The translations under genes were made by a program, and so were the position numbers. Under the pieces are notes generated by a model. The model was not told the origin of the DNA and did no database searches. It saw only the letters and a list, made by a program, of their open reading frames with translations. This document shows, in pieces, positions 1-64,000 of a stretch of DNA of 64,000 bases. Numbering within the stretch: the stretch's first letter is position 1; each line of letters starts with the position of its first letter. Location of the stretch: positions 96,001 through 160,000 of the forward strand of contig CAVZDU010000001.1 of NCBI GenBank assembly GCA_963774265.1, in the 5' to 3' direction. The stretch is from an uncultured Chloroflexia bacterium (GTDB taxonomy: Bacteria; Chloroflexota; Anaerolineae; CG2-30-64-16).

Positions 1-639
1 TGACGGTAAGCGATCCACGGCCGGATCATTCGTCAGTTGGACCCACTCAGACCCGGCGAGTGCTGCCCGGTAGATGTCCCAATTGCCGGCCCGGTTGCTG
101 CTGAAGGCAAGATGGTCGCCGTCCGGCGCCAACGCCGGATGCACCTCATCGGTGACCTTGGCGCCTGCGGCCAAACGCACGTTTCCCCCGTCGAGATCAA
201 CGAGGTAAATATCCCAATCGCCTGAACGATTTGACGCAAAGATCACTGACTCGCCGTTTGAGGTGAAGGTAGGGGTGTCCTCATCGTCATTCGGAGTCAT
301 CGTCAGATTAACGGCATCACCAGCTGATGTGCTGGCCAACCAGACTTCAGGATGAGCCGAGGCATCGACAAATACAACCCGTGTGTTATCCGGCGAGAGC
401 GCAGGCTGCCTGGCATCGCGCGGGCCATACGTGAGCTGCACCGTGGAGGTGAACTGGTACGAGTTGAGCACCAGTGGCAAACTAGCGGAGAAGTCCACAC
501 TGCCGGGCGCCGGCGAGTCGGGAATCTCCGACAACCAGGCGCGTGAGGCCCGGCTTCGCGGAGTTGCCCATAGCGCGAGCAACGCGAATGCAGCCACGGC
601 GAGGATGCCGCCCATCCGCATCGAACATCGTGCCGCCAT
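1..639 (-). CDS. Secreted TolB-like beta-propeller (PD40 repeat) protein, partial (runs off the left edge)
   Basis: Not in the ORF track. Hand translation from ATG at 639 gives MAARCSMRMGGILAVAAFALLALW...PALSPDNTRVVF...PTFTSNGESVIFASNRSGDWDIY...PALAPDGDHLAFSSNRAGNWDIY, with no stop before the edge. Confidence 0.85.
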   Translation of the reverse strand, partial: MAARCSMRMGGILAVAAFALLALWATPRSRASRAWLSEIPDSPAPGSVDFSASLPLVLNSYQFTSTVQLTYGPRDARQPALSPDNTRVVFVDASAHPEVWLASTSAGDAVNLTMTPNDDEDTPTFTSNGESVIFASNRSGDWDIYLVDLDGGNVRLAAGAKVTDEVHPALAPDGDHLAFSSNRAGNWDIYRAALAGSEWVQLTNDPAVDRLPS

Positions 640-651
640 GCTTCGATCACC

Positions 652-2532
652 TCACCGCAGCCGAAAAACATAGGATCCTGCGTCCGAGTACAGCTGCTCG
701 AACTCAGGAGAGGTCAGTAACGCCTGCACGTCGATATTACCGCCCTTGGCCCCCACGAACACATGCGTGATTCCGGCGGAACGCAGTGCTGCCACCGCAG
801 CCGGGGTGGTGAGCTGCCCATTCAACGAATCCAACGCGATGAGCTGGGGCAACAGATCGGGAGTCGCACCGCGTTCGATCGAAAATGTCATCGGCATCGT
901 GACGGTCTGCCTGTTTGCCAGGAGGGGCAACCAGTAGCCGGCATCAATCCCAATGATGAAGTCTCGCATGAAATCCCAGTGATAGGTGTTAACCATGAAC
1001 CGGGCGGATTCCGGCGTGTTCGCTCGAATCCATGCCGCTGCCGCGACATCACCCCCCTGTACGAATGTACCGTTCGGGTCCGCAATGGCGGCCGAGCGCG
1101 GCGCGCCAGTGAGTATCAGGGCGAGTAACGCCACGAGCGTCAGCACACGCAGGACACGTGACGCTCGACCGGCGCGGTCGAGCAGCCGTCCAGTCGCAGC
1201 CCCGATGACAAAGGCCACCGGGAGGAACAGCGATATGACCACCGACACGGTGTCCATGAACGTGCCGGCAAACAGCGGCAGAGATGCCGCAAGCATGAAC
1301 CCCGCCCAAGCGACGACGAGCAAACTCGGCCGATCGCGAAACAACAGGACCGCCACCAGCGCCAGTCCCAATAGCACCATCAACAGGGTGTTCGTCGGAT
1401 AGTTCAACACGACCGGACCGAACCGGTCGAGCGAAAAAAACGAGGGACCCGGATCGCTAACCGCCAGCGAGTAGCCTATATTGCGCTGACTGAGCACATG
1501 ACCAAGCCACGGCGCAACAAGGACGAAGGCCAATCCCGCGAGGGCAACCCCCCGCACGGCCAGCATTTTCCACATGCCCCATGGCGCCCGGCGCCACAGA
1601 AGCCCGACGCCAAAGATGATAACCACGCCACTTGCGGCCATCAGTGTGACCCGATAATGCGTGAGCGCGATCCCAGCCGCGACCAATCCGACAAACGGCA
1701 GGCGCTGCCATCTCCACCCCGTCGCCTCCCAGTCCCAGACCAGGGCCAACAACCCAGCCAACAGCACCGTACCGGTTAGCTGCGTGTACCGCCCATAGTT
1801 GATCAGATAGGCTGGAAAAACCGCAACACTCCCTACCAGCACTGCGCTGACAGCGGCTGCCAGGCGGTTACGCGTGACTATCTCCGTGAAGGCCGCCACG
1901 GCGAGTGCCGCCAGACCAATCAGCAATTGCGCCACGAGCGGCACGACAATGTGGACCGGCACGCGAGCGATCTCAGCAATTGCGGCGGCCACCGAATGAA
2001 AGCCGTAGTGATAGGTGAAGCTCAAGAGGGGCGCATAGGGCAGGTAGTTACGCGGAAGTTGGCCGCGTTCAACGATCAATTGCGTGATGAGAGTATGATG
2101 GTAACTGTCGCTGCCCGGGCCAACCACCACGCTCCTGAGCGCATAGACGGCTGCCCCCGCCCCAACGACCACGGCCAACCAGAGGATGACACGCTCGGGC
2201 GCAGGGAGCGAAGGCGCCAGGCGGAGGCGAGGCCGCAAATGAATCGCTGCAATTAACCATCCGATGGCAAGGCACACGACGAGCGCCGGTCTGGACAGCG
2301 AAATATCGAACAACTGGAGCCATGCCATGAAAACCGGCCAGGCAGCGACGGCGAACAAGATGGCGAAAGTTGCCTGCCAGGTTGTGGCAAGTTTTTGATG
2401 GTTTGTGTAGAAAGAGAGCAACGCCATACCGGGGCCAACAAACAGCACCAACGCAGCGACAAGCCGGAGCCAATCGCTGATCGAAAGCGAGGTCAGCATG
2501 GGCGGCCGGGGGTGATTGCCGTCACGGCGCAT
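652..2532 (-). CDS. Polytopic membrane protein, GT-C-like glycosyltransferase (DUF6541-like)
   Basis: 626 aa with many TM helices; GSDSYHH loop, YHYGFH motif and C-terminal [10 protein letters not shown] domain; overlaps the upstream GT2 gene. Confidence 0.6.
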
Positions 2533-3481
2533 CCTCGCGTCGAGCGTCGAGTTCTTGTCTCCGCGTGCGGTATAGCATCTCCTCTAACATTCTTCGATTC
2601 ATGCTCACCGAATCCGCGATCAACCCGATCAGCCCGACCTGAAAGCCAATAATGCTGAGAATCGCGGCGAGGATCAGCGACTGCACGTGCCCCGCACCGT
2701 TCCCCTGGACGTAGAAGACAAGAAAGCGCACTCCAAGAGCGAGCGCAAATGCCATCAATATACCGCCGGCCATCATGAACACGCGCAGCGGCCGGTAGGT
2801 GGTGTAGAAGCGAAGGATCGTGGCCGCCGACAATATCAGGAAGGAGGGTACGCTGCGTATGAGGCGCGACTTGCGTGTTTGAATATTGGTGCGGATGGGC
2901 ACGTACACTACCTTCATCCTGCGCGCACCGGCTTGGATCAAGGTTTCCAGCGTATAGGTGTACTCGCTCAGGACGGTCAGTCGCAGAGCCGCCTCACGAC
3001 TGAAAGCGCGAAATCCGCTGGTGGCGTCAGGGATGGGCATCCCCGCCGCCCGCTCCACCACCCAACTCCCGAGCCGCTGCAGGACACGTTTCAGTGGTGA
3101 AAACTCGGCGTGCGCCGCCACACCGCGATCGCCCACGACAATATCGGCCTGTCCCGTCAGGATCGGCTCAATTAGCTTCCCGACGTCCGCACCCGCGTAC
3201 TGATTGTCACCGTCCGTATTGACAATGATGTCTGCCCCGGCCGTTAAAGCGGCCTCCATTCCGGTTTGAAACGCGGCTGCCAACCCGCGATTGTGCCGAT
3301 GGCGGATAACGTGGTGAATACCCAACGCCTGAGCCACCTCGACCGTGCGGTCGCGGCTGCCGTCGTCGACAATGAGATACTCAATCGCATCAATGCCGGG
3401 CAACGTGCTTGGCAAATCGGCCACAGTAAGCGGCAGTGTCTTTTCTTCGTTATAACAGGGGATCTGGATGATGAGCTTCAC
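2522..3481 (-). CDS. Glycosyltransferase family 2 (polyprenol-phosphate sugar synthase-like)
   Basis: [30 protein letters not shown] motifs and two C-terminal TM helices. Confidence 0.9.
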
Positions 3482-3558
3482 AATTGTGTCCCGCGGGTAC
3501 GCATGGATAGATGCCGCCAGTTAGGGGAGAATTATAACACGGTCCGCGCAACACAACA

Positions 3559-3601
3559 GAAACCCGGTTTCCGCTGATGCCTTGGGCGGAAACCGGGTTT
3601 C
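3559..3601 (-). terminator. Intrinsic terminator after clpC
   Basis: Perfect 16-bp inverted repeat GAAACCCGGTTTCCGC / GCGGAAACCGGGTTTC. Confidence 0.8.
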
Positions 3602-3609
3602 CAGGGGAT

Positions 3610-6129
3610 CTAGCCGTTCGTCTCCTGCCCGTTAAGCATTCGGCTCATCGGCAGTTCGATTGCGATCGGTTCGGGCGGATGATTCGCAAACGTCAATTGC
3701 GTCTGTCCCCCCTCGTCCTCTCCGACATCAACGATCACCGTGTCGCCGTCTTTGAACTCGCCGGCCAACAGTCGTTTGGCCAGCGGATTCTCCACATGCC
3801 GCTCCAACGTCCGGCGGACTGGCCGCGCCCCAAACTGCGGATCGTAACCCTCCTGCGCTAACCAGTCACGCGCCGCCTCGGTCAGTTCGATCTTAAGCCC
3901 CTGCTCCGCCAGGCGTCCACTGATCTCAGCCATCTGTAGATCCACAATCGCTTTCACGTGCTCCTGCGTCAGGCTGTGGAAGATAATTACTTCGTCGATC
4001 CGGTTCAAGAACTCGGGCCGGAAAGTCTGCTTCAAGTCCCGCTCGATGTTCTCTCGCAGTTGGCGCTCCTGTGAACTGACGCCATTCTCTTTGAGAAACC
4101 CCAACGTACCGCCTGATCGTACGAACGCGGTGCCGATGTTCGAAGTCATGATGATGACCGTATTGCGAAAGTCGACGACATGGCCCTGCCCGTCAGTCAG
4201 CCGGCCATCTTCCAGGATCTGCAGCAGGGAGTTCCAGACCTCCGGGTGGGCCTTCTCGATCTCATCGAAGAGGATCACCCGATAGGGCCGCCGCCTCACC
4301 GCTTCCGTCAATTGCCCGCCCTCATCGTATCCGACATAACCCGGGGGTGCACCGAACAGACGGCTGATCGTGTGTCGTTCCTGGTACTCGCTCATGTCGA
4401 TGCGCACCAGCGCTTCTTCATCGTCGAACAGAAACTCGGCCAACGCCTTCGCTAACTCGGTCTTGCCCACGCCGCTCGACCCCAGGAAGATGAAGCTGCC
4501 GATGGGCCGCCGCGGATTCTTCAGCCCACTGCGAGTGCGCCGCAGGGCATCAGACACCGCGCAAATCGCCTCATCCTGGCCCACCACGCGCCTGTGAAGC
4601 TCATCTTCCATGCGCAGCAGTTTAGCCGACTCTCCCTCCAACATCGTGTTGATCGGGATGCCCGTCCAGCGGGCAACCACCTGAGCGATATCCGAGGCAT
4701 CGACCACCTCGTCCAGCCCGCTCGACTGCTGCCAGGTCGCATAATCGACCTCGTACTGTGCAGCCAACTTCAACCGGTCACTCTTCAGCTCAGCAGCTTG
4801 TGCAAAGTCATTCCCGGCATAAGACGCGTCCTCTTGCGCCTTCATCTCAGCCAGTTTCTTCTTGATGGTCTTCAACGGCAGCGGCATCGTGAAAAGCGAC
4901 ACCCGCAGCCCTGCGCCGGCCTCGTCGATCAGGTCGATCGCCTTGTCAGGCAGCCGGCGATCGGTGACGTAACGGTGGGACAACCTGGTGGCAGCCACCA
5001 GCGCCTCGTCTGTAAACGTCACCTGGTGGTGCTTTTCATACCGGTCGCGCACGCCGCGCAGGATCTCGATCGCATCCTCGACCGAAGGCTCGTCCACATA
5101 GATCGGTGCGAAGCGGCGCTCCAGCGCACTGTCTTTCTCGATGTGCTGGCGGTATTCGTCCAGCGTCGTCGCGCCGATGCAGCGCAGCTCGCCGCGCGCC
5201 AGCGCCGGCTTCAGCATGTTGCTCGCGTCCACCGCCCCTTGCGCTGCGCCCGCGCCGACCACCGTGTGCAGCTCATCAATGAAGAGGATCACCTCGCCTT
5301 CGGCCTTCTGCACCTCTTCGATCGTCGTCTTCAGGCGCTCCTCGAACTCGCCACGGAACCGGGTGCCCGCGATCATGGCGCCCAGGTCAAGGCTCATCAA
5401 CCGCTTGCCGACCAGGCTCTCGGGCACATCCTCAGCCACGATCTTCTGGGCCAATCCTTCGACGATGGCCGTCTTGCCGACACCCGCTTCACCGATCAGG
5501 ACCGGGTTGTTCTTTGTGCGCCGGCTGAGCACCTGGATCACACGCAGGATTTCTGCATCACGGCCGATCACCGGATCGAGCTTACCCTCGCGCGCCGATG
5601 CGGTGAGGTCACGAGCGTATTTCTCCAGGGTGCGATAACGGCTCTCGGCCTGCGGCGTGCTGGCCTTCTGACCACCGCGGCCCTCCTCGATAGCTTTCAG
5701 CACCATCTCCCGGGTCACATGTGCCTCGCGCAGCAGGCCGGCGGAGAAGCCACCGCGCTCGCTGAGAGTGCCCAGCAACAAATGCTCGGTGGAAATGTAC
5801 TCATCCTTCAGGGCTTGTGCTTCTTCAGTCGCCTGATCGATCACTCGTTTCAGCCGGGGCGTGATAAAAACCTGGGCAACGGCCTGAGGGAACATCGCCG
5901 GTCCGCCGGCGCGCGGCGTACGCTGCAGATTATCAGTCAGCCGTTCCTTCATAATGTCGAGGGGCGCACCCATCCGCGCGAGCATCTCCGCCACGACCCC
6001 CTTGGGCTGCTCCAGCAGCGCCAGGAACAGGTGCTCGACATCGACCTGGCTGTGACCGTAACGCTGCATAATCTCATAAGCGCGCATTGCAGCATCCTGT
6101 GCACGCTCGGTAAATCGGTCAAATCGCAT
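3610..6129 (-). CDS. clpC: ATP-dependent Clp protease ATP-binding subunit, ClpC-type
   Basis: Clp N-domain, two AAA+ modules ([16 protein letters not shown]), short UVR-like middle domain and LGF ClpP-docking loop; start chosen at MRFDRFT after a GAGG RBS. Confidence 0.88.
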
Positions 6130-6353
6130 TTGCATCCTCGAAAGAAAGTGCAAGCCAAACCTTGCAGAAAACACAACCCGCAGTGCCCCCGGGCGCCATT
6201 AGCAGCGTCCGGGGGCACACTACGGGTTGTAAGATGCTCCTATTGCTGCCAGTCGTGGTGCCACTCGTGGCTTTCAAGCTGACACTAACACGCAAGTGTT
6301 AACAGAAGCGTATGAGCGGCTCCACATCCGGCATATCTAATAAAACGCTAACG

Positions 6354-7445
6354 TCAGTAGCGCAACACCGCCGCGATCTGACCTACCTGTGCCAGTTGTG
6401 CGTTCGATTCCATCGCTGAAACCTTGATCCCCGCGTCCATGGCGCGATGGATCGCCAGATTAACGACATCGTTTGATGTGACCAGGTTGCCGTTGCAGTA
6501 AGGGCAGGCGGGCAGATCATCGATCACAATCGCATGGCAATGGGTGCACTGGCGTCCCGCATGGTGAAATGTCGGATCGACCAACAGTTGGTGGACGCGA
6601 CCTTGCTGCAACGCCATCAGTGTTTTGGCAAGACCGGTCGCGCCCGCCCCGCCCTTGTGCTCCGACGTGATCACCTGCCCCAAGAGGTCAGACTCCTGCT
6701 GCTTTTGCGCGAGTTGCGCCACTTCATATGCGCGCTCCCACGCATCGGCCGGAGATGCACTCATGTCGAGATTGATCTGACCGACGACTTTGTCGGCCAG
6801 GGATCGCGGCATCTGTCCCTTTATCTCGGCCAGGTTTTCATCTGTGCCGGAGAGAACCACGCGTGACACCTTGTGCTGAGTCAGGTATTCAGCCGCCCAC
6901 TCAGCAGCATCCCGCAGGTTATGCCGCGCTTCCTGATCCTCATATCGTTGGAGCTTCTGAGCGGCCCAGCCACCTTGCTTGTGCCGCTTGACCTCGGCCC
7001 CCAATGTGCCGGCCGTGTCTGACAATGCACCCATCCGGTAGGTCATGGCCCGTGCGCCTTCGCGGTCCACCATGATCACGGCGAAGGATTCGTAGTTATC
7101 CCACAAATCGCTGAGAGGCTTTACATAGGGCCGGCGGCCCACGAAGACCGCATTCTGCACGGAAACCAGGAGAGGATAGCTGCGCCAGAACTTGCGCGCC
7201 TGGCAACCAAAGCAGACCACAGAACGCGCCTGCCGATCAAATTCATGCTCGAAGAAGCGCTCAACGCGCTCAACATCACCGGGGGCGGCTCCCTGTTCGA
7301 CCGCTTGGGCTAGCAACTGCCGCAGCGCCAGCTTATGATCGTCGGTCGATCGACTATGCCGGTCCAGGTGCAGGTAGAGACTCAAGACCGGCGCATCTTC
7401 GCTTACCAATTCGGCCAGTTCCTGGAGGTCCTGTTCTTGCATCAT
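6354..7445 (-). CDS. Bacterial archaeo-eukaryotic release factor-like protein (baeRF, aeRF1/Vms1-like) with zinc ribbon
   Basis: PVLSLYL N-terminus, KRHKQGGWAAQKLQR loop, CTHC...CPYC insert, IAAVLRY C-terminus. Confidence 0.8.
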   Translation of the reverse strand: MMQEQDLQELAELVSEDAPVLSLYLHLDRHSRSTDDHKLALRQLLAQAVEQGAAPGDVERVERFFEHEFDRQARSVVCFGCQARKFWRSYPLLVSVQNAVFVGRRPYVKPLSDLWDNYESFAVIMVDREGARAMTYRMGALSDTAGTLGAEVKRHKQGGWAAQKLQRYEDQEARHNLRDAAEWAAEYLTQHKVSRVVLSGTDENLAEIKGQMPRSLADKVVGQINLDMSASPADAWERAYEVAQLAQKQQESDLLGQVITSEHKGGAGATGLAKTLMALQQGRVHQLLVDPTFHHAGRQCTHCHAIVIDDLPACPYCNGNLVTSNDVVNLAIHRAMDAGIKVSAMESNAQLAQVGQIAAVLRY

Positions 7446-7520
7446 TGTTCACGCTCCTATGCGCGCAGTAGTCGACACCGGCACTGGCATGCCGGAAATT
7501 GACTCGCTACGCGACGCTGC

Positions 7521-8501
7521 TTAGTTGGGGGATGCGCCGCGCAGTCTGGCCCACTCGCGTACGAGCTCCTCCTCACGCTCGTTAAGCTTCTCGGGGAGCA
7601 TCACGCGCACCCTCGCGTATAAATCTCCCCGTTCATTGCCCCGCAGCTTGGGCATCCCTTGGCCCGCCAGCCGGATTGTGCGGCCGGTTTGCGTGCCGGG
7701 TTTGATTTTCAAAGCGACCGCACCTGTGAAGGTGGGGACACGCACTTCGCCACCCAGCAATGCCTGGAACAAGTCTACGGCGATTTCGGTATACAAATCA
7801 TCTCCGCGGCGCTCGAAGTTTGCGTCCGGCAACACCTTGACAACCAGATAGATGTCGCCGCGCTGACCGCCGGCCATGCCGCCCGGTCCCTCACCTGCCA
7901 TCCGGATGCGCGAGCCGGTCTTCACGCCCGCAGGAATCTTAACTTCCAGGCGGCGGCCGTCCACGTCGAGCAGCCGTTGGGTGCCGCGAAACGCCTCCTC
8001 CAGTGTGACTTCGATCTCGTGCTCGTAATCTTGGGGTGGGGTGGCTTGAGCCGTGCGGCGCGCACCCGTTCGACGACCGGTTGCCGCGCCCGCCGTGCCT
8101 GTTGGCATGCCGCCGAAGATGGCCTGAAAAAAGTCGGAGAAGCCCTGCTCGCCGCCAAACAAGTCGTTGATGTTGCCGTACTCGACGCGCACATTACCTC
8201 GTGCGCCACCCGGCGCGCCACCCGCAGAGTACTGGCCCCAATCGAACCCGCCGCCTTGCCCACCGGTTTGCTGCCAGCGCTGGTAGTTCTGCCCCAGCTC
8301 GTCATACTTGCGGCGTTTTTCTGCATCGCTCAGCACTTCGTGAGCTTCGTTGATCTCTTTGAAGCGCGCTTCGGCGGCCTTATCGTCAGGATTCATGTCA
8401 GGATGATATTGGCGCGCCAGCCGCCGATAGGCTTTCTTGATTTCTTTCTCGTCCGCGTTCTTCTCAACACCCAGAGTCTTGTAGTAGTCCTTATACTCCA
8501 T
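7521..8501 (-). CDS. cbpA: DnaJ-class chaperone without zinc finger (CbpA-like)
   Basis: MEYKDYY start, HPD motif, G/F-rich region, DnaJ_C domain, no CxxCxGxG repeats. Confidence 0.85.
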
Positions 8502-8547
8502 CCCTGACTCCCCGTTAGCCCCGGCGGCGAAGGGTGACAGCAAAACC

Positions 8548-8576
8548 AGTATAGCCCCGCGGCTGGGGGCTGTCAA
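8548..8576 (-). promoter_or_regulatory. Sigma70-type promoter of cbpA-baeRF(-clpC)
   Basis: TTGACA-17 bp-TATACT on the minus strand. Confidence 0.75.
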
Positions 8577-8709
8577 GAGATTCTCGGCATTCGCCGACCC
8601 GGTTAGCTCAGACCCCTCAATACAAACCGGCCAAACCCTTGCCCCCAGTTATGACCGGAGTCAGGACTTTAGCCGGTTCATGTGACGTTACCGTAGACCT
8701 AAGAGTTGC

Positions 8710-9516
8710 TTATGGAATCACCAAAGTCTGCCCGGGGAAAATCCGGTCAGGATCCGTGATCTTGTTGGCCTCCGCAAGCTGCTTGACCGTCAACCCATAC
8801 TGTCGCGCGATGGAGAGCAACGTATCCCCACGTTGAATCACATACGTCTTGCCTTGGCCCGCACTTGGCTTCGCCGCTCCCGCCGCTTCGCTGCTGCCGC
8901 CCGGCAACTTGAGCACCTGACCAATTGCGATGTTGTCGGCGTCCGCCAGTTTATTCAGAGTTGCGAGCTCCTTGACCGTCGTTCCAAAACGCCGGGCAAC
9001 CGACCCCAGCGTGTCGCCCTGCTGCACAGTGTAGGTGGTCGAGCTGCCCGTTGTGGTTGTTCCGGATCCAGTCGTTGTCCCCGTGCCCGGAATAACCAAC
9101 ACCTGCCCAAGGATCAGCGCATTCGGGTCCGCGAGGCTGTTGAGTTGCGCGATCGCTTCGGTCGTAGTCCCAAAGCGACTAGCAATATCCAAAAGCGTGT
9201 CGCCGGCCGCCACCGTGTATTTGAATGTTTGGCCGCTGCCCGCTGCGGTCACCGCCGTTGGGTTGGCCGCCACCCCTGACTGAGAGGCAGGCGCACTTGG
9301 CGTCGATGCCGTACTTGCACCACTACCCCCCATCGTGGGCACTGCAACCTGAGTAGACGCCGGCACGACGGCAGTCGGTCCTGCCACAGTGGCACGCGCA
9401 GCCGGCGTACCTGTGCCGGTGGTCAACGCGGGCCTTTCCCTATTACAGGCCGTCATCGTCATGCTGAACAAGATCAACGTGCCAAGGACCAGCACTCGCT
9501 TCAGATGGTTATTCAT
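8710..9516 (-). CDS. Lipoprotein with three LysM domains
   Basis: Lipobox MTAC, T/A/P-rich linker, three YTV..GDTL..IA motifs, GGAGGAG RBS. Confidence 0.9.
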   Translation of the reverse strand: MNNHLKRVLVLGTLILFSMTMTACNRERPALTTGTGTPAARATVAGPTAVVPASTQVAVPTMGGSGASTASTPSAPASQSGVAANPTAVTAAGSGQTFKYTVAAGDTLLDIASRFGTTTEAIAQLNSLADPNALILGQVLVIPGTGTTTGSGTTTTGSSTTYTVQQGDTLGSVARRFGTTVKELATLNKLADADNIAIGQVLKLPGGSSEAAGAAKPSAGQGKTYVIQRGDTLLSIARQYGLTVKQLAEANKITDPDRIFPGQTLVIP

Positions 9517-9578
9517 GAGAACTCCTCCCCCGTGCCCCGGCGTAGAAAAATGCGGATTACACATGAACACTTGGCGCC

Positions 9579-9607
9579 AGCATACCATAGGCTATACCCA
9601 ACGTCAA
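9579..9607 (-). promoter_or_regulatory. Sigma70-type promoter of the LysM gene
   Basis: TTGACG-17 bp-TATGCT with extended TG. Confidence 0.6.
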
Positions 9608-9631
9608 TATCATTTTCTGGTTGAACTGCCA

Positions 9632-10817
9632 CTATAAGACGCCGAGCGCCTTCCCCACCTTGCCAAAAGCCTCCAGACCTTGCTCCAGATCATCGCGGCT
9701 ATGCGCGGCCGTGTTCATCACACGGATACGGGCTGCGCCGCGCGGCACCGTCGGGAAGCCGATGGGCATCGCAAAGACACCCGCACCGAATAGCTCGCGG
9801 CTGAATTGCTTGGCCAGGCCTGCATCGCCCAGCATCACCGGCACGATGGGCGTCTCGCTCCGCCCGGTGTCGAAGCCAAGCTTGCTTCATCTCGCCCTGG
9901 AAGGTCGCTGCGTTGTCCCACAACCGCTTAACCAGCTCCTCGGAATCTTCCAGCAGATCCACCGCGGCCAGGCACGCCGCGGTATCGGCCGGTGTGACTG
10001 CACTCGAGAACAGGAATGGTCGCGCCTTCTGCCGGATGTAGTCGATGATGGTCTTCTTGCCCGCGATGACGCCGCCCACCACGCCAAACGCCTTGCTGAG
10101 CGTGCCGATCTCCACGTCGAAGGCGCCGTGCAGGCCGAAATGATCCACGATGCCGCGACCGCCGCGACCCAGCACGCCCTCGCCGTGCGCATCGTCCACC
10201 ATGGTCAGCACACCGTAACGGTCGGCAACCTCGGTCAGCTTGTCCAGCGGTGCAATATCGCCGTCCATGCTGAACACGCCGTCGGTGATCATCAGGCCGC
10301 GGCGATAGTTAGGCAAGTGCTCCTTGATCTTTGCCTCAGCATCGACTGGGTCGCAGTGTTCGTAGACGATGATCTTGGCGCCGCTCAGCCGTGCGCCGTC
10401 GATGATGGAGGCGTGGTTCAGTCGGTCGGAGAAGATGACATCCTCCTTGCCCACCAGCGGCGCGATGGCCGCCTGGTTCGCGAGGAAACCGCTCTGAACG
10501 TAAAGCGCGTCCTCGACGCCCTTGAACTCGGCCAGCCGGCGCTCGAGTTCGAGGTGCAGTGCCTGCGTGCCCGCGATCGAGCGCACCGCGGCCGGCCCCA
10601 CGCCCCACCGGTCCACCGCCGCCTTGGCCGCCTCCTTCATAGCCGGGTGATTGGCCAGTCCCAGGTAGTTGTTGGTGCAAAAGTTCAGCACCCGCTTGCC
10701 GTCGACCACCATCCAAGCGTCCGCAGGGGAACCCATGATGCGGAAGTTGATGAGCAGATTGCTCTCGCGCAGGGCATCCATGTCCGCGCGGATGAAGTCG
10801 AGTTTGTCGTTGGACAT
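9632..10817 (-). CDS. kbl: Glycine C-acetyltransferase / 8-amino-7-oxononanoate synthase family (frameshift near 9880)
   Basis: [27 protein letters not shown] (PLP lysine); C-terminus [11 protein letters not shown] continues in ORF 9632..9844. Confidence 0.85.
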
Positions 10818-11042
10818 CAGTCACCTCATGGTGCGATTTCGTTCATGTAGATTCTTCGGCCACGACGCCTTGCTCTCCGAGGCTCATGGGCGGAAGCTAT
10901 TCAGCAGCCTCAATGGTGCGTGTTGCCCTTCAGGCACCAAAAACGCCAGACAAGCCGCTCCATGGCAGTTGTATTGTACTACAATCATGAGGCTGCATTC
11001 AAGGTGATTTGGAAGTGGTCGCCCCTCCGCCTGACACAAAAA

Positions 11043-11068
11043 TCGGGGGCCCCTCGCGGAGCCCCCGA
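11043..11068 (-). terminator. Intrinsic terminator after hppA
   Basis: TCGGGGGC...GCCCCCGA hairpin followed by a T-run on the minus strand. Confidence 0.65.
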
Positions 11069-11107
11069 CTCATTCAAAACCGTTCACGTCACCGTGTGAT
11101 CCGGCCG

Positions 11108-13400
11108 TCACGCCTCAACGGAGTACTGCGCCGGCCGCTTGCTGCGCGAAATCGCCCAGATGATCACGCCCAACAGCACCACCAACGCGATGATCATCAC
11201 GGGCGGCGTGCCCTGGATGCCCACGACGATGGGCGCGATGATCAGGCTGATCAGGTTGATGACCTTGATCAACGGGTTCAGCGCCGGGACCAGCCGTGTC
11301 CTTCAGCGGGTCGCCCACGGTGTCGCCGACGATGCTCGCCTTATGCGCATCTGAGCCTTTGCCGCCGTACTGTCCTTCCTCCACCAGCTTCTTGGCGTTG
11401 TCCCACGCGCCGCCGGTGTTCGACATGAACACCGCCAGCAGCTGGCCGGACAGGATGACACCCGCCAGGAAGCCGCCCAGCGCCTCAGCCTTCAGCGCGA
11501 AACCAACGACGATGGGGATCAACACGACCATGATGCCCACAGGCAGCAGCTCGCGCTGCGCAGCCAAGGTGGAGATGCCGACGGCCTTCTTGTAGTCCGG
11601 CATGACTTTGCCCTCGCGCACGCCCGGCACATCGAACTCCTTGCGCACCACCGCCACCATGCCGTTCGCCGCGCGGGCCACGGCCTTCACCAGCAATGCG
11701 GCGAAGAGCACCGGGATGCCGCCACCGATCAGGAAGCCGATGAAAATACGAGGATCGGCAATGTTGATTCCCTGGATGACCTTGTCCGCGGCCAGTGTTC
11801 CCGCCTTCACCATCTCGCCCTGCACCACGCCGATATCGGTGATGAAGGAGCCAAACAGCGCTACTGCCGCAATAACTGCGGAGCCGATGGCCACACCCTT
11901 GGTGATGGCCTTGGTGGTGTTGCCGACTGCGTCCAGGTCGGTCATGATCTTACGAGCGCTCTCGGGCATCTTGGCCATTTCACCGATGCCGTTGGCATTA
12001 TCGGAGATGGGGCCGAAGGAGTCCATCGAGACCAGGTTGCCGGCATGGGTCAGCCAGCCGATACCGATCAGCGCCACGCCGTAGATCACGTACTGCATGC
12101 CCAGGCTGCTGTAGACAATCACCGAGACCATGATCGAGGCCGCGATGGTGAAAATCGACCACACGCTGGACTCGTAGCCCTCGGCCAGACCGCTTAGAAT
12201 CGTGGTCGCCGGGCCGAAGCGCGTGCTCTTGGCAATTTCCTTCACCGAAGTGCTTTCGGTGGCAGTGAAGATCGCCGTCAGGCGGTTCACGATGACGTTG
12301 AAGATGACGCCTGCCGAGATCATGGCCGCTGGCTGCCACCAGTTGACGGGGTCAGCAGCCCGAATGTAGACGAAGCTCAGCAGGAAGGAAAATGTGATGG
12401 TGATGACCGAGGAGACCTCGTAGGCGATCTCCATGCGTGCCAGGCATTGCCCTTGGCGACCGTGCGCTCCCAGACCGGCACGGAGAAGGTGCCGACGATG
12501 GAACTGATGACTCCAATCGCACGGACCAAAAGCGGGAAGACGATCCAGTAGACATGGCCCGTGACGCGCATCAGCGCCAGGCCCAGGATCAACGTCGGAG
12601 ACAATGGTGACCTCGTAGGACTCGAAGATATCCGCCGCCATACCGGCGCAATCGCCCACGTTGTCGCCCACCTGGTCGGCGATAACGGCCGCGTTGCGCG
12701 GGTCATCTTCTTCCAGGTTCTCCTCGACCTTACCGACCAGGTCCGCACCCACATCCGCGGCCTTGGTGTAGATGCCACCACCCACGCGCATGAAGAGCGC
12801 CAGCAGCGTGCCGCCGAAACCGAAGCCCAGCAGCGCATCCGGCGCTGCTGCGCCGAAGATGATGAAGATCGTGGTGCCGCCCAGCAGACCCAGCCCATCG
12901 GTCAACATGCCCGTGACAGTGCCCGAGCGGTAGGCGATGCGCAGCGCGTCGCCGAAGCTTTCGGCCTTATCCTTTCCCATAGACGCTGCAGCCACGCGAA
13001 TGTTGCCCTGAACTGCCATGCGCATACCGAGCTGGCCGACGATCAGTGAGAACGAAGCGCCGAGGATGAAAGCAGCGGCTCGACCGAAGGCGATGACGAT
13101 GCGGGCGTTATCGCCGAACATGTCCAGCGCCTCAGGCGTGGGCTTGGCGATCCACACACTGCCGAATAAGGCAAACATCAAGATCCCGACAAATGGGAGG
13201 ATCGTCCGGAGTTGTTGCCCCAGGTACGCGTCCGCGCCTTCCTTGACAGCGGTCCAGACGCGGATCATGGCGTCCGTACCCTTGCCCTCGCTCATCACAT
13301 TGCGGAAGAGCGAGTACGCGTAGAGAAGACTGATGACCGCGATCACCAGCACACTGGCGATGCCTGCAATTTCAAACGACGTCAGATGTAGTTCAGCCAT
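11108..13400 (-). CDS. hppA: Membrane-bound proton-translocating pyrophosphatase, K+-independent type (frameshifts near 12590, 12440, 11290)
   Basis: DVGADLVGKVE, DNVGDCAG, GNTTKA (Lys marks K+ independence), GDTVGDPLKDTAGP; true C-terminus LNPLIKVINL... is in another frame ending at 11108. Confidence 0.92.
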
Positions 13401-13536
13401 GAGACCTCTTGGAACCTCCTCAAAAACAAAAGAATTGACCGTAGCGCAACACTTCCATTCTAAACACTCACATTTCCTTTGTCAAAAAGCCTGCAATTTG
13501 ACTCGTATCATGTGAAAGGAATCACCTGATATTTGT

Positions 13537-13565
13537 TTGACAGGGAACCGCCTTGGGAAGATAAT
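13537..13565 (+). promoter_or_regulatory. Sigma70-type promoter of rnd (probably leaderless transcript)
   Basis: TTGACA-17 bp-GATAAT with ATG 6 nt downstream and no RBS. Confidence 0.65.
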
Positions 13566-13571
13566 AGTCAA

Positions 13572-14747
13572 ATGACTATTGAAGCAACGAATCTGACGCA
13601 GCGAGACTATCAAGCGCCGGAGAGGCTTTCAGCGCCCGTGCTGGTTGACACGCCGGCAGCCTTCGCCGCAATGCTCGACATCCTGTCTTCCCAGCCGGCT
13701 TTGGCGCTTGACACGGAGTCTAACAGCCTCTACCGCTACCAGTATCGCGTCTGCTTGATCCAGATAAGCACGATCGATGTCGACTTCCTGCTGGATCCGC
13801 TGCGGCTGCATGATATCGAGCCGCTGGGGAAAATCCTGGCCAACGAGACCGTGCAAAAGGTATTTCACGCGGCCGAGAACGACATCCTGATGCTGAAACG
13901 CGATTTTGGATTCAGCTTCGCCAATATTTTCGACACGATGCTGGCCGCGCGCATCCTGGGCTGGCGCCGAGTCAGTCTGGCTGCGCTGCTGCTGCAACAT
14001 TTCAGCGTCACGCTGGACAAGCGCACACAGCTCACCGACTGGGGCCAGCGTCCCCTCACAACCCCGCAACTCAGTTACGCCCGCCTGGACAGTCACTATC
14101 TGCTGGCCCTGCGCGATTTGCTCAGCGACGCGCTCCGCGCCCGCAAACGCTGGCGCGAGGCGCAGGAAACCTTCGACGGGCTGCCGCGGGTCACGTACAC
14201 CGAAAAAGCATTTGATCCTGAAGGCTTTTGGCGCATGAAGGGTGCGCGGGATCTGATCCCCAACGAGTTAGCTGTTTTGCGTGAGCTCTACCTCTGGCGC
14301 GACGAACAGGCGCGCCAGCTCGATCGACCACCGTTCAAAGTCCTGGGTGACGAAACGCTTCTCCACCTCAGCCAGCTGCAACCACAACACCTCTATGAGC
14401 TTCCGCTCAGCCCCCGGCAGATCGATCAGTGTGGCAAGAAGCTGCTGGACGTGATTCAGCGCGGAAGATGTGCACCGCCTCCGGCGCCGCCGGCAAGGCC
14501 ACACAATGGGAACGGACGCCCTGATCCCCAGGTCCAGGCGCGCTTCGACAAGTTGCGCGCCTGGCGTGCACAACGTGCGGCTGAACGACAGGTCGACGCC
14601 GACATTGTGCTGACCAATGACGCGCTTATGTCTATCAGCCGCGCTGCACCCACGACCGTCGAAGCATTGGCGAACGTGGGTGTGATGGGGGAGTGGAGGC
14701 TCCAAGAGTACGGCCCGGAGTTGCTGCGCGTGCTGGGCGCTTCGTGA
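13572..14747 (+). CDS. rnd: Ribonuclease D family 3'-5' exonuclease with two HRDC domains
   Basis: ALDTES, FHAAENDI, FDTMLAA, TDWGQRPL, YARLD (DEDDy) motifs plus two HRDC domains. Confidence 0.88.
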   Translation: MTIEATNLTQRDYQAPERLSAPVLVDTPAAFAAMLDILSSQPALALDTESNSLYRYQYRVCLIQISTIDVDFLLDPLRLHDIEPLGKILANETVQKVFHAAENDILMLKRDFGFSFANIFDTMLAARILGWRRVSLAALLLQHFSVTLDKRTQLTDWGQRPLTTPQLSYARLDSHYLLALRDLLSDALRARKRWREAQETFDGLPRVTYTEKAFDPEGFWRMKGARDLIPNELAVLRELYLWRDEQARQLDRPPFKVLGDETLLHLSQLQPQHLYELPLSPRQIDQCGKKLLDVIQRGRCAPPPAPPARPHNGNGRPDPQVQARFDKLRAWRAQRAAERQVDADIVLTNDALMSISRAAPTTVEALANVGVMGEWRLQEYGPELLRVLGAS

Positions 14748-14754
14748 CCCTGCG

Positions 14755-14973
14755 ATGGTCACTTCCTACCCCGAAATACGCCTCGGCGATATTGTACGCA
14801 TGCGCAAGCCCCATCCGTGCGGCGGCACGGATTGGGGCGTCGTCCGCCTCGGTGCTGATATTGGCATCCGCTGCGAGGGTTGCGGCCGTCGGGTCCTTCT
14901 GCCGCGGTCGCAGTTCATCCGCCAGGTCAAGACCTTGTTGAAACAAGGCCCGGCTCCCGAGCAACTCGCATGA
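14755..14973 (+). CDS. DUF951 family protein
   Basis: LGDIVRMRKPHPCGG...RLGADIGIRCEGCGRRVLL signature. Confidence 0.85.
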   Translation: MVTSYPEIRLGDIVRMRKPHPCGGTDWGVVRLGADIGIRCEGCGRRVLLPRSQFIRQVKTLLKQGPAPEQLA

Positions 14974-16313
14974 CTGAGTCAACAGATCGCGGCTTCGGCA
15001 CGGTGTTGTCCAACCGCCATTTCCGCGCACTTTGGTTCGCGCAGTTGATGGCGCAGACTTCACAGCATGCCATCCATTTCATCCAGATGGTGCTCGTCGA
15101 GAAGCTCACCGGGTCGGCCACGCATCTTGGGATCACCATCCTCGCATTTACGATCCCAGGCATCCTCTTCAGTCCCATCGCCGGAGTAGTTGTGGATCGG
15201 TTCCCCAAGAAGTGGATCTTGCTCGGGTCGAACATCATACGCGTCTTCTTTGCGCTCAGCTATATCCTCGTTCTCAACCAACTCGAGGGCGCCTGGCGGC
15301 TCATCGCCATCTATGTCATCACCTTTCTGACCTCGACGCTGGCCCAGTTCTTTGCGCCCGCTGAAGGAGCAACGATCCCGATGTTGGTGGGTGAGAAACA
15401 CCTGCTGGCCGCTAACTCACTCTTCACGCTTACCATCGCCGCCGCCCAAATTCTTGGACTGATGATACTTGGCCCCCTCTCGATCAGTCTGCTGCGCGTC
15501 GAGGGCGGCTTCATCGTGGTGGCCGTCCTCTACCTGATCGCGGCCGTTTCCGTGTCAACGCTGCCGAAGGACAAACCTGTAGCGCGGGTCGCAGCGGCCG
15601 TCTCCCCGTGGAAGCAACTGTGGGGTGATATCCGCGAGAGTCTTCAATTTGTCAGTGGACAACGCCGCATCCAGGCGGCCCTTGTGCAACTGGCGGTCAT
15701 CGCCACCATGATTATGATCATGGCGATGCTGGCGCCTGGCTATGCAGCGCGCGTCTTGGGCATGTCCGCTGAAGATGCCGTGATTGTCTTTGCGCCGGCC
15801 GGTGTCGGCATGTTACTGGCAATCGGCCTGACCGGCCGCTGGGGTCATGTCTTGCGGCGTGTGGGCTTCGATTACCTGGGCCTGATCCTCACCGGCTTGA
15901 CCTTCGCCGGCATGGGCTGGATGGCGCTAGGCTATGACAGACTGATGCGTCCCATTTTGCAGCTTTACCCTAACGCTGGCCTGAGCCTGACCAGCGCTAC
16001 CATGGCTTTGGCTTTTGTTCTGGGCCTCTGCCTGGCTGGCGTTAACATCCTCGCGCAGACGCTCGTCCAGCAGCAGTCGCCGGCCTTCATCCGCGGTCGC
16101 GTGCTCGCCATGCAGTTCACTTTGAGCAACATGGTCGGCATCCCCCCCATGCTGGCTCTTGGCATCCTTGCGGACGCCATCGGCATCCCGAGGGCCATGG
16201 AAATCGTGGGGCTGATAGCCATAGTCATGGCCATTCTGAGCATGGTGGTTCAGCGCATCCCAGCGCGTGTCCCACCGTTAGCCGCCGACGCGACGCAAGA
16301 AGGCGAACCATAA
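14970..16313 (+). CDS. MFS transporter (MFS_3/DHA3-like)
   Basis: About 12 TM helices; NRHFRALW, GVVVDRFPKK, IRGRV motifs; ATGA overlap with the DUF951 gene. Confidence 0.85.
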   Translation: MTESTDRGFGTVLSNRHFRALWFAQLMAQTSQHAIHFIQMVLVEKLTGSATHLGITILAFTIPGILFSPIAGVVVDRFPKKWILLGSNIIRVFFALSYILVLNQLEGAWRLIAIYVITFLTSTLAQFFAPAEGATIPMLVGEKHLLAANSLFTLTIAAAQILGLMILGPLSISLLRVEGGFIVVAVLYLIAAVSVSTLPKDKPVARVAAAVSPWKQLWGDIRESLQFVSGQRRIQAALVQLAVIATMIMIMAMLAPGYAARVLGMSAEDAVIVFAPAGVGMLLAIGLTGRWGHVLRRVGFDYLGLILTGLTFAGMGWMALGYDRLMRPILQLYPNAGLSLTSATMALAFVLGLCLAGVNILAQTLVQQQSPAFIRGRVLAMQFTLSNMVGIPPMLALGILADAIGIPRAMEIVGLIAIVMAILSMVVQRIPARVPPLAADATQEGEP

Positions 16314-16332
16314 CCCGGTCAACCAAGGTAAT

Positions 16333-16362
16333 TTGACACCAGGGACCCCTGACAGGTATAAT
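16333..16362 (+). promoter_or_regulatory. Promoter of the rpmH-rnpA-yidD-yidC-jag operon
   Basis: TTGACA-18 bp-TATAAT. Confidence 0.75.
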
Positions 16363-16442
16363 CTTTTAGGTTAAGCGGGTGAGACCTGCTATCTGTCTCG
16401 CCTGCTTTTTCTGTCTGCGATTAATATGAGGAGTACGAGTTC

Positions 16443-16583
16443 ATGTCCACCAAGCGTACGTATCAGCCGAAGAGCCGCCGCCGTCAACGGGTGCACGGAT
16501 TCTTCAGCCGCATGAGCACTCATGGCGGTCGCCGCGTGATTGCGGCTCGCCGCAACCGTGGTCGAAAGCGTCTGTCGGTCTAA
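16443..16583 (+). CDS. rpmH: 50S ribosomal protein L34
   Basis: Below the ORF-track size cut-off; [46 protein letters not shown] with GAGGAG RBS. Confidence 0.97.
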
Positions 16584-16606
16584 ACACATCACATGGAAGC
16601 TTAGCC

Positions 16607-16945
16607 TTGGAGCGCCGGTTTCGAGTCAGCAACAATGAGCGATTCCGGCAGGTTCGGCAGGAGGGCGCAAGCCACGCGCACCCGTTGTTGATCTTGAGTT
16701 GCCTGCGCAACGATTTAGATGTCAGCCGGTGCGGCTTCACCGTAAGTAAGCGAGTCGGTAAAGCGGTCGAACGAAATCGGGCCCGGCGCCGGATCCGCGA
16801 GGCGGTGCGAAATCTGTGGGATCTCGTCCAACCGGGTTGGGACCTGATCTGGATTGCCCGGCCGGGCATCAATGAAGCCAGCTTCGCCGACTTACAGGAT
16901 GCCTGTGCCCGCCTATTACGGCGGGCACGCTTGCTGATAGAATGA
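16607..16945 (+). CDS. rnpA: Ribonuclease P protein component
   Basis: [23 protein letters not shown] (RNR motif); synteny. Confidence 0.95.
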
Positions 16946-17151
16946 AGCGAATTTTCTTGGTCCTGATACGGGGTTATCAGCGAATTATCTCGCCGTGGTT
17001 TCCGCCTTCATGCCGGTTCTATCCGTCCTGTTCGGAATATACCTATCAGGCAATCGAAAAGCACGGGGCCCTGCGTGGCGGATGGCTGGGCATTCGCAGG
17101 ATCAGCCGGTGCCACCCCTGGAATGAAGGGGGCTATGATCCCGTACCTTAG
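16942..17151 (+). CDS. yidD: Membrane protein insertion efficiency factor
   Basis: [10 protein letters not shown]...[14 protein letters not shown]. Confidence 0.95.
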
Positions 17152-17172
17152 TCTAGAGGAGCGTCTCTGAGC

Positions 17173-18243
17173 GTGAACAAAAAGCACCGCACTCTGCTGT
17201 TGGTCGGTGTACTGCTGGTCGCGGCCGTGATCCTTTCCGGTTGCACGATACCGCGGGGCAGCATCGATCTCAACAATCCCCCCGGCTGGTGGGAAGGCAT
17301 CATCGTCTATCCCCTTGCCAAACTCCTGATGGCGATGAATGGCTTCCTCCAGAAGCTTGGCATCGTCTCGAATAGCTGGGGCTGGGCGATCATCGTCTTC
17401 ACCATCGTGATCAAGCTCGTTACGTTCCCCTTGACGCTCAAGCAGCTGCAGTCGACCAAAGCGCAGCAAGCGATTCAGCCAAGGCTGCGCGAGCTGCAGG
17501 AGAAGTACGGCAAGGATCGGCAAAAGCTCTCCGAAGAGCAGATGAAGCTCTACAAGGAAGCGGGCATCAATCCGATGGGCGGCTGTCTGCCTATGCTCGT
17601 CCAGTTGCCGATCCTGTGGGGCCTCTATCAGGCTCTCTACGTTCTTGCCAATCCCAGCATCGCTCAACTGAACGGCCAGCGCTTCTTCTGGATGCCTGAC
17701 CTGTCACTTCCAGCCCTGGCGACGCCGGATCAAGGCGCCCCGATGCTCGGGAATGTCCCCATGGCGGGCACCAGCTGGATCAGCCCTGCGTTCCAGCAGC
17801 AAGCATGGGGCATTTTGCTTGCCTACTTCAGTCTGCCAATTTTCATGCTGATCACCCAGATGCTCGTGCAGAAGATGTCGCAGCCGGCAAAGGCATCGAA
17901 CAAGGGACAGCAGGATTCGCAAGCACGCATGATGAACCAGATGATGTTCTTCATGCCGATCATGTTCGCCTGGATCACCCTGGGGCTGCCGTCTGGTTTG
18001 ACACTCTACTGGACTGTATCCAACATCTTGGCTGTGATCCAACAGTACTTTGTTACGGGCTGGGGTGGGTTGGCCGATTGGCTCCCGTTCCTGCAGGGTG
18101 GCCAGCCGGCACTGGCAGCCGCAACTAGCGCAGACGCACCGGCTCGCAGCATCTATTCAGGAGCCACAAACGCCACTGCGCCCGCGCGCACAACTAGCGA
18201 AGCACCAGAAAAGCCAGCCAAGCGCCGCAAGCGCCGCCGCTAA
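17173..18243 (+). CDS. yidC: Membrane protein insertase YidC/Oxa1 (short, lipoprotein type)
   Basis: LSGC lipobox, WGWAIIVFT, NPMGGCLPMLVQ, LPSGLTLYWTVSN. Confidence 0.95.
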   Translation: MNKKHRTLLLVGVLLVAAVILSGCTIPRGSIDLNNPPGWWEGIIVYPLAKLLMAMNGFLQKLGIVSNSWGWAIIVFTIVIKLVTFPLTLKQLQSTKAQQAIQPRLRELQEKYGKDRQKLSEEQMKLYKEAGINPMGGCLPMLVQLPILWGLYQALYVLANPSIAQLNGQRFFWMPDLSLPALATPDQGAPMLGNVPMAGTSWISPAFQQQAWGILLAYFSLPIFMLITQMLVQKMSQPAKASNKGQQDSQARMMNQMMFFMPIMFAWITLGLPSGLTLYWTVSNILAVIQQYFVTGWGGLADWLPFLQGGQPALAAATSADAPARSIYSGATNATAPARTTSEAPEKPAKRRKRRR

Positions 18244-18280
18244 CTCTGGTTTGGTTCACCCTCTCTGAGGAAGTATACGT

Positions 18281-19108
18281 ATGACAGGAGAAAAAAGCGG
18301 AGAGTTCCGCGGTAAGACCGTCGAAGCGGCAGTGGCCGCCGGGTTGGCTGCGCTGAGGCTGGCCCGCGAGGATGTCGAGGTGGAAGTTGTGCGCCCGGGA
18401 AGCCGCGGTGTGTTGGGCATTGGCGCCGAAGACGCCATCGTGCGCTTGAGCACCGTTCGCAGCGAGCCCCCGGAGCCGCGGCCCACGCCGAGGCCCGAAC
18501 CCAAAAGCGAACCGCGTCCCGCGCCGGCCCCGCGTCAAGAGCCAAAGCCCGCGCCGCAGGTTGTCCAGCCGGCGTTATCAGCCGAGCCAAAGGTCCCGGC
18601 TCCAGCAGTGGTCACATCAGATGAGCGCGTGGCGGCTGCAGCCGAAAAGGGCCGCGAGCTGCTGGCGGGCATGCTCGAACTCATGAACCTGACCGCACAT
18701 GTCGAGATCGTTCCGCAAAGCGCCGCCGAAATCGACGATGACGAGCCCGCATTGGTCCTCAATATCGTGGGCGACGATTTGGGCGTCCTGATTGGCCGCC
18801 AAAACGAAACGCTCTCTGCGCTCGAGTTTGTCACCCGTCTTATGGTTAACCAGCAAGTTCGGACGCGCACGAACTTCGTGGTCGACGTCAATGGCTACCG
18901 CGCAAAGCGGGCCGAGTCGCTCCGCAAATTGGCGTTGCGCATGGCCGATCAGGTTAGTCAGTCGGGACGCACCGTCGCCCTCGAGCCCATGCCGCCGGCC
19001 GAGCGCCGCATCATCCATCTCGCCCTGCGGGAGCATCCCAGCGTCATCACGCAGAGCGTGGGCGAAGGGGACCGACGCAAGGTCACCATCGTTCCGAAGA
19101 AGAGCTAA
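18281..19108 (+). CDS. jag: RNA-binding protein Jag/EloR/KhpB
   Basis: Jag_N GKTVEAA, KH domain GVLIGRQNETL, R3H ERRIIHLAL. Confidence 0.93.
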   Translation: MTGEKSGEFRGKTVEAAVAAGLAALRLAREDVEVEVVRPGSRGVLGIGAEDAIVRLSTVRSEPPEPRPTPRPEPKSEPRPAPAPRQEPKPAPQVVQPALSAEPKVPAPAVVTSDERVAAAAEKGRELLAGMLELMNLTAHVEIVPQSAAEIDDDEPALVLNIVGDDLGVLIGRQNETLSALEFVTRLMVNQQVRTRTNFVVDVNGYRAKRAESLRKLALRMADQVSQSGRTVALEPMPPAERRIIHLALREHPSVITQSVGEGDRRKVTIVPKKS

Positions 19109-19142
19109 GGTTCGCACCTGCTCGCTTAGCCCTAGGACCACC

Positions 19143-19173
19143 AACGCCGACCTCTGCCAGGGGTCGGCGTTTT
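19143..19173 (+). terminator. Intrinsic terminator after jag
   Basis: AACGCCGACCTC...GGGGTCGGCGTTTT. Confidence 0.75.
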
Positions 19174-19175
19174 CG

Positions 19176-19204
19176 TTGACCCACCACGTCCGGTGTGTTA
19201 GAAT
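19176..19204 (+). promoter_or_regulatory. Promoter of the pfkB-parA-parB operon
   Basis: TTGACC-17 bp-TAGAAT with extended TG. Confidence 0.65.
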
Positions 19205-19234
19205 CTTTCCGACCACCACGAAGCGGAGCCATCT

Positions 19235-20156
19235 TTGCCCATCAATTTTCTTGCCATCGGAAATCTCACCCGAGACACGACGCCGCAAGGCTTTCGCCTG
19301 GGGGGGACCGTCTCATTTGCCGCCTTCACCGCCCAGCGCCTGGGTTGGCGACCAGGTGTCCTGACACGAGCTTCGCTGGATGGGTTGGAGCCAGGGGGAC
19401 GCCTTGGGGAAGCAGGCACGCTGCGGACGACGGGCTTGCCTGGTACTCCGTTGGCGGGCATTCCGGTCCACCTCATGCCGTCGCCGGTCACCACGACCTT
19501 CACCAACATCTACACCGCACGCGGCCGAACCCAGGTCATTCAGGCAGTGGCGGATCCGGTCACCCCCGACGGTTTGCCTTCCGAATGGGCACAGCCGCCA
19601 GTCGTGTTGCTCGGGTCCATCGCCCGTGAGACTCCTCCGAGCTGGGCCGAGATGTTTCCCAATTCGCTGCTTGGCATCACCCCACAGGGTCACATGCGCC
19701 GTTGGGATACGGCCGGACACGTATTCCCCGACCGTTGGGAAAACGCCGGCCCCTTGCTGCGCCGCGCCGATGCGATCATCCTGAGCCGGGAAGACGTCGG
19801 CGGCGATGATGCCTATATCGCAGAACTCGCAGGACAAACGCGACTGCTTAATTGTAACGGATGGTTGGCACGGAGCGTCCGTCTATCAGAGCGAGGAGGT
19901 CACACGGATCCCTCCTCGGGCTGCACGCGAGGTCGACCCGACCGGTGCGGGCGACGTTTTTGCCACTTCGTTCTTGTTGCGCCTGGCTGAGACCGGCGAT
20001 CCCCTTGTGGCCGCCCGGTTCGCCAACGTCGTTGCCTCCATGTCCATCGAGGCGCCCGGAATGGACGCTATCCCCACGCGAGCCGAGGTCGAGAACTGGC
20101 TTGCGGAAGATGCAGCGGCAGCTTCCGCTGCCGTTGCAGGGAATTTGCAGACGTGA
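19235..20156 (+). CDS. PfkB-family carbohydrate kinase (frameshift near 19850)
   Basis: N-terminal GG motif LGGTVSFAA; C-terminal DPTGAGDVF in ORF 19806..20156. Confidence 0.8.
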
Positions 20157-20968
20157 CTCGTATCTATGCTTTTGCGAACCAGAAAGGCGGCGTTGGCAAG
20201 ACCACCACCGCCGTCAACCTGGGCGCCTACCTGGCGGAAGCGGGCTGCCGCGTCCTCTTCGTCGACGCGGATCCGCAGGCCAACGCGACCAGCAGCCTGG
20301 GAATCGCGTCGAATTCGCTCCGCTCTTCGCTATACGATGTGCTCATCCGCAAACACGCTGCTGCCGATAACCTCTTGCCCACTTCGCACGATGGTCTGCA
20401 CCTCCTCCCCAGCGCCCCCGCGTTGGCCGGCGCCGAGGTCGAGATGGTCCCACTTTTTGCTCGTGAGTTCTTGCTGCGCCGTGCGCTGGAGCCGGTGCTG
20501 GGTCTATACACGCACGTGCTGGTGGACTGCCCGCCCAGCCTTGGCCTGTTAACGGTCAATGCCCTGGCCACATCGGCTGATGGCGTCCTTGTACCGATCC
20601 AATGCGAATACCTGGCTTTGGAAGGCCTGGGCCGGCTGTGGCACACGGTACAGATGGTGCGGGAGAGCCTGAATCCGGCGCTTTTCATTAGCGGCATGGT
20701 GCTCACCATGTATGATCCGCGCACCAACCTTTCCGACCAGGTGGTCGCTGAGGTGCGCAACCATTTTCCGCAGCAGACCTTCTCCACAGTCATTCCGCGC
20801 AGCGTGCGCCTGAGCGAGGCGCCCAGCTACGGCAGAACGATCCTGCAATATGCGCCGGCATCCGCCGGCGCTCGCGCCTATCGCGCATTGGCGCAGGAGC
20901 TTTTGGCCCGCGAGGCGCACGACGCGCCCCGGGCCGAAGCGGTTACCGCGGGAAGGAACACGCCATGA
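20153..20968 (+). CDS. parA: Chromosome partitioning ATPase ParA/Soj
   Basis: NQKGGVGKTT, DADPQAN, DCPPSLG, PRSVRLSEAPSYG. Confidence 0.95.
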   Translation: MTRIYAFANQKGGVGKTTTAVNLGAYLAEAGCRVLFVDADPQANATSSLGIASNSLRSSLYDVLIRKHAAADNLLPTSHDGLHLLPSAPALAGAEVEMVPLFAREFLLRRALEPVLGLYTHVLVDCPPSLGLLTVNALATSADGVLVPIQCEYLALEGLGRLWHTVQMVRESLNPALFISGMVLTMYDPRTNLSDQVVAEVRNHFPQQTFSTVIPRSVRLSEAPSYGRTILQYAPASAGARAYRALAQELLAREAHDAPRAEAVTAGRNTP

Positions 20969-21864
20969 GCGCACAATCTCGTGGGTTAGGTAGAGGTTTA
21001 GACGCCCTGATCCCATCCTCAAGCAGCAGTGCGGACGATGCCACAGCCTCTGGGCCGGCTGGCTTGCTCCATGTGCCGGTCTCTGACATCGTCCCAAATC
21101 CCCGGCAACCGCGCACGAAGATGGACCCGGACTCGCTCGCAGAACTGGCCGCTTCCATCAAAGAACACGGCCTGCTCCAACCATTGATTGTCACCCGGGC
21201 TTTGCCCACCGCGCGTGCGCCCTACCAACTCATCGCCGGCGAGCGGCGCTGGCGCGCGGCGCAACAGGCTGGCCTCGACGTTGTCCCTGTGCTGCTGAAA
21301 GAGGCCACACCCCAGCAATTCCTCGAGCTGGCCCTGGTCGAGAACATCCAGCGCTCCGACCTGAATCCGCTGGAGGAGGCTGAGGCGTACCAAGCACTGA
21401 TGAACGACTTCAGCCTCAACCAACAGCAGGTCGCCGAACGCGTGGGAAAGAGCCGCGTGGCGGTCGCCAACACGCTCCGCCTTCTGCGCCTGCCTGAGCG
21501 CGTCAAGACGCTTCTCGCGGATGGCGTGCTTTCCGAAGGTCACGCGCGTGCGCTGCTAGGTCTGCCCGATGATGAGGCCATTCTCCAGGCAGCCGGCGTT
21601 GTGGTGAGTCGCGGGCTGACCGTGCGGCAGACGGAGGATCTCGTCCGCCGCCTGGCTGACGTGAAGACCGAAGCCGAACACGAAGACTCGGATGCGGACG
21701 ACCCAGACCACGCTAACACACGACAACTAGAAGAGGCGTTCCGCGGCGCGCTCGGCACCAAGGTCGCACTGACCCGCAGCCGCAAAGGTGGCCGGCTCGT
21801 CATCTCCTTCTACTCGGACGAAGAACTGCAAACCATCTATGAGCGCATCGTCGGCGTAGAATAG
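20965..21864 (+). CDS. parB: Chromosome partitioning protein ParB/Spo0J
   Basis: GLGRGLDALI, PNPRQPR, IAGERRWRA, ENIQRSDLNPLEEA. Confidence 0.95.
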   Translation: MSAQSRGLGRGLDALIPSSSSSADDATASGPAGLLHVPVSDIVPNPRQPRTKMDPDSLAELAASIKEHGLLQPLIVTRALPTARAPYQLIAGERRWRAAQQAGLDVVPVLLKEATPQQFLELALVENIQRSDLNPLEEAEAYQALMNDFSLNQQQVAERVGKSRVAVANTLRLLRLPERVKTLLADGVLSEGHARALLGLPDDEAILQAAGVVVSRGLTVRQTEDLVRRLADVKTEAEHEDSDADDPDHANTRQLEEAFRGALGTKVALTRSRKGGRLVISFYSDEELQTIYERIVGVE

Positions 21865-21885
21865 GTCTTCATCGAGGATCAGGCA

Positions 21886-23511
21886 ATGGAACTCCACGCA
21901 GACTTGTTCCTGACCGGCGGTCGCGTTTACACCGCAGATCCGGCCGGCAGCCGTTGGGCCGAAACCGTTGCTGTGCGCAATGGCCGCATCCTGGCCATCG
22001 GTAAGGAGGCGGACCTGAGCGAGCTGCGCGGGCCGCAGACGCAAGTTATCGACCTGCACGGCCGCCTGCTCCTCCCCGGCTTCACTGAAAGTCATATCCA
22101 CTTCCTCGAGTTGGCGCTGCGCGCGCCTCAGGTGGACGTAACGCACGCGACCTCCGCCACAGAAGTCGTCGAAGCCGTGCGCAAGCGCGTCCAGGCCAGC
22201 CGAACGTCCGATACGGATCATCCCGCGTGGATCCGCGGCGGCGGCTGGAACGCCTCCATTTGGACCGACGGCCTGACGCCCCATCGACGCCTGCTCGACG
22301 AGGCTTCGCCGGACATCCCTGTAGCGCTGGATAGCAAAGACCTCCATGCGGTTTGGGCCAACACCGCCGCGCTGCGCCGCGCCGGCATCGGCAAGGCGAC
22401 GGCCGACGTGTCCGGCGGCGTGATCGAGCGAGATAGCGATGGCGAACCAACAGGTGTGCTGCGCGAGAACGCGGTAGAACTGCTGAGCCGCGCCATTCCC
22501 CAACCCGGCCTGGCCGAAACGACCAAAGCCGTGCGCGCCGTCATTCCCGACATGTGGCGGACCGGCATTGTCGCGATCCATAACGCGAACGACTCGTGCG
22601 ACGCTTTATCATTTCGTACCTACCAGGAACTCAAGCAGCGGGGGGAGCTGCGCCTGCGTGTGCTGCAGCACATCCCTGTCTGCAACCTGCCGCATGCGCG
22701 GGGCCTCGGGTTGCGCAGCGGCCTGGGTAATGCCTGGTTGCGTATCGGTGCGGTCAAAATGTTTGCGGATGGCGCGCTGGGCAGTCGCACCGCGAACATG
22801 TTGGAGCCCTACGAGGGAGAACCGGGCAAATGGGGCGTGGCGGCCACCGATCCGGAGGAGATGCTGGAGCAGGCCCTGGCGGCCAGTGAAGCGGGCCTCG
22901 CCCTGACCATCCATGCGATTGGGGACCGCGCAAACCGGGATGTACTAAATGTACTGACCGAAGTGCGTCGCCGCGAGGGAAACACGACGTTGCGTCATCG
23001 CATCGAGCATGTCCAATGCATTCACGACGATGACTTGCCTCGCCTGGCGCAGCTTGATGTAGTCGCCTCCGTCCAACCCATCCACGCAACGTCGGATATG
23101 ATCATCGTCGATCGGCATTGGGGCCCCCAGCGCGCGCGAGGGGCCTACGCTTTCCGCAGGTTGCTCGATTCGGGAGCGCATCTCGTCTTTGGCTCCGACG
23201 GCCCGATCGAACCACATGACCCCCTGATCGGCATCCACGCGGCCGTCACCCGTCGCCGCGCGGATGGGACGCCCGGGGCAGAGGGCTGGCAGCCCCAAGA
23301 ACGCATCACCGTTGCTGAGGCGATAGATGCCTACACCTACTGGCCGGCCTATGTGGCGTGCGAGGAGAGCTACCGGGGAAGCATCACCGCGGGGAAGGTT
23401 GCGGACCTGGTCGTTCTTTCCGATAACATCTTCTCAGTCGATCCGATGCACATCCTCGACGTCCGCGTTGATATGACCGTTCTTGGCGGGAAAATCGTGT
23501 GGCGGAGCTAG
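21886..23511 (+). CDS. YtcJ-like metal-dependent amidohydrolase (Amidohydro_3)
   Basis: PGFTESHIH, KMFADGALGSRTA, HAIGDRA, RIEHVQ, FGSDGP. Confidence 0.88.
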   Translation: MELHADLFLTGGRVYTADPAGSRWAETVAVRNGRILAIGKEADLSELRGPQTQVIDLHGRLLLPGFTESHIHFLELALRAPQVDVTHATSATEVVEAVRKRVQASRTSDTDHPAWIRGGGWNASIWTDGLTPHRRLLDEASPDIPVALDSKDLHAVWANTAALRRAGIGKATADVSGGVIERDSDGEPTGVLRENAVELLSRAIPQPGLAETTKAVRAVIPDMWRTGIVAIHNANDSCDALSFRTYQELKQRGELRLRVLQHIPVCNLPHARGLGLRSGLGNAWLRIGAVKMFADGALGSRTANMLEPYEGEPGKWGVAATDPEEMLEQALAASEAGLALTIHAIGDRANRDVLNVLTEVRRREGNTTLRHRIEHVQCIHDDDLPRLAQLDVVASVQPIHATSDMIIVDRHWGPQRARGAYAFRRLLDSGAHLVFGSDGPIEPHDPLIGIHAAVTRRRADGTPGAEGWQPQERITVAEAIDAYTYWPAYVACEESYRGSITAGKVADLVVLSDNIFSVDPMHILDVRVDMTVLGGKIVWRS

Positions 23512-25451
23512 CGCAGCAGGCGCTCGTCACCCACGCGCCGGGTGATCTTCAATTCGTCCAACCGCTCCATGAGCGCTAGCGCGTACTTGCGACTGGTGTT
23601 GAACTGATCGCGCACCTGCGCGACCGTCATGCTTCCTTGCGCCTTAATGGTCTCGACGATGCCTTTCACCATCTCGTCATAGGTTTCACTCAACAGCAGA
23701 ACGTCTTCGCTCAGCCGCACCAGTGTCCCCTGGTGCATGAGCGCGCTCACGATCTCTGGGTCCGTCAGGGCCAGGCTTTCGGCCATCGAAGGTGGGGTCG
23801 CGGGCTGACGCCGAAACGCGGCCAATAATGCGATAACCTTCGTCTGCTGCGCGGGTGAGAAAGTGATCCGGTGAGTGGGTCGGGCCAAGAACTCACCCAC
23901 CTCCACCAGGTACTCCTCTGCCACAGCGCGCCCGGCCAACTCATTAAACAGCTTCGCCGGCCACTTGTCTCGTCCCTGGACGCGTCCCTTGAGTTCTTCG
24001 CGGCCCATCCCGGGCCGCAGAGGATACTGCGCATGATAGTCTGACAGGATCTCGGCCATGCGCGCAGCGAGGGAGTGCCAGCCGCCCAACGAAATGACCG
24101 GCGTCATGCTCTTCGCGTATGGCGCCTGGATGGCGCCCAAGGCGATCAATTCGCCGCCGGCGAGCATCTCGGCCGCGACCCGTTCCGCGGTGGGGGCGTC
24201 AAGGCCGCAGCCTTCCACTGCTACTTTCAGCGGAGCAGGCTCCGAGCGAGCGAGCGCATGAAAAATGAGGTCCTGGGGCGTGCCCCGTGCCAGCGTCTCG
24301 AGTTGCGTGATGACATCAGCCTGGAAGCGCCGCCAGCGTCGCGCGGGGTAGGGGTTGACAATCACACCGCCGCCCACGGTCAGGCTCGGTGATGGCTGGC
24401 GAATGATGAAACGGTCGCCAGGCCCGACAGCCACCGGCGACTCGAGCACCAGCTGGGCCCACCCAGCTTGCCCCGCGCGGATTTCCTCAGCATCGAGCAA
24501 CCGGACGCGCGCGGGCACCTCGGCCGCGCCACTGAAGAAATCGATCTGATCGCTGTGTCCTAGTGACGCATGCCAGTCGTCGCTGCGCACCAGCCTCAGG
24601 CGAACGTCAATCATGGTCGTCGCCCGCAACGTCCCTGGCCGCGCGACGACCATGCCCCGACGCAGATCATCCGGATGCACACCGGTCAGATTGATCGCAA
24701 GCCTGCTGCCCGGGAGACCGATCTCCACACCCTTTTTGTGGGTCTGCATGCCGCGGATACGGGCTTTGAGGCCTGCCGGCAGGATTTCGACTTCATCACC
24801 CACCTTGAACTGCCCGTCGCTCAAGGTGCCTGTGACCACCGTGCCAAAGCCTGCAATCGTGAAGATACGGTCGATAGGCAGGCGCGGCGCCCCCTTGTCT
24901 CGTCGTTGGGGAACAGTTGTCAGTGCGTCCGCGAGTGCCTGCTTGAGCTTCGGAAGATCCGCACCCGTACGCGCCGACACCGGCACGATAGGGGCTGATT
25001 CGAGGCAGGTGCCCTGCAAAGTCGCCTCTAAATCCGCCTGGACCAGCTCAATCCATCCTTCTTCCGTGACCGCATCTGTCTTGGTCAGTGCAACCACGCC
25101 CGCCGGCACCTGCAACAAATCAAGGATGGCCAGGTGTTCGCGCGTCTGCGGCATGACGCCTTCATCCGCAGCCACGACGAACAGCGCTGCGTCGATGCCT
25201 CCCACGCCTGCCAGCATATTCTTGATAAAGTCGATGTGCCCCGGCACATCGATGACCCCGACCGTCTCGGGTCCGGATGTGGCACCCTCGGCTCCGCTCG
25301 GCGGCGGCAGTTCAAGCCACGCAAAGCCAAGATCGATCGTCATCTCGCGCTCTTTCTCTTCGCGCAGACGATCCGGATCGATGCCGGTCAGGGCCAGTAC
25401 CAGCGTAGACTTGCCATGGTCGACGTGGCCGGCTGTCCCGATAACTCGCAT
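23508..25451 (-). CDS. selB: Selenocysteine-specific translation elongation factor
   Basis: GTAGHVDHGKS, MTIDLGFA, DVPGH, C-terminal winged helix TSRKYALALME. Confidence 0.96.
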   Translation of the reverse strand: MRVIGTAGHVDHGKSTLVLALTGIDPDRLREEKEREMTIDLGFAWLELPPPSGAEGATSGPETVGVIDVPGHIDFIKNMLAGVGGIDAALFVVAADEGVMPQTREHLAILDLLQVPAGVVALTKTDAVTEEGWIELVQADLEATLQGTCLESAPIVPVSARTGADLPKLKQALADALTTVPQRRDKGAPRLPIDRIFTIAGFGTVVTGTLSDGQFKVGDEVEILPAGLKARIRGMQTHKKGVEIGLPGSRLAINLTGVHPDDLRRGMVVARPGTLRATTMIDVRLRLVRSDDWHASLGHSDQIDFFSGAAEVPARVRLLDAEEIRAGQAGWAQLVLESPVAVGPGDRFIIRQPSPSLTVGGGVIVNPYPARRWRRFQADVITQLETLARGTPQDLIFHALARSEPAPLKVAVEGCGLDAPTAERVAAEMLAGGELIALGAIQAPYAKSMTPVISLGGWHSLAARMAEILSDYHAQYPLRPGMGREELKGRVQGRDKWPAKLFNELAGRAVAEEYLVEVGEFLARPTHRITFSPAQQTKVIALLAAFRRQPATPPSMAESLALTDPEIVSALMHQGTLVRLSEDVLLLSETYDEMVKGIVETIKAQGSMTVAQVRDQFNTSRKYALALMERLDELKITRRVGDERLLR

Positions 25452-26643
25452 CTAAGCCTCAGGCTTGGGCCGCGCTCCGACACCCGCGCCGATCGTATCC
25501 AGCAGCCGTTGCGAGCTTTGGGTTTGGGTTGCACCGAGTGCTTCCTGCAAGCGCCACAACGCCTCGATCTCACGTTGAATCAAGGCAAGCTGGCGCTCCA
25601 CCGGTGGGAAACGCTCGCCAAGCTTCTGGTTCACCTTCTGCTGCTCTTGTATCGAGTAGTCCCAACGGAGCGATTCCTTCTTCCAGCGTTGCTCGTTCTC
25701 GCCCTGCCAATCGATCAACTCTTTACGCTGGCGTTCCTCCGCCAACCGCTGCAACTCGGCCACCTGCTTCTGATCGCGCACGACAAGGGCTTGGAATTCC
25801 TCAATGCCTTTGAGCGCCCGGGAGGCCTGCTCGTAACGCGCCTCAAATTCGCGAAGTCGCACGATCTGTTTCTCAATGAGCGTCTTCTGCTCGGCGAACT
25901 CCTGTTCCCAAATCCCCATTTGCCGGTTGCGCTCGACTTCAGCGAGCTTCTGCGCTTCAATAAAGGACTTCTGGTCCTGATGAAGCTGCTCCGGGATGGG
26001 CTGGATGCGCTGCAGGCCTTTATCCAGCCGCTGCAGACGCTCTTCCAACACGGGAAGGCGTGCGGCAGTCGTATCCGTACGCTTCAACAACTCTGTGTTC
26101 TCGGCCTGGAGTCTGGGCGATACGCTTGTTGTCCTGGGCGCGCTGCTCGACCATGTACGGCAGCGTCCGGGTGCGCTCGTCGAGATCCTTGGTGACGTTG
26201 TTGAGCGAGACACGTTGGGCCAGCAACATCTCGCCGAGCCGCTGGTCCTCAGCTTGCCGGGTGACAAGATCTTCTTCGAGGCGCGTGAGGCGGCTCAGCT
26301 CTTTGCGCACCTCCGCAATACCTCGCCCCAATGCATCGCGGTCGCTGACGCGCGCTCGTTCGGCCTCTCGCTCCGCGGTCAGCCGCGCCTCCACCTGCTT
26401 GTCCAACAGCACGACCACTTCACTCTTAAGTTGCTGCAAAGCTTGCTCGAGCTGCGTGAAGCGCGTCAACTGGGCGTGCGTGCTGGCCAGGCGACTCTCC
26501 AGGTCCTGGATGCGTCGCGATTGTTCCTGTTTCTCGATGGCCATGCTCTGCATGCGCTGGTCGAGTCGCGCGATCTCTTCGCGGTCGCGGCGATGTTCTT
26601 CGTCCAGCCAAGCCACCATTTGACTGAGTTGGGTCAGATCCAT
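25452..26643 (-). CDS. Long coiled-coil protein of unknown function (frameshift near 26110)
   Basis: ORFs 26020..26643 and 25452..26267 join into about 397 aa of continuous heptad-rich E/Q/R/L sequence. Confidence 0.75.
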
Positions 26644-26655
26644 GGGAATACTGCC

Positions 26656-27312
26656 TTATTCGTTGAGTTCGACAACCGTATTGGTTTGCAGGAAAACAAC
26701 GCGTTCCCCGATGTTCGTGGTCCGGTCGGCGAAGCGTTCGAGATTGTGCGCGGCCCACAACAAATAGGTCGCGCGGGTGATCGTACGCGGGTCAGTCATC
26801 ATGATGACCAGCAATTCGCGGTACACCTGGTCATTCAGCTGGTCGACTTCAGTGTCACGTGCAGCCAGGCGGCGCGCCGCCTCGACGTCGCCTTTCACGA
26901 AAGCATCAATCTGACCCAATAGAAGCTCGCGGCCGATCTCTGCCATCTGCGGAACGTCGATCAGCGGCTTAAGCAGAGGCTGATCGGCCAGGCGCAGCGC
27001 CAGAACCGCAATACCCTTGGCGTGGTCGGCCATACGCTCGAGCTCCCAAGCAATCATCGATATAGAGAAGATCAGGCGCAAGTCACGAGCCACCGGCTGC
27101 TGGCTCGCAATCAACAACAAGCAAGTCTCCTCGATTTCCCGCTGCGCCTGGTTGATGAAGCTGTCCCCCACGATGAGTTCTTTGGCACGTTCTGCGTCGC
27201 GGTCGGCAAGCGTCTTGACGGCCTGCTCTTGCTGCTTGTTCACCATCGTAGCCATCTTGACAAGCTTTTCTTTGAGATGTGCAAGCTGCAAATCGAAGTT
27301 TTCGCGTGTCAC
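26656..27312 (-). CDS. phoU: Phosphate signalling regulator PhoU
   Basis: QQPVARDLR, ELERMADHA, NLERFADRTTNIGE. Confidence 0.93.
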   Translation of the reverse strand: MTRENFDLQLAHLKEKLVKMATMVNKQQEQAVKTLADRDAERAKELIVGDSFINQAQREIEETCLLLIASQQPVARDLRLIFSISMIAWELERMADHAKGIAVLALRLADQPLLKPLIDVPQMAEIGRELLLGQIDAFVKGDVEAARRLAARDTEVDQLNDQVYRELLVIMMTDPRTITRATYLLWAAHNLERFADRTTNIGERVVFLQTNTVVELNE

Positions 27313-27430
27313 TGCTGGTCTCCTCCGGACTCAGGACTGAGGCGGCTAGCATTATATCATCCTTTGGGTGCGAGGTGAATTCGTGCTAAGATATGCGCGT
27401 CGCGCAGAATCGAAGGAGAAACCGAACCGA

Positions 27431-28069
27431 ATGAAACCGACGTTAGCCGTCATCCACATTGACATTGCTGCAGGGGCAGATGAGTTGGTGCGCGAGCACC
27501 TGCTGGAGAATCTCGAGGCGTACAAGAACCCTTGTCTCACTGTCCTGTGGGTGAACTGGATTCGCGAGCGCGCCGACCTGCACGTCGTCTGCCTGGTCTA
27601 CGATCTGGATCTCTTCGACGAGTTCCTCATTGGCACGGTCCGCACTGCACCAGGCGTGCGCGGCACATCCGCACAACTCGCTTTCGATGGCATCGTACGC
27701 AGCGACGCGATGATGGATGTCTCGATGCTCAACTCCGGCTGGGACCGTCGCGCGGCAGCCTTGGTACAGGTAAAGCTCCAGCCAGGCAGAGACAACGAGG
27801 TCTATGAGGCACTCTGTCAGTTGCCTCCGCATGAGCAGGTCGACGTGGTCTGGGTCGTTAAGCTGTTCCACTCGGCCGATGCGGATTTGCTGATCCTCCT
27901 GCTGGGCGAGCGGACGGCAGCGCTGACCGGCTACACGATGAGCTGGATTCGTACGACGCCGGGGGTGTTGGACACGAGCCTGACAAGCGTCCTGGACTGG
28001 CGCATCCTGAGCGAGACTGAAGCCTTCGTGGCCTTATGCGAGCGCTTCTCCGATCAAGTGACTAACTGA
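27431..28069 (+). CDS. Tandem Lrp/AsnC ligand-binding (RAM)-like domain protein without HTH
   Basis: Two ~100-aa repeats ending VRTAPGVRGTS and IRTTPGVLDTS; AAGGAG RBS. Confidence 0.6.
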   Translation: MKPTLAVIHIDIAAGADELVREHLLENLEAYKNPCLTVLWVNWIRERADLHVVCLVYDLDLFDEFLIGTVRTAPGVRGTSAQLAFDGIVRSDAMMDVSMLNSGWDRRAAALVQVKLQPGRDNEVYEALCQLPPHEQVDVVWVVKLFHSADADLLILLLGERTAALTGYTMSWIRTTPGVLDTSLTSVLDWRILSETEAFVALCERFSDQVTN

Positions 28070-28084
28070 GGGCTGGAGGCTATC

Positions 28085-28303
28085 ATGTTGGCGATTGCCT
28101 GTGACAAATGCCGGCGCCGCTTTTCGGCGACCGACGAGGAGCTGCGCGTCTTTCTGCAGCAGGCTGAGGGCAAGAAATTCGCCTTGATCCTATGCCCTCA
28201 CTGCGGTAAGGGTAGCAAAGTGGCCACGGATCGTATCCACCAGGCCTTGCGCTTCAGCGCGTCTCCGGCGGAACCCGAGGAGCCAGTGAAGCCGGCCACA
28301 TGA
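28085..28303 (+). CDS. Small zinc-ribbon protein
   Basis: CDKC...CPHC; GGAGG RBS. Confidence 0.7.
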   Translation: MLAIACDKCRRRFSATDEELRVFLQQAEGKKFALILCPHCGKGSKVATDRIHQALRFSASPAEPEEPVKPAT

Positions 28304-29409
28304 CGCACCTTTCGACGCCGCGTGGCCGCCGCACAGCGTTGGTGCACGACTGGCTTAACCAGGTGGGTGGGGCAGAGAATGTTCTCGAGCTTCTGGTGCG
28401 CACGTTCCCGGGCGCGCCCGTTTTTACCAGCATGTATGCGGGCGACCGGATGCCCTCCGCGTATCGTGAGTGGGACATTCGCACCACCTTCATGCAGCAC
28501 TTGCCTGGCGTCACACGGAAACACCAGGTCTATCTGCCGGTGTATCCGCTCGCGTTCAGCGGCGTGAACTTGTCGGGATACGACCTGGTCCTTAGTAATA
28601 AGAGCGGGTTTTGCCACGGCGTAAAGGCGCCCGCTGGCGCCGTACATGTCTGCTATTGCCTGACGCCCACGCGCTTCCTATGGCAGTACGAGGCCTACCG
28701 GGCCCGCGAAGTGCTGGGAAAGGGCGTTGACCTGGCGCTGCGACCCTTGTTGGGGCCGTTGCGCCGCTGGGACTATGCTGCTGCGCAGCGCGTGCATCAT
28801 TTCATCGCTATCTCACGCGAGATTCAGGATCGGATTCGCCGCTTCTATGGCCGGGAGAGCACCATCATCTACCCGCCCGTCGACCTGAGGCGATTCACAC
28901 CCAGCGCGGATGCACCGGGCGACTATTTCCTGGCAGGCGGCCGGTTGATCCCATATAAACGCACCGACCTGGCGGTGCGGGCATGTTCTGAGTTGGGGCT
29001 GCGCTTGCTCGTCTTCGGTGACGGCCGCGACAGGGCAGCGTTGAAAAGCATGGCGGGACCTACGGTGACCTTCCTGGGTCACGTGCCCTGGGATGAGCTG
29101 GGACGGCTCTACGCGGGCGCCCGCGCATTTCTCTTCCCCGGCCTTGAGGATTTCGGCATCGCGCCGCTGGAGGCGCAGGCAGCGGGCCGGCCAGTTATCG
29201 CATATGCCGGAGGGGGCGCCCTGGACACGGTCTTGCCCGCTGAAACGGGCGAGTTCTTTGCTGAGCCGACGGTCGAATCGCTCAAGGGTGTATTATCCGG
29301 GTTCGACCCGGCGGCCTACGATCCTGCAGCATGCCGTCGCAACGCCGAGCGATTCGGAGAAGAACGGTTCGCGGATGAGTTGCGCTGTTTCATCGACAAG
29401 ACTATGTAG
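28300..29409 (+). CDS. Glycosyltransferase family 4 (mannosyltransferase-like)
   Basis: VHDWLNQVGGAE, EDFGIAPLEAQAAGRPVI. Confidence 0.9.
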   Translation: MTHLSTPRGRRTALVHDWLNQVGGAENVLELLVRTFPGAPVFTSMYAGDRMPSAYREWDIRTTFMQHLPGVTRKHQVYLPVYPLAFSGVNLSGYDLVLSNKSGFCHGVKAPAGAVHVCYCLTPTRFLWQYEAYRAREVLGKGVDLALRPLLGPLRRWDYAAAQRVHHFIAISREIQDRIRRFYGRESTIIYPPVDLRRFTPSADAPGDYFLAGGRLIPYKRTDLAVRACSELGLRLLVFGDGRDRAALKSMAGPTVTFLGHVPWDELGRLYAGARAFLFPGLEDFGIAPLEAQAAGRPVIAYAGGGALDTVLPAETGEFFAEPTVESLKGVLSGFDPAAYDPAACRRNAERFGEERFADELRCFIDKTM

Positions 29410-29418
29410 GAAAGAGCC

Positions 29419-30108
29419 ATGGAACTACGAGCTTACTGGGCCGTCATCATGCGGCGTTGGTGGCTGCCGATAGGGCTGGCGCTGCTGGTCGCTGCTCTGG
29501 CGCTGATTGTGCAACGTCCGTGGCAGCCCCGCCCGGTCAGTTACAGCGCGAGTATGCGCTTTAACGTCGGCATCCAGCCGGAACGTATCCCTGGCGTTTA
29601 CACCTATGACCGCTACTACACAATGCTCACATCAGAGTATTTGGTGGACGATTTAGGTGAAATCGTGCGCAGCCAGGTATTCGCAGGGGCAGTCAGTCAA
29701 CGGCTGGCCGATCAGGGGATTACGGTGCCGGCCGGCGCGATCGGCGCCAGCGCGCAGCCCGGCAAGCTCCATCGCATCCTGACCATCAGCATCAACTGGC
29801 CTCACGAGGATGAATTACGAGCCATCGCTAATGCCGTCACTGCGACCCTGACCGACAGCACGGCGGACTTCTTCGGCCAGTTCAGTGCAGACGAAGCGGA
29901 TATCCGCCTGATCGATCCACCGGTCGTGGGCATCGTCGGTCGTCCGGCCCGTGAGCAACTGGACCTGCCTCTGCGCATCCTCTTGGCCCTCGCCGCCGGC
30001 CTGGGACTTGCATTCCTCCTCGACTACCTGGACCGGTCCATTCGGGACCGGGCAGACGTAGAGAAGCTCGGTCTGCCCATCCTGGCAGAAATCCCCCGCG
30101 GCAAATAG
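29419..30108 (+). CDS. Wzz/CpsC-like chain-length determinant
   Basis: MELRAYWAVIMRRWW, two TM helices, LDRSIRDRADVEKLGLPILAEIP. Confidence 0.8.
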   Translation: MELRAYWAVIMRRWWLPIGLALLVAALALIVQRPWQPRPVSYSASMRFNVGIQPERIPGVYTYDRYYTMLTSEYLVDDLGEIVRSQVFAGAVSQRLADQGITVPAGAIGASAQPGKLHRILTISINWPHEDELRAIANAVTATLTDSTADFFGQFSADEADIRLIDPPVVGIVGRPAREQLDLPLRILLALAAGLGLAFLLDYLDRSIRDRADVEKLGLPILAEIPRGK

Positions 30109-30128
30109 CACGGGCGCGCTGCCCGCTG

Positions 30129-30265
30129 CTATCCACAGGCAGGTCGCGCGAATGAAATACTAGATATAGGGGTGGTGGCAGGCGAGAGGCGTAATAGTGC
30201 CTCCAAGGCCGGGTTTATCCACAACGCAAGCCAGTTATACACCGTAAGAGGCCCAATTATCCACA
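30129..30265. promoter_or_regulatory. DnaA-box cluster, probable oriC
   Basis: Perfect TTATCCACA at 30215 and 30257; one-mismatch CTATCCACA at 30129 and TTATACACC at 30235; all in the intergenic gap downstream of dnaA. Confidence 0.8.
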
Positions 30266-30332
30266 ATAGAAACGCCAACACGCCGATCTTGACGACGTGT
30301 TGGCGTACCACAATTGTTTGACGGCGTGGTTG

Positions 30333-31727
30333 TTAGCGCACTCGCACAGGCTCGTACAGCCGATTGCGCAGGCTGCTGACACTTTGCGCAAGTTGCGCGT
30401 CCCCATCCATTTCCCTCGCGATCCGCTCGATCCCATGCATCACGGTGGTATGGTCACGTTGGAGGGCATTCCCGATCTGTTGGAGCGAAGCTCCCACTTC
30501 TTCGCGCATCACGTACATGACCACCTGCCGGGGGAGCGCAATCTTTGCGCTGCGGTTCCGACCGACCAGCTCAGCCAGCGTCACATCGAAGAAATCTGCA
30601 GCAACCCTGAGCACCATCTCCAGGGTCAGTTTGCCCTGCGCGGGGGCCAGGTAAGCCAGAGCGTCTTCTACGACCGCGACGCTGATCGGCCGCTGGAACA
30701 ACTCAGCGTGTGCAATCACCTTGGTCAGCGCACCTTCCAGGTCGCGGATGTTCCGGTGCGCGCGCTGCGCAATGGCCAGCAGCACATCGTCAGGCACGCG
30801 CCTGCCCACCGATGCCGCCTTTGTTTGTAGAATTGCTATCCGCGTCTCCAGATTGGGCGGTTGGATGTCCGTGATCATCCCCCAGGCGAACCGAGTGCGC
30901 AGGCGGTCCTCCAGGGTGGGAATCGCCTGCGGCGCCCGATCACTGGTAAGCACGATCTGCCGGTTTGCGGAATGCAGTGCGTTGAATGTGTGGAAGAATT
31001 CTTCCTGCGTCTGTTCTTTGCCTGCAATGAAGTGGACGTCATCCAGGAGCAATACGTCGGTGTTTCGATACTTGGCGCGGAAACTATCCGTGGAGCCGGA
31101 GCGGATAGCCTCAATCAGATCGTTGGTAAAGATCTCCGATGTAACATAAAGCACGCGTTGTCCGTTTGACTGCACCGACTTGCCGATGGCTTGGAGCAGG
31201 TGGGTCTTGCCCAGGCCGCTGCCGCCATAGATGAACAGCGGGTTGTAGGCGATTCCCGGTCGCTCCGCTACAGCGAAGGCCGACGCATGTGCCATCCGAT
31301 TTGACGGACCGACGATGAACGTCTCGAAACTGTACTGCGAACGCAGACCTGCGCTCTCGACGGCCGGTCGCTCGGCGGGCGCAGGGACGGCAGCCGGCTC
31401 CACCTCAAGCAACGGCGCCGGAGTAGGGTCCGGCCCGTCCTGTGCCGGCGTCGTCTGAATGATGAAGGTGACATCCACCGCATGACCCACGATGCTGGCC
31501 AATGTCCCTTTGATCATACGGCGCAGCCGCACCTGGAGCCAATCCCGGGCATAGGCATTGCTGGCCCCAATGACGAAGGCTCCATCCTCATGCGCCACAC
31601 ACACAGTGTCCCGCACCCAAGTGTCATAGGTGCTCTGGGGCAACTGCAAGCGCAGATGGCTCCGTGCGATCTCCCAAACTTCGCGCGGAGATCGTCCATC
31701 AGGGGCGTCAGGCGCGTTCATACGCAT
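30333..31727 (-). CDS. dnaA: Chromosomal replication initiator DnaA
   Basis: YNPLFIYGGSGLGKTHLL, LLLDDVH, QEEFFHTFN, RDHTTVMH. Confidence 0.98.
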   Translation of the reverse strand: MRMNAPDAPDGRSPREVWEIARSHLRLQLPQSTYDTWVRDTVCVAHEDGAFVIGASNAYARDWLQVRLRRMIKGTLASIVGHAVDVTFIIQTTPAQDGPDPTPAPLLEVEPAAVPAPAERPAVESAGLRSQYSFETFIVGPSNRMAHASAFAVAERPGIAYNPLFIYGGSGLGKTHLLQAIGKSVQSNGQRVLYVTSEIFTNDLIEAIRSGSTDSFRAKYRNTDVLLLDDVHFIAGKEQTQEEFFHTFNALHSANRQIVLTSDRAPQAIPTLEDRLRTRFAWGMITDIQPPNLETRIAILQTKAASVGRRVPDDVLLAIAQRAHRNIRDLEGALTKVIAHAELFQRPISVAVVEDALAYLAPAQGKLTLEMVLRVAADFFDVTLAELVGRNRSAKIALPRQVVMYVMREEVGASLQQIGNALQRDHTTVMHGIERIAREMDGDAQLAQSVSSLRNRLYEPVRVR

Positions 31728-31989
31728 AACTCCAATAACAAGAGCTTAACCCATGACAACGTCACAACGAACAGATCGCTCTGCAACTCATGCCCACAAA
31801 CGGGCAAACGCATCCGCACGCTCGCAAGTGAAGCGAGCGACCACCGCGCAAGAGATCCCGCGCACATCAGACGTCAGTTACGACGGCCGTCATGGCCGTC
31901 TGCGACAGAAGGGGGCCTGCAAGCCAGTGCGAGCGGACTGAGGACGATGCTGCCGAATGCGTGGTCGCGCTGGCTCAGTTGTGGGTGGA

Positions 31990-32018
31990 ATTCTAGCATC
32001 GACGGGTTCCCCCCGCAA
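31990..32018 (-). promoter_or_regulatory. Probable dnaA promoter
   Basis: TTGCGG-17 bp-TAGAAT with extended TG. Confidence 0.55.
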
Positions 32019-32247
32019 GGGCCACTTTGGAGGTAACTGGTTCACCCGTCAATACTTATGTATAACCCATTTCGCGCGCACGGACGTGCTACGCGAGTCC
32101 TAGGGGTAGGGCCGCCCGCGACCACCATTTGGCGCCTCACACGCGGCCCCAAAATTCTCAAACCTTAAATCTTGTGCCTGTTTTTTTCGTTAAGGTTTGT
32201 TATCGTCAACTCACCGTGAGGCACAAAAATCTCCAGGCCAGGCGCCG

Positions 32248-33918
32248 TCACGCGGCCGGTTTGAGCATCGGAATCTTGACACCCATGCGCCTGCGCGGCC
32301 GCAATCGCTTCCGGATAGCCCGCATCGGCGTGACGGGCAATCCCCATGCCGGGATCGGTTGTCAGCACACGTTGCGAGGCGCCGTGCGGCCTCGGGCGTG
32401 CCATCGGCCACGATCACCTGCCCGGCATGCTGGCTGTAACCGATGCCGACGCCGCCGCCATGGTGGAAGCTTACCCAGGTCGCGCCGCCCACGGCGTTGA
32501 TCAACGCGTTCAGGATCGGCCAGTCCGAGATGGCGTCCGACCCGTCGCGCATCCCCTCGGTTTCCCGGTTTGGACTCGCCACGCTGCCTGCGTCCAGATG
32601 ATCGCGGCCGATCACGATCGGCGCCTGACACCCGTCCATCCGCCACGGCCTGGTTGAACGCCAGCCCGGCACGCGCACGTTCTCCGTACTTCAGCCAACA
32701 AATACGCGCTGGCAGCCCTTGCCAGGCGATGCGCTCCTGCGCCATCGTGATCCAGCCGGCGCAGATGTTCGTTCTCGGGGAACAGGTCCAGGATGATCCG
32801 GTCCGTTTCGTAGATGTCCTGGGGATCGCCGCTCAGCGCGACCCAACGGAACGGCCCGGAACCCTCGCAGAAGAGCGGCCTGATGAACGCGGGAACGAAG
32901 CCCGGATAGTCGAATGCATCCTTCACCCCTGCATCATAGGCGCGCTGGCGCAGGTTGTTGCCGTAGTCGAACACGACGCTGCCTGCCCGCTGGAAGGCCA
33001 ACATGGCCCGGACGTGCGCCGCCATGCTCTCCATTGCGCGTGCCTGGTAGCCCGCCGGGTCCGCCGCCCGTATGCGACGGCGGCTTGCTCCAGCGTCATC
33101 CCCGTGGGGATGTAGCCCAGCAGCGGGTCGTGCGCGCTGGTCTGGTCCGTCACCACATCGGGCGTGACCCCGCGTGCCACCAGCTCGGGCAGGATTTCGG
33201 CCGCGTTGCCCAGCAAGCCCGATCGATTTGGCCTCACCCCGTCGCCACCGCCTCCTCGACCCACGTCATGGCCTCTTCGAGGTTGTCCGTTGCGACGTCC
33301 AGGTAGCGGTGCTGCAGCCGGCGGTCGATGCGCCACTGGTCCACCTCGACCACGAGCGCCACGCCGCCGTTCATCGTCACAGCCAGCGGCTGCGCGCCGC
33401 CCATCTCGCCCAGCCCCGCGGTCAAGCACGAATCTTGCCCTTCAGCGTGCCCCAGCCCTGCTGCCGCGCCAGGCTCCCAAATGTCTCGTACGTGCCTTGC
33501 AAGGATGCCCTGCGTGCCGATGTAGATCCAGCTGCCCGCGGTCATCTGGCCGAACATGATCAGGCCCTCGGCTTCCCAACGGTCGAAGTTCTCCTGCGTG
33601 GCCCAGTGCGGCACGATGTTCGAGTTGGCGATCAGCACGCGAGGCGCATCTTCGTGGGTGCGGAAGACGGCCACCGGCTTGCCCGACTGGACCAGCAGCG
33701 TTTCGTCCGGCTCCAGGTTGCGCAGGCTCTCCAGGATCGCATCGAAGCAGGCCCAGTTGCGCGCCGCCCGGCCCCGTCCGCCATAGACGATCAGGTCATC
33801 CGGGAACGCGGCCACCTCCGGGATCCAGGTTGTTCTGGATCATGCGGTAGGCGGCTTCGATCAGCCAGTTCTTGCAGGTCAGCTTCGTCCCACGCGGGGC
33901 GCGGATGATGCGGCTCAT
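32248..33918 (-). CDS. hutU: Urocanate hydratase (multiple frameshifts)
   Basis: [72 protein letters not shown] spread over several frames. Confidence 0.93.
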
Positions 33919-33955
33919 GGCAATCCTCGATTGGTGCTCGTTCGCGTCACAGGCG

Positions 33956-35388
33956 TTACAGATCAAAGTACAGTCTGCACTTCGTACGGGTGCGGGCGTT
34001 CGAGCACCGCGTAGTGTTCCTTCAACTTGGCCTTGATCCAGTCCAGGATCGTCTCCTCGTCGAACACATCGCCGGCCAGCAGGAAGTCCGTAGTCGGCCT
34101 GCAGCGCCTCGCACGCCTTCGCCGAGCGACGTCGGCAGCGCCTTGATCTCGGCCCGACGCTCAGGCTCCCACTTGAAGATGTTCTCGTCGATCGGTCCGA
34201 AGCCGTGCTCGGTGGGGTCGATCTTCCGCTGCACGCCGTCGATCCCCGCCATCAGCATCGCGGCCATCGCCAGGTATGGGTTGCAGGTGGCGTCGGGCGG
34301 CCGGAACTCCATGCGGACGGCCTCCGGCTGGGTGGCGTACTTCGGCACCCGGATTGCCGCCGAGCGATTGCCGGTCGAGAAGAAGCAGTTGACCGGCGCC
34401 TCGTAGCCCGGCACCAGCCGGCGATACGAGTTGGTGGACGGATTGGTGAGGGCCAGCAGCGCCGGCGCGTGGAGCAGCAGCCCGCCAATGTAGTGGAGCG
34501 CCGTCTCGCTGAGCAGGCTGTAACCCCTGCCGCGTCGTAGAACTGGTTGACCCCACGCTTGAAGACGTGCTGGTGGAAGTGCATGCCGTTGCCCGCTTCA
34601 CCGAACAGCGGCTTGGGCATGAAGGTCACGGCCTGGCCGCGACTGCCGCGCGACCATCTTGCGACACGTACTTGATCGTCTGGACCGCGTCCGCGGCCGC
34701 CAGCAGCCCCATCAGCGGCGTCTCGATCTCGCACTGCCCCGGCCCGCCGACCTCGTGATGATGGTACTTGACCGGCACGCGCATCCCTTCAAGGGTGGTG
34801 ACGATGCGGGTCCGCAGAGGCGCGAGCTGATCGCGCGGCGGGATCGCATGATAGCCGCCATGCAAGCGGCACGTAGTGCCCGGCCGCCTTCAGGGCTGTG
34901 CCAGTCGGCCTCCGCCGAATCCACCCGGTATGAGGCGACATTGACTGCCGTTGTCGTAGGCCACGTTATCGAAGACGTAGAACTCGAACTCGGGTCCCCA
35001 CCGGCTTTCGTCGCGCGATGCCTGTGTCGCGCAGGTAGGCCTCTGCCCGCTGGGCGATCACGCGCGGATCCCGGAAGTAGAGGGCCTTGGTGTCGGCCTC
35101 CACGACGCTGCAGATGAAGCTCAGGGTCGGGACTTCCCAGAAAGGATCGACGACGCCGGTGGACAGGTCGGGGATGAGCACCATGTCGCCCGACTTGACG
35201 CTCCGCAGGCCCACGCTCGAGCCGTCAAAGCCGATGCCCGCGGTCATCAGGTTCGGCGTGAACTCGCTGGCCGAGAGCGTCACATGGTGCCAGCGGCCCC
35301 AAAGGTCGCTGAACTTGAGGTCGATCATGCGGATGCCGCTCTCACGCACGAACGCGGCCGCGACATCGAAGTTCTTGAACTCTGGCAC
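33956..35388 (-). CDS. glnA: Type I glutamine synthetase (multiple frameshifts)
   Basis: [59 protein letters not shown]. Confidence 0.92.
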
Positions 35389-35428
35389 AACAACACACTC
35401 CTTTGTGCAGGCTCTGCGCACGGCTTAC

Positions 35429-35457
35429 ATTATCGGGTAGGTAGCGAGTAAGCGCAA
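35429..35457 (-). promoter_or_regulatory. Probable glnA-hutU promoter
   Basis: TTGCGC-17 bp-GATAAT. Confidence 0.5.
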
Positions 35458-35483
35458 AACAGCGCTTCATAAGCGACAACAGC

Positions 35484-35514
35484 AAGGCCCTCGTCATGGT
35501 CTGACGGGGGCTTT
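35484..35514. terminator. Hairpin/terminator at the left edge of the island
   Basis: AAGGCCCTCGTCA-TGGTC-TGACGGGGGCTTT. Confidence 0.65.
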
Positions 35515-35850
35515 CGTTGCGTCATTCAGGGCGCCAGGATGCCCACAGAGGCCACTGTACGGCGATCAGGGCGTTTGATACAGTGTGCTGATGGAACCTT
35601 CCTATCATGCAGGGCGTGGCGCGCGTGAGGCAGTGTGGAAGGACGGAGGGAACCCGTTTCCGCGCTTCGACTTCTCGGTGGCGCAGATGCACAACGGGAA
35701 GCTGACATGGGAGGGGCAAATGTGCGGGGCGTAGGCGGTGGAGTATGCCTCAGCGAAACTGCAGGTTGATCTGAGTCAGCGGCTGGTGTACTCATACCGA
35801 AGAGCGAGCGAGCCGGAGGACCGGCCCTGATCGCCTTCCCGTTGGGGTGG
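35484..35850 (-). ncRNA. Candidate structured non-coding RNA
   Basis: Upstream TTGACA-17-TACCAT promoter, terminal hairpin, 12-bp and 10-bp long-range complementarities, no convincing ORF. Confidence 0.35.
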
Positions 35851-35855
35851 GCCGC

Positions 35856-35884
35856 ATGGTAGGCGAACCTAGCTCCATTGTCAA
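35856..35884 (-). promoter_or_regulatory. Sigma70-type promoter downstream of the HNH chimera
   Basis: TTGACA-17 bp-TACCAT. Confidence 0.6.
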
Positions 35885-35950
35885 GACGTTCGGAGATCGT
35901 ACCGAGCCAACTTACCGCAAGACAGGAAAGCTAGTAATTCACAGTACACT

Positions 35951-36943
35951 CTAGGCTATGTTTGCACCTTTTGAACGATTGCACTGCGCGCAGAGGAGTT
36001 GGATATTGCGTGCTGTATTGCTTCCGCCCTTGGAGACAGGGATGATATGATCATACTCTAGATTCGCTTGGCTTCCGCATTTTGCACAATGGCCTCTATC
36101 ACGTCGCCAGACGAACATCTTGACATCATCGGATATGGCTTGTCTTTCATATGCTAGGGGGTTCCGCATGTCGCCGAATATCCCTACATCATCGGGTATG
36201 GCTTGTCTTTCATATACTGGGGGGGCACCCATTTCGTCGAATAACCCTACATCATCGGGTATGGCTTGTCTTTCACATACTGGGGCGTTCCACCTTTCGC
36301 CGAACACGGCTAACGCCGCACTCGCGGTTGCTGATGTAATCACTCCATCCGCGTAGACGATGGCGTATTGGTGGACTTTCTTCAGGGCAAGCAGAGCCTC
36401 TCCAGGGCATCCATTGCTTCGTTCGGCCAGCAAATAAGAGGCTTCAACGGTGATCGCAACTCCCAGCCGGCTTGCTGATGAGGTTATTATCGTTTGCATA
36501 TCAGCCGTGCTGTAGGGATCAAGATTGAAGGCATACATCAGGTTGCCAAGTCTGTCAAGGACTTTCGATGGCCCTGAAGTTGTGCCAACTACGGTGAAAT
36601 GAGGAAGCTTCAAGCCAATCCTGCGGGCTGAAGAACCCTTCCCAACAGAAATCTCAATGCGGAATTCCTCCATAGCCCGAACCAGAAGCTCCAATATTGG
36701 TCTCCGCATTGTAACGTAGCCAGCCTGTACCAGGTAGAATCTTGCCCAGTCAACACTATTGCTGAACCGAGATGCACCACTGGAAATGGTGCCTGTGAGT
36801 TCGGCGTCGGAGATGCGGAGGCTCTCAATGATGATATCCTTCACCTCCGAAGGATGACCAGACCCGCCAAGCTTGTTTAGGGCGTCAATGATCGGACCGA
36901 AGAACTTGACGAACTTGGGGCCACCTTTGTTCGCTCTAGCCAC
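35951..36943 (-). CDS. Chimeric Mrr_N winged helix + RuvB C-terminal fragment + 3x21-aa repeat + HNH endonuclease
   Basis: FSNSVDWARFYLVQAGY (Mrr_N); AMEEFRIEISVGKGSSARRIGLKLPHFTVVGTT (RuvB); VWRRDRGHCAKCG...EYDHIIPVSKGGSNTARNIQLLCAQCN (HNH). Confidence 0.8.
   Translation of the reverse strand: MARANKGGPKFVKFFGPIIDALNKLGGSGHPSEVKDIIIESLRISDAELTGTISSGASRFSNSVDWARFYLVQAGYVTMRRPILELLVRAMEEFRIEISVGKGSSARRIGLKLPHFTVVGTTSGPSKVLDRLGNLMYAFNLDPYSTADMQTIITSSASRLGVAITVEASYLLAERSNGCPGEALLALKKVHQYAIVYADGVITSATASAALAVFGERWNAPVCERQAIPDDVGLFDEMGAPPVYERQAIPDDVGIFGDMRNPLAYERQAISDDVKMFVWRRDRGHCAKCGSQANLEYDHIIPVSKGGSNTARNIQLLCAQCNRSKGANIA
36123..36311. repeat. Three tandem 63-bp repeats inside the HNH chimera
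   Basis: ACATCATCGGRTATGGCTTGTCTTTCA begins at 36123, 36186 and 36249 and encodes ERQAI(P/S)DDV. Confidence 0.9.
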
Positions 36944-36982
36944 TTGTCTGCTCCTCTGAGGGGCATGAACTGCTCTGGCAGG

Positions 36983-38198
36983 CTAAGCATTGGTTAGTAA
37001 CTTGAAATCGTGCTCGCTCACGCGATGTGTTGCCTGCACAAACCAAGCCCATGAGTTGTTCAGGTTCTTGCCCTGAAATGCGTCAAGTATGGCCCGAAGA
37101 TCGGCGTTAACGACCACTGGTTCCTGAAGGTATAGCGTCGGGTTGACGACGGAGACCACCCAGGGGAAGTCGTCGGGATGGGCGACTTTCGGATGCCGCT
37201 TCAGCTCAGGTGCGGTCGCTACACAAGCGTGAGCGATGACGCCTTTGGTGGTGGCATAAAAACAGGATCCAGTCGCCGGGTTTAATGTGTTTGCGACCTG
37301 GCGTACGGTGACCGAAGGCATAGATATGTTCTTCGCCCACCAGTTGTTGAACGCACTCCTCAGCAGTTCCCTCCTCGTCTGACTTAACAGGTGTGAGCCA
37401 ATAGACTGGGGCGGAGTTCAGCAACTCAGTGACTTCTTGAGAGACCACGGGCGAAATGACTGGTGCTGAGACCTGAGGAGCAGGAAACAAGATGTTAGCA
37501 ACGGGTGCAATTTGAGATTGCGGCGCAGTAGTCCCTTCTAGCGGCTGTGACGCTAGAAGGCTCGTAATGAGATCGACAACAGGATCAATACGTGGGCCTG
37601 AAGGGCGCAGTAGCGCCAGCACATCTTGATGGCTTACGTGATAGGCGTCCATCATATCGGCAAGCGCCAGAAGAGACTCGATAGAGAGAATGCGAAGCTG
37701 ATCCGTGCGCTTCTCCGCGACGATGGCGTTATCGAGTTGTTGTAAACCAGCATCTGGCCTGCCAACGAGGTACAGCCCCAAGGCAGTATCCCAATTCGGA
37801 ATCTTCTTTTCCGAGATCAGCGCATCCACGTAGCCGATCAGCGTCTTGGTCTTGATTGCGAAGACATCGCTGGTCTTTACCTCTACAACGATATGAAAAC
37901 CGGTGGGCGAACGCCAATATCCGTCAAAACCGATGTGTGCAGTGGTTCCTTGATAACGTCCGAAGGTGACGTCGAAACCCATAAATCTTCCAAGGTGATT
38001 GACGAGGTCCTGAAGAGCTCTGGCATAGACGTCGCCTGACTTAAGCAAGCACTCATCAATATGGTCCCGAATCACCCCTACTTGCTTGGCATTCTCGGCC
38101 AAAAAATCACGGAAACGCTCGCGGGGAGTGTCCGGACCAGGCGCGTCGTCAAGTTTGCCGACAAGTGCGAGAATCTGACTTAGGCCGATGCTTGCCAT
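36983..38198 (-). CDS. PD-(D/E)xK restriction-like nuclease fused to a C-terminal EVE/PUA-like domain (frameshift near 37260)
   Basis: GFDGYW...VVEVKTS nuclease motif; YWLTPVK...IKPGDWI/CFYATTKGVIAHA...VSEHDF EVE-like part completed by ORF 36983..37321. Confidence 0.7.
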
Positions 38199-39103
38199 CT
38201 CATTCGACCTCCAGGGAAAGTTGCGTTAAGCGTGATCATCCCGGAGCCCAGGTCAACGATCCCAGTTATTGTGTAATCGGGTGCCTCTAACTCGCTAGTA
38301 GTGGCCATCAAGTCCAATATCCCAGCTTCTTTGTCGAACTCTCCATAGATAGAGTAATCTGGCGAGATACGGATCATCCGAGACTAGATCAAGCATCGCA
38401 AATCCGCCTTCCAGATCAATCTCTACCACTTAGTGAGTAGTCTGGGGCGTCAACAAAAGCAGACACCAGCTTAAGTTCGACACTGCCTGAGTGTATCGAC
38501 CCACGTGCCAGACCCCGTGTACATCGGTCCTTCCGAATAGGGCGTTGCATGAAGAACGATCTGTTTAGCTGATTGCCCCGGCACAGTCTTCTTCAGCTTC
38601 CTACCGGATGCGTGGGATCCCATCCTCGGCTCAGACGGTACTGAAGTCAGGGGAGACGCCTCGGAAGTCTTTTTCACGCCAGATCCACATTGGCTGCAGA
38701 ATCTGGCTGAGCTTGCTACTTCAGCGCCGCACTGCTTGCAGACCTGCTTTGCTGCCGTCTCTTGTTCGTCTGAGCGTAGCCACTCGATCAGGGTCATCTC
38801 CTGGTTGGCCAATGCGGTGTTTATTTGCAGCAGCGTCATCAAAACGGCACGGCACTGGGTAGCCTTCCATTGGTTTCCAAAGATAGGGCGGAGGTACCTC
38901 CTTTCTGCTTCGCCCACTTCGGCAGATAATCCCGCCATCTTTTCCTTCCTCGACCTGACCAGCGCAAGCAACTGCTCCGCCTCAGTCCTGCTCGTCCACT
39001 CTGGAACACTTAGCGTGACAACGCGGTTTTCGCCCGGTTGCGGAGTCCTAATACCAAGGACCCGTTCGATTCGGGCGAAGTACTCATCCTCCACACTGGA
39101 CAC
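38180..39103 (-). CDS. Helical + zinc-ribbon + acidic beta-repeat protein (about 3 frameshifts at 38380-38500)
   Basis: CKQC...CSQC; repeats GPMYTGSG, APDYSLSG, SPDYSIYG, APDYTITG continue across frames into ORF 38180..38377. Confidence 0.6.
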
Positions 39104-39143
39104 TTGAATTCTCCTTCATCGTAGCTGACAGCGGCTGTGTGCG

Positions 39144-39204
39144 ATGCTTTGTGTTGCCGGAAACAAATGCTACCACAGGCAGCCATGACCGCAAAGGGGA
39201 GACG
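39144..39204 (-). repeat. Promoter-bearing direct repeat, copy 1
   Basis: About 80% identical to 40121..40182; TTGCGG-16-TAGCAT with extended TG. Confidence 0.8.
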
Positions 39205-39341
39205 ATTGTCCGAGGTTCAGCGGGCCGTGACAATAGGAGCGGTCAATCGACTGGCGGAATCGGGCGATATATTGGATCAGGTGGCAAATTCGCTGTGGCG
39301 GGATGGCGCAGCCGGAGACTGGTGCCGACGGAGTGAGGCAG

Positions 39342-39419
39342 ACGGAACGGCAATGGGTTAAGCCGCGCGTGGTCCGAGCGCAGCGAGGCGAAGTCGTCCG
39401 GTGCAACGCGTGGTGAGCC
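39342..39419 (-). mobile_element. Degenerate integron attC site
   Basis: GGCTCAC-CACGCGTTGCACCGGACG...CCTCGCTGCGCTCGG...GCC-GTTCCGT, 12 nt after the NYN stop; its left core matches GTTAGCCCG upstream of the gene. Confidence 0.65.
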
Positions 39420-39431
39420 CGCCCTCACGAT

Positions 39432-39974
39432 TTACACGGCAAGTAGCCTTAAGTATGGATTCAAAGAGATGAACTTGTCACATGAATGCTTCACCTCTTG
39501 AGAGGCATGTTCCCAGAACACAACTTCGACTCGGTATCCATCGTCACGTAATCGCTCAATGGCAGGAACGAAATCGCCATCCCCTGCAACCAGCGTTATT
39601 GTATCTTCGTTCTGATTCACACGCTTGTAAGCATCAGCGACCATAGCCGTCACAATCCCCGTATCTATCTTTTTTTCACGATTAGCCACATTACGATCAA
39701 CTATAATGGGCTCGAACCCTGCACGCTCCGCCATCATCCAGAGAATATCGTTTTTGGGTGGGCGCGACCCAAACAATGCCGCACGCCTAATGTTTTCAGG
39801 CTTCTCTCCAGCAACGAACGCGAGTAATTTGCCAAAAGCGATTCTGTAGCTAACATCTAGGATTCTGTTGTACATTGCATCCCAGATGCTCAATGCGAGT
39901 CCGTTCTCAACGGCGCTAACACGCTGACCTTCGATAAACACATTGGAGTTATCGACATAAACGTATTCAGCCAG
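39432..39974 (-). CDS. NYN-domain (LabA/DUF88) PIN-like ribonuclease, gene cassette
   Basis: Frame extends to a CTG at 39974 after GGAG, giving AEYVYVDNSNVF; EKKIDT and LVAGDGDFVP motifs. Confidence 0.85.
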   Translation of the reverse strand: MAEYVYVDNSNVFIEGQRVSAVENGLALSIWDAMYNRILDVSYRIAFGKLLAFVAGEKPENIRRAALFGSRPPKNDILWMMAERAGFEPIIVDRNVANREKKIDTGIVTAMVADAYKRVNQNEDTITLVAGDGDFVPAIERLRDDGYRVEVVFWEHASQEVKHSCDKFISLNPYLRLLAV

Positions 39975-40003
39975 TAAACTCTCCGATGTCCCAATAGGCG
40001 AAA

Positions 40004-40045
40004 CGGGCTAACAAGTCAGAATCCAGCGAACTGCTGGATATGTTA
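40004..40045 (-). mobile_element. attI-like recombination site or cassette 5' junction
   Basis: ATATCCAGCAGTTCGCTGGATTCTGACTT-GTTAGCCCG: GTTRRRY-like core preceded by a short dyad, with no attC hairpin. Confidence 0.45.
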
Positions 40046-40120
40046 CTCCGGCCACATCATCTGGAGCCGCATCTCGCGGGGTCAACGTGCCAACAGGAAG
40101 CTCTGCGGCCAACTCATACA

Positions 40121-40182
40121 ATACTTTGTGTTGCCTGAAACAAACGCTACCACAAACGGCTATCACTGCAAAACAGGAGACG
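40121..40182 (-). repeat. Promoter-bearing direct repeat, copy 2
   Basis: About 80% identical to 39144..39204; TTGCAG-16-TAGCGT. Confidence 0.8.
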
Positions 40183-40184
40183 GT

Positions 40185-40538
40185 TCACAGCAGGCTGTCC
40201 GCCCGCCCTTGCTTGGGGCGCTGCTCCCTGGCATCCGCTTGAGGCAGTGTGGCGTCACGGCAGGCAGCGTCACGTTTGCGTCGGCGAGGCTCAGCAGCGC
40301 GTCGGCGTACCTCATATCGCAAATGACACCGCTGGCATGGACTCGCAAGGTTGGCGGGATCGGAGTTTTGAGGATCGTGGTCCAGGTGGGCGACGGTCAG
40401 GATAGCCCGGCTTCCGGTTTCGGGGTGGGGCTGGAGGTTCGCGGCCCCGCACCATTCACAACGCCAGCCAGCCTATTTCCGGACAGCGAAGCTGATCTGC
40501 TTCCAGTTGGGCGGTTGGCGGTTGGCGTGAAACGGCAT
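40185..40538 (-). pseudogene. Phage-type HNH endonuclease with in-frame TAG at codon 22
   Basis: Hand translation MPFHANRQPPNWKQISFAVRK*AGWRCEWCGAANLQPHPETGSRAILTVAHLDHDPQNSDPANLASPCQRCHLRYE; absent from the ORF track. Confidence 0.8.
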
Positions 40539-40703
40539 TACTTCATCGACCCGCTTCACCGCGGCAGCAGCCCAACGTGCAACATCCCGCACTCCCGGCA
40601 GGTGTTGTAGCGGTACTCCCAGCGCGTCCCCGTGGATTCCTCACGTTTCTTGACCCTGGCTCGCAGCGGGCGTCTTGCACCTCGTCGGGCAAGCGCGCCG
40701 GTC

Positions 40704-42260
40704 CTAATCGGTGAGCGCGGCTGTCACCGAGTTGCCGATCTCACCGCTGACAAGCAGGTCGTAGACGGCATCCATGTGCGGATACATCACTTCGTCGCGC
40801 TCGATGAATGGCACGCGTCCACGCACGAGTTCGTAAGCGGCCGCAGTTCCGCAGCCCAGTTGGGCCTCGGGCATCACCTTCCGCCTGAAGTCGATGCCCT
40901 GGCTCGCAGCCAACAACTCGATCGCCACAATTCGCCCGACGTTGCCGATGATCTGCCGCGCCCGGCGCCCGGCAATCGGTCCGTTGGATACATGATCCTC
41001 CCAGTTGGCCGATGTGGGGATCGTATCCGCGCTGGCCGGATGAACCAGCATCTTGTTCTCGGATGCGAGCGCCGCCGCGGTGTACTGAACCAGCATGAAC
41101 CCGGAGTTCAGCCCGCCCTGTTCGGTCAGAAAGTCGGGCAGGGTCTGGCGATTGCTGGAGCCATCCACCAGCCGCGTCAGGCGCCGCTCCGACATGTTGC
41201 CCAGCTCGGTGATCCCCAGCGCGAGATAGTCAAACGCGATGGCCAGCGGCTCCCCGTGGAAGTTGCCCCCGCTGATGGCAATCGGCGAACCATCGGATTC
41301 AAAGAAGATGAGGGGATTATCGGTCGCACTGTTCAGCTCGATTTCAACCACCCACCGCGTATACTTGATTGCATCGTGGCACGCGCCATGCACCTGGGGG
41401 ATGCAGCGCAAGGTGTAAGCATCTTGCACGTCCGGGTGGTCCGGCGGGCGGACAAAAGTGGAGCCTTTGAGCAACCGCCGCATCAACGCGGCCGCATCGA
41501 TCTGCCTGGGGTGCGGTCTGGCAAGGTGAAGCCGTGCGTCCAACGCCCACAGCGTGCCATGCAACGCCTCCAGGCTCAAGCCACCGGCCACATCAGCGCA
41601 TAAGGCCACATTTTCAGCCTCGACCACCGCCAGGCAGCCGAGTGCGGCCATGAGCGCGGTGCCGTTCGTCAACGCCAGGCCCTCTTTCGCCTCCAATGTG
41701 ACGGGGCCGAGCCCGGCCTGGCGCAGCGCCTCGTCACCCTTCATGCGCCGTCCCTTGTACTCTGCTTCGCCGAGACCAATCAGGACCAGTGCGATGTGGG
41801 CCAGGGGCGCCAGGTCACCCGACGCGCCCAGGGAACCCTGCACCGGCACGATGGGATGAACCCCGCGCTCGAGCATAGCGAGCAGCAGGCGAAGCGTTTC
41901 AAGACGGATGCCCGAGTGACCCTTGGCCAGCGTGTTCGCGCGAATCAGCATCATTGCGCGCACGACCGCGGTGTCAAAAGGCCGGCCCACACCCACCGCA
42001 TGGCTCATGACGATGTTCCGTTGTAAAGCGCGCACCTGGTCTGGGGGAATCACCCGGTCCTTGAACGCCCCGAAGCCCGTTGTAATGCCGTAAATGATCC
42101 GGTCCTCGGCCACGAACTGCTCGACCGCTGTGCGCGCGGCCTGCACCTTCGCCTCAGCGCCGGCCGTCAGCTTAACCGTTAGCTCGTCCGCCTTTGCGTG
42201 GGCCGCCAGCAGCACATCTTCAATCGACAGGCTTTCACCGTCCAGTTCAAGGTGATACAA
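40704..42260 (-). CDS. hutH: Histidine ammonia-lyase
   Basis: YGITTGFG, MSH specificity residues, GSLGASGDLAPLAH (MIO); TTG start after AAGGAGG. Confidence 0.95.
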   Translation of the reverse strand: MYHLELDGESLSIEDVLLAAHAKADELTVKLTAGAEAKVQAARTAVEQFVAEDRIIYGITTGFGAFKDRVIPPDQVRALQRNIVMSHAVGVGRPFDTAVVRAMMLIRANTLAKGHSGIRLETLRLLLAMLERGVHPIVPVQGSLGASGDLAPLAHIALVLIGLGEAEYKGRRMKGDEALRQAGLGPVTLEAKEGLALTNGTALMAALGCLAVVEAENVALCADVAGGLSLEALHGTLWALDARLHLARPHPRQIDAAALMRRLLKGSTFVRPPDHPDVQDAYTLRCIPQVHGACHDAIKYTRWVVEIELNSATDNPLIFFESDGSPIAISGGNFHGEPLAIAFDYLALGITELGNMSERRLTRLVDGSSNRQTLPDFLTEQGGLNSGFMLVQYTAAALASENKMLVHPASADTIPTSANWEDHVSNGPIAGRRARQIIGNVGRIVAIELLAASQGIDFRRKVMPEAQLGCGTAAAYELVRGRVPFIERDEVMYPHMDAVYDLLVSGEIGNSVTAALTD

Positions 42261-42289
42261 CGCAGCCCTCCTTTGGACTGTTTTGGCGA

Positions 42290-42742
42290 TCAAGGGGCGG
42301 CTATCTGCCGTGCACGCTCGATCATGGCGCGTGTTGCCGGCAGAAGCGGATAAGCATCGAGATCATCGGCGGAAACCCAGCACAACTCGGCCGCATCGTC
42401 GCCTACCACTAAATCGCCCCCCGAATAGGTCGCCAGGTAGTCAATCACCACGTAATGATAGCGGATTCTGCCATCATCGTCACGTTGGATCGGCTCAAAA
42501 ACACCCAGCAGCGGACCGACCGCCACTTCGATGCCGCACTCCTCCCGCACCTCGCGGCGCACGGCCTCTTCCAGCTTCTCGCCAACGTCGACAAGACCAC
42601 CAGGCAGCGCCCACGAGCCTTGCGCAGGCGGCTGTCCGCGGCGCTCCAACAACACCGCGCCATCGCGCCACACCACCGCACCTACGCCCACCATCGGGCG
42701 CCGCGGGTACAACCGCTCAGAGCGATCCTCGGCCATCGTCAT
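42290..42742 (-). CDS. Nudix hydrolase
   Basis: Nudix box GGLVDVGEKLEEAVRREVREECG. Confidence 0.9.
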   Translation of the reverse strand: MTMAEDRSERLYPRRPMVGVGAVVWRDGAVLLERRGQPPAQGSWALPGGLVDVGEKLEEAVRREVREECGIEVAVGPLLGVFEPIQRDDDGRIRYHYVVIDYLATYSGGDLVVGDDAAELCWVSADDLDAYPLLPATRAMIERARQIAAP

Positions 42743-42752
42743 TCGACCTCGT

Positions 42753-42779
42753 AAAAAAGCCCCTGCTTGCGCAGGGGCT
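42753..42779 (-). terminator. Terminator after ferredoxin
   Basis: AGCCCCTGC...GCAGGGGCT followed by a T-run on the minus strand. Confidence 0.7.
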
Positions 42780-42803
42780 CCGGATAGTCCGCGATCAGAC
42801 CGC

Positions 42804-43082
42804 CTACTTCTTTGCGGAATACCCCGGGCCTTCCTTGAAAAAGGCCGCATTGAGCTCGATGGAACCCACATACTGCGGGAACTCAACCTTGAGATCCTCT
42901 TCCGGTCGGATTGCGTCCACCGGGCATTCAGGCACGCATGCGCCGCAGTCGATGCAGGTGTCCGGGTCGATGTAGAACCAGGGCCACTGATCCTCGGGTT
43001 CACCGGGGATGATGCATTCCACCGGGCAGACCTCTACGCAGGCGCCGTCGCGAATGCACAGGTCAAAGATCACATGAGTCAT
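42804..43082 (-). CDS. Dicluster (7Fe/8Fe) ferredoxin
   Basis: CIRDGACVEVCP and CIDCGACVPECP; AGGAGGAG RBS. Confidence 0.92.
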   Translation of the reverse strand: MTHVIFDLCIRDGACVEVCPVECIIPGEPEDQWPWFYIDPDTCIDCGACVPECPVDAIRPEEDLKVEFPQYVGSIELNAAFFKEGPGYSAKK

Positions 43083-43160
43083 GGCGCTCCTCCTGGGTGT
43101 GAGCTTGTGAGTTGGAATTGCCGAAATAGAAGATTGTGCTCTTTGTGGCAGAGCAAGGCC

Positions 43161-43189
43161 ATTCTAAAACGGCAAGCGAAAGATGTCAA
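43161..43189 (-). promoter_or_regulatory. Ferredoxin promoter
   Basis: TTGACA-17 bp-TAGAAT. Confidence 0.7.
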
Positions 43190-43854
43190 CTGGCGGCTAC
43201 TTCGGCCAGCCTCTCCGGATTGCGGATCGTGATCCGCTTGCGGCCGATTGTGATCAAACCCTGCGCTTTCATGTCGTTCAACACCTGGGTTGCCGTCTCC
43301 CGGTAAGTGCCGATCGTCTCGGCCAGATCCTGGTGCGTCATCCCGAGAATATCGGCCGAGTTGCCTTCGGCCGACAACCGCAGCAGCAGCGACGCCAGGC
43401 GCGCCGGGATACCCTTAAAGGCCATGTCCTCAAGCCGCGACTCAGCGTCGCTCAGCCGCCGGCCGGTGATTTCCAGCATCCGCAAGCCGACCAGCGGTTT
43501 GCCCAGAATCAAGCGCTCCAGGTCAGTCCGGCTCATCACCAGGATCAGGCAATCGTCCAGCGCTTCTGCAAACGCGTTGTGCATCTGCTGGCCCAACAAG
43601 GCCATTTCGCCAAAGAGCGTCCCGGGTCCCAGCGTCGCGATGACCAGTTTTTTGCCCTCGGGCGAGATGCGATATAGCTGCACCTTTCCCTGCTTGATCA
43701 GGAACAGGACTTCGCTCACGTCTTCCGGCTGATAGAAAACCCGGCCGCGCGGGACGTTGGTGATGGTCGTCATGCGGTCCAGTTCCGCCATGTCGCGATC
43801 AGACAGGTCCCGGAACAGGTCCACATCCGACAGATAGCCGAGCTTGTCATCCAT
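43186..43854 (-). CDS. Crp/Fnr-family transcriptional regulator
   Basis: cNMP-binding fold (GTLFGEMAL) and [20 protein letters not shown]. Confidence 0.92.
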
Positions 43855-43980
43855 GCTGGCCTCCGCAGATAACAGTTGGCACCGTAGTTACTCCGCCATT
43901 ATAAGGGGAGCAGGGCCAAATCACAAGACGAAACAGATCCGGCCATTTCCATTTCGCGCACCCCGTGTATAATGTCACCC

Positions 43981-45399
43981 ATGAATGAGCCATCCTCTGC
44001 CTGGCAGCCACTTCTCCGCAGGCTTGATGCCCTGCTTCTGGCCATCCTGGTGATCGCCCGCATTCGCATCGACTCGCTGGCCGAGGCCGCTGTGCTGCCC
44101 CTCCGTCAGGCCGATATCGCCAGGCATGCGTTGCTCGGCCGGATCTTGTCCCCCGATGCCATGAACTTGCTGGCTCAGCAGCAACTCGTCGACCCCCTTG
44201 CCCTGCTGATCATTGTTGCGGCCTTAGGCTGCCTGCTGGCATATCTGCTCGTCGACGAGTTCCTCCGTGGCGAGCTTGCGCGCCACCGCGCCAAACTGAC
44301 GCTCATCTGGCTGATTATCCTGCTGACAGTCTTCTTGCCCAGCCTCAAACTCGCCCTCTTGCGCCAGGCCAGCGGGCCGGCCAGTTACAGCCATGACGGC
44401 GGCGTGATTCAAACCGAGGCCGCGATCGACTATCTTCTCGCGGGCCGCAACCCCTACATCGAAGACTATCTGAACACACCCATGGCCGAATGGGGCATCA
44501 ACGAGTTCCGCACCGCGCTGTACCACTACCCGTACTTGCCCTGGACCTTTCTCTTCTCCGCACCATTCAAACTCGCGTCCGAGGCCGCTCTCGGGTGGTA
44601 CGATCAGCGCTTCGTCTACCTCCTGTTGTTTGCATTGACCCTGTTGCTGCTGCCGCGGCTTGCAGGAACACGCACGCGCAGCCTGCTGCTCGTCATGTTG
44701 GTCGGCCTGAACCCTCTCATGGGCACTGACCTGATCTACGGCCAAAACGACAGCTTCGTCTTCGCATGGATCGTGCTCAGCCTGTGGTTGTGGGCGCGGG
44801 GACGCTCGAACGCATCATCTGGCACACCGTGGCGCATCACGTCTGCACTCGCCTTCGGCCTGGCCTGCGCCAGCAAGCCAACGGCGTGGTTCTTTGCACC
44901 GTTCTACCTGTTGTGGATCGTCGGCAGCGAGACCGCGAGCGTCGGAGCCTGGATTCGCAAAGCTGTGCGCCTGGGTTGGCCGGCCTTGGCGGCCGCACTG
45001 CTGGTCATCGGCCCATATTTCATCTGGAGCCCTGGCGCGATGTTCGATGATGTGTGGAAATGGTCCGCAGGCACATCGGAGACCGGCTATCAGATCTGGG
45101 GCTGGGGGGCCTCGAATCTCGTCCTGGCGTTCGGGTGGGTCAAGAGCCGATTCGACATGTGGCCCTTCTGGATAGGAGAGCTTCTTCTGGCGGGACCGCT
45201 CATGGGGGCTTTGCTGTGGCGCCAGTGGCAAGAAAACCGGCTCGGCCGCGCCTTGTGGAGCTACGGGGTCTTCCTTTTGGCCTTCTTCTTCGTCTCGCGC
45301 TTCTTGAACGAGAACTACCTGAGTTACATCCTTGCCTTCCTGGTTCTGGGCGCGCTGATCCGGGAAGATGCCGGCGCCCACACAGCAAATGAGGGCTGA
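43981..45399 (+). CDS. GT-C (GT87/DUF2029-like) membrane glycosyltransferase
   Basis: Polytopic; HDGG...LLAGRNPY, YPYLP, GQND, ACASK motifs. Confidence 0.7.
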   Translation: MNEPSSAWQPLLRRLDALLLAILVIARIRIDSLAEAAVLPLRQADIARHALLGRILSPDAMNLLAQQQLVDPLALLIIVAALGCLLAYLLVDEFLRGELARHRAKLTLIWLIILLTVFLPSLKLALLRQASGPASYSHDGGVIQTEAAIDYLLAGRNPYIEDYLNTPMAEWGINEFRTALYHYPYLPWTFLFSAPFKLASEAALGWYDQRFVYLLLFALTLLLLPRLAGTRTRSLLLVMLVGLNPLMGTDLIYGQNDSFVFAWIVLSLWLWARGRSNASSGTPWRITSALAFGLACASKPTAWFFAPFYLLWIVGSETASVGAWIRKAVRLGWPALAAALLVIGPYFIWSPGAMFDDVWKWSAGTSETGYQIWGWGASNLVLAFGWVKSRFDMWPFWIGELLLAGPLMGALLWRQWQENRLGRALWSYGVFLLAFFFVSRFLNENYLSYILAFLVLGALIREDAGAHTANEG

Positions 45400-45458
45400 T
45401 GCACTCAGGGGTGCGCGTCAGCCCTCATTGTTAACCTGACTGGACCGGGCTTCTTGCC

Positions 45459-46355
45459 CTACCTGTCTCTATTGCGTGGCGCGAGCTGCTTCAGCGTGGT
45501 CTGCACATCGGCCAGCTGGTCTCGCAGCGTATCTGAGTAGATCCGCAGGAAGTGATCCGTATGAGCAGCCCAGGTAGCGCCCCTGTTCGGGTCGGCCAGC
45601 ACCAGGGCCTGCGACAGCGCGTGCAGCGTGGCCGCCGCGGCAGTCCACGAAGGCAGAATCCCGATCGTGTCAACCGGCGCATACAAGACGTGCTGCGCGA
45701 CGGAGGCAATCGCGTTCGTGGCTGAGCCGGCAATCGCGACGGTTTTTGCACCCACATCGCGCGCCACCTTCAGGATCACAGCAACCCCCGGGGTCATCGT
45801 GGTCATGCCAATGCAAAGCACGGCGTCCTTAGAGGTGAGCGTGGTAGACATGGCCGCCTGCCCTGCCAATTCCGATGGAACCGGGTGGGCCGCATAACCA
45901 AGGCTGACCAGTCGACCAACGAACGCTTCGCACAGAAAGGAGAGGTTGCCTTCGCCTGCGACAAAGATGCGCTGCGCACTCTGAAGCACCTTGACGATGC
46001 TCTCAACCGTCTCCTCATCGAAGTGCAGCAGGGAGTAGTCGAGGTTGTTGCGGTCCTGCATCAGGTTGCGGCGAAAGACCTGGGTGGGCGAGTTGTCGCC
46101 CTCAGGCGGCTCATACACCGCCTGCAGGTCGCGCTTGACCTCATCCTGAACTTCGTTGATCAGTTCAGGGAAGCCAGGGTAGCCAAGGCGTTGTGCGAAG
46201 CGAACGACCAGCGCCGTATCGACGTCAACGAGACGGGCGATCTCCGCGGCGGTCATAAATGCCGCGTCCTGGTAGTGGTTCAGCAAATAATCGGCGATCC
46301 GCCGATATCCGGGGGAGAATTGGCCATATAGGGCGCGAATACCTTCTCTGAACAC
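45459..46355 (-). CDS. MurR/RpiR-family transcriptional regulator
   Basis: RRIADYLL, VVRFAQRLGYPGFPEL, SIS domain; GTG start after GGAG. Confidence 0.9.
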   Translation of the reverse strand: MFREGIRALYGQFSPGYRRIADYLLNHYQDAAFMTAAEIARLVDVDTALVVRFAQRLGYPGFPELINEVQDEVKRDLQAVYEPPEGDNSPTQVFRRNLMQDRNNLDYSLLHFDEETVESIVKVLQSAQRIFVAGEGNLSFLCEAFVGRLVSLGYAAHPVPSELAGQAAMSTTLTSKDAVLCIGMTTMTPGVAVILKVARDVGAKTVAIAGSATNAIASVAQHVLYAPVDTIGILPSWTAAAATLHALSQALVLADPNRGATWAAHTDHFLRIYSDTLRDQLADVQTTLKQLAPRNRDR

Positions 46356-46381
46356 TGCAATACTCCATTGGGGGATGGATG

Positions 46382-47206
46382 TCAGGATAACTCCGACAGG
46401 GCATGAGCGATCTCGGCCGATCGCTTGGAAGCAGCTTCCGGTTGTTGTTGGGCCAGCGTTTGGGCGATGGCGGTGCATAAAGCATACAGACTGGTCAGGC
46501 TGGGAAGCCCGTCTTCGGTTTCGCCGGGCGCGTAAAGCAGGTGCTCAGCCGATCTTGCAGCCTGGCTGCTCAGGCTGGGAGTGCAGGCAAGCGTCACTGC
46601 GCCTTCACTGCGCGCATAACGCAGCACCCGGGCGACCCCGGATGCCCCTTCCACCGGCGTCATACCGATAACAACCTCTTTGCGCACAACGTGACTCAAG
46701 GCCGCTGCGCGTTCATAGACATCGCCGGAGGCGTACACCACAGGCAGACCTGCTTCACGCAGAGTGGCAGCGAACGATTCAGCCAACGGCGCCGCGGAGG
46801 CTTCACCGGTCACCACGATACGCGGTGCGGCGCGCAGCATATCGATGATATTCTCCAATGAATCCGGTGTGTTATGCGCCAAGGCTTTTTCCAGATTGGC
46901 GCGATCCTTGGCGACGAACGACTGGATCCTGCCGTATAGGCCGCCATCGTCTGTGGGGATGGCGTATGTCTGGCTCAATTCAAGCTTGACCTGCACTTGA
47001 ATATCTTCGATCAGTTCGGGGAAGCCCGGATAACCCAACCGTTGGGCAAACCGGACAACTGTCGTTGTGTCCACATCCACGGCGTCTGCCAGCGCGGCCG
47101 CGGTCATGAATGCTGCGGTGCGGTAGTCGCTGAGGATAAAGTCAGCAACCCGGCGGTAGCTGCGAGACAGATGGTCATAGTGTTTGCGGATCTGCTCTCG
47201 AAACAT
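46382..47206 (-). CDS. MurR/RpiR-family transcriptional regulator (tandem paralog)
   Basis: RRVADFIL, VVRFAQRLGYPGFPEL, SIS domain. Confidence 0.9.
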   Translation of the reverse strand: MFREQIRKHYDHLSRSYRRVADFILSDYRTAAFMTAAALADAVDVDTTTVVRFAQRLGYPGFPELIEDIQVQVKLELSQTYAIPTDDGGLYGRIQSFVAKDRANLEKALAHNTPDSLENIIDMLRAAPRIVVTGEASAAPLAESFAATLREAGLPVVYASGDVYERAAALSHVVRKEVVIGMTPVEGASGVARVLRYARSEGAVTLACTPSLSSQAARSAEHLLYAPGETEDGLPSLTSLYALCTAIAQTLAQQQPEAASKRSAEIAHALSELS

Positions 47207-47333
47207 GTTTCACCTCGATGGAGTGTCGGACGCGTCCGGTCTCAACCACCAGCCGCTCATTCGCCGCCGACTGGGAATCTACAGTGAAAAGTCCACTATC
47301 AAAGTGGAAAATCCAGTATGAGATTACAGCAAC

Positions 47334-47362
47334 ATAATACATCATCCCTTGCAAGTTGTCAA
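47334..47362 (-). promoter_or_regulatory. Promoter of the tandem rpiR genes
   Basis: TTGACA-17 bp-TATTAT. Confidence 0.65.
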
Positions 47363-47535
47363 ATAGTCTATATGAGAATCTTGGACGATCGCTCCACGTG
47401 CAAGGACTCCTGCTGATGTCGAGAGGATACTACGACTTTCACTGTTTGAGCGTGTAGCCATGCCAGGAGATTCCGACGAACCTTTTGACACTGTCTCAAC
47501 TCTCGGCTATTCTTGTCCAAGTGATTCAAACGTTC

Positions 47536-48579
47536 ATGATTTCGTTACGTTACGCACAAGTGTGTGGCGTTTTGCTGGCGGTCCTGCTCACCGGACTGCT
47601 TGCCACTGGCTGCGCCGTCACGACCAGCACACCCGCCGCGCCGGTTGGCGTTGCACCCTCAGAGACGGCCAGGGGGCTGACCCTGAACCCGGCCCAGGTT
47701 ACACCGGGCGCGACCCCATCGACCACTCCGGTCGCGCCGACCGCCACCGCGTCAGCCACGCCAACAGCTGCACCGACCCGGACACCCACCCCACCTCCGA
47801 CGGCAACGGCCGCGGCGACAGCCACGGCGACGGCCGCCCCGACCGCGACCGCCACTCCCACGACGGGGCCCACCCCCGATGGCCTTGTGCGCGGCCTCAA
47901 GGTCCCCATTCTGATGTACCATTATGTTTCCCAGCCGCCCGCAGACGCCGACGTCTACCGGCGCGATTTGTCCGTCACGCCCGAACGCTTTTCCGAGCAT
48001 CTCCGCTACCTTCAGGACGCCGACTATACATCCATCACACTCGACGATCTGCTTTACGCGCTGGCACAGGGAAAGCCCCTCCCCAACAAACCTGTCGTGC
48101 TGACATTCGACGATGGTTACGCGGACAACTACGAAAACGCCTTCCCCTTGCTGAGCGCGCATGGCTTCATCGGGCACTTTTTCATCATTACGGATTTCGT
48201 CAACCAGGGACGGGATGGCTACCTCTCATGGCAACAGATCGAGGAGATGGCCGCGGCAGGCCAGCGCTTTGGCTCGCACAGCCGCGATCATCCTAACCTG
48301 AGCAGCCAATCTGTCGACTACCTGGTATGGCAAGCCTTGGGGAGTAAAGAGGCCATCGAGGAGCACCTGGGCTACCACCCGCGGTGGATCGCCTATCCCT
48401 CCGGGGAATATGACAGCCAGGCGATCGCCGTGTATCACTCTGCCGGCTATTGGGGCGGTCTGACGACACAGCAGGGCACAGCGCACTCGCTCGACGAAAT
48501 CTTCGAACTGCGCCGCATCCGTATCCGCGGTGCGCACACCGCGGACGACCTGGCCACTCTGCTCGCGCTCGATTGGTAA
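47536..48579 (+). CDS. Polysaccharide deacetylase lipoprotein
   Basis: Lipobox ATGC, T/A/P-rich linker, PILMYH, TFDDGY, SHSRDH, AYPSG. Confidence 0.88.
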   Translation: MISLRYAQVCGVLLAVLLTGLLATGCAVTTSTPAAPVGVAPSETARGLTLNPAQVTPGATPSTTPVAPTATASATPTAAPTRTPTPPPTATAAATATATAAPTATATPTTGPTPDGLVRGLKVPILMYHYVSQPPADADVYRRDLSVTPERFSEHLRYLQDADYTSITLDDLLYALAQGKPLPNKPVVLTFDDGYADNYENAFPLLSAHGFIGHFFIITDFVNQGRDGYLSWQQIEEMAAAGQRFGSHSRDHPNLSSQSVDYLVWQALGSKEAIEEHLGYHPRWIAYPSGEYDSQAIAVYHSAGYWGGLTTQQGTAHSLDEIFELRRIRIRGAHTADDLATLLALDW

Positions 48580-48586
48580 CCCGCGC

Positions 48587-49360
48587 CTAGCGCTTCTCTG
48601 CAATCGCGATAATCGATGTGCCGAACGGCAGGCTCACGCGGCGCAGAAGGGCCACCTCCACTTTGCCTACGAACGTCAGGAACGCGTTCAGCGCCGGCGA
48701 GGCGGGTTCCATCTCCACCTGGTACGCGTCTTCGTCGAAGTGCGGTGAGGCCAACTCCGGCTCGGCCCGACCCCGGCGAAGCAGGATGAGCAGCGCGGCC
48801 AGGGGGAACACAAAGAAGTTGTTGTAAGAGATCCGCAGAACCCGAAAGCCGTGTGTTTCCAGCTTGCCGCGGAGTTCGGCGACCGTATAGCGCCGCTGGT
48901 GCATGTTGATGACGTCGTTCTGGCTCCATAGAAACATGAAAGCCGGCACAGTGACGAGGAGCCGTCCGCCAGGCTGGCCGCCCTGGGGGCTGCGCAGCAC
49001 GCGCCTGCATTCCTCGAACACCTGCCCTTCGGCCGGCACATGCTCCACCGTGTCCAGCACTGTCAGCAGATCGAACTCCGCATCGTCGAACGGCAGTGCA
49101 TCGGCCAGCCCCTGGCGCACGTCCAGCCCGCGTTGCAGCGCAACTTCCAGAGGCTTCGGGTTGTTGTCCACGCCGATCACGTGCCCGTAATGGCTCAAGT
49201 GGTGCATCATGTTCCCGGCACCGCACCCAACATCGAGGACGCGCAGCGAGCGCCCCGCGCCCACATACCGGTCGAGATAAGCAAGGATCGCGCGCGTGCG
49301 CGAGGCAAACCACCAATGCTTGTCTTCTTCGAGCACCGTTAGCATCGGGGTAGCGGTCAT
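48587..49360 (-). CDS. Class I SAM-dependent methyltransferase
   Basis: EDKHWWF, VLDVGCGAG, LDTVEH, HQRRY. Confidence 0.88.
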   Translation of the reverse strand: MTATPMLTVLEEDKHWWFASRTRAILAYLDRYVGAGRSLRVLDVGCGAGNMMHHLSHYGHVIGVDNNPKPLEVALQRGLDVRQGLADALPFDDAEFDLLTVLDTVEHVPAEGQVFEECRRVLRSPQGGQPGGRLLVTVPAFMFLWSQNDVINMHQRRYTVAELRGKLETHGFRVLRISYNNFFVFPLAALLILLRRGRAEPELASPHFDEDAYQVEMEPASPALNAFLTFVGKVEVALLRRVSLPFGTSIIAIAEKR

Positions 49361-49370
49361 AGATAGCTCC

Positions 49371-50552
49371 TTATCGTGCTGCCCTCACTCGAGGGAGCAG
49401 CTTCAACGCGGCGTCAATCACCTGCTCGGGCGAAATCGCTGCCATGCATCCATGCAAGGGCAGCGCGGCAATCGACCAGTCAAGCCGGTCGCACGGCGCA
49501 CAGGTAAAGGGCGAGGTGAGCACGAGATGGCGCATCGAGGAGCCCCAGGGCCCGAACTTCGAGGCCGGGACCGGCCCGTACAGGTGCACCGTCGCAGCAT
49601 CCACCGCCACCGCCAGGTGCAGCGGCCCGGAATCTGACCCCAACACGAGATCACATCGCTCGTAGAGGGCGGCCAACTGCCCCAGCGTTGTCTGGCCGGC
49701 CAAATCAAGAGCAGGCGACTGCATTCCCCCGGCGACCCCCGCGGTCAGGCTGCGCTCGCCGGGCCCGCCCGTCAAGACGATCGACCCGTGTTTCGCCTGG
49801 ATCAGGCTTTGGGCCACAGTGGCCCAGTTTGCCAGGGGCCATTGTTTGATCGCCGCGCCCGCGCCCGGGTGGATAGCCACCAACGGCCGGCCGACCTGGC
49901 CCAACCGCTCTGCAGCCCATGCCCGGTCTTCGGCTTGCACCGCGTACTGCGTCGGTCCCAACCTAGCCGTCACCCCGGGAGCCAGCGCCTCCAGCAAAGT
50001 CGCGTTCTGCTGCACTTCGTGTCGACCGGGACGATACGGCAGCGTCTCCGTAAGAAATCGGAGCGTTTCGGGCCAGGCATAGCCTATGCGCCGCGGAATC
50101 CCTGCGGCTGCGGCTAACCACGCACCCCACCAATGATCGAAACGGAGCACGACGGCCGTGTCGAACCGGCCACGCAACTCTCCGGCCGTCTTCGAGAGCA
50201 GCCGATACGGCGCCAGTGCATTCCCCCTTATTTTGCGCTCGAAACCGGGGAAGGCGCACAACGCCACTGCGTCGAGGTCCTTGTTTCCGGCCACGACCTC
50301 CGCGCCCCACGGCCCAACGAGCAGGGTGAGCCGCGCCTCTGGCAAGGCCTCGCGGAGGGCGCGAAGGGCCGGGGTCAAAAACAGCACGTCACCCAGATGA
50401 TCGGGACGGATGAGCAGTACGGAGTGCGGCGCGGTCCAGTCGCGAGGCCGACCATAGAAGATTCCAGCTACACGCAATCCAGCCAGGCGAACATGTTCTA
50501 AAGGTGTGCGCCGCGTGGCAGCGTCCCCGTTCGGCGCTTCCGGGCTTCTCAC
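49371..50552 (-). CDS. Glycosyltransferase family 9 (heptosyltransferase-like)
   Basis: RPDHLGDV, IHPGAGAAIKQWP, SDSGPLHLA; GTGA overlap with the upstream gene. Confidence 0.88.
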   Translation of the reverse strand: MRSPEAPNGDAATRRTPLEHVRLAGLRVAGIFYGRPRDWTAPHSVLLIRPDHLGDVLFLTPALRALREALPEARLTLLVGPWGAEVVAGNKDLDAVALCAFPGFERKIRGNALAPYRLLSKTAGELRGRFDTAVVLRFDHWWGAWLAAAAGIPRRIGYAWPETLRFLTETLPYRPGRHEVQQNATLLEALAPGVTARLGPTQYAVQAEDRAWAAERLGQVGRPLVAIHPGAGAAIKQWPLANWATVAQSLIQAKHGSIVLTGGPGERSLTAGVAGGMQSPALDLAGQTTLGQLAALYERCDLVLGSDSGPLHLAVAVDAATVHLYGPVPASKFGPWGSSMRHLVLTSPFTCAPCDRLDWSIAALPLHGCMAAISPEQVIDAALKLLPRVRAAR

Positions 50553-51800
50553 GGGTACAACGCCTCCAGCCTGGGAAGGATAGCATCCCAACCATAGTAC
50601 GCTTCCACATACGCTCGCGCGGCCAGTCCCAACGCTGCCGCCTGCTCGCGCTCGCGCAGCAGTGTCGCTACACGCGCTGCAAAGGCCTTCGGCTCATCGG
50701 CGTAGGCCACCTCGCGTCCATCGGCAAACGGGAACCCATCGCAACCCAGGCGCGTCGACACGATCGCCTGTCCCATGGCCATGGCTTCCAGCACTTTCAG
50801 CACGCGTGCCCCCACCGATGCGCAGGGGCACGACATAGACTCCCGCTCCCGCGATGTAGGGTCGCGTGTCGGGCACACGCCCGGTGACGACGATGCCCGG
50901 GCGAGCACCTAACGCGACGACGCGGCTGTGGGGTTGCTGGCCGACGATATAGAAGCGGGTCTCCGGCGCCAGCTCCCTGATCAGCGGGAAGACCGCGTCT
51001 GCGAACCATGTCACGGCGTCGACGTTGGGCCGATAATCCATCTTGCCCGTGAAGACCAACGCATTTGCGCCCATCCCCGCGAGGGGCGGTGTAATTCCCG
51101 GCCGGTAGAACTCAAGATCAACGCCGTTCGGCACGACCATCACATCCAGCTCCGGGTCCAACCTGCGCAGCGCATCGCGGTCTGCCTCCGAGACTGCCAC
51201 CACGCGATCAGCCTGGCGGCAGACGTGGCGCTCGTACGCCGTCAGTTTGCGCCACTGGATCAACGAATAGGCCGCCGCCACCCAACGCCGCGGCCGGCGC
51301 ACATCCGTCAAGAACGCACGCTGCTGCAGCACATATTCGGCGTTGTGATCGTCGTAAATGAAGCGGGTTGCGCCTCCACCCCGCACCACCAGGCCTCGCA
51401 GCGCCAACATGTAGGGCGCCATTTCGATGCCCTCGACCTGAATCACGTCGTAGGGGGGCTGTGCGCGTCGAACCAGGGCCTTGATCCGATCGACCATTTG
51501 GGGCGTGTAGAGGCGCAACGCCATGTCGGGCAGGCGGCTGAGAAGGGTATCGCGTGCCCGATCCGCCAAGCGTACGCACCGGCTGAGGCAGCGCGAGGAT
51601 TTCAGGCGACAAGTCGGCCTGAGCAGATCGACCGATTCCTCTCCCGCGCCAGGCGCCAGGAAGGTGACGAGATCCACGGTGTGGTGTTTTGCCAAACCTG
51701 CCAGCAGATTGAAATTGCGAATCGTCGTGCCCTGGACAGCGCCGGTCAAGGCCGCCGGTGGCACGGGTGTCTGGGGAGTAAGGATCAGGATGCGCGCCAT
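50549..51800 (-). CDS. Glycosyltransferase family 4 (frameshift near 50800)
   Basis: PNGVD, GKMDYRPN, PLRIGGGTR/LKVLEAMAMG. Confidence 0.85.
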
Positions 51801-51855
51801 TGGGTCATCTCTGGCTTTATCTGGGGCGCCAAGTACAGTCGAAGATCATTCGACA

Positions 51856-52963
51856 CTAAGGCGCAACCCTGCGGTAAACGGCCATCGTTTGCTCGGCTGC
51901 GCGACGCCAGGAGAAGCTCGCAGCGCGCTGCAGTCCCTTCAGGCGTAAGCTCTCGCGCAGCTTTTCGTCGGTCAAAACGCGCCACAGAGCTACGGTGATC
52001 TCTTCGTCCTGCTGAGGATCGATCAGCATAGCCGCATCCCCGACCACTTCAGGCAAGCTGGACACATTGGAGACGATGACAGGTGTCCCGCAGGCCATGG
52101 CCTCAAGCGGGGTCAGGCCAAAACCTTCGTAAAACGCAGGATGCACCAGGCAGCGGGCTGCATTATAGAGATACGGTAGATCGTGTGCCTCGACGCGACC
52201 CAAAAAATGGGCGTGCTGCTTCAGATCGAGCTTAGTAACCAGGTCATAGACGTCGTCGCTCAACCAGCCCGGCGAACCGGCCAACACGAGCGCGGGTGTA
52301 AGCTTGTAGTCATCCCGCAGGCGCCGGTAGGCTCTCAGCAGTCCGCCGACATTCTTGCGGGGCTCGATGGTGGAGACGAAAAGGATGAACTCGTCCGGCA
52401 CACCGTACAATGCCTGCACCCGTTGTAACGCTTCGTCTCGCGGCATCGGGCGCATGCGTGGATCCGCGGCCTCATAGATGACGGTGATACAATCTTCGGG
52501 TGTGCCCAACATGCGCACCAGGTCATTCTTGGTGCTCTGTGAGACGGCGATGATGTGATCCGCCTGCCTGACCGCCCGATCGATCTGACCGTAGTACCGC
52601 GCAGCGTCTTTGGTGAGGAAGTGCGGGTAGATCAGGAAGGCCAGGTCGTGGATGGTGATGACGTTGCGGCCTCGATACCGCAAGGGTTGAATGAAATCGG
52701 GGCTATGAAACACATCGGTCTTAAGCTGGCCCACAACCCATGGCATCAGGAGCTGTTCCATCCGATGGTGACTCGGAACGCGGCGAATAGGCGACCTGGA
52801 CGTTGGCAGCGCTGACGAGGTGTTGCGGTTGGCGGCGATCCTGGAGCAGCGTAAACAGTTCTTGCGGGTAGGATTCGGCGAGCGCCTGCGTCAGCCGGAG
52901 CGTATACTCCCCGATGCCGGCGCGTGTATAATAGACCAGTCTTGCGTCGATGCCTACATGCAT
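51856..52963 (-). CDS. Glycosyltransferase family 4 (frameshift near 52780)
   Basis: MHVGIDARL...GIGEYT, TIHDL, EPRKN, YEGFGLTPLEAMACG. Confidence 0.85.
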
Positions 52964-53174
52964 GCGGGGCGGCCTCCGGCTCTTCTCCAAGAAAAACTAG
53001 CCCTCCGCCCCGGCTGTCCGAGATGGAGGGCTTCACTGACCCACGTCATCTGCGATAATATCACGGAGCGCGCAGGGCCGTCAAATAAAACCACTTATCG
53101 CCTCTTGTGCATCGGCACTTGTGCGACGGCACTTGTGCCGCTGTGTTATAATCCTTCTCAACAGGAGGGTTCGC

Positions 53175-53988
53175 ATGGGAGAAATTCTGAATTTTCTGTT
53201 GTCCGCAGGCGCGATCATCTTCGCCATCGCAGTGGTGGCCAGCTCGGCCATCAAGGTGGTGCAGGAGTACGAGCGCGGCGTCATCTTCCGCCTGGGCCGC
53301 CTGGTCGGGGCCAAGGGGCCCGGCCTCTTCTTCATCATCCCGATCATTGATCGGATGGTCAAAGTCGACTTGCGCGTGGTGACTCTCGACATCCCTGCAC
53401 AGGAGGCGATCACCAGGGACAACGTCACAATCCGCGTCAACGCCGTCGCCTATTTCAGGGTCGTGAATCCTCACGATGCGATTGTTAAGGTTGAGGACTT
53501 CCGCCGCGCAACCTTCCAGATCGCGCAGACCAGTCTGCGCTCGGTGCTCGGCCAGTCCGACCTGGACGATCTGCTTGCGCACCGAGACGAGATCAACGCC
53601 CGCTTAGCGAAGATCATCGACGAGCAGACCGAGCCCTGGGGCATCAAGGTCAGCATCGTCGAAGTGAAGGACGTCGAGCTCCCCGATACCATGAAACGCG
53701 CCATGGCGCGACAAGCTGAAGCCGAACGAGAAAAGCGTGCAAAGATCATCCATGCTGAGGGTGAGTTCGTAGCCTCCGAACAGCTCGACGAACGCGGCGC
53801 GAATCATCGCACAGGAGCCTGCCGCCATCCAGCTGCGCTATCTGCAGACGCTTACCGAAATCGCCGTGGAGAAGAACTCGACGATCTTGTTCCCTGTGCC
53901 CATCGAGTTCATGCGAGCCTTCAAGCTGAGCGGCACGGACAGTGGCGCGGATAGCGGCGCGGACAGCGGCGACAAACCCGCCGCCTGA
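53175..53988 (+). CDS. SPFH/band-7 (slipin, stomatin-like) protein (frameshift near 53788)
   Basis: [26 protein letters not shown], then QLRYLQTL in the shifted frame. Confidence 0.9.
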
Positions 53989-54010
53989 TTGCTGAGCACA
54001 AGGGCACCCT

Positions 54011-54637
54011 ATGAACAGCCCTGGCCGCGGACAGTGGCGGGGTTACGTTGGGATCAGTCTGTTTTGGTTGGCCGTCTTGGCCGGCGTGCTGCTGTTCACA
54101 CACCGGCCCGCGGCCCAACCGATTGAGATCCTGCCGCCGCCCACATCAGCGCCCACCGCGACGCCCTTGCCGACAGCGACGCCACGTCCGCTGCGGGTGG
54201 ACATCGCCGGCGCGGTGCGCGAGCCGTGTGTCTACACCCTGCCCCCTGGCAGCATCATCGCCGACGCCATCGCGGCCGCGGGTGGCCCCGCGGAGGACGC
54301 TGACCTCGACCGGATCAACAAGGCCATCGAATTGCAGGACGGCGTGCAGGTGTACGTGCCGCACATCGCCGAAACACCGCCCGCGCCTGCCCTCTCACCT
54401 TCAGGGGCGGCAGCCCAACCGGCCGAGCGCTCCGCACCCGCCGTTGTTCTCCCCGGGCTGATCGACCTCAACACCGCAACGCTCGCGGAACTGGAAACCC
54501 TGCCCGGCATCGGCCCAAAGATCGCGCAGTTGATCGTCGATGGCCGGCCGTACGCTCAGCCGGAGGACCTGTTGGACGTCAAGGGCATCGGCCCCGCGAC
54601 GCTGGCGAAGATCAAGAATCTGGTGACCGTGCGATAG
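54011..54637 (+). CDS. comEA: ComEA-family DNA receptor
   Basis: TM anchor, SLBB domain VDIAGAV, HhH domain IDLNTAT..LETLPGIG. Confidence 0.88.
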   Translation: MNSPGRGQWRGYVGISLFWLAVLAGVLLFTHRPAAQPIEILPPPTSAPTATPLPTATPRPLRVDIAGAVREPCVYTLPPGSIIADAIAAAGGPAEDADLDRINKAIELQDGVQVYVPHIAETPPAPALSPSGAAAQPAERSAPAVVLPGLIDLNTATLAELETLPGIGPKIAQLIVDGRPYAQPEDLLDVKGIGPATLAKIKNLVTVR

Positions 54638-54742
54638 GCGAAGGAATATATAGGAAAAGTCACATAACAATCGTAAGCAATATCACTGGATTGAACCAGG
54701 AGGGGGACTACCATAGAGCCAGATTCTTCCTCCTCCTTTGCG

Positions 54743-54784
54743 CACGAAGGCCGGGGTCACCAGTCAACCCCGGCCTTCGTGTTT
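54743..54784. terminator. Strong terminator between comEA and nitroreductase
   Basis: CACGAAGGCCGGGGT / ACCCCGGCCTTCGTG perfect 15-bp stem followed by TTT. Confidence 0.75.
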
Positions 54785-54809
54785 AATCCCGGTTACTTCA
54801 TCCCAGAGA

Positions 54810-55322
54810 CTAGAGCGAGCGCACCAACTCCGACAGAGGTCGCCGTGATGTCGCCGCAGGGACCTCAGCGGCATATCCGATCGGCAGCACTGCCACAGGT
54901 ATCCAATCCGGCGGCGCACCCACCGCGGTTGTAACTGCGACGGGATCGAACGCCCCCACCCATACGGTGCCAAGACCCAGGTCGGTCGCTGCCAGCATGG
55001 CATAGGTGACGGCAATCGTGGCATCTTGCACCGCATACAATTCCTTGCCACGGGCGCCATACTTGCGCGCCGAGCGGCCAGGATTCGCGAAGAACACCAG
55101 GATCACAGGCGCCTCGGCGATGAACGACTGGTTAGCCGCACGCGCCAGTCCCGCGCGGGCGCGCGTAGCCGTCACATGGTAAATCTCGTAGGCCTGCAGA
55201 TTGCCGGCGGAAGGTGCAATGTTCGCCAGCCCCAAAATCCGATTTACCTTCTCCGTCTCAACCGGTTTGGCCTCAAATGCGCGCACAGAACGACGCGCTC
55301 GAATCAACTCTGTGAATTCCAT
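54810..55322 (-). CDS. Nitroreductase family protein
   Basis: RRSVRAF, APSAGNLQ, LGLGTVWVG; AAGGAGG RBS. Confidence 0.9.
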   Translation of the reverse strand: MEFTELIRARRSVRAFEAKPVETEKVNRILGLANIAPSAGNLQAYEIYHVTATRARAGLARAANQSFIAEAPVILVFFANPGRSARKYGARGKELYAVQDATIAVTYAMLAATDLGLGTVWVGAFDPVAVTTAVGAPPDWIPVAVLPIGYAAEVPAATSRRPLSELVRSL

Positions 55323-55376
55323 CGGCGCCTCCTTGTGGTGTCCACATAATACCATATTTTGCCACAGACGACGCAG

Positions 55377-56129
55377 CTATTTTGGCGGGCTGTCCCGGCG
55401 ATCCGCGCTCAGTGACTTTCGCCGTCCACGTCCACCGATCCGCGCCATGAGCGCTGCCTGCCATACGTCGCCATACCGCCAAAAAAGAACCAGCACCACG
55501 AGTCCCAGGACGCTGAGAACGATCCACACGGGCCAGGGTATCTGCTCCGCGCTGGCGCCAAGCCAGACCGCCGCCGCTAACCCGGGAAACCGCGCGACGG
55601 CAGCCATCGGCAAGAGCACCCGCAGCGGCAAGGTGGTCAATCCGGCCACGAAGCAGAGCACGTCGTCGGGCAAGCCGGGGATCAGGAAGAACAGGAAGAA
55701 GAAACCCAACCCTTTACCCGTCGCCAATCGATCCACCCGATCGAGCACCTTCCGCGCTGACCAATCGCTCGATCAGGGGCCGCCCCGCAACCCGCGCCAG
55801 CAACATGGCCAGCCCGGTCCCCAACACCAGCCCCATCCAACTGTATGCTGTCCCCGCCCATGGGCCGTACAGATACCCTGCCACGAAATTGATCATCTGG
55901 CCGGGGATCGGCGCGACGATCGTCTGCCCGATGGCCAGGCCGATCAGGACCAGCGGACCCCACGCCCCCGCGCCCGGATCTCTTCGACGACCCGCTCTCG
56001 GTTCGCAAACGCCAGGCCGATATCCTCCCGCCACAACACCAGCGGCGCCACCAGCGCCACCACCACGGCGGCGATCATGGCGGCCCGCAACCAAATCGGC
56101 CACGGAGCAGTCTCCCGACCCCCGGTCAT
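55377..56129 (-). CDS. TVP38/TMEM64 (DedA/VTT) membrane protein (2 frameshifts)
   Basis: QTIVAPIPGQ...AGYLYG and FLIPGLPDDVLCFVAGL in successive frames. Confidence 0.8.
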
Positions 56130-56165
56130 TTTTATCTCGCTCCCCTACCTACTATAATGCGGCGC

Positions 56166-57748
56166 ATGTATGCGCACATGTCACATGACATCAATCGCCC
56201 TTACCTGTATCTGCTCGTTTTCACTGCCGGCTTCACAACTCTCGGCGTCGAGTTGAGCGCCTCACGGCTGCTCGATCCCTGGTTCGGCAACTCGCTCCTG
56301 GTCTGGGCCAGCCTCATCGGCCTGATCCTGCTCTACCTGACCCTTGGCGCCTGGCTCGGTGGGCGGATCGCCGACCGCTGGCCCCAGCCGCTGGTCCTGC
56401 TTCGGCTTGCCGCGGTGGCCGCGTTCGCGGTTGGGCTGATCCCTACGATCTCGCGCCCCGTCTTGCGCCTCGCCAGCCTGGGCCTCGACAGCTTCGACGT
56501 GGGGCTGCTGGGCGGGAGCATGGCAGCAATCCTGGTTCTCTTCGCCGTTCCGGTCACCTTGCTTGGCTGCGTCAGCCCATTTGCCGTACGGCTGGCCATC
56601 CGCGATGTGCGTGGCAGCGGCGGGGTCGCCGGCCGCATTTCCGCCCTGTCTACCGCCGGCAGCATCGCGGGCAGCTTTCTCCCGGTCCTGCTGCTGATCC
56701 CCTCAATCGGCACCCGGCGCACGTTCGCGCTGTTGTCCCTGGCGCTGCTGCTCGTGGTCCTGGCCGGCCTGCTCCGAAACCGCCGGACCATCGACGCCGT
56801 CCTCCTTGTGGCCGGCGCAGCGCTCGTCGTCTGGCTTGGATTCCGTCCGGCCGGTCCGCTGAAAGACACAGCGGGTCTCGTCTACGAGACAGAATCCGCC
56901 TTCAACTATATTCAAGTGCTCGACCTCGGCGTCGAGCGTCAGTTACGGCTCAACGAAGGCGAGGGCATTCACTCGGTCTATCGCCCCGCGGGGGGACTGG
57001 CTGACGGCATCTGGGATTATTTTCTCCTCGCCCCTGCGTTCAACCCTGCGCCCTACTCCCCGGCGGATGTGCACCGGGTTGCTGTGGTGGGCCTCGCTGC
57101 AGGGACAATGGCCCATCTCTTCACGGATGCCTACGGCCCGGTGACGTTGGAGGGCGCAGAGCTGGATCCCGAAATCATCGAGACAGGCCGCGCCTGGTTC
57201 GACATGAACATGCCCAACCTCACCGCCTACCCGATCGACGGTCGCCGGTTTCTTGCACGCCCTCCAGAAGGTGCGTCAGGGGCCGCTCCCTTCGACCTGA
57301 TCACTGTCGACGCCTATCGGCCGCCTTACATCCCGTTCCACCTGACCACGGTCGAGTTTTTCGCGCTCTGACCCGAGACCGCCTCGGGAAGCACGGGGTG
57401 GTCGCGGTCAACGTTGGCCGCACGCACACAGACTACAGTCTTGTCGATGCCATCGCCGCGACGATGCAAGCCGTCTTCCCATCCGTTTACATTGTGGACG
57501 TGCCCGATGAGGGCAGTCTCCTCGGTAACAGCCTCGTGATAGCCACCAACCAGCCAACCACGCTGGCCGATCTGCAGGCTAACCTGCCCGCTTTCAAAGC
57601 GGGCCTGCTCGGCCAGGTTGCGGCCAAGGTCGCGCCCGCCGCACGCGTCGCAACCCCGCAGGCCAACACACCTATCTTCACCGATGACCGCGCGCCCGTC
57701 GAGCAGGTTGTCCACGCCCTCGTGCTCAAGTATATGCTCGGTGATTGA
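56166..57748 (+). CDS. Fused MFS-like membrane / spermidine synthase-like protein (frameshift near 57368)
   Basis: WFGNSLLVW TM region, ESAFNYIQV, VGLAAG, VDAYRPPYIPFHLTT, FTDDRAPVE. Confidence 0.85.
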
Positions 57749-57757
57749 AAAAACCGT

Positions 57758-58453
57758 TCAAGGTGACGGAGTTTCGGGCGGGGCCAGGAAGCACAAGATG
57801 CCATTGATGATGCCTCTCGCCGCACGATCAGGCTGCCCGGTGAGCAGTTTGCGGTCGGCGCTCAGAAATCCCAGCTCGATGATGGAGGCCGGTGTGTGCG
57901 AGGAGATTTCGCGGAATGCATGGTAACGGGTCATGTTGAGCGTGATTGTGGAGGGATGGCGGCTGAGGCCAGTGGCAGCCTCATACTCATCCCACAAGCA
58001 CGTCGTCAGCCGCACGGACGCCTCGCTGCCGCCTTCTTCGTTGGCTGCTTTGAAGCCGCTGAAGTCTACCTGGCACGAATCTGAGTGAATCGAGACGAGC
58101 GCGTCGGCCCGGTAACCGGACAGCCGGCGGTCGAACTCCTCCAGGATTTCGACGCGCATCCCTCGCCTGCGCAGACCCTCCGCCGCAAGCTCGGCCACGC
58201 GCAGATTGACCTCGGCCTCCGTCAACCCATCCGGGCACACTGCCCCGGAATCGTTGCCGGAATGGCCCGCGATCAGCCCAATCTGCAGGCCGTCTGCCGG
58301 TTCGGCGGCCGCGAACAGAAATTGCAGCCAGGCGGGTCCGACACCCCGTGCAGATATCTGTTCGGCCACCCAGATGCCCGCCAGGATAACAACCGCGAGC
58401 ACCAACAGGGATGCCGTGCGCGAACGTTGTGGCTTTTTATTGCGGTTTGGCAT
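57758..58453 (-). CDS. N-acetylmuramoyl-L-alanine amidase (Amidase_3)
   Basis: IAGH..NDSGA, TEAEVNL, VSIHSD, IIELGFL. Confidence 0.85.
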   Translation of the reverse strand: MPNRNKKPQRSRTASLLVLAVVILAGIWVAEQISARGVGPAWLQFLFAAAEPADGLQIGLIAGHSGNDSGAVCPDGLTEAEVNLRVAELAAEGLRRRGMRVEILEEFDRRLSGYRADALVSIHSDSCQVDFSGFKAANEEGGSEASVRLTTCLWDEYEAATGLSRHPSTITLNMTRYHAFREISSHTPASIIELGFLSADRKLLTGQPDRAARGIINGILCFLAPPETPSP

Positions 58454-58608
58454 ACGGACAGATCATAGCCATAAGCTCCCGTTTGCGCAACTGGATCGAC
58501 GTAAAAGTGAGCTGCTTTCATGGCCGGGCGGAGGGGCCTTCTTTTGACTTTTAGCCCCCACGCGGGTATATTGGTTCGGCTTATCAACAAATCGAGGACC
58601 TACCTCTT

Positions 58609-59547
58609 ATGAGTGAGCTTGGGCGCCTGTTGACGGAGGCGCGCGCGGCAAAGGCGCTCAGCCTGGCCGATGTCGAGTCTGTAACGCGCATCCGTCAGAA
58701 ATGGCTGGAGGCGCTGGAAAACGGCGAATACAGTAAGCTGCCGCGCGGCGCCGTAGCCCGGGGTTTTCTGCGCACTTATGCAGCTTATCTCGGCCTGGAC
58801 ACCCAGGCAGCGTTAAGCCTTTACACCAGCGAAAGCGGTGATGCGGGTGACGATGTCGCGATTGCCGAGCCGGGCAAACCGCGCCTGGTCGACTACCGGC
58901 CGCTCGAAGTCGAGCTGATCGACGAACGCCCCGACGATGGGTGGGTTCGCTGGCTCGTGGCATTGGTGCTTGTCGCTGCTTTGGCCGGCAGTGCGTGGTG
59001 GTTCCTGGGCCGCAATCCTGGCTGGAATCCCTTCGCCGCAGCCCCCGCTCCAGCTCCAACCGCCACAAACACGCCTACTGCGACGCCGTGGGTCGTCACT
59101 GCCACCCCACAAGCAACGATTACCCTTCCCGTGGCGGAGGCGCTGGCCACGTCCGACATCCTGCCGCTGCCCACGCCGACGGTTCCCGCGTCAGCCACCC
59201 CCACGCCCCGGCCAACTGCGACGCCGGAGTTTGTGGCCAGCATCGCCCTTGAAGTGCAGGCAGTTCAACGTTCCTGGATCAGGGTCACGGTGGATGGCGA
59301 GGTGGCTGAAGAAGGCTTCCTCGATGCCAACGCGACGCGCGTCTGGGAAGCCAACAAATCAGTCACCCTGCGCACCGGCAATGGTGGCGGGATAACACTT
59401 AGGCTCAATGGCCAGGACCTCGGGCCGATGGGTACTGTGGGGCAGGTGGTGGAGCGGAGCTGGGCCGTGGCGGACACCGGGGAAGTGCTCGAAGCGGGCA
59501 GCGTCACGCCTGAGCCGGTGACCCCAACCACGACGCCTGCCGGCTGA
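58609..59547 (+). CDS. rodZ: RodZ-like protein (HTH, TM, DUF4115)
   Basis: GFLRTYAAYLGLD, single TM, SWIRVTVDG...LRTGNGGG. Confidence 0.85.
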   Translation: MSELGRLLTEARAAKALSLADVESVTRIRQKWLEALENGEYSKLPRGAVARGFLRTYAAYLGLDTQAALSLYTSESGDAGDDVAIAEPGKPRLVDYRPLEVELIDERPDDGWVRWLVALVLVAALAGSAWWFLGRNPGWNPFAAAPAPAPTATNTPTATPWVVTATPQATITLPVAEALATSDILPLPTPTVPASATPTPRPTATPEFVASIALEVQAVQRSWIRVTVDGEVAEEGFLDANATRVWEANKSVTLRTGNGGGITLRLNGQDLGPMGTVGQVVERSWAVADTGEVLEAGSVTPEPVTPTTTPAG

Positions 59548-59633
59548 GAACCTGCCAGATCGTATTCAGTGGGTAGCGGGCCACAGTCCGCTGCCCGCTC
59601 TTTGTTTATGGCGCTCTGCGTCAGTTGGGACAA

Positions 59634-61043
59634 ATGAAGTACTATCTATTAACCTTGGGTTGCCCTAAGAATACGGTCGACAGCGAAGGCATCGCGATGC
59701 TGTTGAGCGGCGCAGGTTACCGTGGCACCGCCGTGCCCGACGACGCCGATGTGCTGATCGTCAACACCTGCGGCTTCCTGGAGGCCGCGGAGGAAGAGTC
59801 GCTGGCCAATTTGCGCGAGCTCGCGGAAACCAAGCGCCGCGGCCAGGTGTTGATCGCAGCCGGCTGCATGGCCCAGCGCAACGGCAGCCGCATCGTGCAG
59901 GAAGTGCCGGGCGTCGATGGGTTGCTGGGCACGCGACGTTGGATGGAGGTTGTGCCGTTCATCAAGGCGCTCCGCCAGGGTCTGCACGACACGCCGGGCG
60001 CAGCCGGACGCGGATTTGGCCGCTACTCGCTGCTCGGTGATCCGGAGCGCCCGCTGGCCGGCGCCATGCCGCGGCCGGCCGTGCTGAACGGCAGCGCGTA
60101 TCTCAAGATCAGCGATGGCTGCAACGCACCCTGCGCCTTCTGCACCATCCCTTCGTTCAAAGGCAAGCTGGCAAGCCGTCCCGCCGAGGCGATCATCGCG
60201 GAGGCGCGTACCCTGGTCGCTTCCGGTGCAGAGGAGTTGATCCTCATCGCCCAGGACACGACCGACTACGGCCGGGATTTGGGCCAACCCGACTCGCTCC
60301 CCGGCTTGATCTCCAACATCCTCAGCGCCACGCCGGCGCTGCGTTGGCTGCGCCTGATGTACGCCTACCCGGGCCACGTCTCCGACCGGCTGATCGAGGT
60401 CATGGCTTCGGATCCACGCGTATGCCACTATCTGGACATCCCCCTGCAACACGGCCATCCTGCGGTTCTGCGCCGCATGTTCCGGCCCAGCAACACAGAC
60501 AAATTGTTGGAGACATTCGCCAGGATGCGCAGCGCCATGCCTGACATGGCCTTCCGCAGCACCTTTATTATCGGCCTGCCCGGTGAGACCGAGGAGGAGT
60601 TCGCGGGGCTGCTCGACTTCGTGCAGGCCATCCAGTTCGACAAGGTCGGCGTCTTCCCCTTCAGCCCCGAACCCGGTACGCCGGCCTTCGACATGCCGGA
60701 TCAGGTGGCCGAGGACGTGAAGATGGAACGGCATGACAGGGTGATGGCGCTCCAACAGCGCATCTCGCTTGCCCGCAACCAGGCCCAGGTCGGCCGGACG
60801 CTGGACGTGTTGGTTGAGGCGCATGGGGAGATGGAGGGAATGTCGCCTGCAGGCACAGGCAAACACGGGCAGCGGGGTAAGTTGCGCCGCCAGCCGGTGT
60901 CTCTGGCGCGCAGCTACCGCGATGCGCCCGAAGTCGACGGCCTCGTCGTCATCCCGGGCGTCCTCCCCTTGGGTAAATTGGCCGCCGCCCGCATCACCGG
61001 GGCCATCGAATACGATCTTGTGGGCGAGGCGACCGCCGGTTAA
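59634..61043 (+). CDS. rimO: Ribosomal protein S12 methylthiotransferase
   Basis: LGCPKNTVDSE, CNAPCAFC radical-SAM motif, DAPEVDG TRAM. Confidence 0.95.
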   Translation: MKYYLLTLGCPKNTVDSEGIAMLLSGAGYRGTAVPDDADVLIVNTCGFLEAAEEESLANLRELAETKRRGQVLIAAGCMAQRNGSRIVQEVPGVDGLLGTRRWMEVVPFIKALRQGLHDTPGAAGRGFGRYSLLGDPERPLAGAMPRPAVLNGSAYLKISDGCNAPCAFCTIPSFKGKLASRPAEAIIAEARTLVASGAEELILIAQDTTDYGRDLGQPDSLPGLISNILSATPALRWLRLMYAYPGHVSDRLIEVMASDPRVCHYLDIPLQHGHPAVLRRMFRPSNTDKLLETFARMRSAMPDMAFRSTFIIGLPGETEEEFAGLLDFVQAIQFDKVGVFPFSPEPGTPAFDMPDQVAEDVKMERHDRVMALQQRISLARNQAQVGRTLDVLVEAHGEMEGMSPAGTGKHGQRGKLRRQPVSLARSYRDAPEVDGLVVIPGVLPLGKLAAARITGAIEYDLVGEATAG

Positions 61044-61047
61044 GAAC

Positions 61048-61080
61048 ACGTGCCGGGCACTTGCGAAGTGCCCGGCACGT
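61048..61080. repeat. Perfect palindrome (REP-like element or bidirectional terminator)
   Basis: ACGTGCCGGGCACTT-GCG-AAGTGCCCGGCACGT between convergent genes. Confidence 0.7.
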
Positions 61081-61121
61081 AATGGACAGAGCATCCGGCA
61101 TGCCCTTGAGCCGGACGGCGT

Positions 61122-61493
61122 CTACTCAATCACACGATACTCGCCGTCCACCGTCTGACCTGCGTGCGGGGCCTTGGGCGCCTGTGAATCGCCGGGCGCG
61201 CCCGCAAGCGCATCCCGGTGTGCCTGCACCAGCCACTTCGGGCACGTGTCCACAAACAGCTTCATCGCCAGGGCAATCAGCGCCAGGTCGTCCAGTTGTC
61301 CCACAACCGGGAACACATCAGGCAGCAGATCCGCGGGAAACAGCAGATAGGCCACGGCGAGGCCGGGGATGATCAGCTTGCTTGCGCCCGAAACGCGCGG
61401 GTCGCGGAACAGACGCCACGCCAGGCGCGCATTACGCACCACTTCTGTGAGCAGGCCGGCCTTCTTACCTGCCGAACCAACCGGATTTTCCAT
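61122..61493 (-). CDS. YkvA/DUF1232 family protein
   Basis: YLLFPADLLPDVFPVVGQLDDL. Confidence 0.88.
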   Translation of the reverse strand: MENPVGSAGKKAGLLTEVVRNARLAWRLFRDPRVSGASKLIIPGLAVAYLLFPADLLPDVFPVVGQLDDLALIALAMKLFVDTCPKWLVQAHRDALAGAPGDSQAPKAPHAGQTVDGEYRVIE

Positions 61494-61613
61494 GATCGAA
61501 CTCTTAACCTCCCAACGGCCCCATGCTAGTGTACTATTATCGTTATATCAACTTACTATTAGAATTACGTTTCTGACGCCCATTTTGTTTCATGCGGGTG
61601 TCAGCCTCCCGCC

Positions 61614-62390
61614 CTACCGCAGCTCCACGCTCACCTCCACCTGCGCCTGGACGACGATCTGGCCCAGGCTGAACTCGCTGTCTTCGATGGCCGGCGCGGA
61701 CGCGGGCGCGATCTCCTGCATCACGTTCTGCGCCTGGTTCGACGCCAGCCCACGGCTCCCCGAGCCGTAGTAGTACGACCAGGAGTTCTCCTGGATGTCG
61801 GTGACGCCGCCCGCAGTGACATTCGCGGCTGCGGCCAGCGCCCCTGCCTTCTCCAACGCGGCCTTCACCGCCATCTCGCGCGCCTGGTCGCGCAGCTCGC
61901 GCAGCCGAGTCGTGCTGAATGTCAGGTCGTCGACCGTGGTCGCACCGGCCTCCAGGCTGACCACCAGCACGTCGCTCAGCTGGCTGATATCACGCAGATT
62001 CACCTGGATGCCGTTATTGCTCCAATAACCGACGAGCGCCCGGTCGCCATACTGCCGGTAGTCGTACTCGGGCCGCAGGGTGAAGGAGTCCGTGCCGATA
62101 TCCTGGCTCGCGATCCCCTGCTTCTCGAGCGCGTCCAGCACCCGCTTGACGATCGCCACATTCTCCGCCTGCGACGCCCGCGGGGTCTTGGCGAAGGTCT
62201 GCACGCCGAACCGGATGGTCGCCCGGTCCGGCTGGACGCGGATCACCGCGGTCCCGCTGGTGTGCAGCGAGCCGGTCTTTTCCGACTGTGGGAGCGGCGC
62301 GGCCGCGACAGGTGCGGGACCCATTGGCCGCACGAACGCCGCGAGGAGCAACGCTGCGATGAATCCGATGACCGAGAGTGCCTTCTTCAT
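61614..62390 (-). CDS. SIMPL (DUF541) domain protein
   Basis: Signal peptide, VQPDRA, AREMAVKAALEKA. Confidence 0.88.
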   Translation of the reverse strand: MKKALSVIGFIAALLLAAFVRPMGPAPVAAAPLPQSEKTGSLHTSGTAVIRVQPDRATIRFGVQTFAKTPRASQAENVAIVKRVLDALEKQGIASQDIGTDSFTLRPEYDYRQYGDRALVGYWSNNGIQVNLRDISQLSDVLVVSLEAGATTVDDLTFSTTRLRELRDQAREMAVKAALEKAGALAAAANVTAGGVTDIQENSWSYYYGSGSRGLASNQAQNVMQEIAPASAPAIEDSEFSLGQIVVQAQVEVSVELR

Positions 62391-62486
62391 GCTGTCCTCC
62401 TGGATGCTTTCTGTGGATCGCACTTCCGGGGACAGCATAGCAGAGGGATATGTCAGAACCGTGGCAGGCAGGGGAACAGGAACCGA

Positions 62487-63971
62487 TCAGCCTGCGGGCA
62501 GCGAGAAGGTGACCGTCGTGCCCTCTTCGCGCCGGCTTTCGAGGCTGATGTGGCCGCCATGGGCCTCGACCAGCGCTTTAGCGATCGCCAGCCCCAGGCC
62601 CGCGCCGCTGGTGCTGCCGCGCTCGCGCTGTCGCGACCGGTCGCCCCGGTAGAAGCGCTCGAACACGCGCGGCAGGTCCTCCGGTGGAATGCCCTGACCG
62701 CAGTCCCGCACCGAGATGGTCGCGCCCTCGGGCATGGATGCAGCACGCACCGTCACCGTCCCGCCCGCGGGCGAGTATTGGAGCGCGTTGTCCAGGAGAT
62801 TGACCAGCACCTGGCGCAGGCGGTCGGGGTCCCCGCGCGCGAACACAGGCGGGCCGTCCACAACGATGGTCACATTGGCGACCTCGGCCTGCAGGGCCAG
62901 CTCGTCAGCGGTGGTGCGGGCGAGCTCGGCCAGGTCCAGCCTCTCGCTGCGGAGGCTCAGCGCCTGGCTGTCCGCGCGCGACAGCAGCAGCAAGTCGTTG
63001 ACCAGGCGGATCAGGCGGTCGGCCTGGCGCTCGATGGACGCGAGAAACCGATCGCGTGCGTCCAGGTCATCGACCGCGCCGTCGCGCAGCGTCTCGGTCA
63101 GCCCCTTGATGGCCGTGAGCGGGGTGCGCAGCTCGTGGCTGACATTGGTGACCAGGTCGGTGCGGGCCTGGAGCGTGCGGCGCAGCTCGTCACGCATGGA
63201 GCGGAAGGAGGCCGCGAGGTGGCCCAGCTCGTCGGGCGGGCCAGCCGGCAGGGGATAGTCAAAGTCGCCCTGCGCCAGGCGATCGGCCGCGGCCGTCAGC
63301 TCAGCCACGGGGCGCGCGATCGCGCGCGCCAGCAGCAGCCCTACCACGCCCGACAGCGCCAGCGCAATCGCAGCCGAGAGCGCGAGCCGGCCGCGCAGAT
63401 CGGCCAGCACCGCGGCGACGTCTCGCATCGGCTGGCTCAGGTACACCGCGCCCGTGACGCCCGCCTCCCCAGCCAACGGCACCGCCACAACCATCTCGCC
63501 GGCCGCGGCGCGTGCCTGCTCACCCCCGGCCAGGGCCGCGGCCACCAGCGGATCGCCTGCCAGGTCGCGGCCGGCCTCCGAGCCGAGGCTGTCGGCCATC
63601 ACCACGCCGTTTGCGCCGACCAGCCGAATACGCGTGTCGAGCTGCGAGCTGAGCTGGAGCGTGGCAGGGTCCAGCCCGTACGCGGCGGTCCCGGTCGCGT
63701 CGCCCTCGCGCGTCTCGCGGTTCAGCGTCTGCTGTTGCACTGCGTTGGACGCGGCGGGCAGCATTGCCTGGCTGATGTTGGAGACGGTCAGGGGTTGCGA
63801 GGCCGCGATGGCGCGCGCAGTCAGCCGGGCCTGGACCAGGAGGCTTTCCTGCATGGCCTGCTCGAAGTAACCCTGCACCAGGGAGAGCATCAGGAAGCCC
63901 AGCAGCCCCATCGCCACCGCGATCACGAGCAGGTGGCTGAGAACGAGACGGGAGGTCAGTCGATTTAGCAC
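62487..63971 (-). CDS. HAMP-domain sensor histidine kinase
   Basis: Two TMs, HAMP, VSHELRTPL, NLLDNA, GAGLGL. Confidence 0.93.
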   Translation of the reverse strand: MLNRLTSRLVLSHLLVIAVAMGLLGFLMLSLVQGYFEQAMQESLLVQARLTARAIAASQPLTVSNISQAMLPAASNAVQQQTLNRETREGDATGTAAYGLDPATLQLSSQLDTRIRLVGANGVVMADSLGSEAGRDLAGDPLVAAALAGGEQARAAAGEMVVAVPLAGEAGVTGAVYLSQPMRDVAAVLADLRGRLALSAAIALALSGVVGLLLARAIARPVAELTAAADRLAQGDFDYPLPAGPPDELGHLAASFRSMRDELRRTLQARTDLVTNVSHELRTPLTAIKGLTETLRDGAVDDLDARDRFLASIERQADRLIRLVNDLLLLSRADSQALSLRSERLDLAELARTTADELALQAEVANVTIVVDGPPVFARGDPDRLRQVLVNLLDNALQYSPAGGTVTVRAASMPEGATISVRDCGQGIPPEDLPRVFERFYRGDRSRQRERGSTSGAGLGLAIAKALVEAHGGHISLESRREEGTTVTFSLPAG

Positions 63972-64000
63972 GTTTCGCTCAGCTTGTAGCCCAGGTCACG
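63965..64000 (-). CDS. C-terminus of an OmpR-type response regulator (partial)
   Basis: RDLGYKLSETC* overlapping the kinase start. Confidence 0.6.
   Translation of the reverse strand, partial: RDLGYKLSETC

Follow-up and report, generated by a model that had tools for sequence, protein, structure and literature searches.

An in-frame chimera of mrr and a RuvB-like AAA+/HNH gene in an uncultured Chloroflexota bacterium

The minus strand of the window (the whole stretch of 64,000 nt analysed here, from an uncultured Chloroflexia bacterium) carries a genuine, lineage-specific chimera of an mrr gene and a gene for a RuvB-like AAA+ protein with a C-terminal HNH nuclease; the two parentages, the breakpoint, the truncation of both folds, the unique junction and the intact HNH domain are all observed. 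The gene is probably the outcome of a recent deletion or recombination that kept the reading frame and left a dead remnant of the ATPase, and its product, judged from its sequence, would be at most an ungated, weakly targeted HNH nuclease and more probably an unstable by-product. Its architecture is new, having no match in the databases searched, and it is a one-off that bears the marks of an accident. Read in this way, the chimera is a caught-in-the-act case of defence islands creating domain combinations through illegitimate recombination and reveals no new junction-sensing nuclease. It is also an annotation trap, which a pipeline could call RuvB, Mrr or HNH endonuclease.

Domain organization of the chimeric gene

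The reading frame is open over its full 993 nt and starts with a GTG codon that has the sequence GAGGAG 7 nt on its 5' side. Its features, all on the minus strand, are the following.

35951..36943, minus strand: chimeric open reading frame, 330 aa, GTG start at 36943, stop codon at 35951-35953
36944..36984, minus strand: leader with the GAGGAG ribosome-binding site, part of the mrr-derived block (X2 contig match)
36713..36943, minus strand: mrr-derived 5' piece, codons 1-77, ending ...WARFYLVQAGYV (Pfam, relatives, alignment A2, X2 contig)
36302..36712, minus strand: RuvB-like AAA+ remnant and lid, residues 78-214, starting just past Walker B and spanning the sensor-1 region
36608..36661, minus strand: β-hairpin of the RuvB N domain, residues 95-112, intact (model and PDB alignment)
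36123..36304, minus strand: 63-nt tandem repeat in the linker/HNH boundary, 2.9 copies, 84% matches
35954..36154, minus strand: Cys4 HNH nuclease cassette, residues 264-330, catalytic and zinc residues all present

Pfam recognizes Mrr_N at residues 11-79 (E 4.9e-13, profile positions 1-69 of 87), RuvB_N at residues 79-124 (E 1e-9, profile positions 96-141 of 159), the RuvB lid AAA_lid_4 at residues 144-214 (E 3.6e-12) and HNH (PF01844) at residues 286-327 (E 1.3e-12, 48.1 bits against a cut-off of 21.4). The first-pass annotation had read an Mrr_N domain, a RuvB fragment and an HNH nuclease in this one reading frame, and Pfam, NCBIfam, PDB alignment and Foldseek all bear this out. The GC3 of the two halves is 0.62 and 0.50, a difference that is suggestive only, 77 codons being too few.

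The N-terminal piece comes from mrr

Residues 1-82 match 64 proteins besides the chimera itself, every one of them a canonical Mrr of about 290 aa (Mrr_N followed by Mrr_cat), and over residues 1-77 the identity to Mrr N-termini reaches 69-71%. When residues 1-80 were compared with 1.84 billion representatives, 732 matches were obtained; the 150 Mrr_N matches listed all stop within query residues 67-78, most of them at 75-78. In species-representative genomes the mrr piece has relatives of 46-49% identity only. The Mrr_N domain of the chimera is incomplete: alignment A2 reveals that the wing, which in Mrr relatives reads DASIRGVWSL..., is missing. The chimera and the Mrr type IV restriction endonuclease thus have the N-terminus in common, but the chimera lacks both the wing and the PD-(D/E)xK domain Mrr_cat (PF04471), for which Pfam gives no match here and which all 64 relatives of the N-terminus possess. 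In the AF2 model, residues 51-71 and 73-77 of the Mrr_N part fall below pLDDT 50.

The RuvB-like remnant has lost the ATPase centre

Residues 79-213 align to positions 114-249 of the 330-position NCBIfam RuvB equivalog model with a score of 89.6 bits (cut-off 282), and a further NCBIfam RuvB equivalog gives 80.1 (cut-off 299). A sequence search of the PDB aligns residues 79/82-213/215 to RuvB chains (7x7p residues 100-233; Thermus thermophilus 1hqc residues 102-239), and Foldseek, run with the AF2 model of the chimera, places RuvB chains at the top (E 3e-11). The doubt raised at the outset, that the middle segment might not align to RuvB, is removed by the alignment of residues 79-213. The identity of residues 79-214 is 38% to the host's own RuvB and 37-44% to the canonical RuvB proteins of 40 related genomes.

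With canonical RuvB (1hqc, 7x7p, 7pbl) the remnant shares, in fold and sequence, the part of domain N that follows Walker B, the hairpin that in canonical RuvB binds RuvA domain III, and the lid. The segment RIEISVGKGSSARRIGLKL (residues 95-112) folds as a β-hairpin in the model and aligns to the hairpin of RuvB domain N, which a portion of PMC4677358 describes as the RuvA-binding element; this hairpin and the lid (residues 144-214) are retained, as originally proposed. Unlike canonical RuvB, the chimera lacks Walker A and B, the sensor-2 arginine and a C-terminal winged-helix domain, and it scores far below the NCBIfam cut-off. The RuvB_N match begins past the Walker B strand, and the columns aligned with the two Walker motifs are occupied by Mrr residues, which confirms the early reading that both motifs are absent. 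There being no P-loop and no Walker B, ATP binding and hydrolysis should therefore be impossible for the chimera. In the lid, NGCPG stands in place of the RGTPR that holds the sensor-2 arginine. The C-terminal winged-helix domain of canonical RuvB (PF05491, RuvB_C), which bears a DNA-contacting hairpin according to a section of PMC10071043, has no Pfam match in the chimera, and the HNH domain stands in its position.

Judged from the AAA+ fold, the remnant would retain, besides the hairpin, the strand of sensor 1 and one other. Because only two of the five AAA+ core strands would then be left, a stable core or ring is unlikely; the high AF2 confidence for this region is a product of the alignment and no proof of stability.

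The HNH tail and a triplicated linker

The HNH domain is the sole complete domain of the chimera and is a predicted nuclease. C286, C289, C318, C321, D298, H299, N313 and N322 are all present and are invariant in alignment A1, so that the intact Cys4 HNH described at the first pass, with its four cysteines, D298-H299, N313 and N322, holds.

Ahead of the HNH domain, in a rearrangement additional to the join, a tandem repeat triplicates the peptide of the linker/HNH boundary (..ERQAIPDDV..), the copies in the protein being FGERWNAPVCERQAIPDDVGL, FDEMGAPPVYERQAIPDDVGI and FGDMRNPLAYERQAISDDVKM. The three copies are 81-84% alike and in frame, keep the core ERQAI(P/S)DDV and diverge mainly outside a conserved core of about 30 nt; this conservation suggests time under constraint, at least for this portion of the gene, though selection, gene conversion or chance may each lie behind the pattern. 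None of the 119 listed relatives holds the linker motif more than once, the triplication being unique to the chimera gene in this set. The stretch is disordered in the AF2 model (residues 221-229 and 231-263 below pLDDT 50). The 63-nt repeat, in its 2.9 copies, had escaped the first-pass annotation.

The HNH tail (the last 65 or so residues) recurs at 58-86% identity at the C-terminus of open reading frames of 72-684 aa in 160 loci. Sixty of the 103 such frames that have at least 170 aa and an upstream side not cut by a contig end were scanned: 49 contain HNH families only and 11 contain Sel1, ankyrin/MORN, CarD_TRCF_RID or RuvB-like domains. With N-termini so varied, N-terminal exchange is a normal evolutionary mode around this tail. 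The exchange in the window is unlike the usual ones in that the cut passes through a domain. The HNH domain of the chimera is native to its RuvB-like gene, the N-terminus being the exchanged part.

The parent family of RuvB-like AAA+ proteins with a C-terminal HNH domain

A search with the whole protein gave 1272 matches. Among the 119 listed besides the chimera, 118 have RuvB_N together with HNH and none has Mrr_N; the listed family matches cover about 76% of the query, with a best identity of 56%. Over residues 79-330 the identity is 44-56% to the closest 50 listed and 32-56% across all 119 listed. The sources name members of the family ‘HNH endonuclease’ or ‘Holliday junction DNA helicase RuvB’ (e.g. 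P0002, P0014, locus L015).

The motifs of the family can be followed in the same 119 listed relatives. Walker A (G-x-x-G-x-G-K) is kept, with lysine in 106. At the acidic pair of Walker B the first position is D in 52, E in 45 and Q in 12, and the second is E in 61 and Q in 45. The three commonest residues in the sensor-2 arginine column are G (51), L (29) and S (16), arginine not being among them, and the hairpin is strongly conserved (G 115, A 112, R 113). The family is without the C-terminal winged-helix domain of RuvB and has a highly conserved HNH tail there instead; its N-terminal extensions vary (CxxC repeats, Sel1/TPR, DnaJ).

The chimera shares with this family the hairpin, the sensor-1 region, the SNGCPG lid (xNGxPG for sensor 2 in the family pattern), the ERQxIPDxVK linker and the Cys4 HNH, and its remnant opens with TMRRPILELL, where the family consensus is xMRKQxLEVL. 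Unlike the family, it has 77 Mrr residues and a triplicated linker, and it lacks the complete AAA+ N domain with Walker A as well as any CxxC, Sel1/TPR or DnaJ extension. It had been suggested that SRGTPR of RuvB became SNGCPG in this gene; the SNGCPG motif is indeed present, but it represents the family-wide consensus and is older than the fusion, so it is not a change specific to the gene. SNGCPG as an adaptation to the fusion is ruled out, since the trait is common to the whole RuvB-like-HNH family.

Nine loci with full family members have no conserved partner gene and no mrr; their neighbours are PLD, HNH_2, HepT, Fic and housekeeping genes, and one member adjoins canonical ruvB. At the metagenome loci with room on the contig, the ATPase half is complete in all family members. 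No description of the family was found in the full-text literature searched, most subscription journals lying outside it. Large and uncharacterised, the parent family is of more general interest than the chimera.

Position, uniqueness and age of the join

In alignment A2, identity to Mrr runs up to ...AGYV (residue 77) and identity to the RuvB-like-HNH family runs from (T)MRRPILELL, which sets the join at nt 36713/36712, between V77 and T78. In the RuvB-like-HNH relatives, Walker A and B lie just upstream of the equivalent position. The join truncates both folds: Mrr_N is left without its wing and the AAA+ core without everything through Walker B. The arrangement first described, in which Mrr_N joins RuvB past Walker B, is therefore upheld; the join is not near 36720 as had been given but at 36713/36712, and Mrr_N is itself truncated and wingless.

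The other half was found in none of the 119 C-terminal relatives, the 64 Mrr relatives and the 150 Mrr_N representatives (all listed matches). A degenerate pattern spanning the join (13 residues) had no match in JGI metagenome contigs, and a metagenome scan with alignment A1 gave, among the matches listed, more distant relatives only. The homologs with the same junction for which the first-pass annotation had proposed a search were thus found in neither the protein nor the JGI contig searches. A chimera-type gene is absent from 40 relatives, including seven of the same genus, which have canonical RuvB and unrelated HNH proteins only. Neither another close mrr nor another RuvB-like-HNH gene occurs in the genome of the window itself, and a reciprocal chimera is likewise missing; the halves that were lost are therefore no longer there, which excludes a join between two of its loci.

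Two public runs match the stretch (shares 0.08 and 0.06), with matching contigs that reach neither the join nor the RuvB-like/HNH part. A 151-nt contig of run X2 matches 36713-36834 with 2 differences (about 98% identity) and departs from the window right at the final base of codon 77, 36713. Its loose end, translated by hand, reads D-A-S-T-R-G-V-W-S-L, which is the Mrr wing. Since this contig runs on as Mrr, there is, elsewhere, an intact mrr with a DNA identity of about 98%; the argument for recency is this one low-depth contig. Another X2 contig follows the window over 36901-36984 and departs from it beyond 36984, and the end of the X2 matches at this point makes the mrr-derived block about 272 nt long, ribosome-binding site included.

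In the family part of the chimera, 48 of the 50 positions with a conservation of 90% or more are kept (the family median mismatch is 2% and the 90th percentile 8%). This absence of decay fits a young event, and continued selection would fit too. The best match of the RuvB-like part in species-representative genomes has 47% identity. Relatives at this distance (46-49% for mrr, 47% for the RuvB-like part) are too remote to place the breakpoint, or any microhomology, on the RuvB-like side. An mrr gene adjoins a RuvB-like-HNH gene at none of the 94 loci examined (about 11 of them with a full RuvB-like-HNH gene), and neither gene stands beside the family of the upstream neighbour in two loci of that family. 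As the ancestral adjacency was not found, deletion between neighbours and replacement of the 5' half are indistinguishable.

The chimera lies in a low-GC island

The gene is one of four minus-strand genes of a low-GC insertion, the others coding for an NYN-domain protein, a zinc-ribbon protein and a member of a large family of about 375-410 aa.

35430..40680 (approximate), no strand: low-GC insertion of about 5.2 kb between hutH and a glutamine-synthetase-like gene
39432..39941, minus strand: NYN-domain gene of the island
38471..39103, minus strand: zinc-ribbon protein gene of the island
36983..38198, minus strand: upstream neighbour, family of about 375-410 aa, split open reading frames 38198..37206 and 37321..36983

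The distance from hutH to the glutamine-synthetase-like gene is 65-140 bp in three genomes of the same genus (G007, G004 and G006) and about 5.3 kb in the window; the GC content is 0.48-0.59 within the insertion and 0.60-0.70 outside. The best explanation is a horizontally acquired island of the defence type. Its ends are approximate, the empty-site alignment being too diverged for exact boundaries, and no convincing flanking direct repeats were found. No tRNA or integration signal was found within 30000-46000, and no RNA family in the island (Rfam, E up to 0.1). PADLOC detected no known defence system in the window, only generic HNH and NYN matches.

A few sources name the family of the upstream neighbour an EVE-domain protein. 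Its D..EVK motif may be read as PD-(D/E)xK-like, and an Atlas search with this protein gave weak restriction-enzyme leads only. The gene has one extra base (a 1-nt frameshift) near 37258-37266, and an X1 contig of 98-99% identity lacks one base at 37265. The glutamine-synthetase-like gene is spread over several frames here, as hutU also appears to be, and is in one frame in a short-read relative. The broken frames of the flanking genes indicate that the consensus has indel errors, and single frameshifts are not to be over-read; the fine structure of the assembly, the chimera included, is accordingly open to some doubt.

Origin and possible function

According to the explanation we favour, one recent illegitimate recombination would have joined codons 1-77 of an mrr gene, together with the mrr ribosome-binding site, to about the last 252 codons of the other gene. 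In the simplest version this would be an in-frame deletion running from the mrr gene to a downstream RuvB-like-AAA+/HNH gene within the island. The product would be unlikely to form a ring and would have a winged helix without a wing; it would act at most as an ungated, poorly targeted HNH nuclease, and would more probably be unstable and on its way to loss. We infer that the lack of decay reflects youth and not selection for the new architecture. The intact frame, the good ribosome-binding site and the undamaged HNH domain and conserved positions are a point against an accident, as ongoing selection would give the same. The reserve explanation of the first pass, that mrr and a ruvB-HNH gene were recently fused by deletion, is the account that agrees with the separate full-length families, the unique junction, the cut folds and the intact mrr that departs at codon 77.

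The chimera might instead be a functional new fusion, in which Mrr_N and the hairpin-plus-lid remnant of RuvB form a module for oligomerisation or for docking to DNA, RuvA or junctions and so target the HNH nuclease. The open reading frame with its ribosome-binding site, the intact HNH, the 48 of 50 conserved positions and the retention of a hairpin of the RuvA-binding type (described in part of PMC4677358) that is strongly conserved in the family would all suit such a protein, as would the natural joining of the HNH tail to many different N-terminal modules. There is also a natural parallel in the McrB-like type IV motors P0192 and P0245, which like the chimera combine an Mrr_N reader and an AAA+ motor in one polypeptide; these, however, have a complete Mrr_N (profile positions 1-84 and 3-83 of 87), a complete AAA_5 and no HNH, whereas in the chimera both domains are cut. 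We consider a functional fusion unlikely: the junction has no second example in any search run, both folds are cut mid-domain and not at their borders, the Mrr_N part is modelled with low confidence, the gene is missing from all seven relatives of the same genus, and the event appears so recent that intactness carries little weight. The reuse of the RuvB fragment as a module for oligomerisation or for sensing RuvA or junctions, the leading idea of the first-pass annotation, accordingly finds no support, since the architecture occurs in no other sequence, only two of five AAA+ core strands would remain and the sensor-2 ‘adaptation’ cited for it predates the fusion. Somewhat less probable still is a broader version that makes the chimera a working new member of a polymorphic conflict family, the HNH tail of which would be routinely re-fitted with N-terminal sensors, whether or not accompanied by a RuvB-like switch able to bind ATP but poor at hydrolysing it; Mrr_N would be a new reader and the hairpin-plus-lid would dock to RuvA or branched DNA. 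The family traits tied to it are the Q at the Walker B glutamate (45 of 119) and the replacement of the sensor-2 arginine by G, L or S (at least 96 of 119). If it were true, the parent family would be an undescribed ATP-gated nuclease acting at RuvA-bound or branched DNA.

That the join was created by a chimeric read or a mis-join in the long-read metagenome assembly is improbable. The nearby genes split over frames (the glutamine-synthetase-like gene and one like hutU) do betray consensus errors, and the genome is 84% complete with 5.65% contamination, but the errors nearby are frame shifts, one of them pinned to a single base, and no join on the kilobase scale is among them. The mrr block, moreover, spans only 272 nt within a 1.5-Mb contig with host genes colinear on either side, the genome offers no further copy of a parent gene as material for a mis-join, and the parents share no sequence that could collapse in assembly. 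We attach the smallest probability to an irrelevant Mrr_N, the real product being an N-terminally truncated RuvB-like-HNH protein that starts at M79 under a captured mrr promoter and leader. Methionine is the second commonest residue in this column of the 119 listed relatives (L 67, M 25), but the ATG at 36709-36707 is preceded by no Shine-Dalgarno-like sequence, whereas the GTG at 36943 has GAGGAG, and the product would still lack three AAA+ core strands. Thirteen short database entries have no match to the ATPase part of the family, and three of these proved to represent only parts of longer genes (a contig end truncates P0039, and P0056 and P0069 align with a gene of full length), which also weighs against a start at M79. 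Two of the other ten, P0007 (V) and P0008 (M), do begin at the position equivalent to M79, and N-terminally short forms of the family might recur.

Genomic context of the chimera

In three same-genus genomes hutH and a glutamine-synthetase-like gene are neighbours, 65–140 bp apart. In the window a low-GC insertion of 5.2 kb lies between them; its genes (NYN, zinc-ribbon, EVE-family and the chimera, the 330-residue mrr–RuvB-like–HNH ORF) are all on the (-) strand.

Features of the insertion and its flanks
33234–35421, (-): glutamine-synthetase-like gene, split over several reading frames
~35430–40680: low-GC insertion
36983–38198, (-): upstream neighbour of the chimera, member of a ~375–410-aa family; a single gene, split in the window
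40704–42293: hutH, intact

The upstream neighbour belongs to a large family (1154 matches), some members of which are called EVE-domain protein in a few sources. Its frame is broken by one additional base near 37258–37266, and a contig from the public sequencing run X1, 98–99% identical to the window, has one base fewer at 37265. The ORF at 37321..36983 shares 65% identity with residues 309–406 of the family member P0337. A urocanase-like gene looks similarly split over several reading frames to the glutamine-synthetase-like gene, which is in a single frame in G006, a short-read assembly of a same-genus relative. The broken frames of these two genes are likely indel errors of the long-read consensus, though they may also mark real pseudogenes.

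The zinc-ribbon gene and the NYN gene are each closely preceded by one copy of a 52-nt direct repeat (39144–39195 and 40121–40172, respectively; 83% identical). The repeat may represent a common regulatory site or what is left of a duplication.

The parent family and its HNH tail

The RuvB-like AAA+/HNH family (proteins P0002–P0120, relatives of chimera residues 79–330; loci L015–L022 and L108–L128) retains Walker A. Among the 119 listed members, the Walker-B Glu position is Q in 45 and the sensor-2 Arg is replaced by G, L or S in at least 96. The N-terminal extensions differ among members (CxxC repeats, Sel1/TPR, DnaJ), and at locus L016 a canonical ruvB lies directly downstream of the family member. 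No description of the family was found in the full-text literature searched, a collection with most subscription journals outside its scope.

The HNH tail of ~65 residues is 58–86% identical across many phyla (160 loci among L015–L094 and L107–L186). It is C-terminal in every case, in carrier ORFs of 72–684 aa with unrelated N-terminal parts. Judged from sequence, the tail behaves like a promiscuous C-terminal nuclease cassette.

Mrr_N–AAA+ fusions

In the McrB-like proteins P0192 and P0245 complete Mrr_N domains are naturally fused to AAA_5 motors, and one of the two also carries EVE. Equipping an AAA+ motor with an Mrr_N reader is thus already an established arrangement, there with whole domains.

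Chimera residues 65–82 (nt ~36698–36751) gave a second, non-significant HMMER alignment (score -2.6) that pairs DWARFYLVQAGYVTMRRP with the C-terminal winged-helix segment DVLEPYLIQQGYI-MRTP of the solved RuvB chain 7x7p, probably reflecting generic winged-helix likeness.

Follow-up and report, generated by a model that had tools for sequence, protein, structure and literature searches.

Fusions of an EVE domain with a PD-(D/E)XK nuclease, in either domain order, have been catalogued as putative type IV restriction enzymes (Bell, Wolf and Koonin, 2020, PMC7641849). VcaM4I and TspA15I, described as endonucleases that join EVE to HNH, prefer DNA carrying 5hmC or 5mC and work without a methyltransferase; the EVE-HNH screen, as those papers describe it, mentions a fusion between a domain from the PUA superfamily and PD-(D/E)XK in one instance only, YenY4I, where DUF3427 lies in between (PMC6765204; PMC7897488).

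Here we consider a locus of an uncultured Chloroflexia bacterium where a gene of the EVE-PD-(D/E)xK kind (gene 2) is packed between a zinc-ribbon gene (gene 1) and a chimeric gene (gene 3). A first-pass annotation of the window (the whole stretch of 64,000 nucleotides that was analysed) had proposed that the three make up an undescribed defence system. On balance we rather favour a horizontally acquired defence islet of independent single-gene nuclease modules, not one multi-protein system. Gene 2 would be its working core, and a neighbouring NYN gene would add a fourth nuclease-type module. The locus also cautions that closely packed genes are not enough, by themselves, to call a 'system'.

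A low-GC island between housekeeping genes

As first annotated, genes 1-3 sit tightly packed on the minus strand (35951-39103 in the ORF listing), within the lowest-GC stretch of the window (Table 1). GC is 0.516-0.540 in the four 1-kb bins that cover 36001-40000, and all other 1-kb bins of the window lie at 0.552-0.714; the island, about 4.4 kb long, has a GC near 0.52, compared with 0.62 for the genome. A glutamine-synthetase-like gene and hutU flank it on one side, hutH on the other. Two copies of a 17-nt direct repeat bracket the island; their likeness stops at 17 nt, with no extension beyond, and going by sequence the pair may, at the very most, be an insertion footprint. The stop of gene 1 and the ATG of gene 2 overlap by 19 nt and a gap of 39 nt separates gene 2 from gene 3. 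Since all three genes also share a strand, it is plausible that they are transcribed together and to some degree functionally coupled; gene 1 is probably co-translated with gene 2. The earlier statement that no methyltransferase gene accompanies them also holds: a Pfam scan of 23 larger ORFs that lie from 26 to 50.6 kb finds no DNA METHYLTRANSFERASE near the island, the sole methyltransferase among them being a Methyltransf_11/UbiE-type protein (48587-49360). An Rfam scan of 35000-41000 at E <= 1 returned no match.

The NYN gene, upstream of gene 1, belongs to the same low-GC island. In PADLOC it matches NYN (E 3.2e-8) and HEC-09 (E 4.8e-6); its frame stays open upstream to 40007, encoding YVYVDNSNV there, with no canonical start codon. 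A promoter/operator-like element of 52 nt precedes both gene 1, by 41 nt, and the NYN gene, and the two transcription units may be co-regulated since each follows a copy. By its sequence, copy 1 has a promoter-like core, TTGCGG-16-TAGCAT, whose second hexamer is preceded by TG; it also contains the imperfect palindrome TTTGTTTCCGGCAACACAAA. A 28-nt core of the element occurs exactly twice in the window, with 0.00 occurrences expected. A structured RNA or a terminator was considered and rejected (z-scores -0.65 and +0.79, the hairpin being lost in copy 2). The element is absent from all 81 loci that were searched. As for the sigma70-like promoter of the first-pass annotation, the site that it probably designates (TTGTCA-17-GACAAT) is present, but its significance is not: sites with 9/12 consensus positions number 7 in the region versus 3.4 +/- 2.2 in shuffles, hence not above chance, which makes this the weakest point of that observation.

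Table 1. Features of the island and its borders, in window coordinates
Feature	Position	Strand	Basis or remark
Gene 1, N-terminal helical domain, zinc ribbon, linker and repeated PDY[ST]xxG motif	38180..39103	-	ORFs, Pfam, three-frame translation
Gene 2, predicted PD-(D/E)xK (FokI-like) and EVE nuclease, ~404 aa	36983..38198	-	homology, fold matches
Gene 3, in-frame chimera, 330 aa, frame intact	35951..36943	-	Pfam, BLASTP, tblastn
Three tandem 63-nt units within gene 3	36112..36304	-	repeat finder; copies 81% identical to reference unit
Gene with NYN (LabA-like, PIN-like) nuclease domain, upstream of gene 1	39432..39941	-	Pfam NYN, E 1.2e-20
52-nt element, copy 1, 41 nt upstream of gene 1	39144..39195	-	direct repeat D2, 83% identical
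52-nt element, copy 2, upstream of NYN gene	40121..40172	-	direct repeat D2
Sigma-70-like site TTGTCA-17-GACAAT	39205..39233	-	9/12 consensus positions
17-nt direct repeat (D5), left copy	35622..35638	+	partner 40236-40252; 16/17 identical

A predicted modification-dependent nuclease

Gene 2 is read in two frame pieces (37260-38198 and 36983-37258), parted by one extra base within 37258-37266. Judging from P0121 and from the family consensus DWICFY, this base belongs to the T5 run at 37258-37262 or, equally, is one C of the CC at 37265-37266. In an alignment of the family (A1) the pieces join exactly between DWI(C/L)F and YATTKG, and P0121, a relative 93-95% identical, is intact across the site. 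The extra base aside, both pieces retain the near-invariant motifs of A1 (D...EVK, YWL, WAWFVQ) and are 66-68% identical to another relative, P0122. The catalytic residues D92...E106-x-K108 are also kept; their counterparts in A1, D97, E111 and K113, are conserved in at least 90% of the sequences.

Pfam has no match to the two pieces; in intact relatives the EVE match is sub-threshold (E 0.004-0.27, 11.6-17.6 bits for a curated cut-off of 23). The family profile finds only chance-level intein matches in PDB sequences (E 0.09-0.13), and PADLOC-DB 2.0.0 has nothing for gene 2 at E <= 0.1. In the structure model of P0122 (pLDDT 78.8) the C-terminal domain matches EVE folds, namely PH1033 (1wmm, E 9.1e-6, target TM 0.66), 2p5d, 2gbs and 1zce, together with THYN1 (5j3e) and VcaM4I (6yex_A, E 4.6e-4), while the N-terminal domain matches the PD-(D/E)xK nucleases FokI (2fok_B, E 6.6e-5), N.BspD6I, HindIII, SduA and EndoMS. 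Gene 2 thus has what an EVE-PD(D/E)XK type IV enzyme should have: a nuclease fold with its catalytic D...(D/E)xK, an EVE domain by fold (its sequence support being sub-threshold only), and a solitary gene, with no DNA methyltransferase among the 23 ORFs scanned in the window and no neighbour conserved across 80 loci elsewhere.

Of the readings considered, a stand-alone restriction endonuclease of type IV (modification-dependent) suits the protein best, and the predicted defence-type role is well supported; to this extent the earlier proposal of a multi-nuclease, modification-dependent anti-phage system stands, for gene 2 and not for a single joint system. Incoming DNA would be recognised by the C-terminal EVE domain through a modified base, which the EVE-HNH enzymes suggest, by analogy, is most likely a modified cytosine. 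Cleavage close by would fall to the N-terminal FokI-like domain (D92, E106, K108), probably once two molecules have paired, as FokI-type domains do. The host's own DNA is proposed to lack the mark, so that no methyltransferase would be needed. EVE domains are also able to bind RNA, and the target of gene 2 might therefore not be DNA.

The family is large and highly conserved. A search with 5453 candidates yielded 1165 relatives, which span 329-415 aa (typically ~380-410 aa) and are 57-70% identical; the family counts more than 1000 clusters across bacteria and archaea. Its members come from Chloroflexota, ANME archaea and others; NCBI names two of them 'EVE domain-containing protein', and those that have a name bear no other. 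The 80 genome loci that carry relatives are spread over many bacterial and archaeal phyla, and their surroundings vary: the largest neighbour family recurs in 6 loci of 80, and none in more. Among the 128 ORFs lying nearest to the relatives, 25, from 24 of 74 loci, match PADLOC models (E <= 1e-10), a count without a matched control. The matches are heterogeneous (type I, II, IIG and III restriction-modification, AbiEii, PD-Lambda-1, PbeC, PDC-S11 and others), three of them (L011, L060, L065) coming through generic domains. In 5-6 of the 80 loci a type III-like methyltransferase and a ResIII helicase adjoin the relative, hence roles that depend on context do exist. P0122 has no match in the phage collection and one partial match, covering 19% of the query, in the plasmid collection. 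We found no bench-tested member in the literature. If gene 2 works as proposed, a large, conserved and bench-uncharacterised family joins the modification-dependent restriction enzymes, a group useful in practice for the mapping of modified bases.

A one-off chimera and the family behind it

Gene 3 is a one-off in-frame fusion, with the anatomy of a deletion that joined two genes. By tblastn coordinates, nucleotides 36713-36943 correspond to an Mrr N-terminal winged helix, and 35957-36709 to the C-terminal part of a RuvB-like-HNH protein: what is left of the AAA+ core, followed by the lid and an intact HNH. Pfam places Mrr_N at residues 11-79 (E 4.9e-13), stopping at profile position 69 of 87; RuvB_N at 79-124 (E 1e-9), limited to profile positions 96-141 of 159; AAA_lid_4 at 144-214 (E 3.6e-12); and HNH at 286-327 (E 1.3e-12). 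Residues 1-77 are 69% identical to residues 1-77 of P0391, an Mrr-family protein of 295 aa, where the likeness ends; residues 79-330 are 56% identical to residues 192-400 of P0002, a RuvB-like-HNH protein of 401 aa. Apart from the window's own protein, all 65 matches to residues 1-77 carry both Mrr_N and Mrr_cat, and among the matches listed (120 of 1272) only the window's own protein unites PF14338 with RuvB/HNH. When both parents were compared with the window by tblastn, no further fragment of P0391 or of the RuvB-like-HNH parent appeared outside gene 3.

The event would have been a deletion of ~1.3 kb that fused codon 77 of a restriction gene of the Mrr type with roughly codon 192 of a RuvB-like-HNH gene next to it. 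Its product would keep a DNA-binding winged helix and an intact HNH and lose both Walker A/B and the Mrr catalytic domain. Gene 3 accordingly lacks Mrr_cat (PF04471) behind its Mrr_N, so it is no complete Mrr protein; it lacks the complete AAA+ core (Walker A and B) and the C-terminal winged helix of a RuvB motor; and of the RuvB-like-HNH proteins it has the lid and HNH, the first ~191 residues being missing. In an alignment with Salmonella RuvB, Mrr_N stands in place of the Walker A/B region and HNH in place of the C-terminal domain. The 63-nt units encode ERQAIPDDV... three times; relatives have one unit and gene 3 has three, which accounts for a 42-residue insertion before the HNH, seen as a gap against P0002 in BLASTP. 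An AlphaFold2 model is confident in the lid and HNH only (pLDDT ~48-63 at residues 79-140, below 50 at 216-264). PADLOC-DB 2.0.0 returns generic HNH matches (best E 2.8e-5). The 'Mrr_N-RuvB'-HNH chimera' of the earlier note was therefore right in domain content, and wrong if taken as a designed architecture. Most likely, gene 3 is a crippled remnant. Every zinc and catalytic residue of its HNH is nonetheless kept, and because its 993-nt ORF is also open in an error-prone assembly, continued selection would fit as well.

The donor of the C-terminal part is the most interesting lead of the locus. RuvB-like AAA+-HNH fusion proteins of 300-500 aa, mostly from Chloroflexota MAGs, bear no family name, and their annotations say no more than 'RuvB' or 'HNH endonuclease'. 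At full length they possess a Walker A loop and, in many cases, zinc-ribbon repeats at the N-terminus; in the full-length relatives of the window's own subgroup, the 'DE' of Walker B has become 'EQ' or 'KQ', and no sensor-2 arginine remains. PADLOC and NCBIfam hold no model for the family, our literature search found no paper on it, and for P0009 the Protein Atlas gives nothing but 'RuvB family' labels. No place in the plasmid and phage collections covers at least 80% of P0002; among the matches listed, all end by residue 348, before the HNH (357-398).

Gene 1 and the frame breaks

Gene 1 has a main frame at 38474-39103 (210 aa) and further frame pieces at 38416-38550, 38295-38429 and 38180-38377. 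Zn_Ribbon_1 occupies residues 122-141 (C-x2-C...C-x2-C; Pfam E 2.9e-7), and a motif seen by eye, PDY[ST]xxG...D...G...L, with no family match, recurs in the downstream pieces. Its clear relatives are two, P0242 and P0245 (150-152 aa), both without the C-terminal part; the Protein Atlas offers only zinc-ribbon clusters, all below 0.8, and PADLOC-DB 2.0.0 nothing at E <= 0.1. Judged by its sequence, gene 1 is a near-orphan, lineage-restricted zinc-ribbon protein.

Three of the frameshifts fall in gene 1 (~38370-38500) and one in gene 2, that is, four breaks within ~1.3 kb. Such a cluster, next to a gene that is demonstrably a fusion remnant, might mean that the frameshifts are real and the island decaying, genes 1 and 2 being pseudogenes, gene 3 the remnant of a deletion, and the protection of the cell gone. 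Nearby, dnaA and hutH, of 1.4-1.6 kb each, are free of breaks, so the breaks are less even than random error predicts, and some could be real. Yet the housekeeping genes that adjoin the island show breaks of the same kind, urocanase in at least three pieces and glutamine synthetase in four, which points to the assembly and not to selection; P0121 is intact, and the pieces of gene 2 have kept the motifs of the family. The four frameshifts are probably sequencing or assembly errors, and we consider a decaying island unlikely.

System or islet

Whether the genes form one system was asked of the 80 gene 2 loci. None has relatives of gene 1, gene 3, the full-length RuvB-like-HNH proteins or the NYN gene (tblastn E <= 1e-5, within 8 kb), nor of Mrr (within 8 kb), and a profile of the gene 1 family finds zinc-ribbon-level matches only among the 8666 ORFs of these loci. 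Flanks reach at least 1 kb upstream in 66 loci and at least 1.1 kb downstream in 65, and are adequate in 53-66 of the 80. The first-pass annotation had held that its three-gene system would fall if the genes never co-occurred elsewhere; as far as this can be tested, from the side of gene 2 only, that is what we see, and recurrence as a conserved three-gene system is wanting. The relatives with enough flank are ~60% identical or less, hence a partnership confined to the window's close kin remains conceivable.

The domain content of genes 1-3 (Pfam, fold matches) is as first described, and their combination is indeed unlike any named system, no PADLOC-DB 2.0.0 model specific to a named system matching any of the three. 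This would also suit a lineage-specific multi-nuclease operon, in which genes 1-3, and perhaps the NYN gene as well through the shared 52-nt element, would be co-expressed and act together, gene 1 as adaptor or regulator and the chimera as a newly born winged-helix-HNH nuclease dependent on modification, its AAA+ lid remnant serving as a spacer or an oligomerisation piece. The operon-like packing with its overlapping stop and start, the 52-nt element common to both units and to no other place in the window, and the intact HNH in an open frame of 330 codons all agree with this, as does the report of winged-helix-HNH fusions proven to be modification-dependent enzymes (PMC11037411). Against it stand the absence of co-occurrence in all 80 loci, the singularity of the chimera among the matches listed, its Mrr_N cut short of the profile end, the poor modelling of its RuvB core remnant and repeats, and the fact that the relatives of gene 1, at ~150 aa, lack the C-terminal part. 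We find such an operon quite unlikely: independent modules and a deletion suffice to explain the tight packing.

A bolder variant would have us witness the birth of a defence nuclease. The in-frame deletion would have turned an Mrr protein and a pseudo-ATPase RuvB-like-HNH protein into a working winged-helix-HNH type IV enzyme, co-regulated through the 52-nt operator with the PD-(D/E)xK-EVE, zinc-ribbon and NYN proteins as a layered multi-nuclease unit. The RuvB-like-HNH family itself, undescribed and widespread, has one subgroup with glutamine in place of the Walker B glutamate, and could be a ring-shaped DNA-sensing nuclease of a new kind. Taken jointly, these two ideas are a long shot.

Finally, a role in DNA repair or recombination rather than defence, with a RuvB-derived HNH resolvase acting on branched DNA and helped by the other nucleases, is very improbable: gene 3 does have RuvB_N and RuvB lid homology, and the segment it has kept aligns to Salmonella RuvB in the part after Walker B, but it has no Walker A/B, the full-length subgroup has itself lost the 'DE' of Walker B and the sensor-2 arginine, the RuvB equivalog score (NCBIfam) is 89.6, far under the cut-off of 282, and the gene sits in a low-GC island among type IV-like neighbours. 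The branched-DNA targeting suggested earlier was founded on a RuvB part that in gene 3 has no nucleotide-binding half at all.

Relation to known enzymes

In gene 3, residues 1-77 are 55-71% identical to the N-termini of Mrr proteins (Mrr_N and Mrr_cat, ~290 aa), whereas neither gene 3 nor any other part of the window contains Mrr_cat. With the RuvB-like AAA+-HNH proteins gene 3 shares a conserved lid and HNH (56% identity to the C-terminal 210 residues of P0002); unlike them, it has neither the Walker A loop nor the N-terminal zinc-ribbon repeats, and it bears two extra 21-aa repeats. Winged-helix-HNH fusions, as described in PMC11037411, resemble it in the order of parts (winged helix, spacer, HNH); they are natural families of 224-283 aa, whereas gene 3 is a singleton fusion in which Mrr_N is truncated and RuvB reduced to a remnant. 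The END nucleases (bioRxiv 10.1101/2025.03.31.646159), presented as PLD-type enzymes, were set aside as an analogy only.

Gene 2 has closer company. Like VcaM4I and TspA15I, as these are described, it joins an EVE sensor to a nuclease, and the EVE domain of VcaM4I is among the structural matches of the P0122 model (6yex_A); in those enzymes, however, the nuclease is a C-terminal HNH, and in gene 2 an N-terminal PD-(D/E)xK. Its architecture has already been catalogued, and by that architecture the family belongs with the EVE-PD(D/E)XK fusions (PMC7641849). The comparison is with the architecture described in the text of that paper, the gene 2 family having an N-terminal, FokI-like nuclease in proteins of ~380-410 aa. 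As described there, both unite in one polypeptide a nuclease and an EVE reader of modified bases, have no obligatory methyltransferase, and are scattered in bacteria and archaea, often near defence genes.

A small defence islet in a low-GC stretch

The region is a small defence islet, in which a stand-alone PD-(D/E)xK-EVE nuclease (gene 2) is found together with an NYN nuclease gene, a zinc-ribbon gene (gene 1) and the remnant of a fusion (gene 3). All four genes lie on the minus strand in the low-GC stretch of the window, where GC content falls to 0.516-0.540 over four 1-kb bins (36001 to 40000), against 0.552-0.714 in the remaining bins. Open reading frames (ORFs), spacing and GC bins confirm the packed minus-strand genes in a low-GC island that the first-pass annotation had noticed.

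Features of the islet and repeated elements upstream of its genes
Feature	Position	Strand	Remark
NYN-domain gene	39432-39941	-	
Gene 1	38180-39103	-	
Gene 2	36983-38198	-	
Gene 3	35951-36943	-	
Gene 3, Mrr-derived part	36943-36713	-	
Gene 3, RuvB-like-HNH-derived part	36709-35957	-	
52-nt element, copy 1	39144-39195		41 nt upstream of gene 1
52-nt element, copy 2	40121-40172		upstream of NYN gene

The stop of gene 1 overlaps the ATG of gene 2 by 19 nt, with a GGAGG 9 nt before this ATG, while 39 nt separate genes 2 and 3. Because their ends overlap, the arrangement suggests that genes 1 and 2 are co-translated; relatives of gene 2 manage without gene 1. Next to the island lie a glutamine-synthetase-like gene and urocanase (hutU) towards lower coordinates, and histidine ammonia-lyase (hutH) towards higher ones. 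The only tRNA gene of the window is at 61680, and a scan of the flanks, covering 23 larger ORFs, showed neither an integrase nor a transposase. The low-GC island is framed by a 17-nt direct repeat (16/17 identical, 35622-35638 and 40236-40252), a possible insertion footprint, though a short one whose similarity ends with the 17 nt. A complete dnaA (DnaA_N, Bac_DnaA and Bac_DnaA_C, 30333-31727) stands about 4 kb past the low-coordinate end of the island, so that the window may be near a replication origin. Further away, two RpiR-family regulator genes (HTH_6 and SIS domains) follow each other in tandem on the minus strand (45459-47206), their ORFs overlapping by about 100 nt. The NYN frame, for its part, remains open upstream of the called GTG (39942-40007); its translation there includes YVYVDNSNV, resembling the first strand of an NYN fold. 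No ATG, GTG or TTG start precedes this motif, and the extension may correspond to a non-standard start or to a further frame error.

The sigma-70-like promoter proposed for the operon (probably the site at 39233-39205) is a 9-of-12 match, which is not above chance. Another element is shared by gene 1 and the NYN gene: two 52-nt copies, 83% identical, have a 28-nt core found at these two sites only (0.00 expected). As read from the sequence, the element contains a TTGCGG-16-TAGCAT core with a TG ahead, and an imperfect palindrome. It has no RNA-fold signal and no Rfam match, and none of the 81 loci searched contains it. With low confidence, we propose it as a putative promoter/operator common to both genes.

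Broken frames

Gene 1 undergoes three frame changes between about 38370 and 38500, and gene 2 a single one. In the family alignment the two pieces of the latter join exactly (...DWILF | YATTKG...), and a metagenomic relative 93-95% identical to it (P0121) reads DWICFYATTKG unbroken, which implies one extra base somewhere in 37258-37266. We take the breaks in both genes as assembly errors, because the genes adjoining the island (32211-35421) are fragmented by frame shifts too, urocanase into at least three pieces and the glutamine-synthetase-like gene into four. The assembly seems to be error-prone in patches; since neither dnaA nor hutH (40704-42293) is broken, some of the breaks could be real mutations.

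Gene 2 probably travels alone

Scanning genomes with the gene 2 family yielded 80 loci spread over many phyla of bacteria and archaea, with flanks of at least 1 kb upstream in 66, at least 1.1 kb downstream in 65, and both in 53. At E <= 1e-5, tblastn placed neither gene 3 nor two full-length RuvB-like-HNH proteins at any of the 80, and the same was true of four pieces of gene 1, its relatives P0242 and P0245, and the NYN protein. Three Mrr-family queries likewise gave 0/80. Run against the 8666 ORFs of these loci, the gene 1 family profile returned zinc-ribbon-level matches only, the best of them (E 3.8e-5, locus L056) at the site of an ORF that is SPFH-zinc-ribbon according to Pfam. The idea that the three genes constitute one undescribed system is thus unsupported, its partners occurring at none of the 80 loci around gene 2 relatives.

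What does surround these relatives is varied. The largest family of neighbouring ORFs, after all-against-all clustering, reaches 6 of the 80 loci. Leaving out three very long ORFs, 25 of the 128 nearest ORFs on either side match PADLOC at E <= 1e-10 (24 of 74 loci), three of them through generic domains. The kinds are all different: type I S subunit, type II, IIG and III enzymes and methyltransferases, AbiEii, PD-Lambda-1, PbeC, PDC-S02, PDC-S11, HEC-05 and a BrxH-like helicase. Among 25 large PADLOC-negative nearest neighbours, about half are metabolic or translation genes by Pfam (GlnRS, aconitase, enolase, ArgRS and malate synthase, for example). The picture is one of a mobile and self-sufficient defence module made up of a single gene.

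At four Bacillota loci (L032, L033, L035 and L037, about 8001-9150) the relative sits directly between a type III-like methyltransferase and a ResIII-helicase protein of 813-852 aa, like a component of a restriction-modification operon. Of the two neighbouring families, the upstream one is present at 6/80 loci and the downstream one at 5/80.

A near-orphan and a probable remnant

Gene 1, whose main frame has 210 aa, is by its matches a near-orphan zinc-ribbon gene. Of 1.84 billion representatives, two are clearly related to it: P0242 (152 aa, E 1.9e-34) and P0245 (150 aa, E 1.6e-19). Their similarity is confined to the N-terminal helical domain and zinc ribbon. A few weaker matches span residues about 40-150, others the zinc ribbon alone, and the repeated PDY[ST]xxG motif lies in a C-terminal part that no family matched.

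Gene 3 combines, in Pfam order, an Mrr_N that ends at profile position 69 of 87, a RuvB_N that begins at position 96, past Walker B, followed by the RuvB lid and HNH. A search with the whole protein gave 1272 relatives out of 6477 candidates, of which 119 are listed besides the query. Most of these are RuvB-like AAA+-HNH proteins of 198-502 aa (one has no HNH), and their similarity covers only roughly the final three quarters of its length; among the matches listed, Mrr_N is present in the window's own protein only. Residues 1-85 retrieved 65 other proteins, all Mrr_N plus Mrr_cat (187-328 aa, 47-71% identical). In pairwise alignment, residues 1-77 correspond to the identically numbered stretch of P0391, an Mrr-family protein (69% identity), and 79-330 to residues 192-400 of the 401-aa RuvB-like-HNH protein P0002 (56%). 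Since 218 codons of the one parent and 191 of the other are missing, we infer that most simply about 1.3 kb was deleted in frame between two neighbouring same-strand genes; no further fragment of either parent was found in the window. Alignment with Salmonella RuvB puts Walker A and B in the lost segment. In addition, tandem triplication of a 63-nt unit has added 42 residues ahead of the HNH domain, where zinc and catalytic residues are all kept. An AlphaFold model (pLDDT 69.2, pTM 0.38) is confident only in the lid (about 141-210) and HNH (about 270-330). We read gene 3 as a remnant, an Mrr/RuvB-like-HNH fusion that is unique among the matches listed. It may retain, or have gained, a winged-helix-HNH activity by analogy with the wH-HNH enzymes described in PMC11037411.

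The large RuvB-like AAA+-HNH family itself (P0002-P0120, relatives of 35951-36709, 198-502 aa) is annotated only as 'RuvB' or 'HNH endonuclease', and many members carry N-terminal zinc-ribbon repeats. The parent of gene 3 was probably not a normal motor, because full-length relatives of the window's subgroup have 'EQ' or 'KQ' at the Walker B 'DE' and lack the sensor-2 arginine. The family has no PADLOC or NCBIfam model, and a limited full-text literature search found no paper describing it.

Gene 2 and its described counterparts

A search with the N-terminal piece of gene 2 gave 1165 matching proteins at E <= 0.001 among 5453 candidates. Those listed (120) have 329-415 aa and are 57-70% identical over 98-100% of the query, except P0121 (95% over 77%); those named among them are 'EVE domain-containing protein', from Chloroflexi and Methanophagales. 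In this family Pfam EVE matches below threshold only, and neither NCBIfam nor PADLOC matches gene 2. An AlphaFold model of the relative P0122 (24-row alignment, pLDDT 78.8) folds into two domains with a disordered linker between them. The C-terminal one matches the EVE structures PH1033 (1wmm) and MJECL36 (2p5d), the founding ones, and the EVE domain of VcaM4I, as well as THYN1 and YTH domains; the N-terminal one matches the PD-(D/E)xK nucleases FokI, N.BspD6I, HindIII, SduA and EndoMS. A D...E-V-K signature is near-invariant in the family, and the window protein keeps D92, E106 and K108. Because of these fold matches and kept residues, the label 'PD-(D/E)xK-EVE nuclease' initially given to gene 2 is borne out.

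Gene 2 is thus predicted to be a stand-alone type IV-like nuclease of a known architectural class. EVE-PD(D/E)XK fusions, whichever end carries EVE, are catalogued as putative type IV restriction enzymes in a census (PMC7641849), and the single-gene pattern of gene 2 fits this class. By architecture, its characterised relatives are VcaM4I and TspA15I, EVE-HNH enzymes that favour 5hmC/5mC DNA (PMC6765204).
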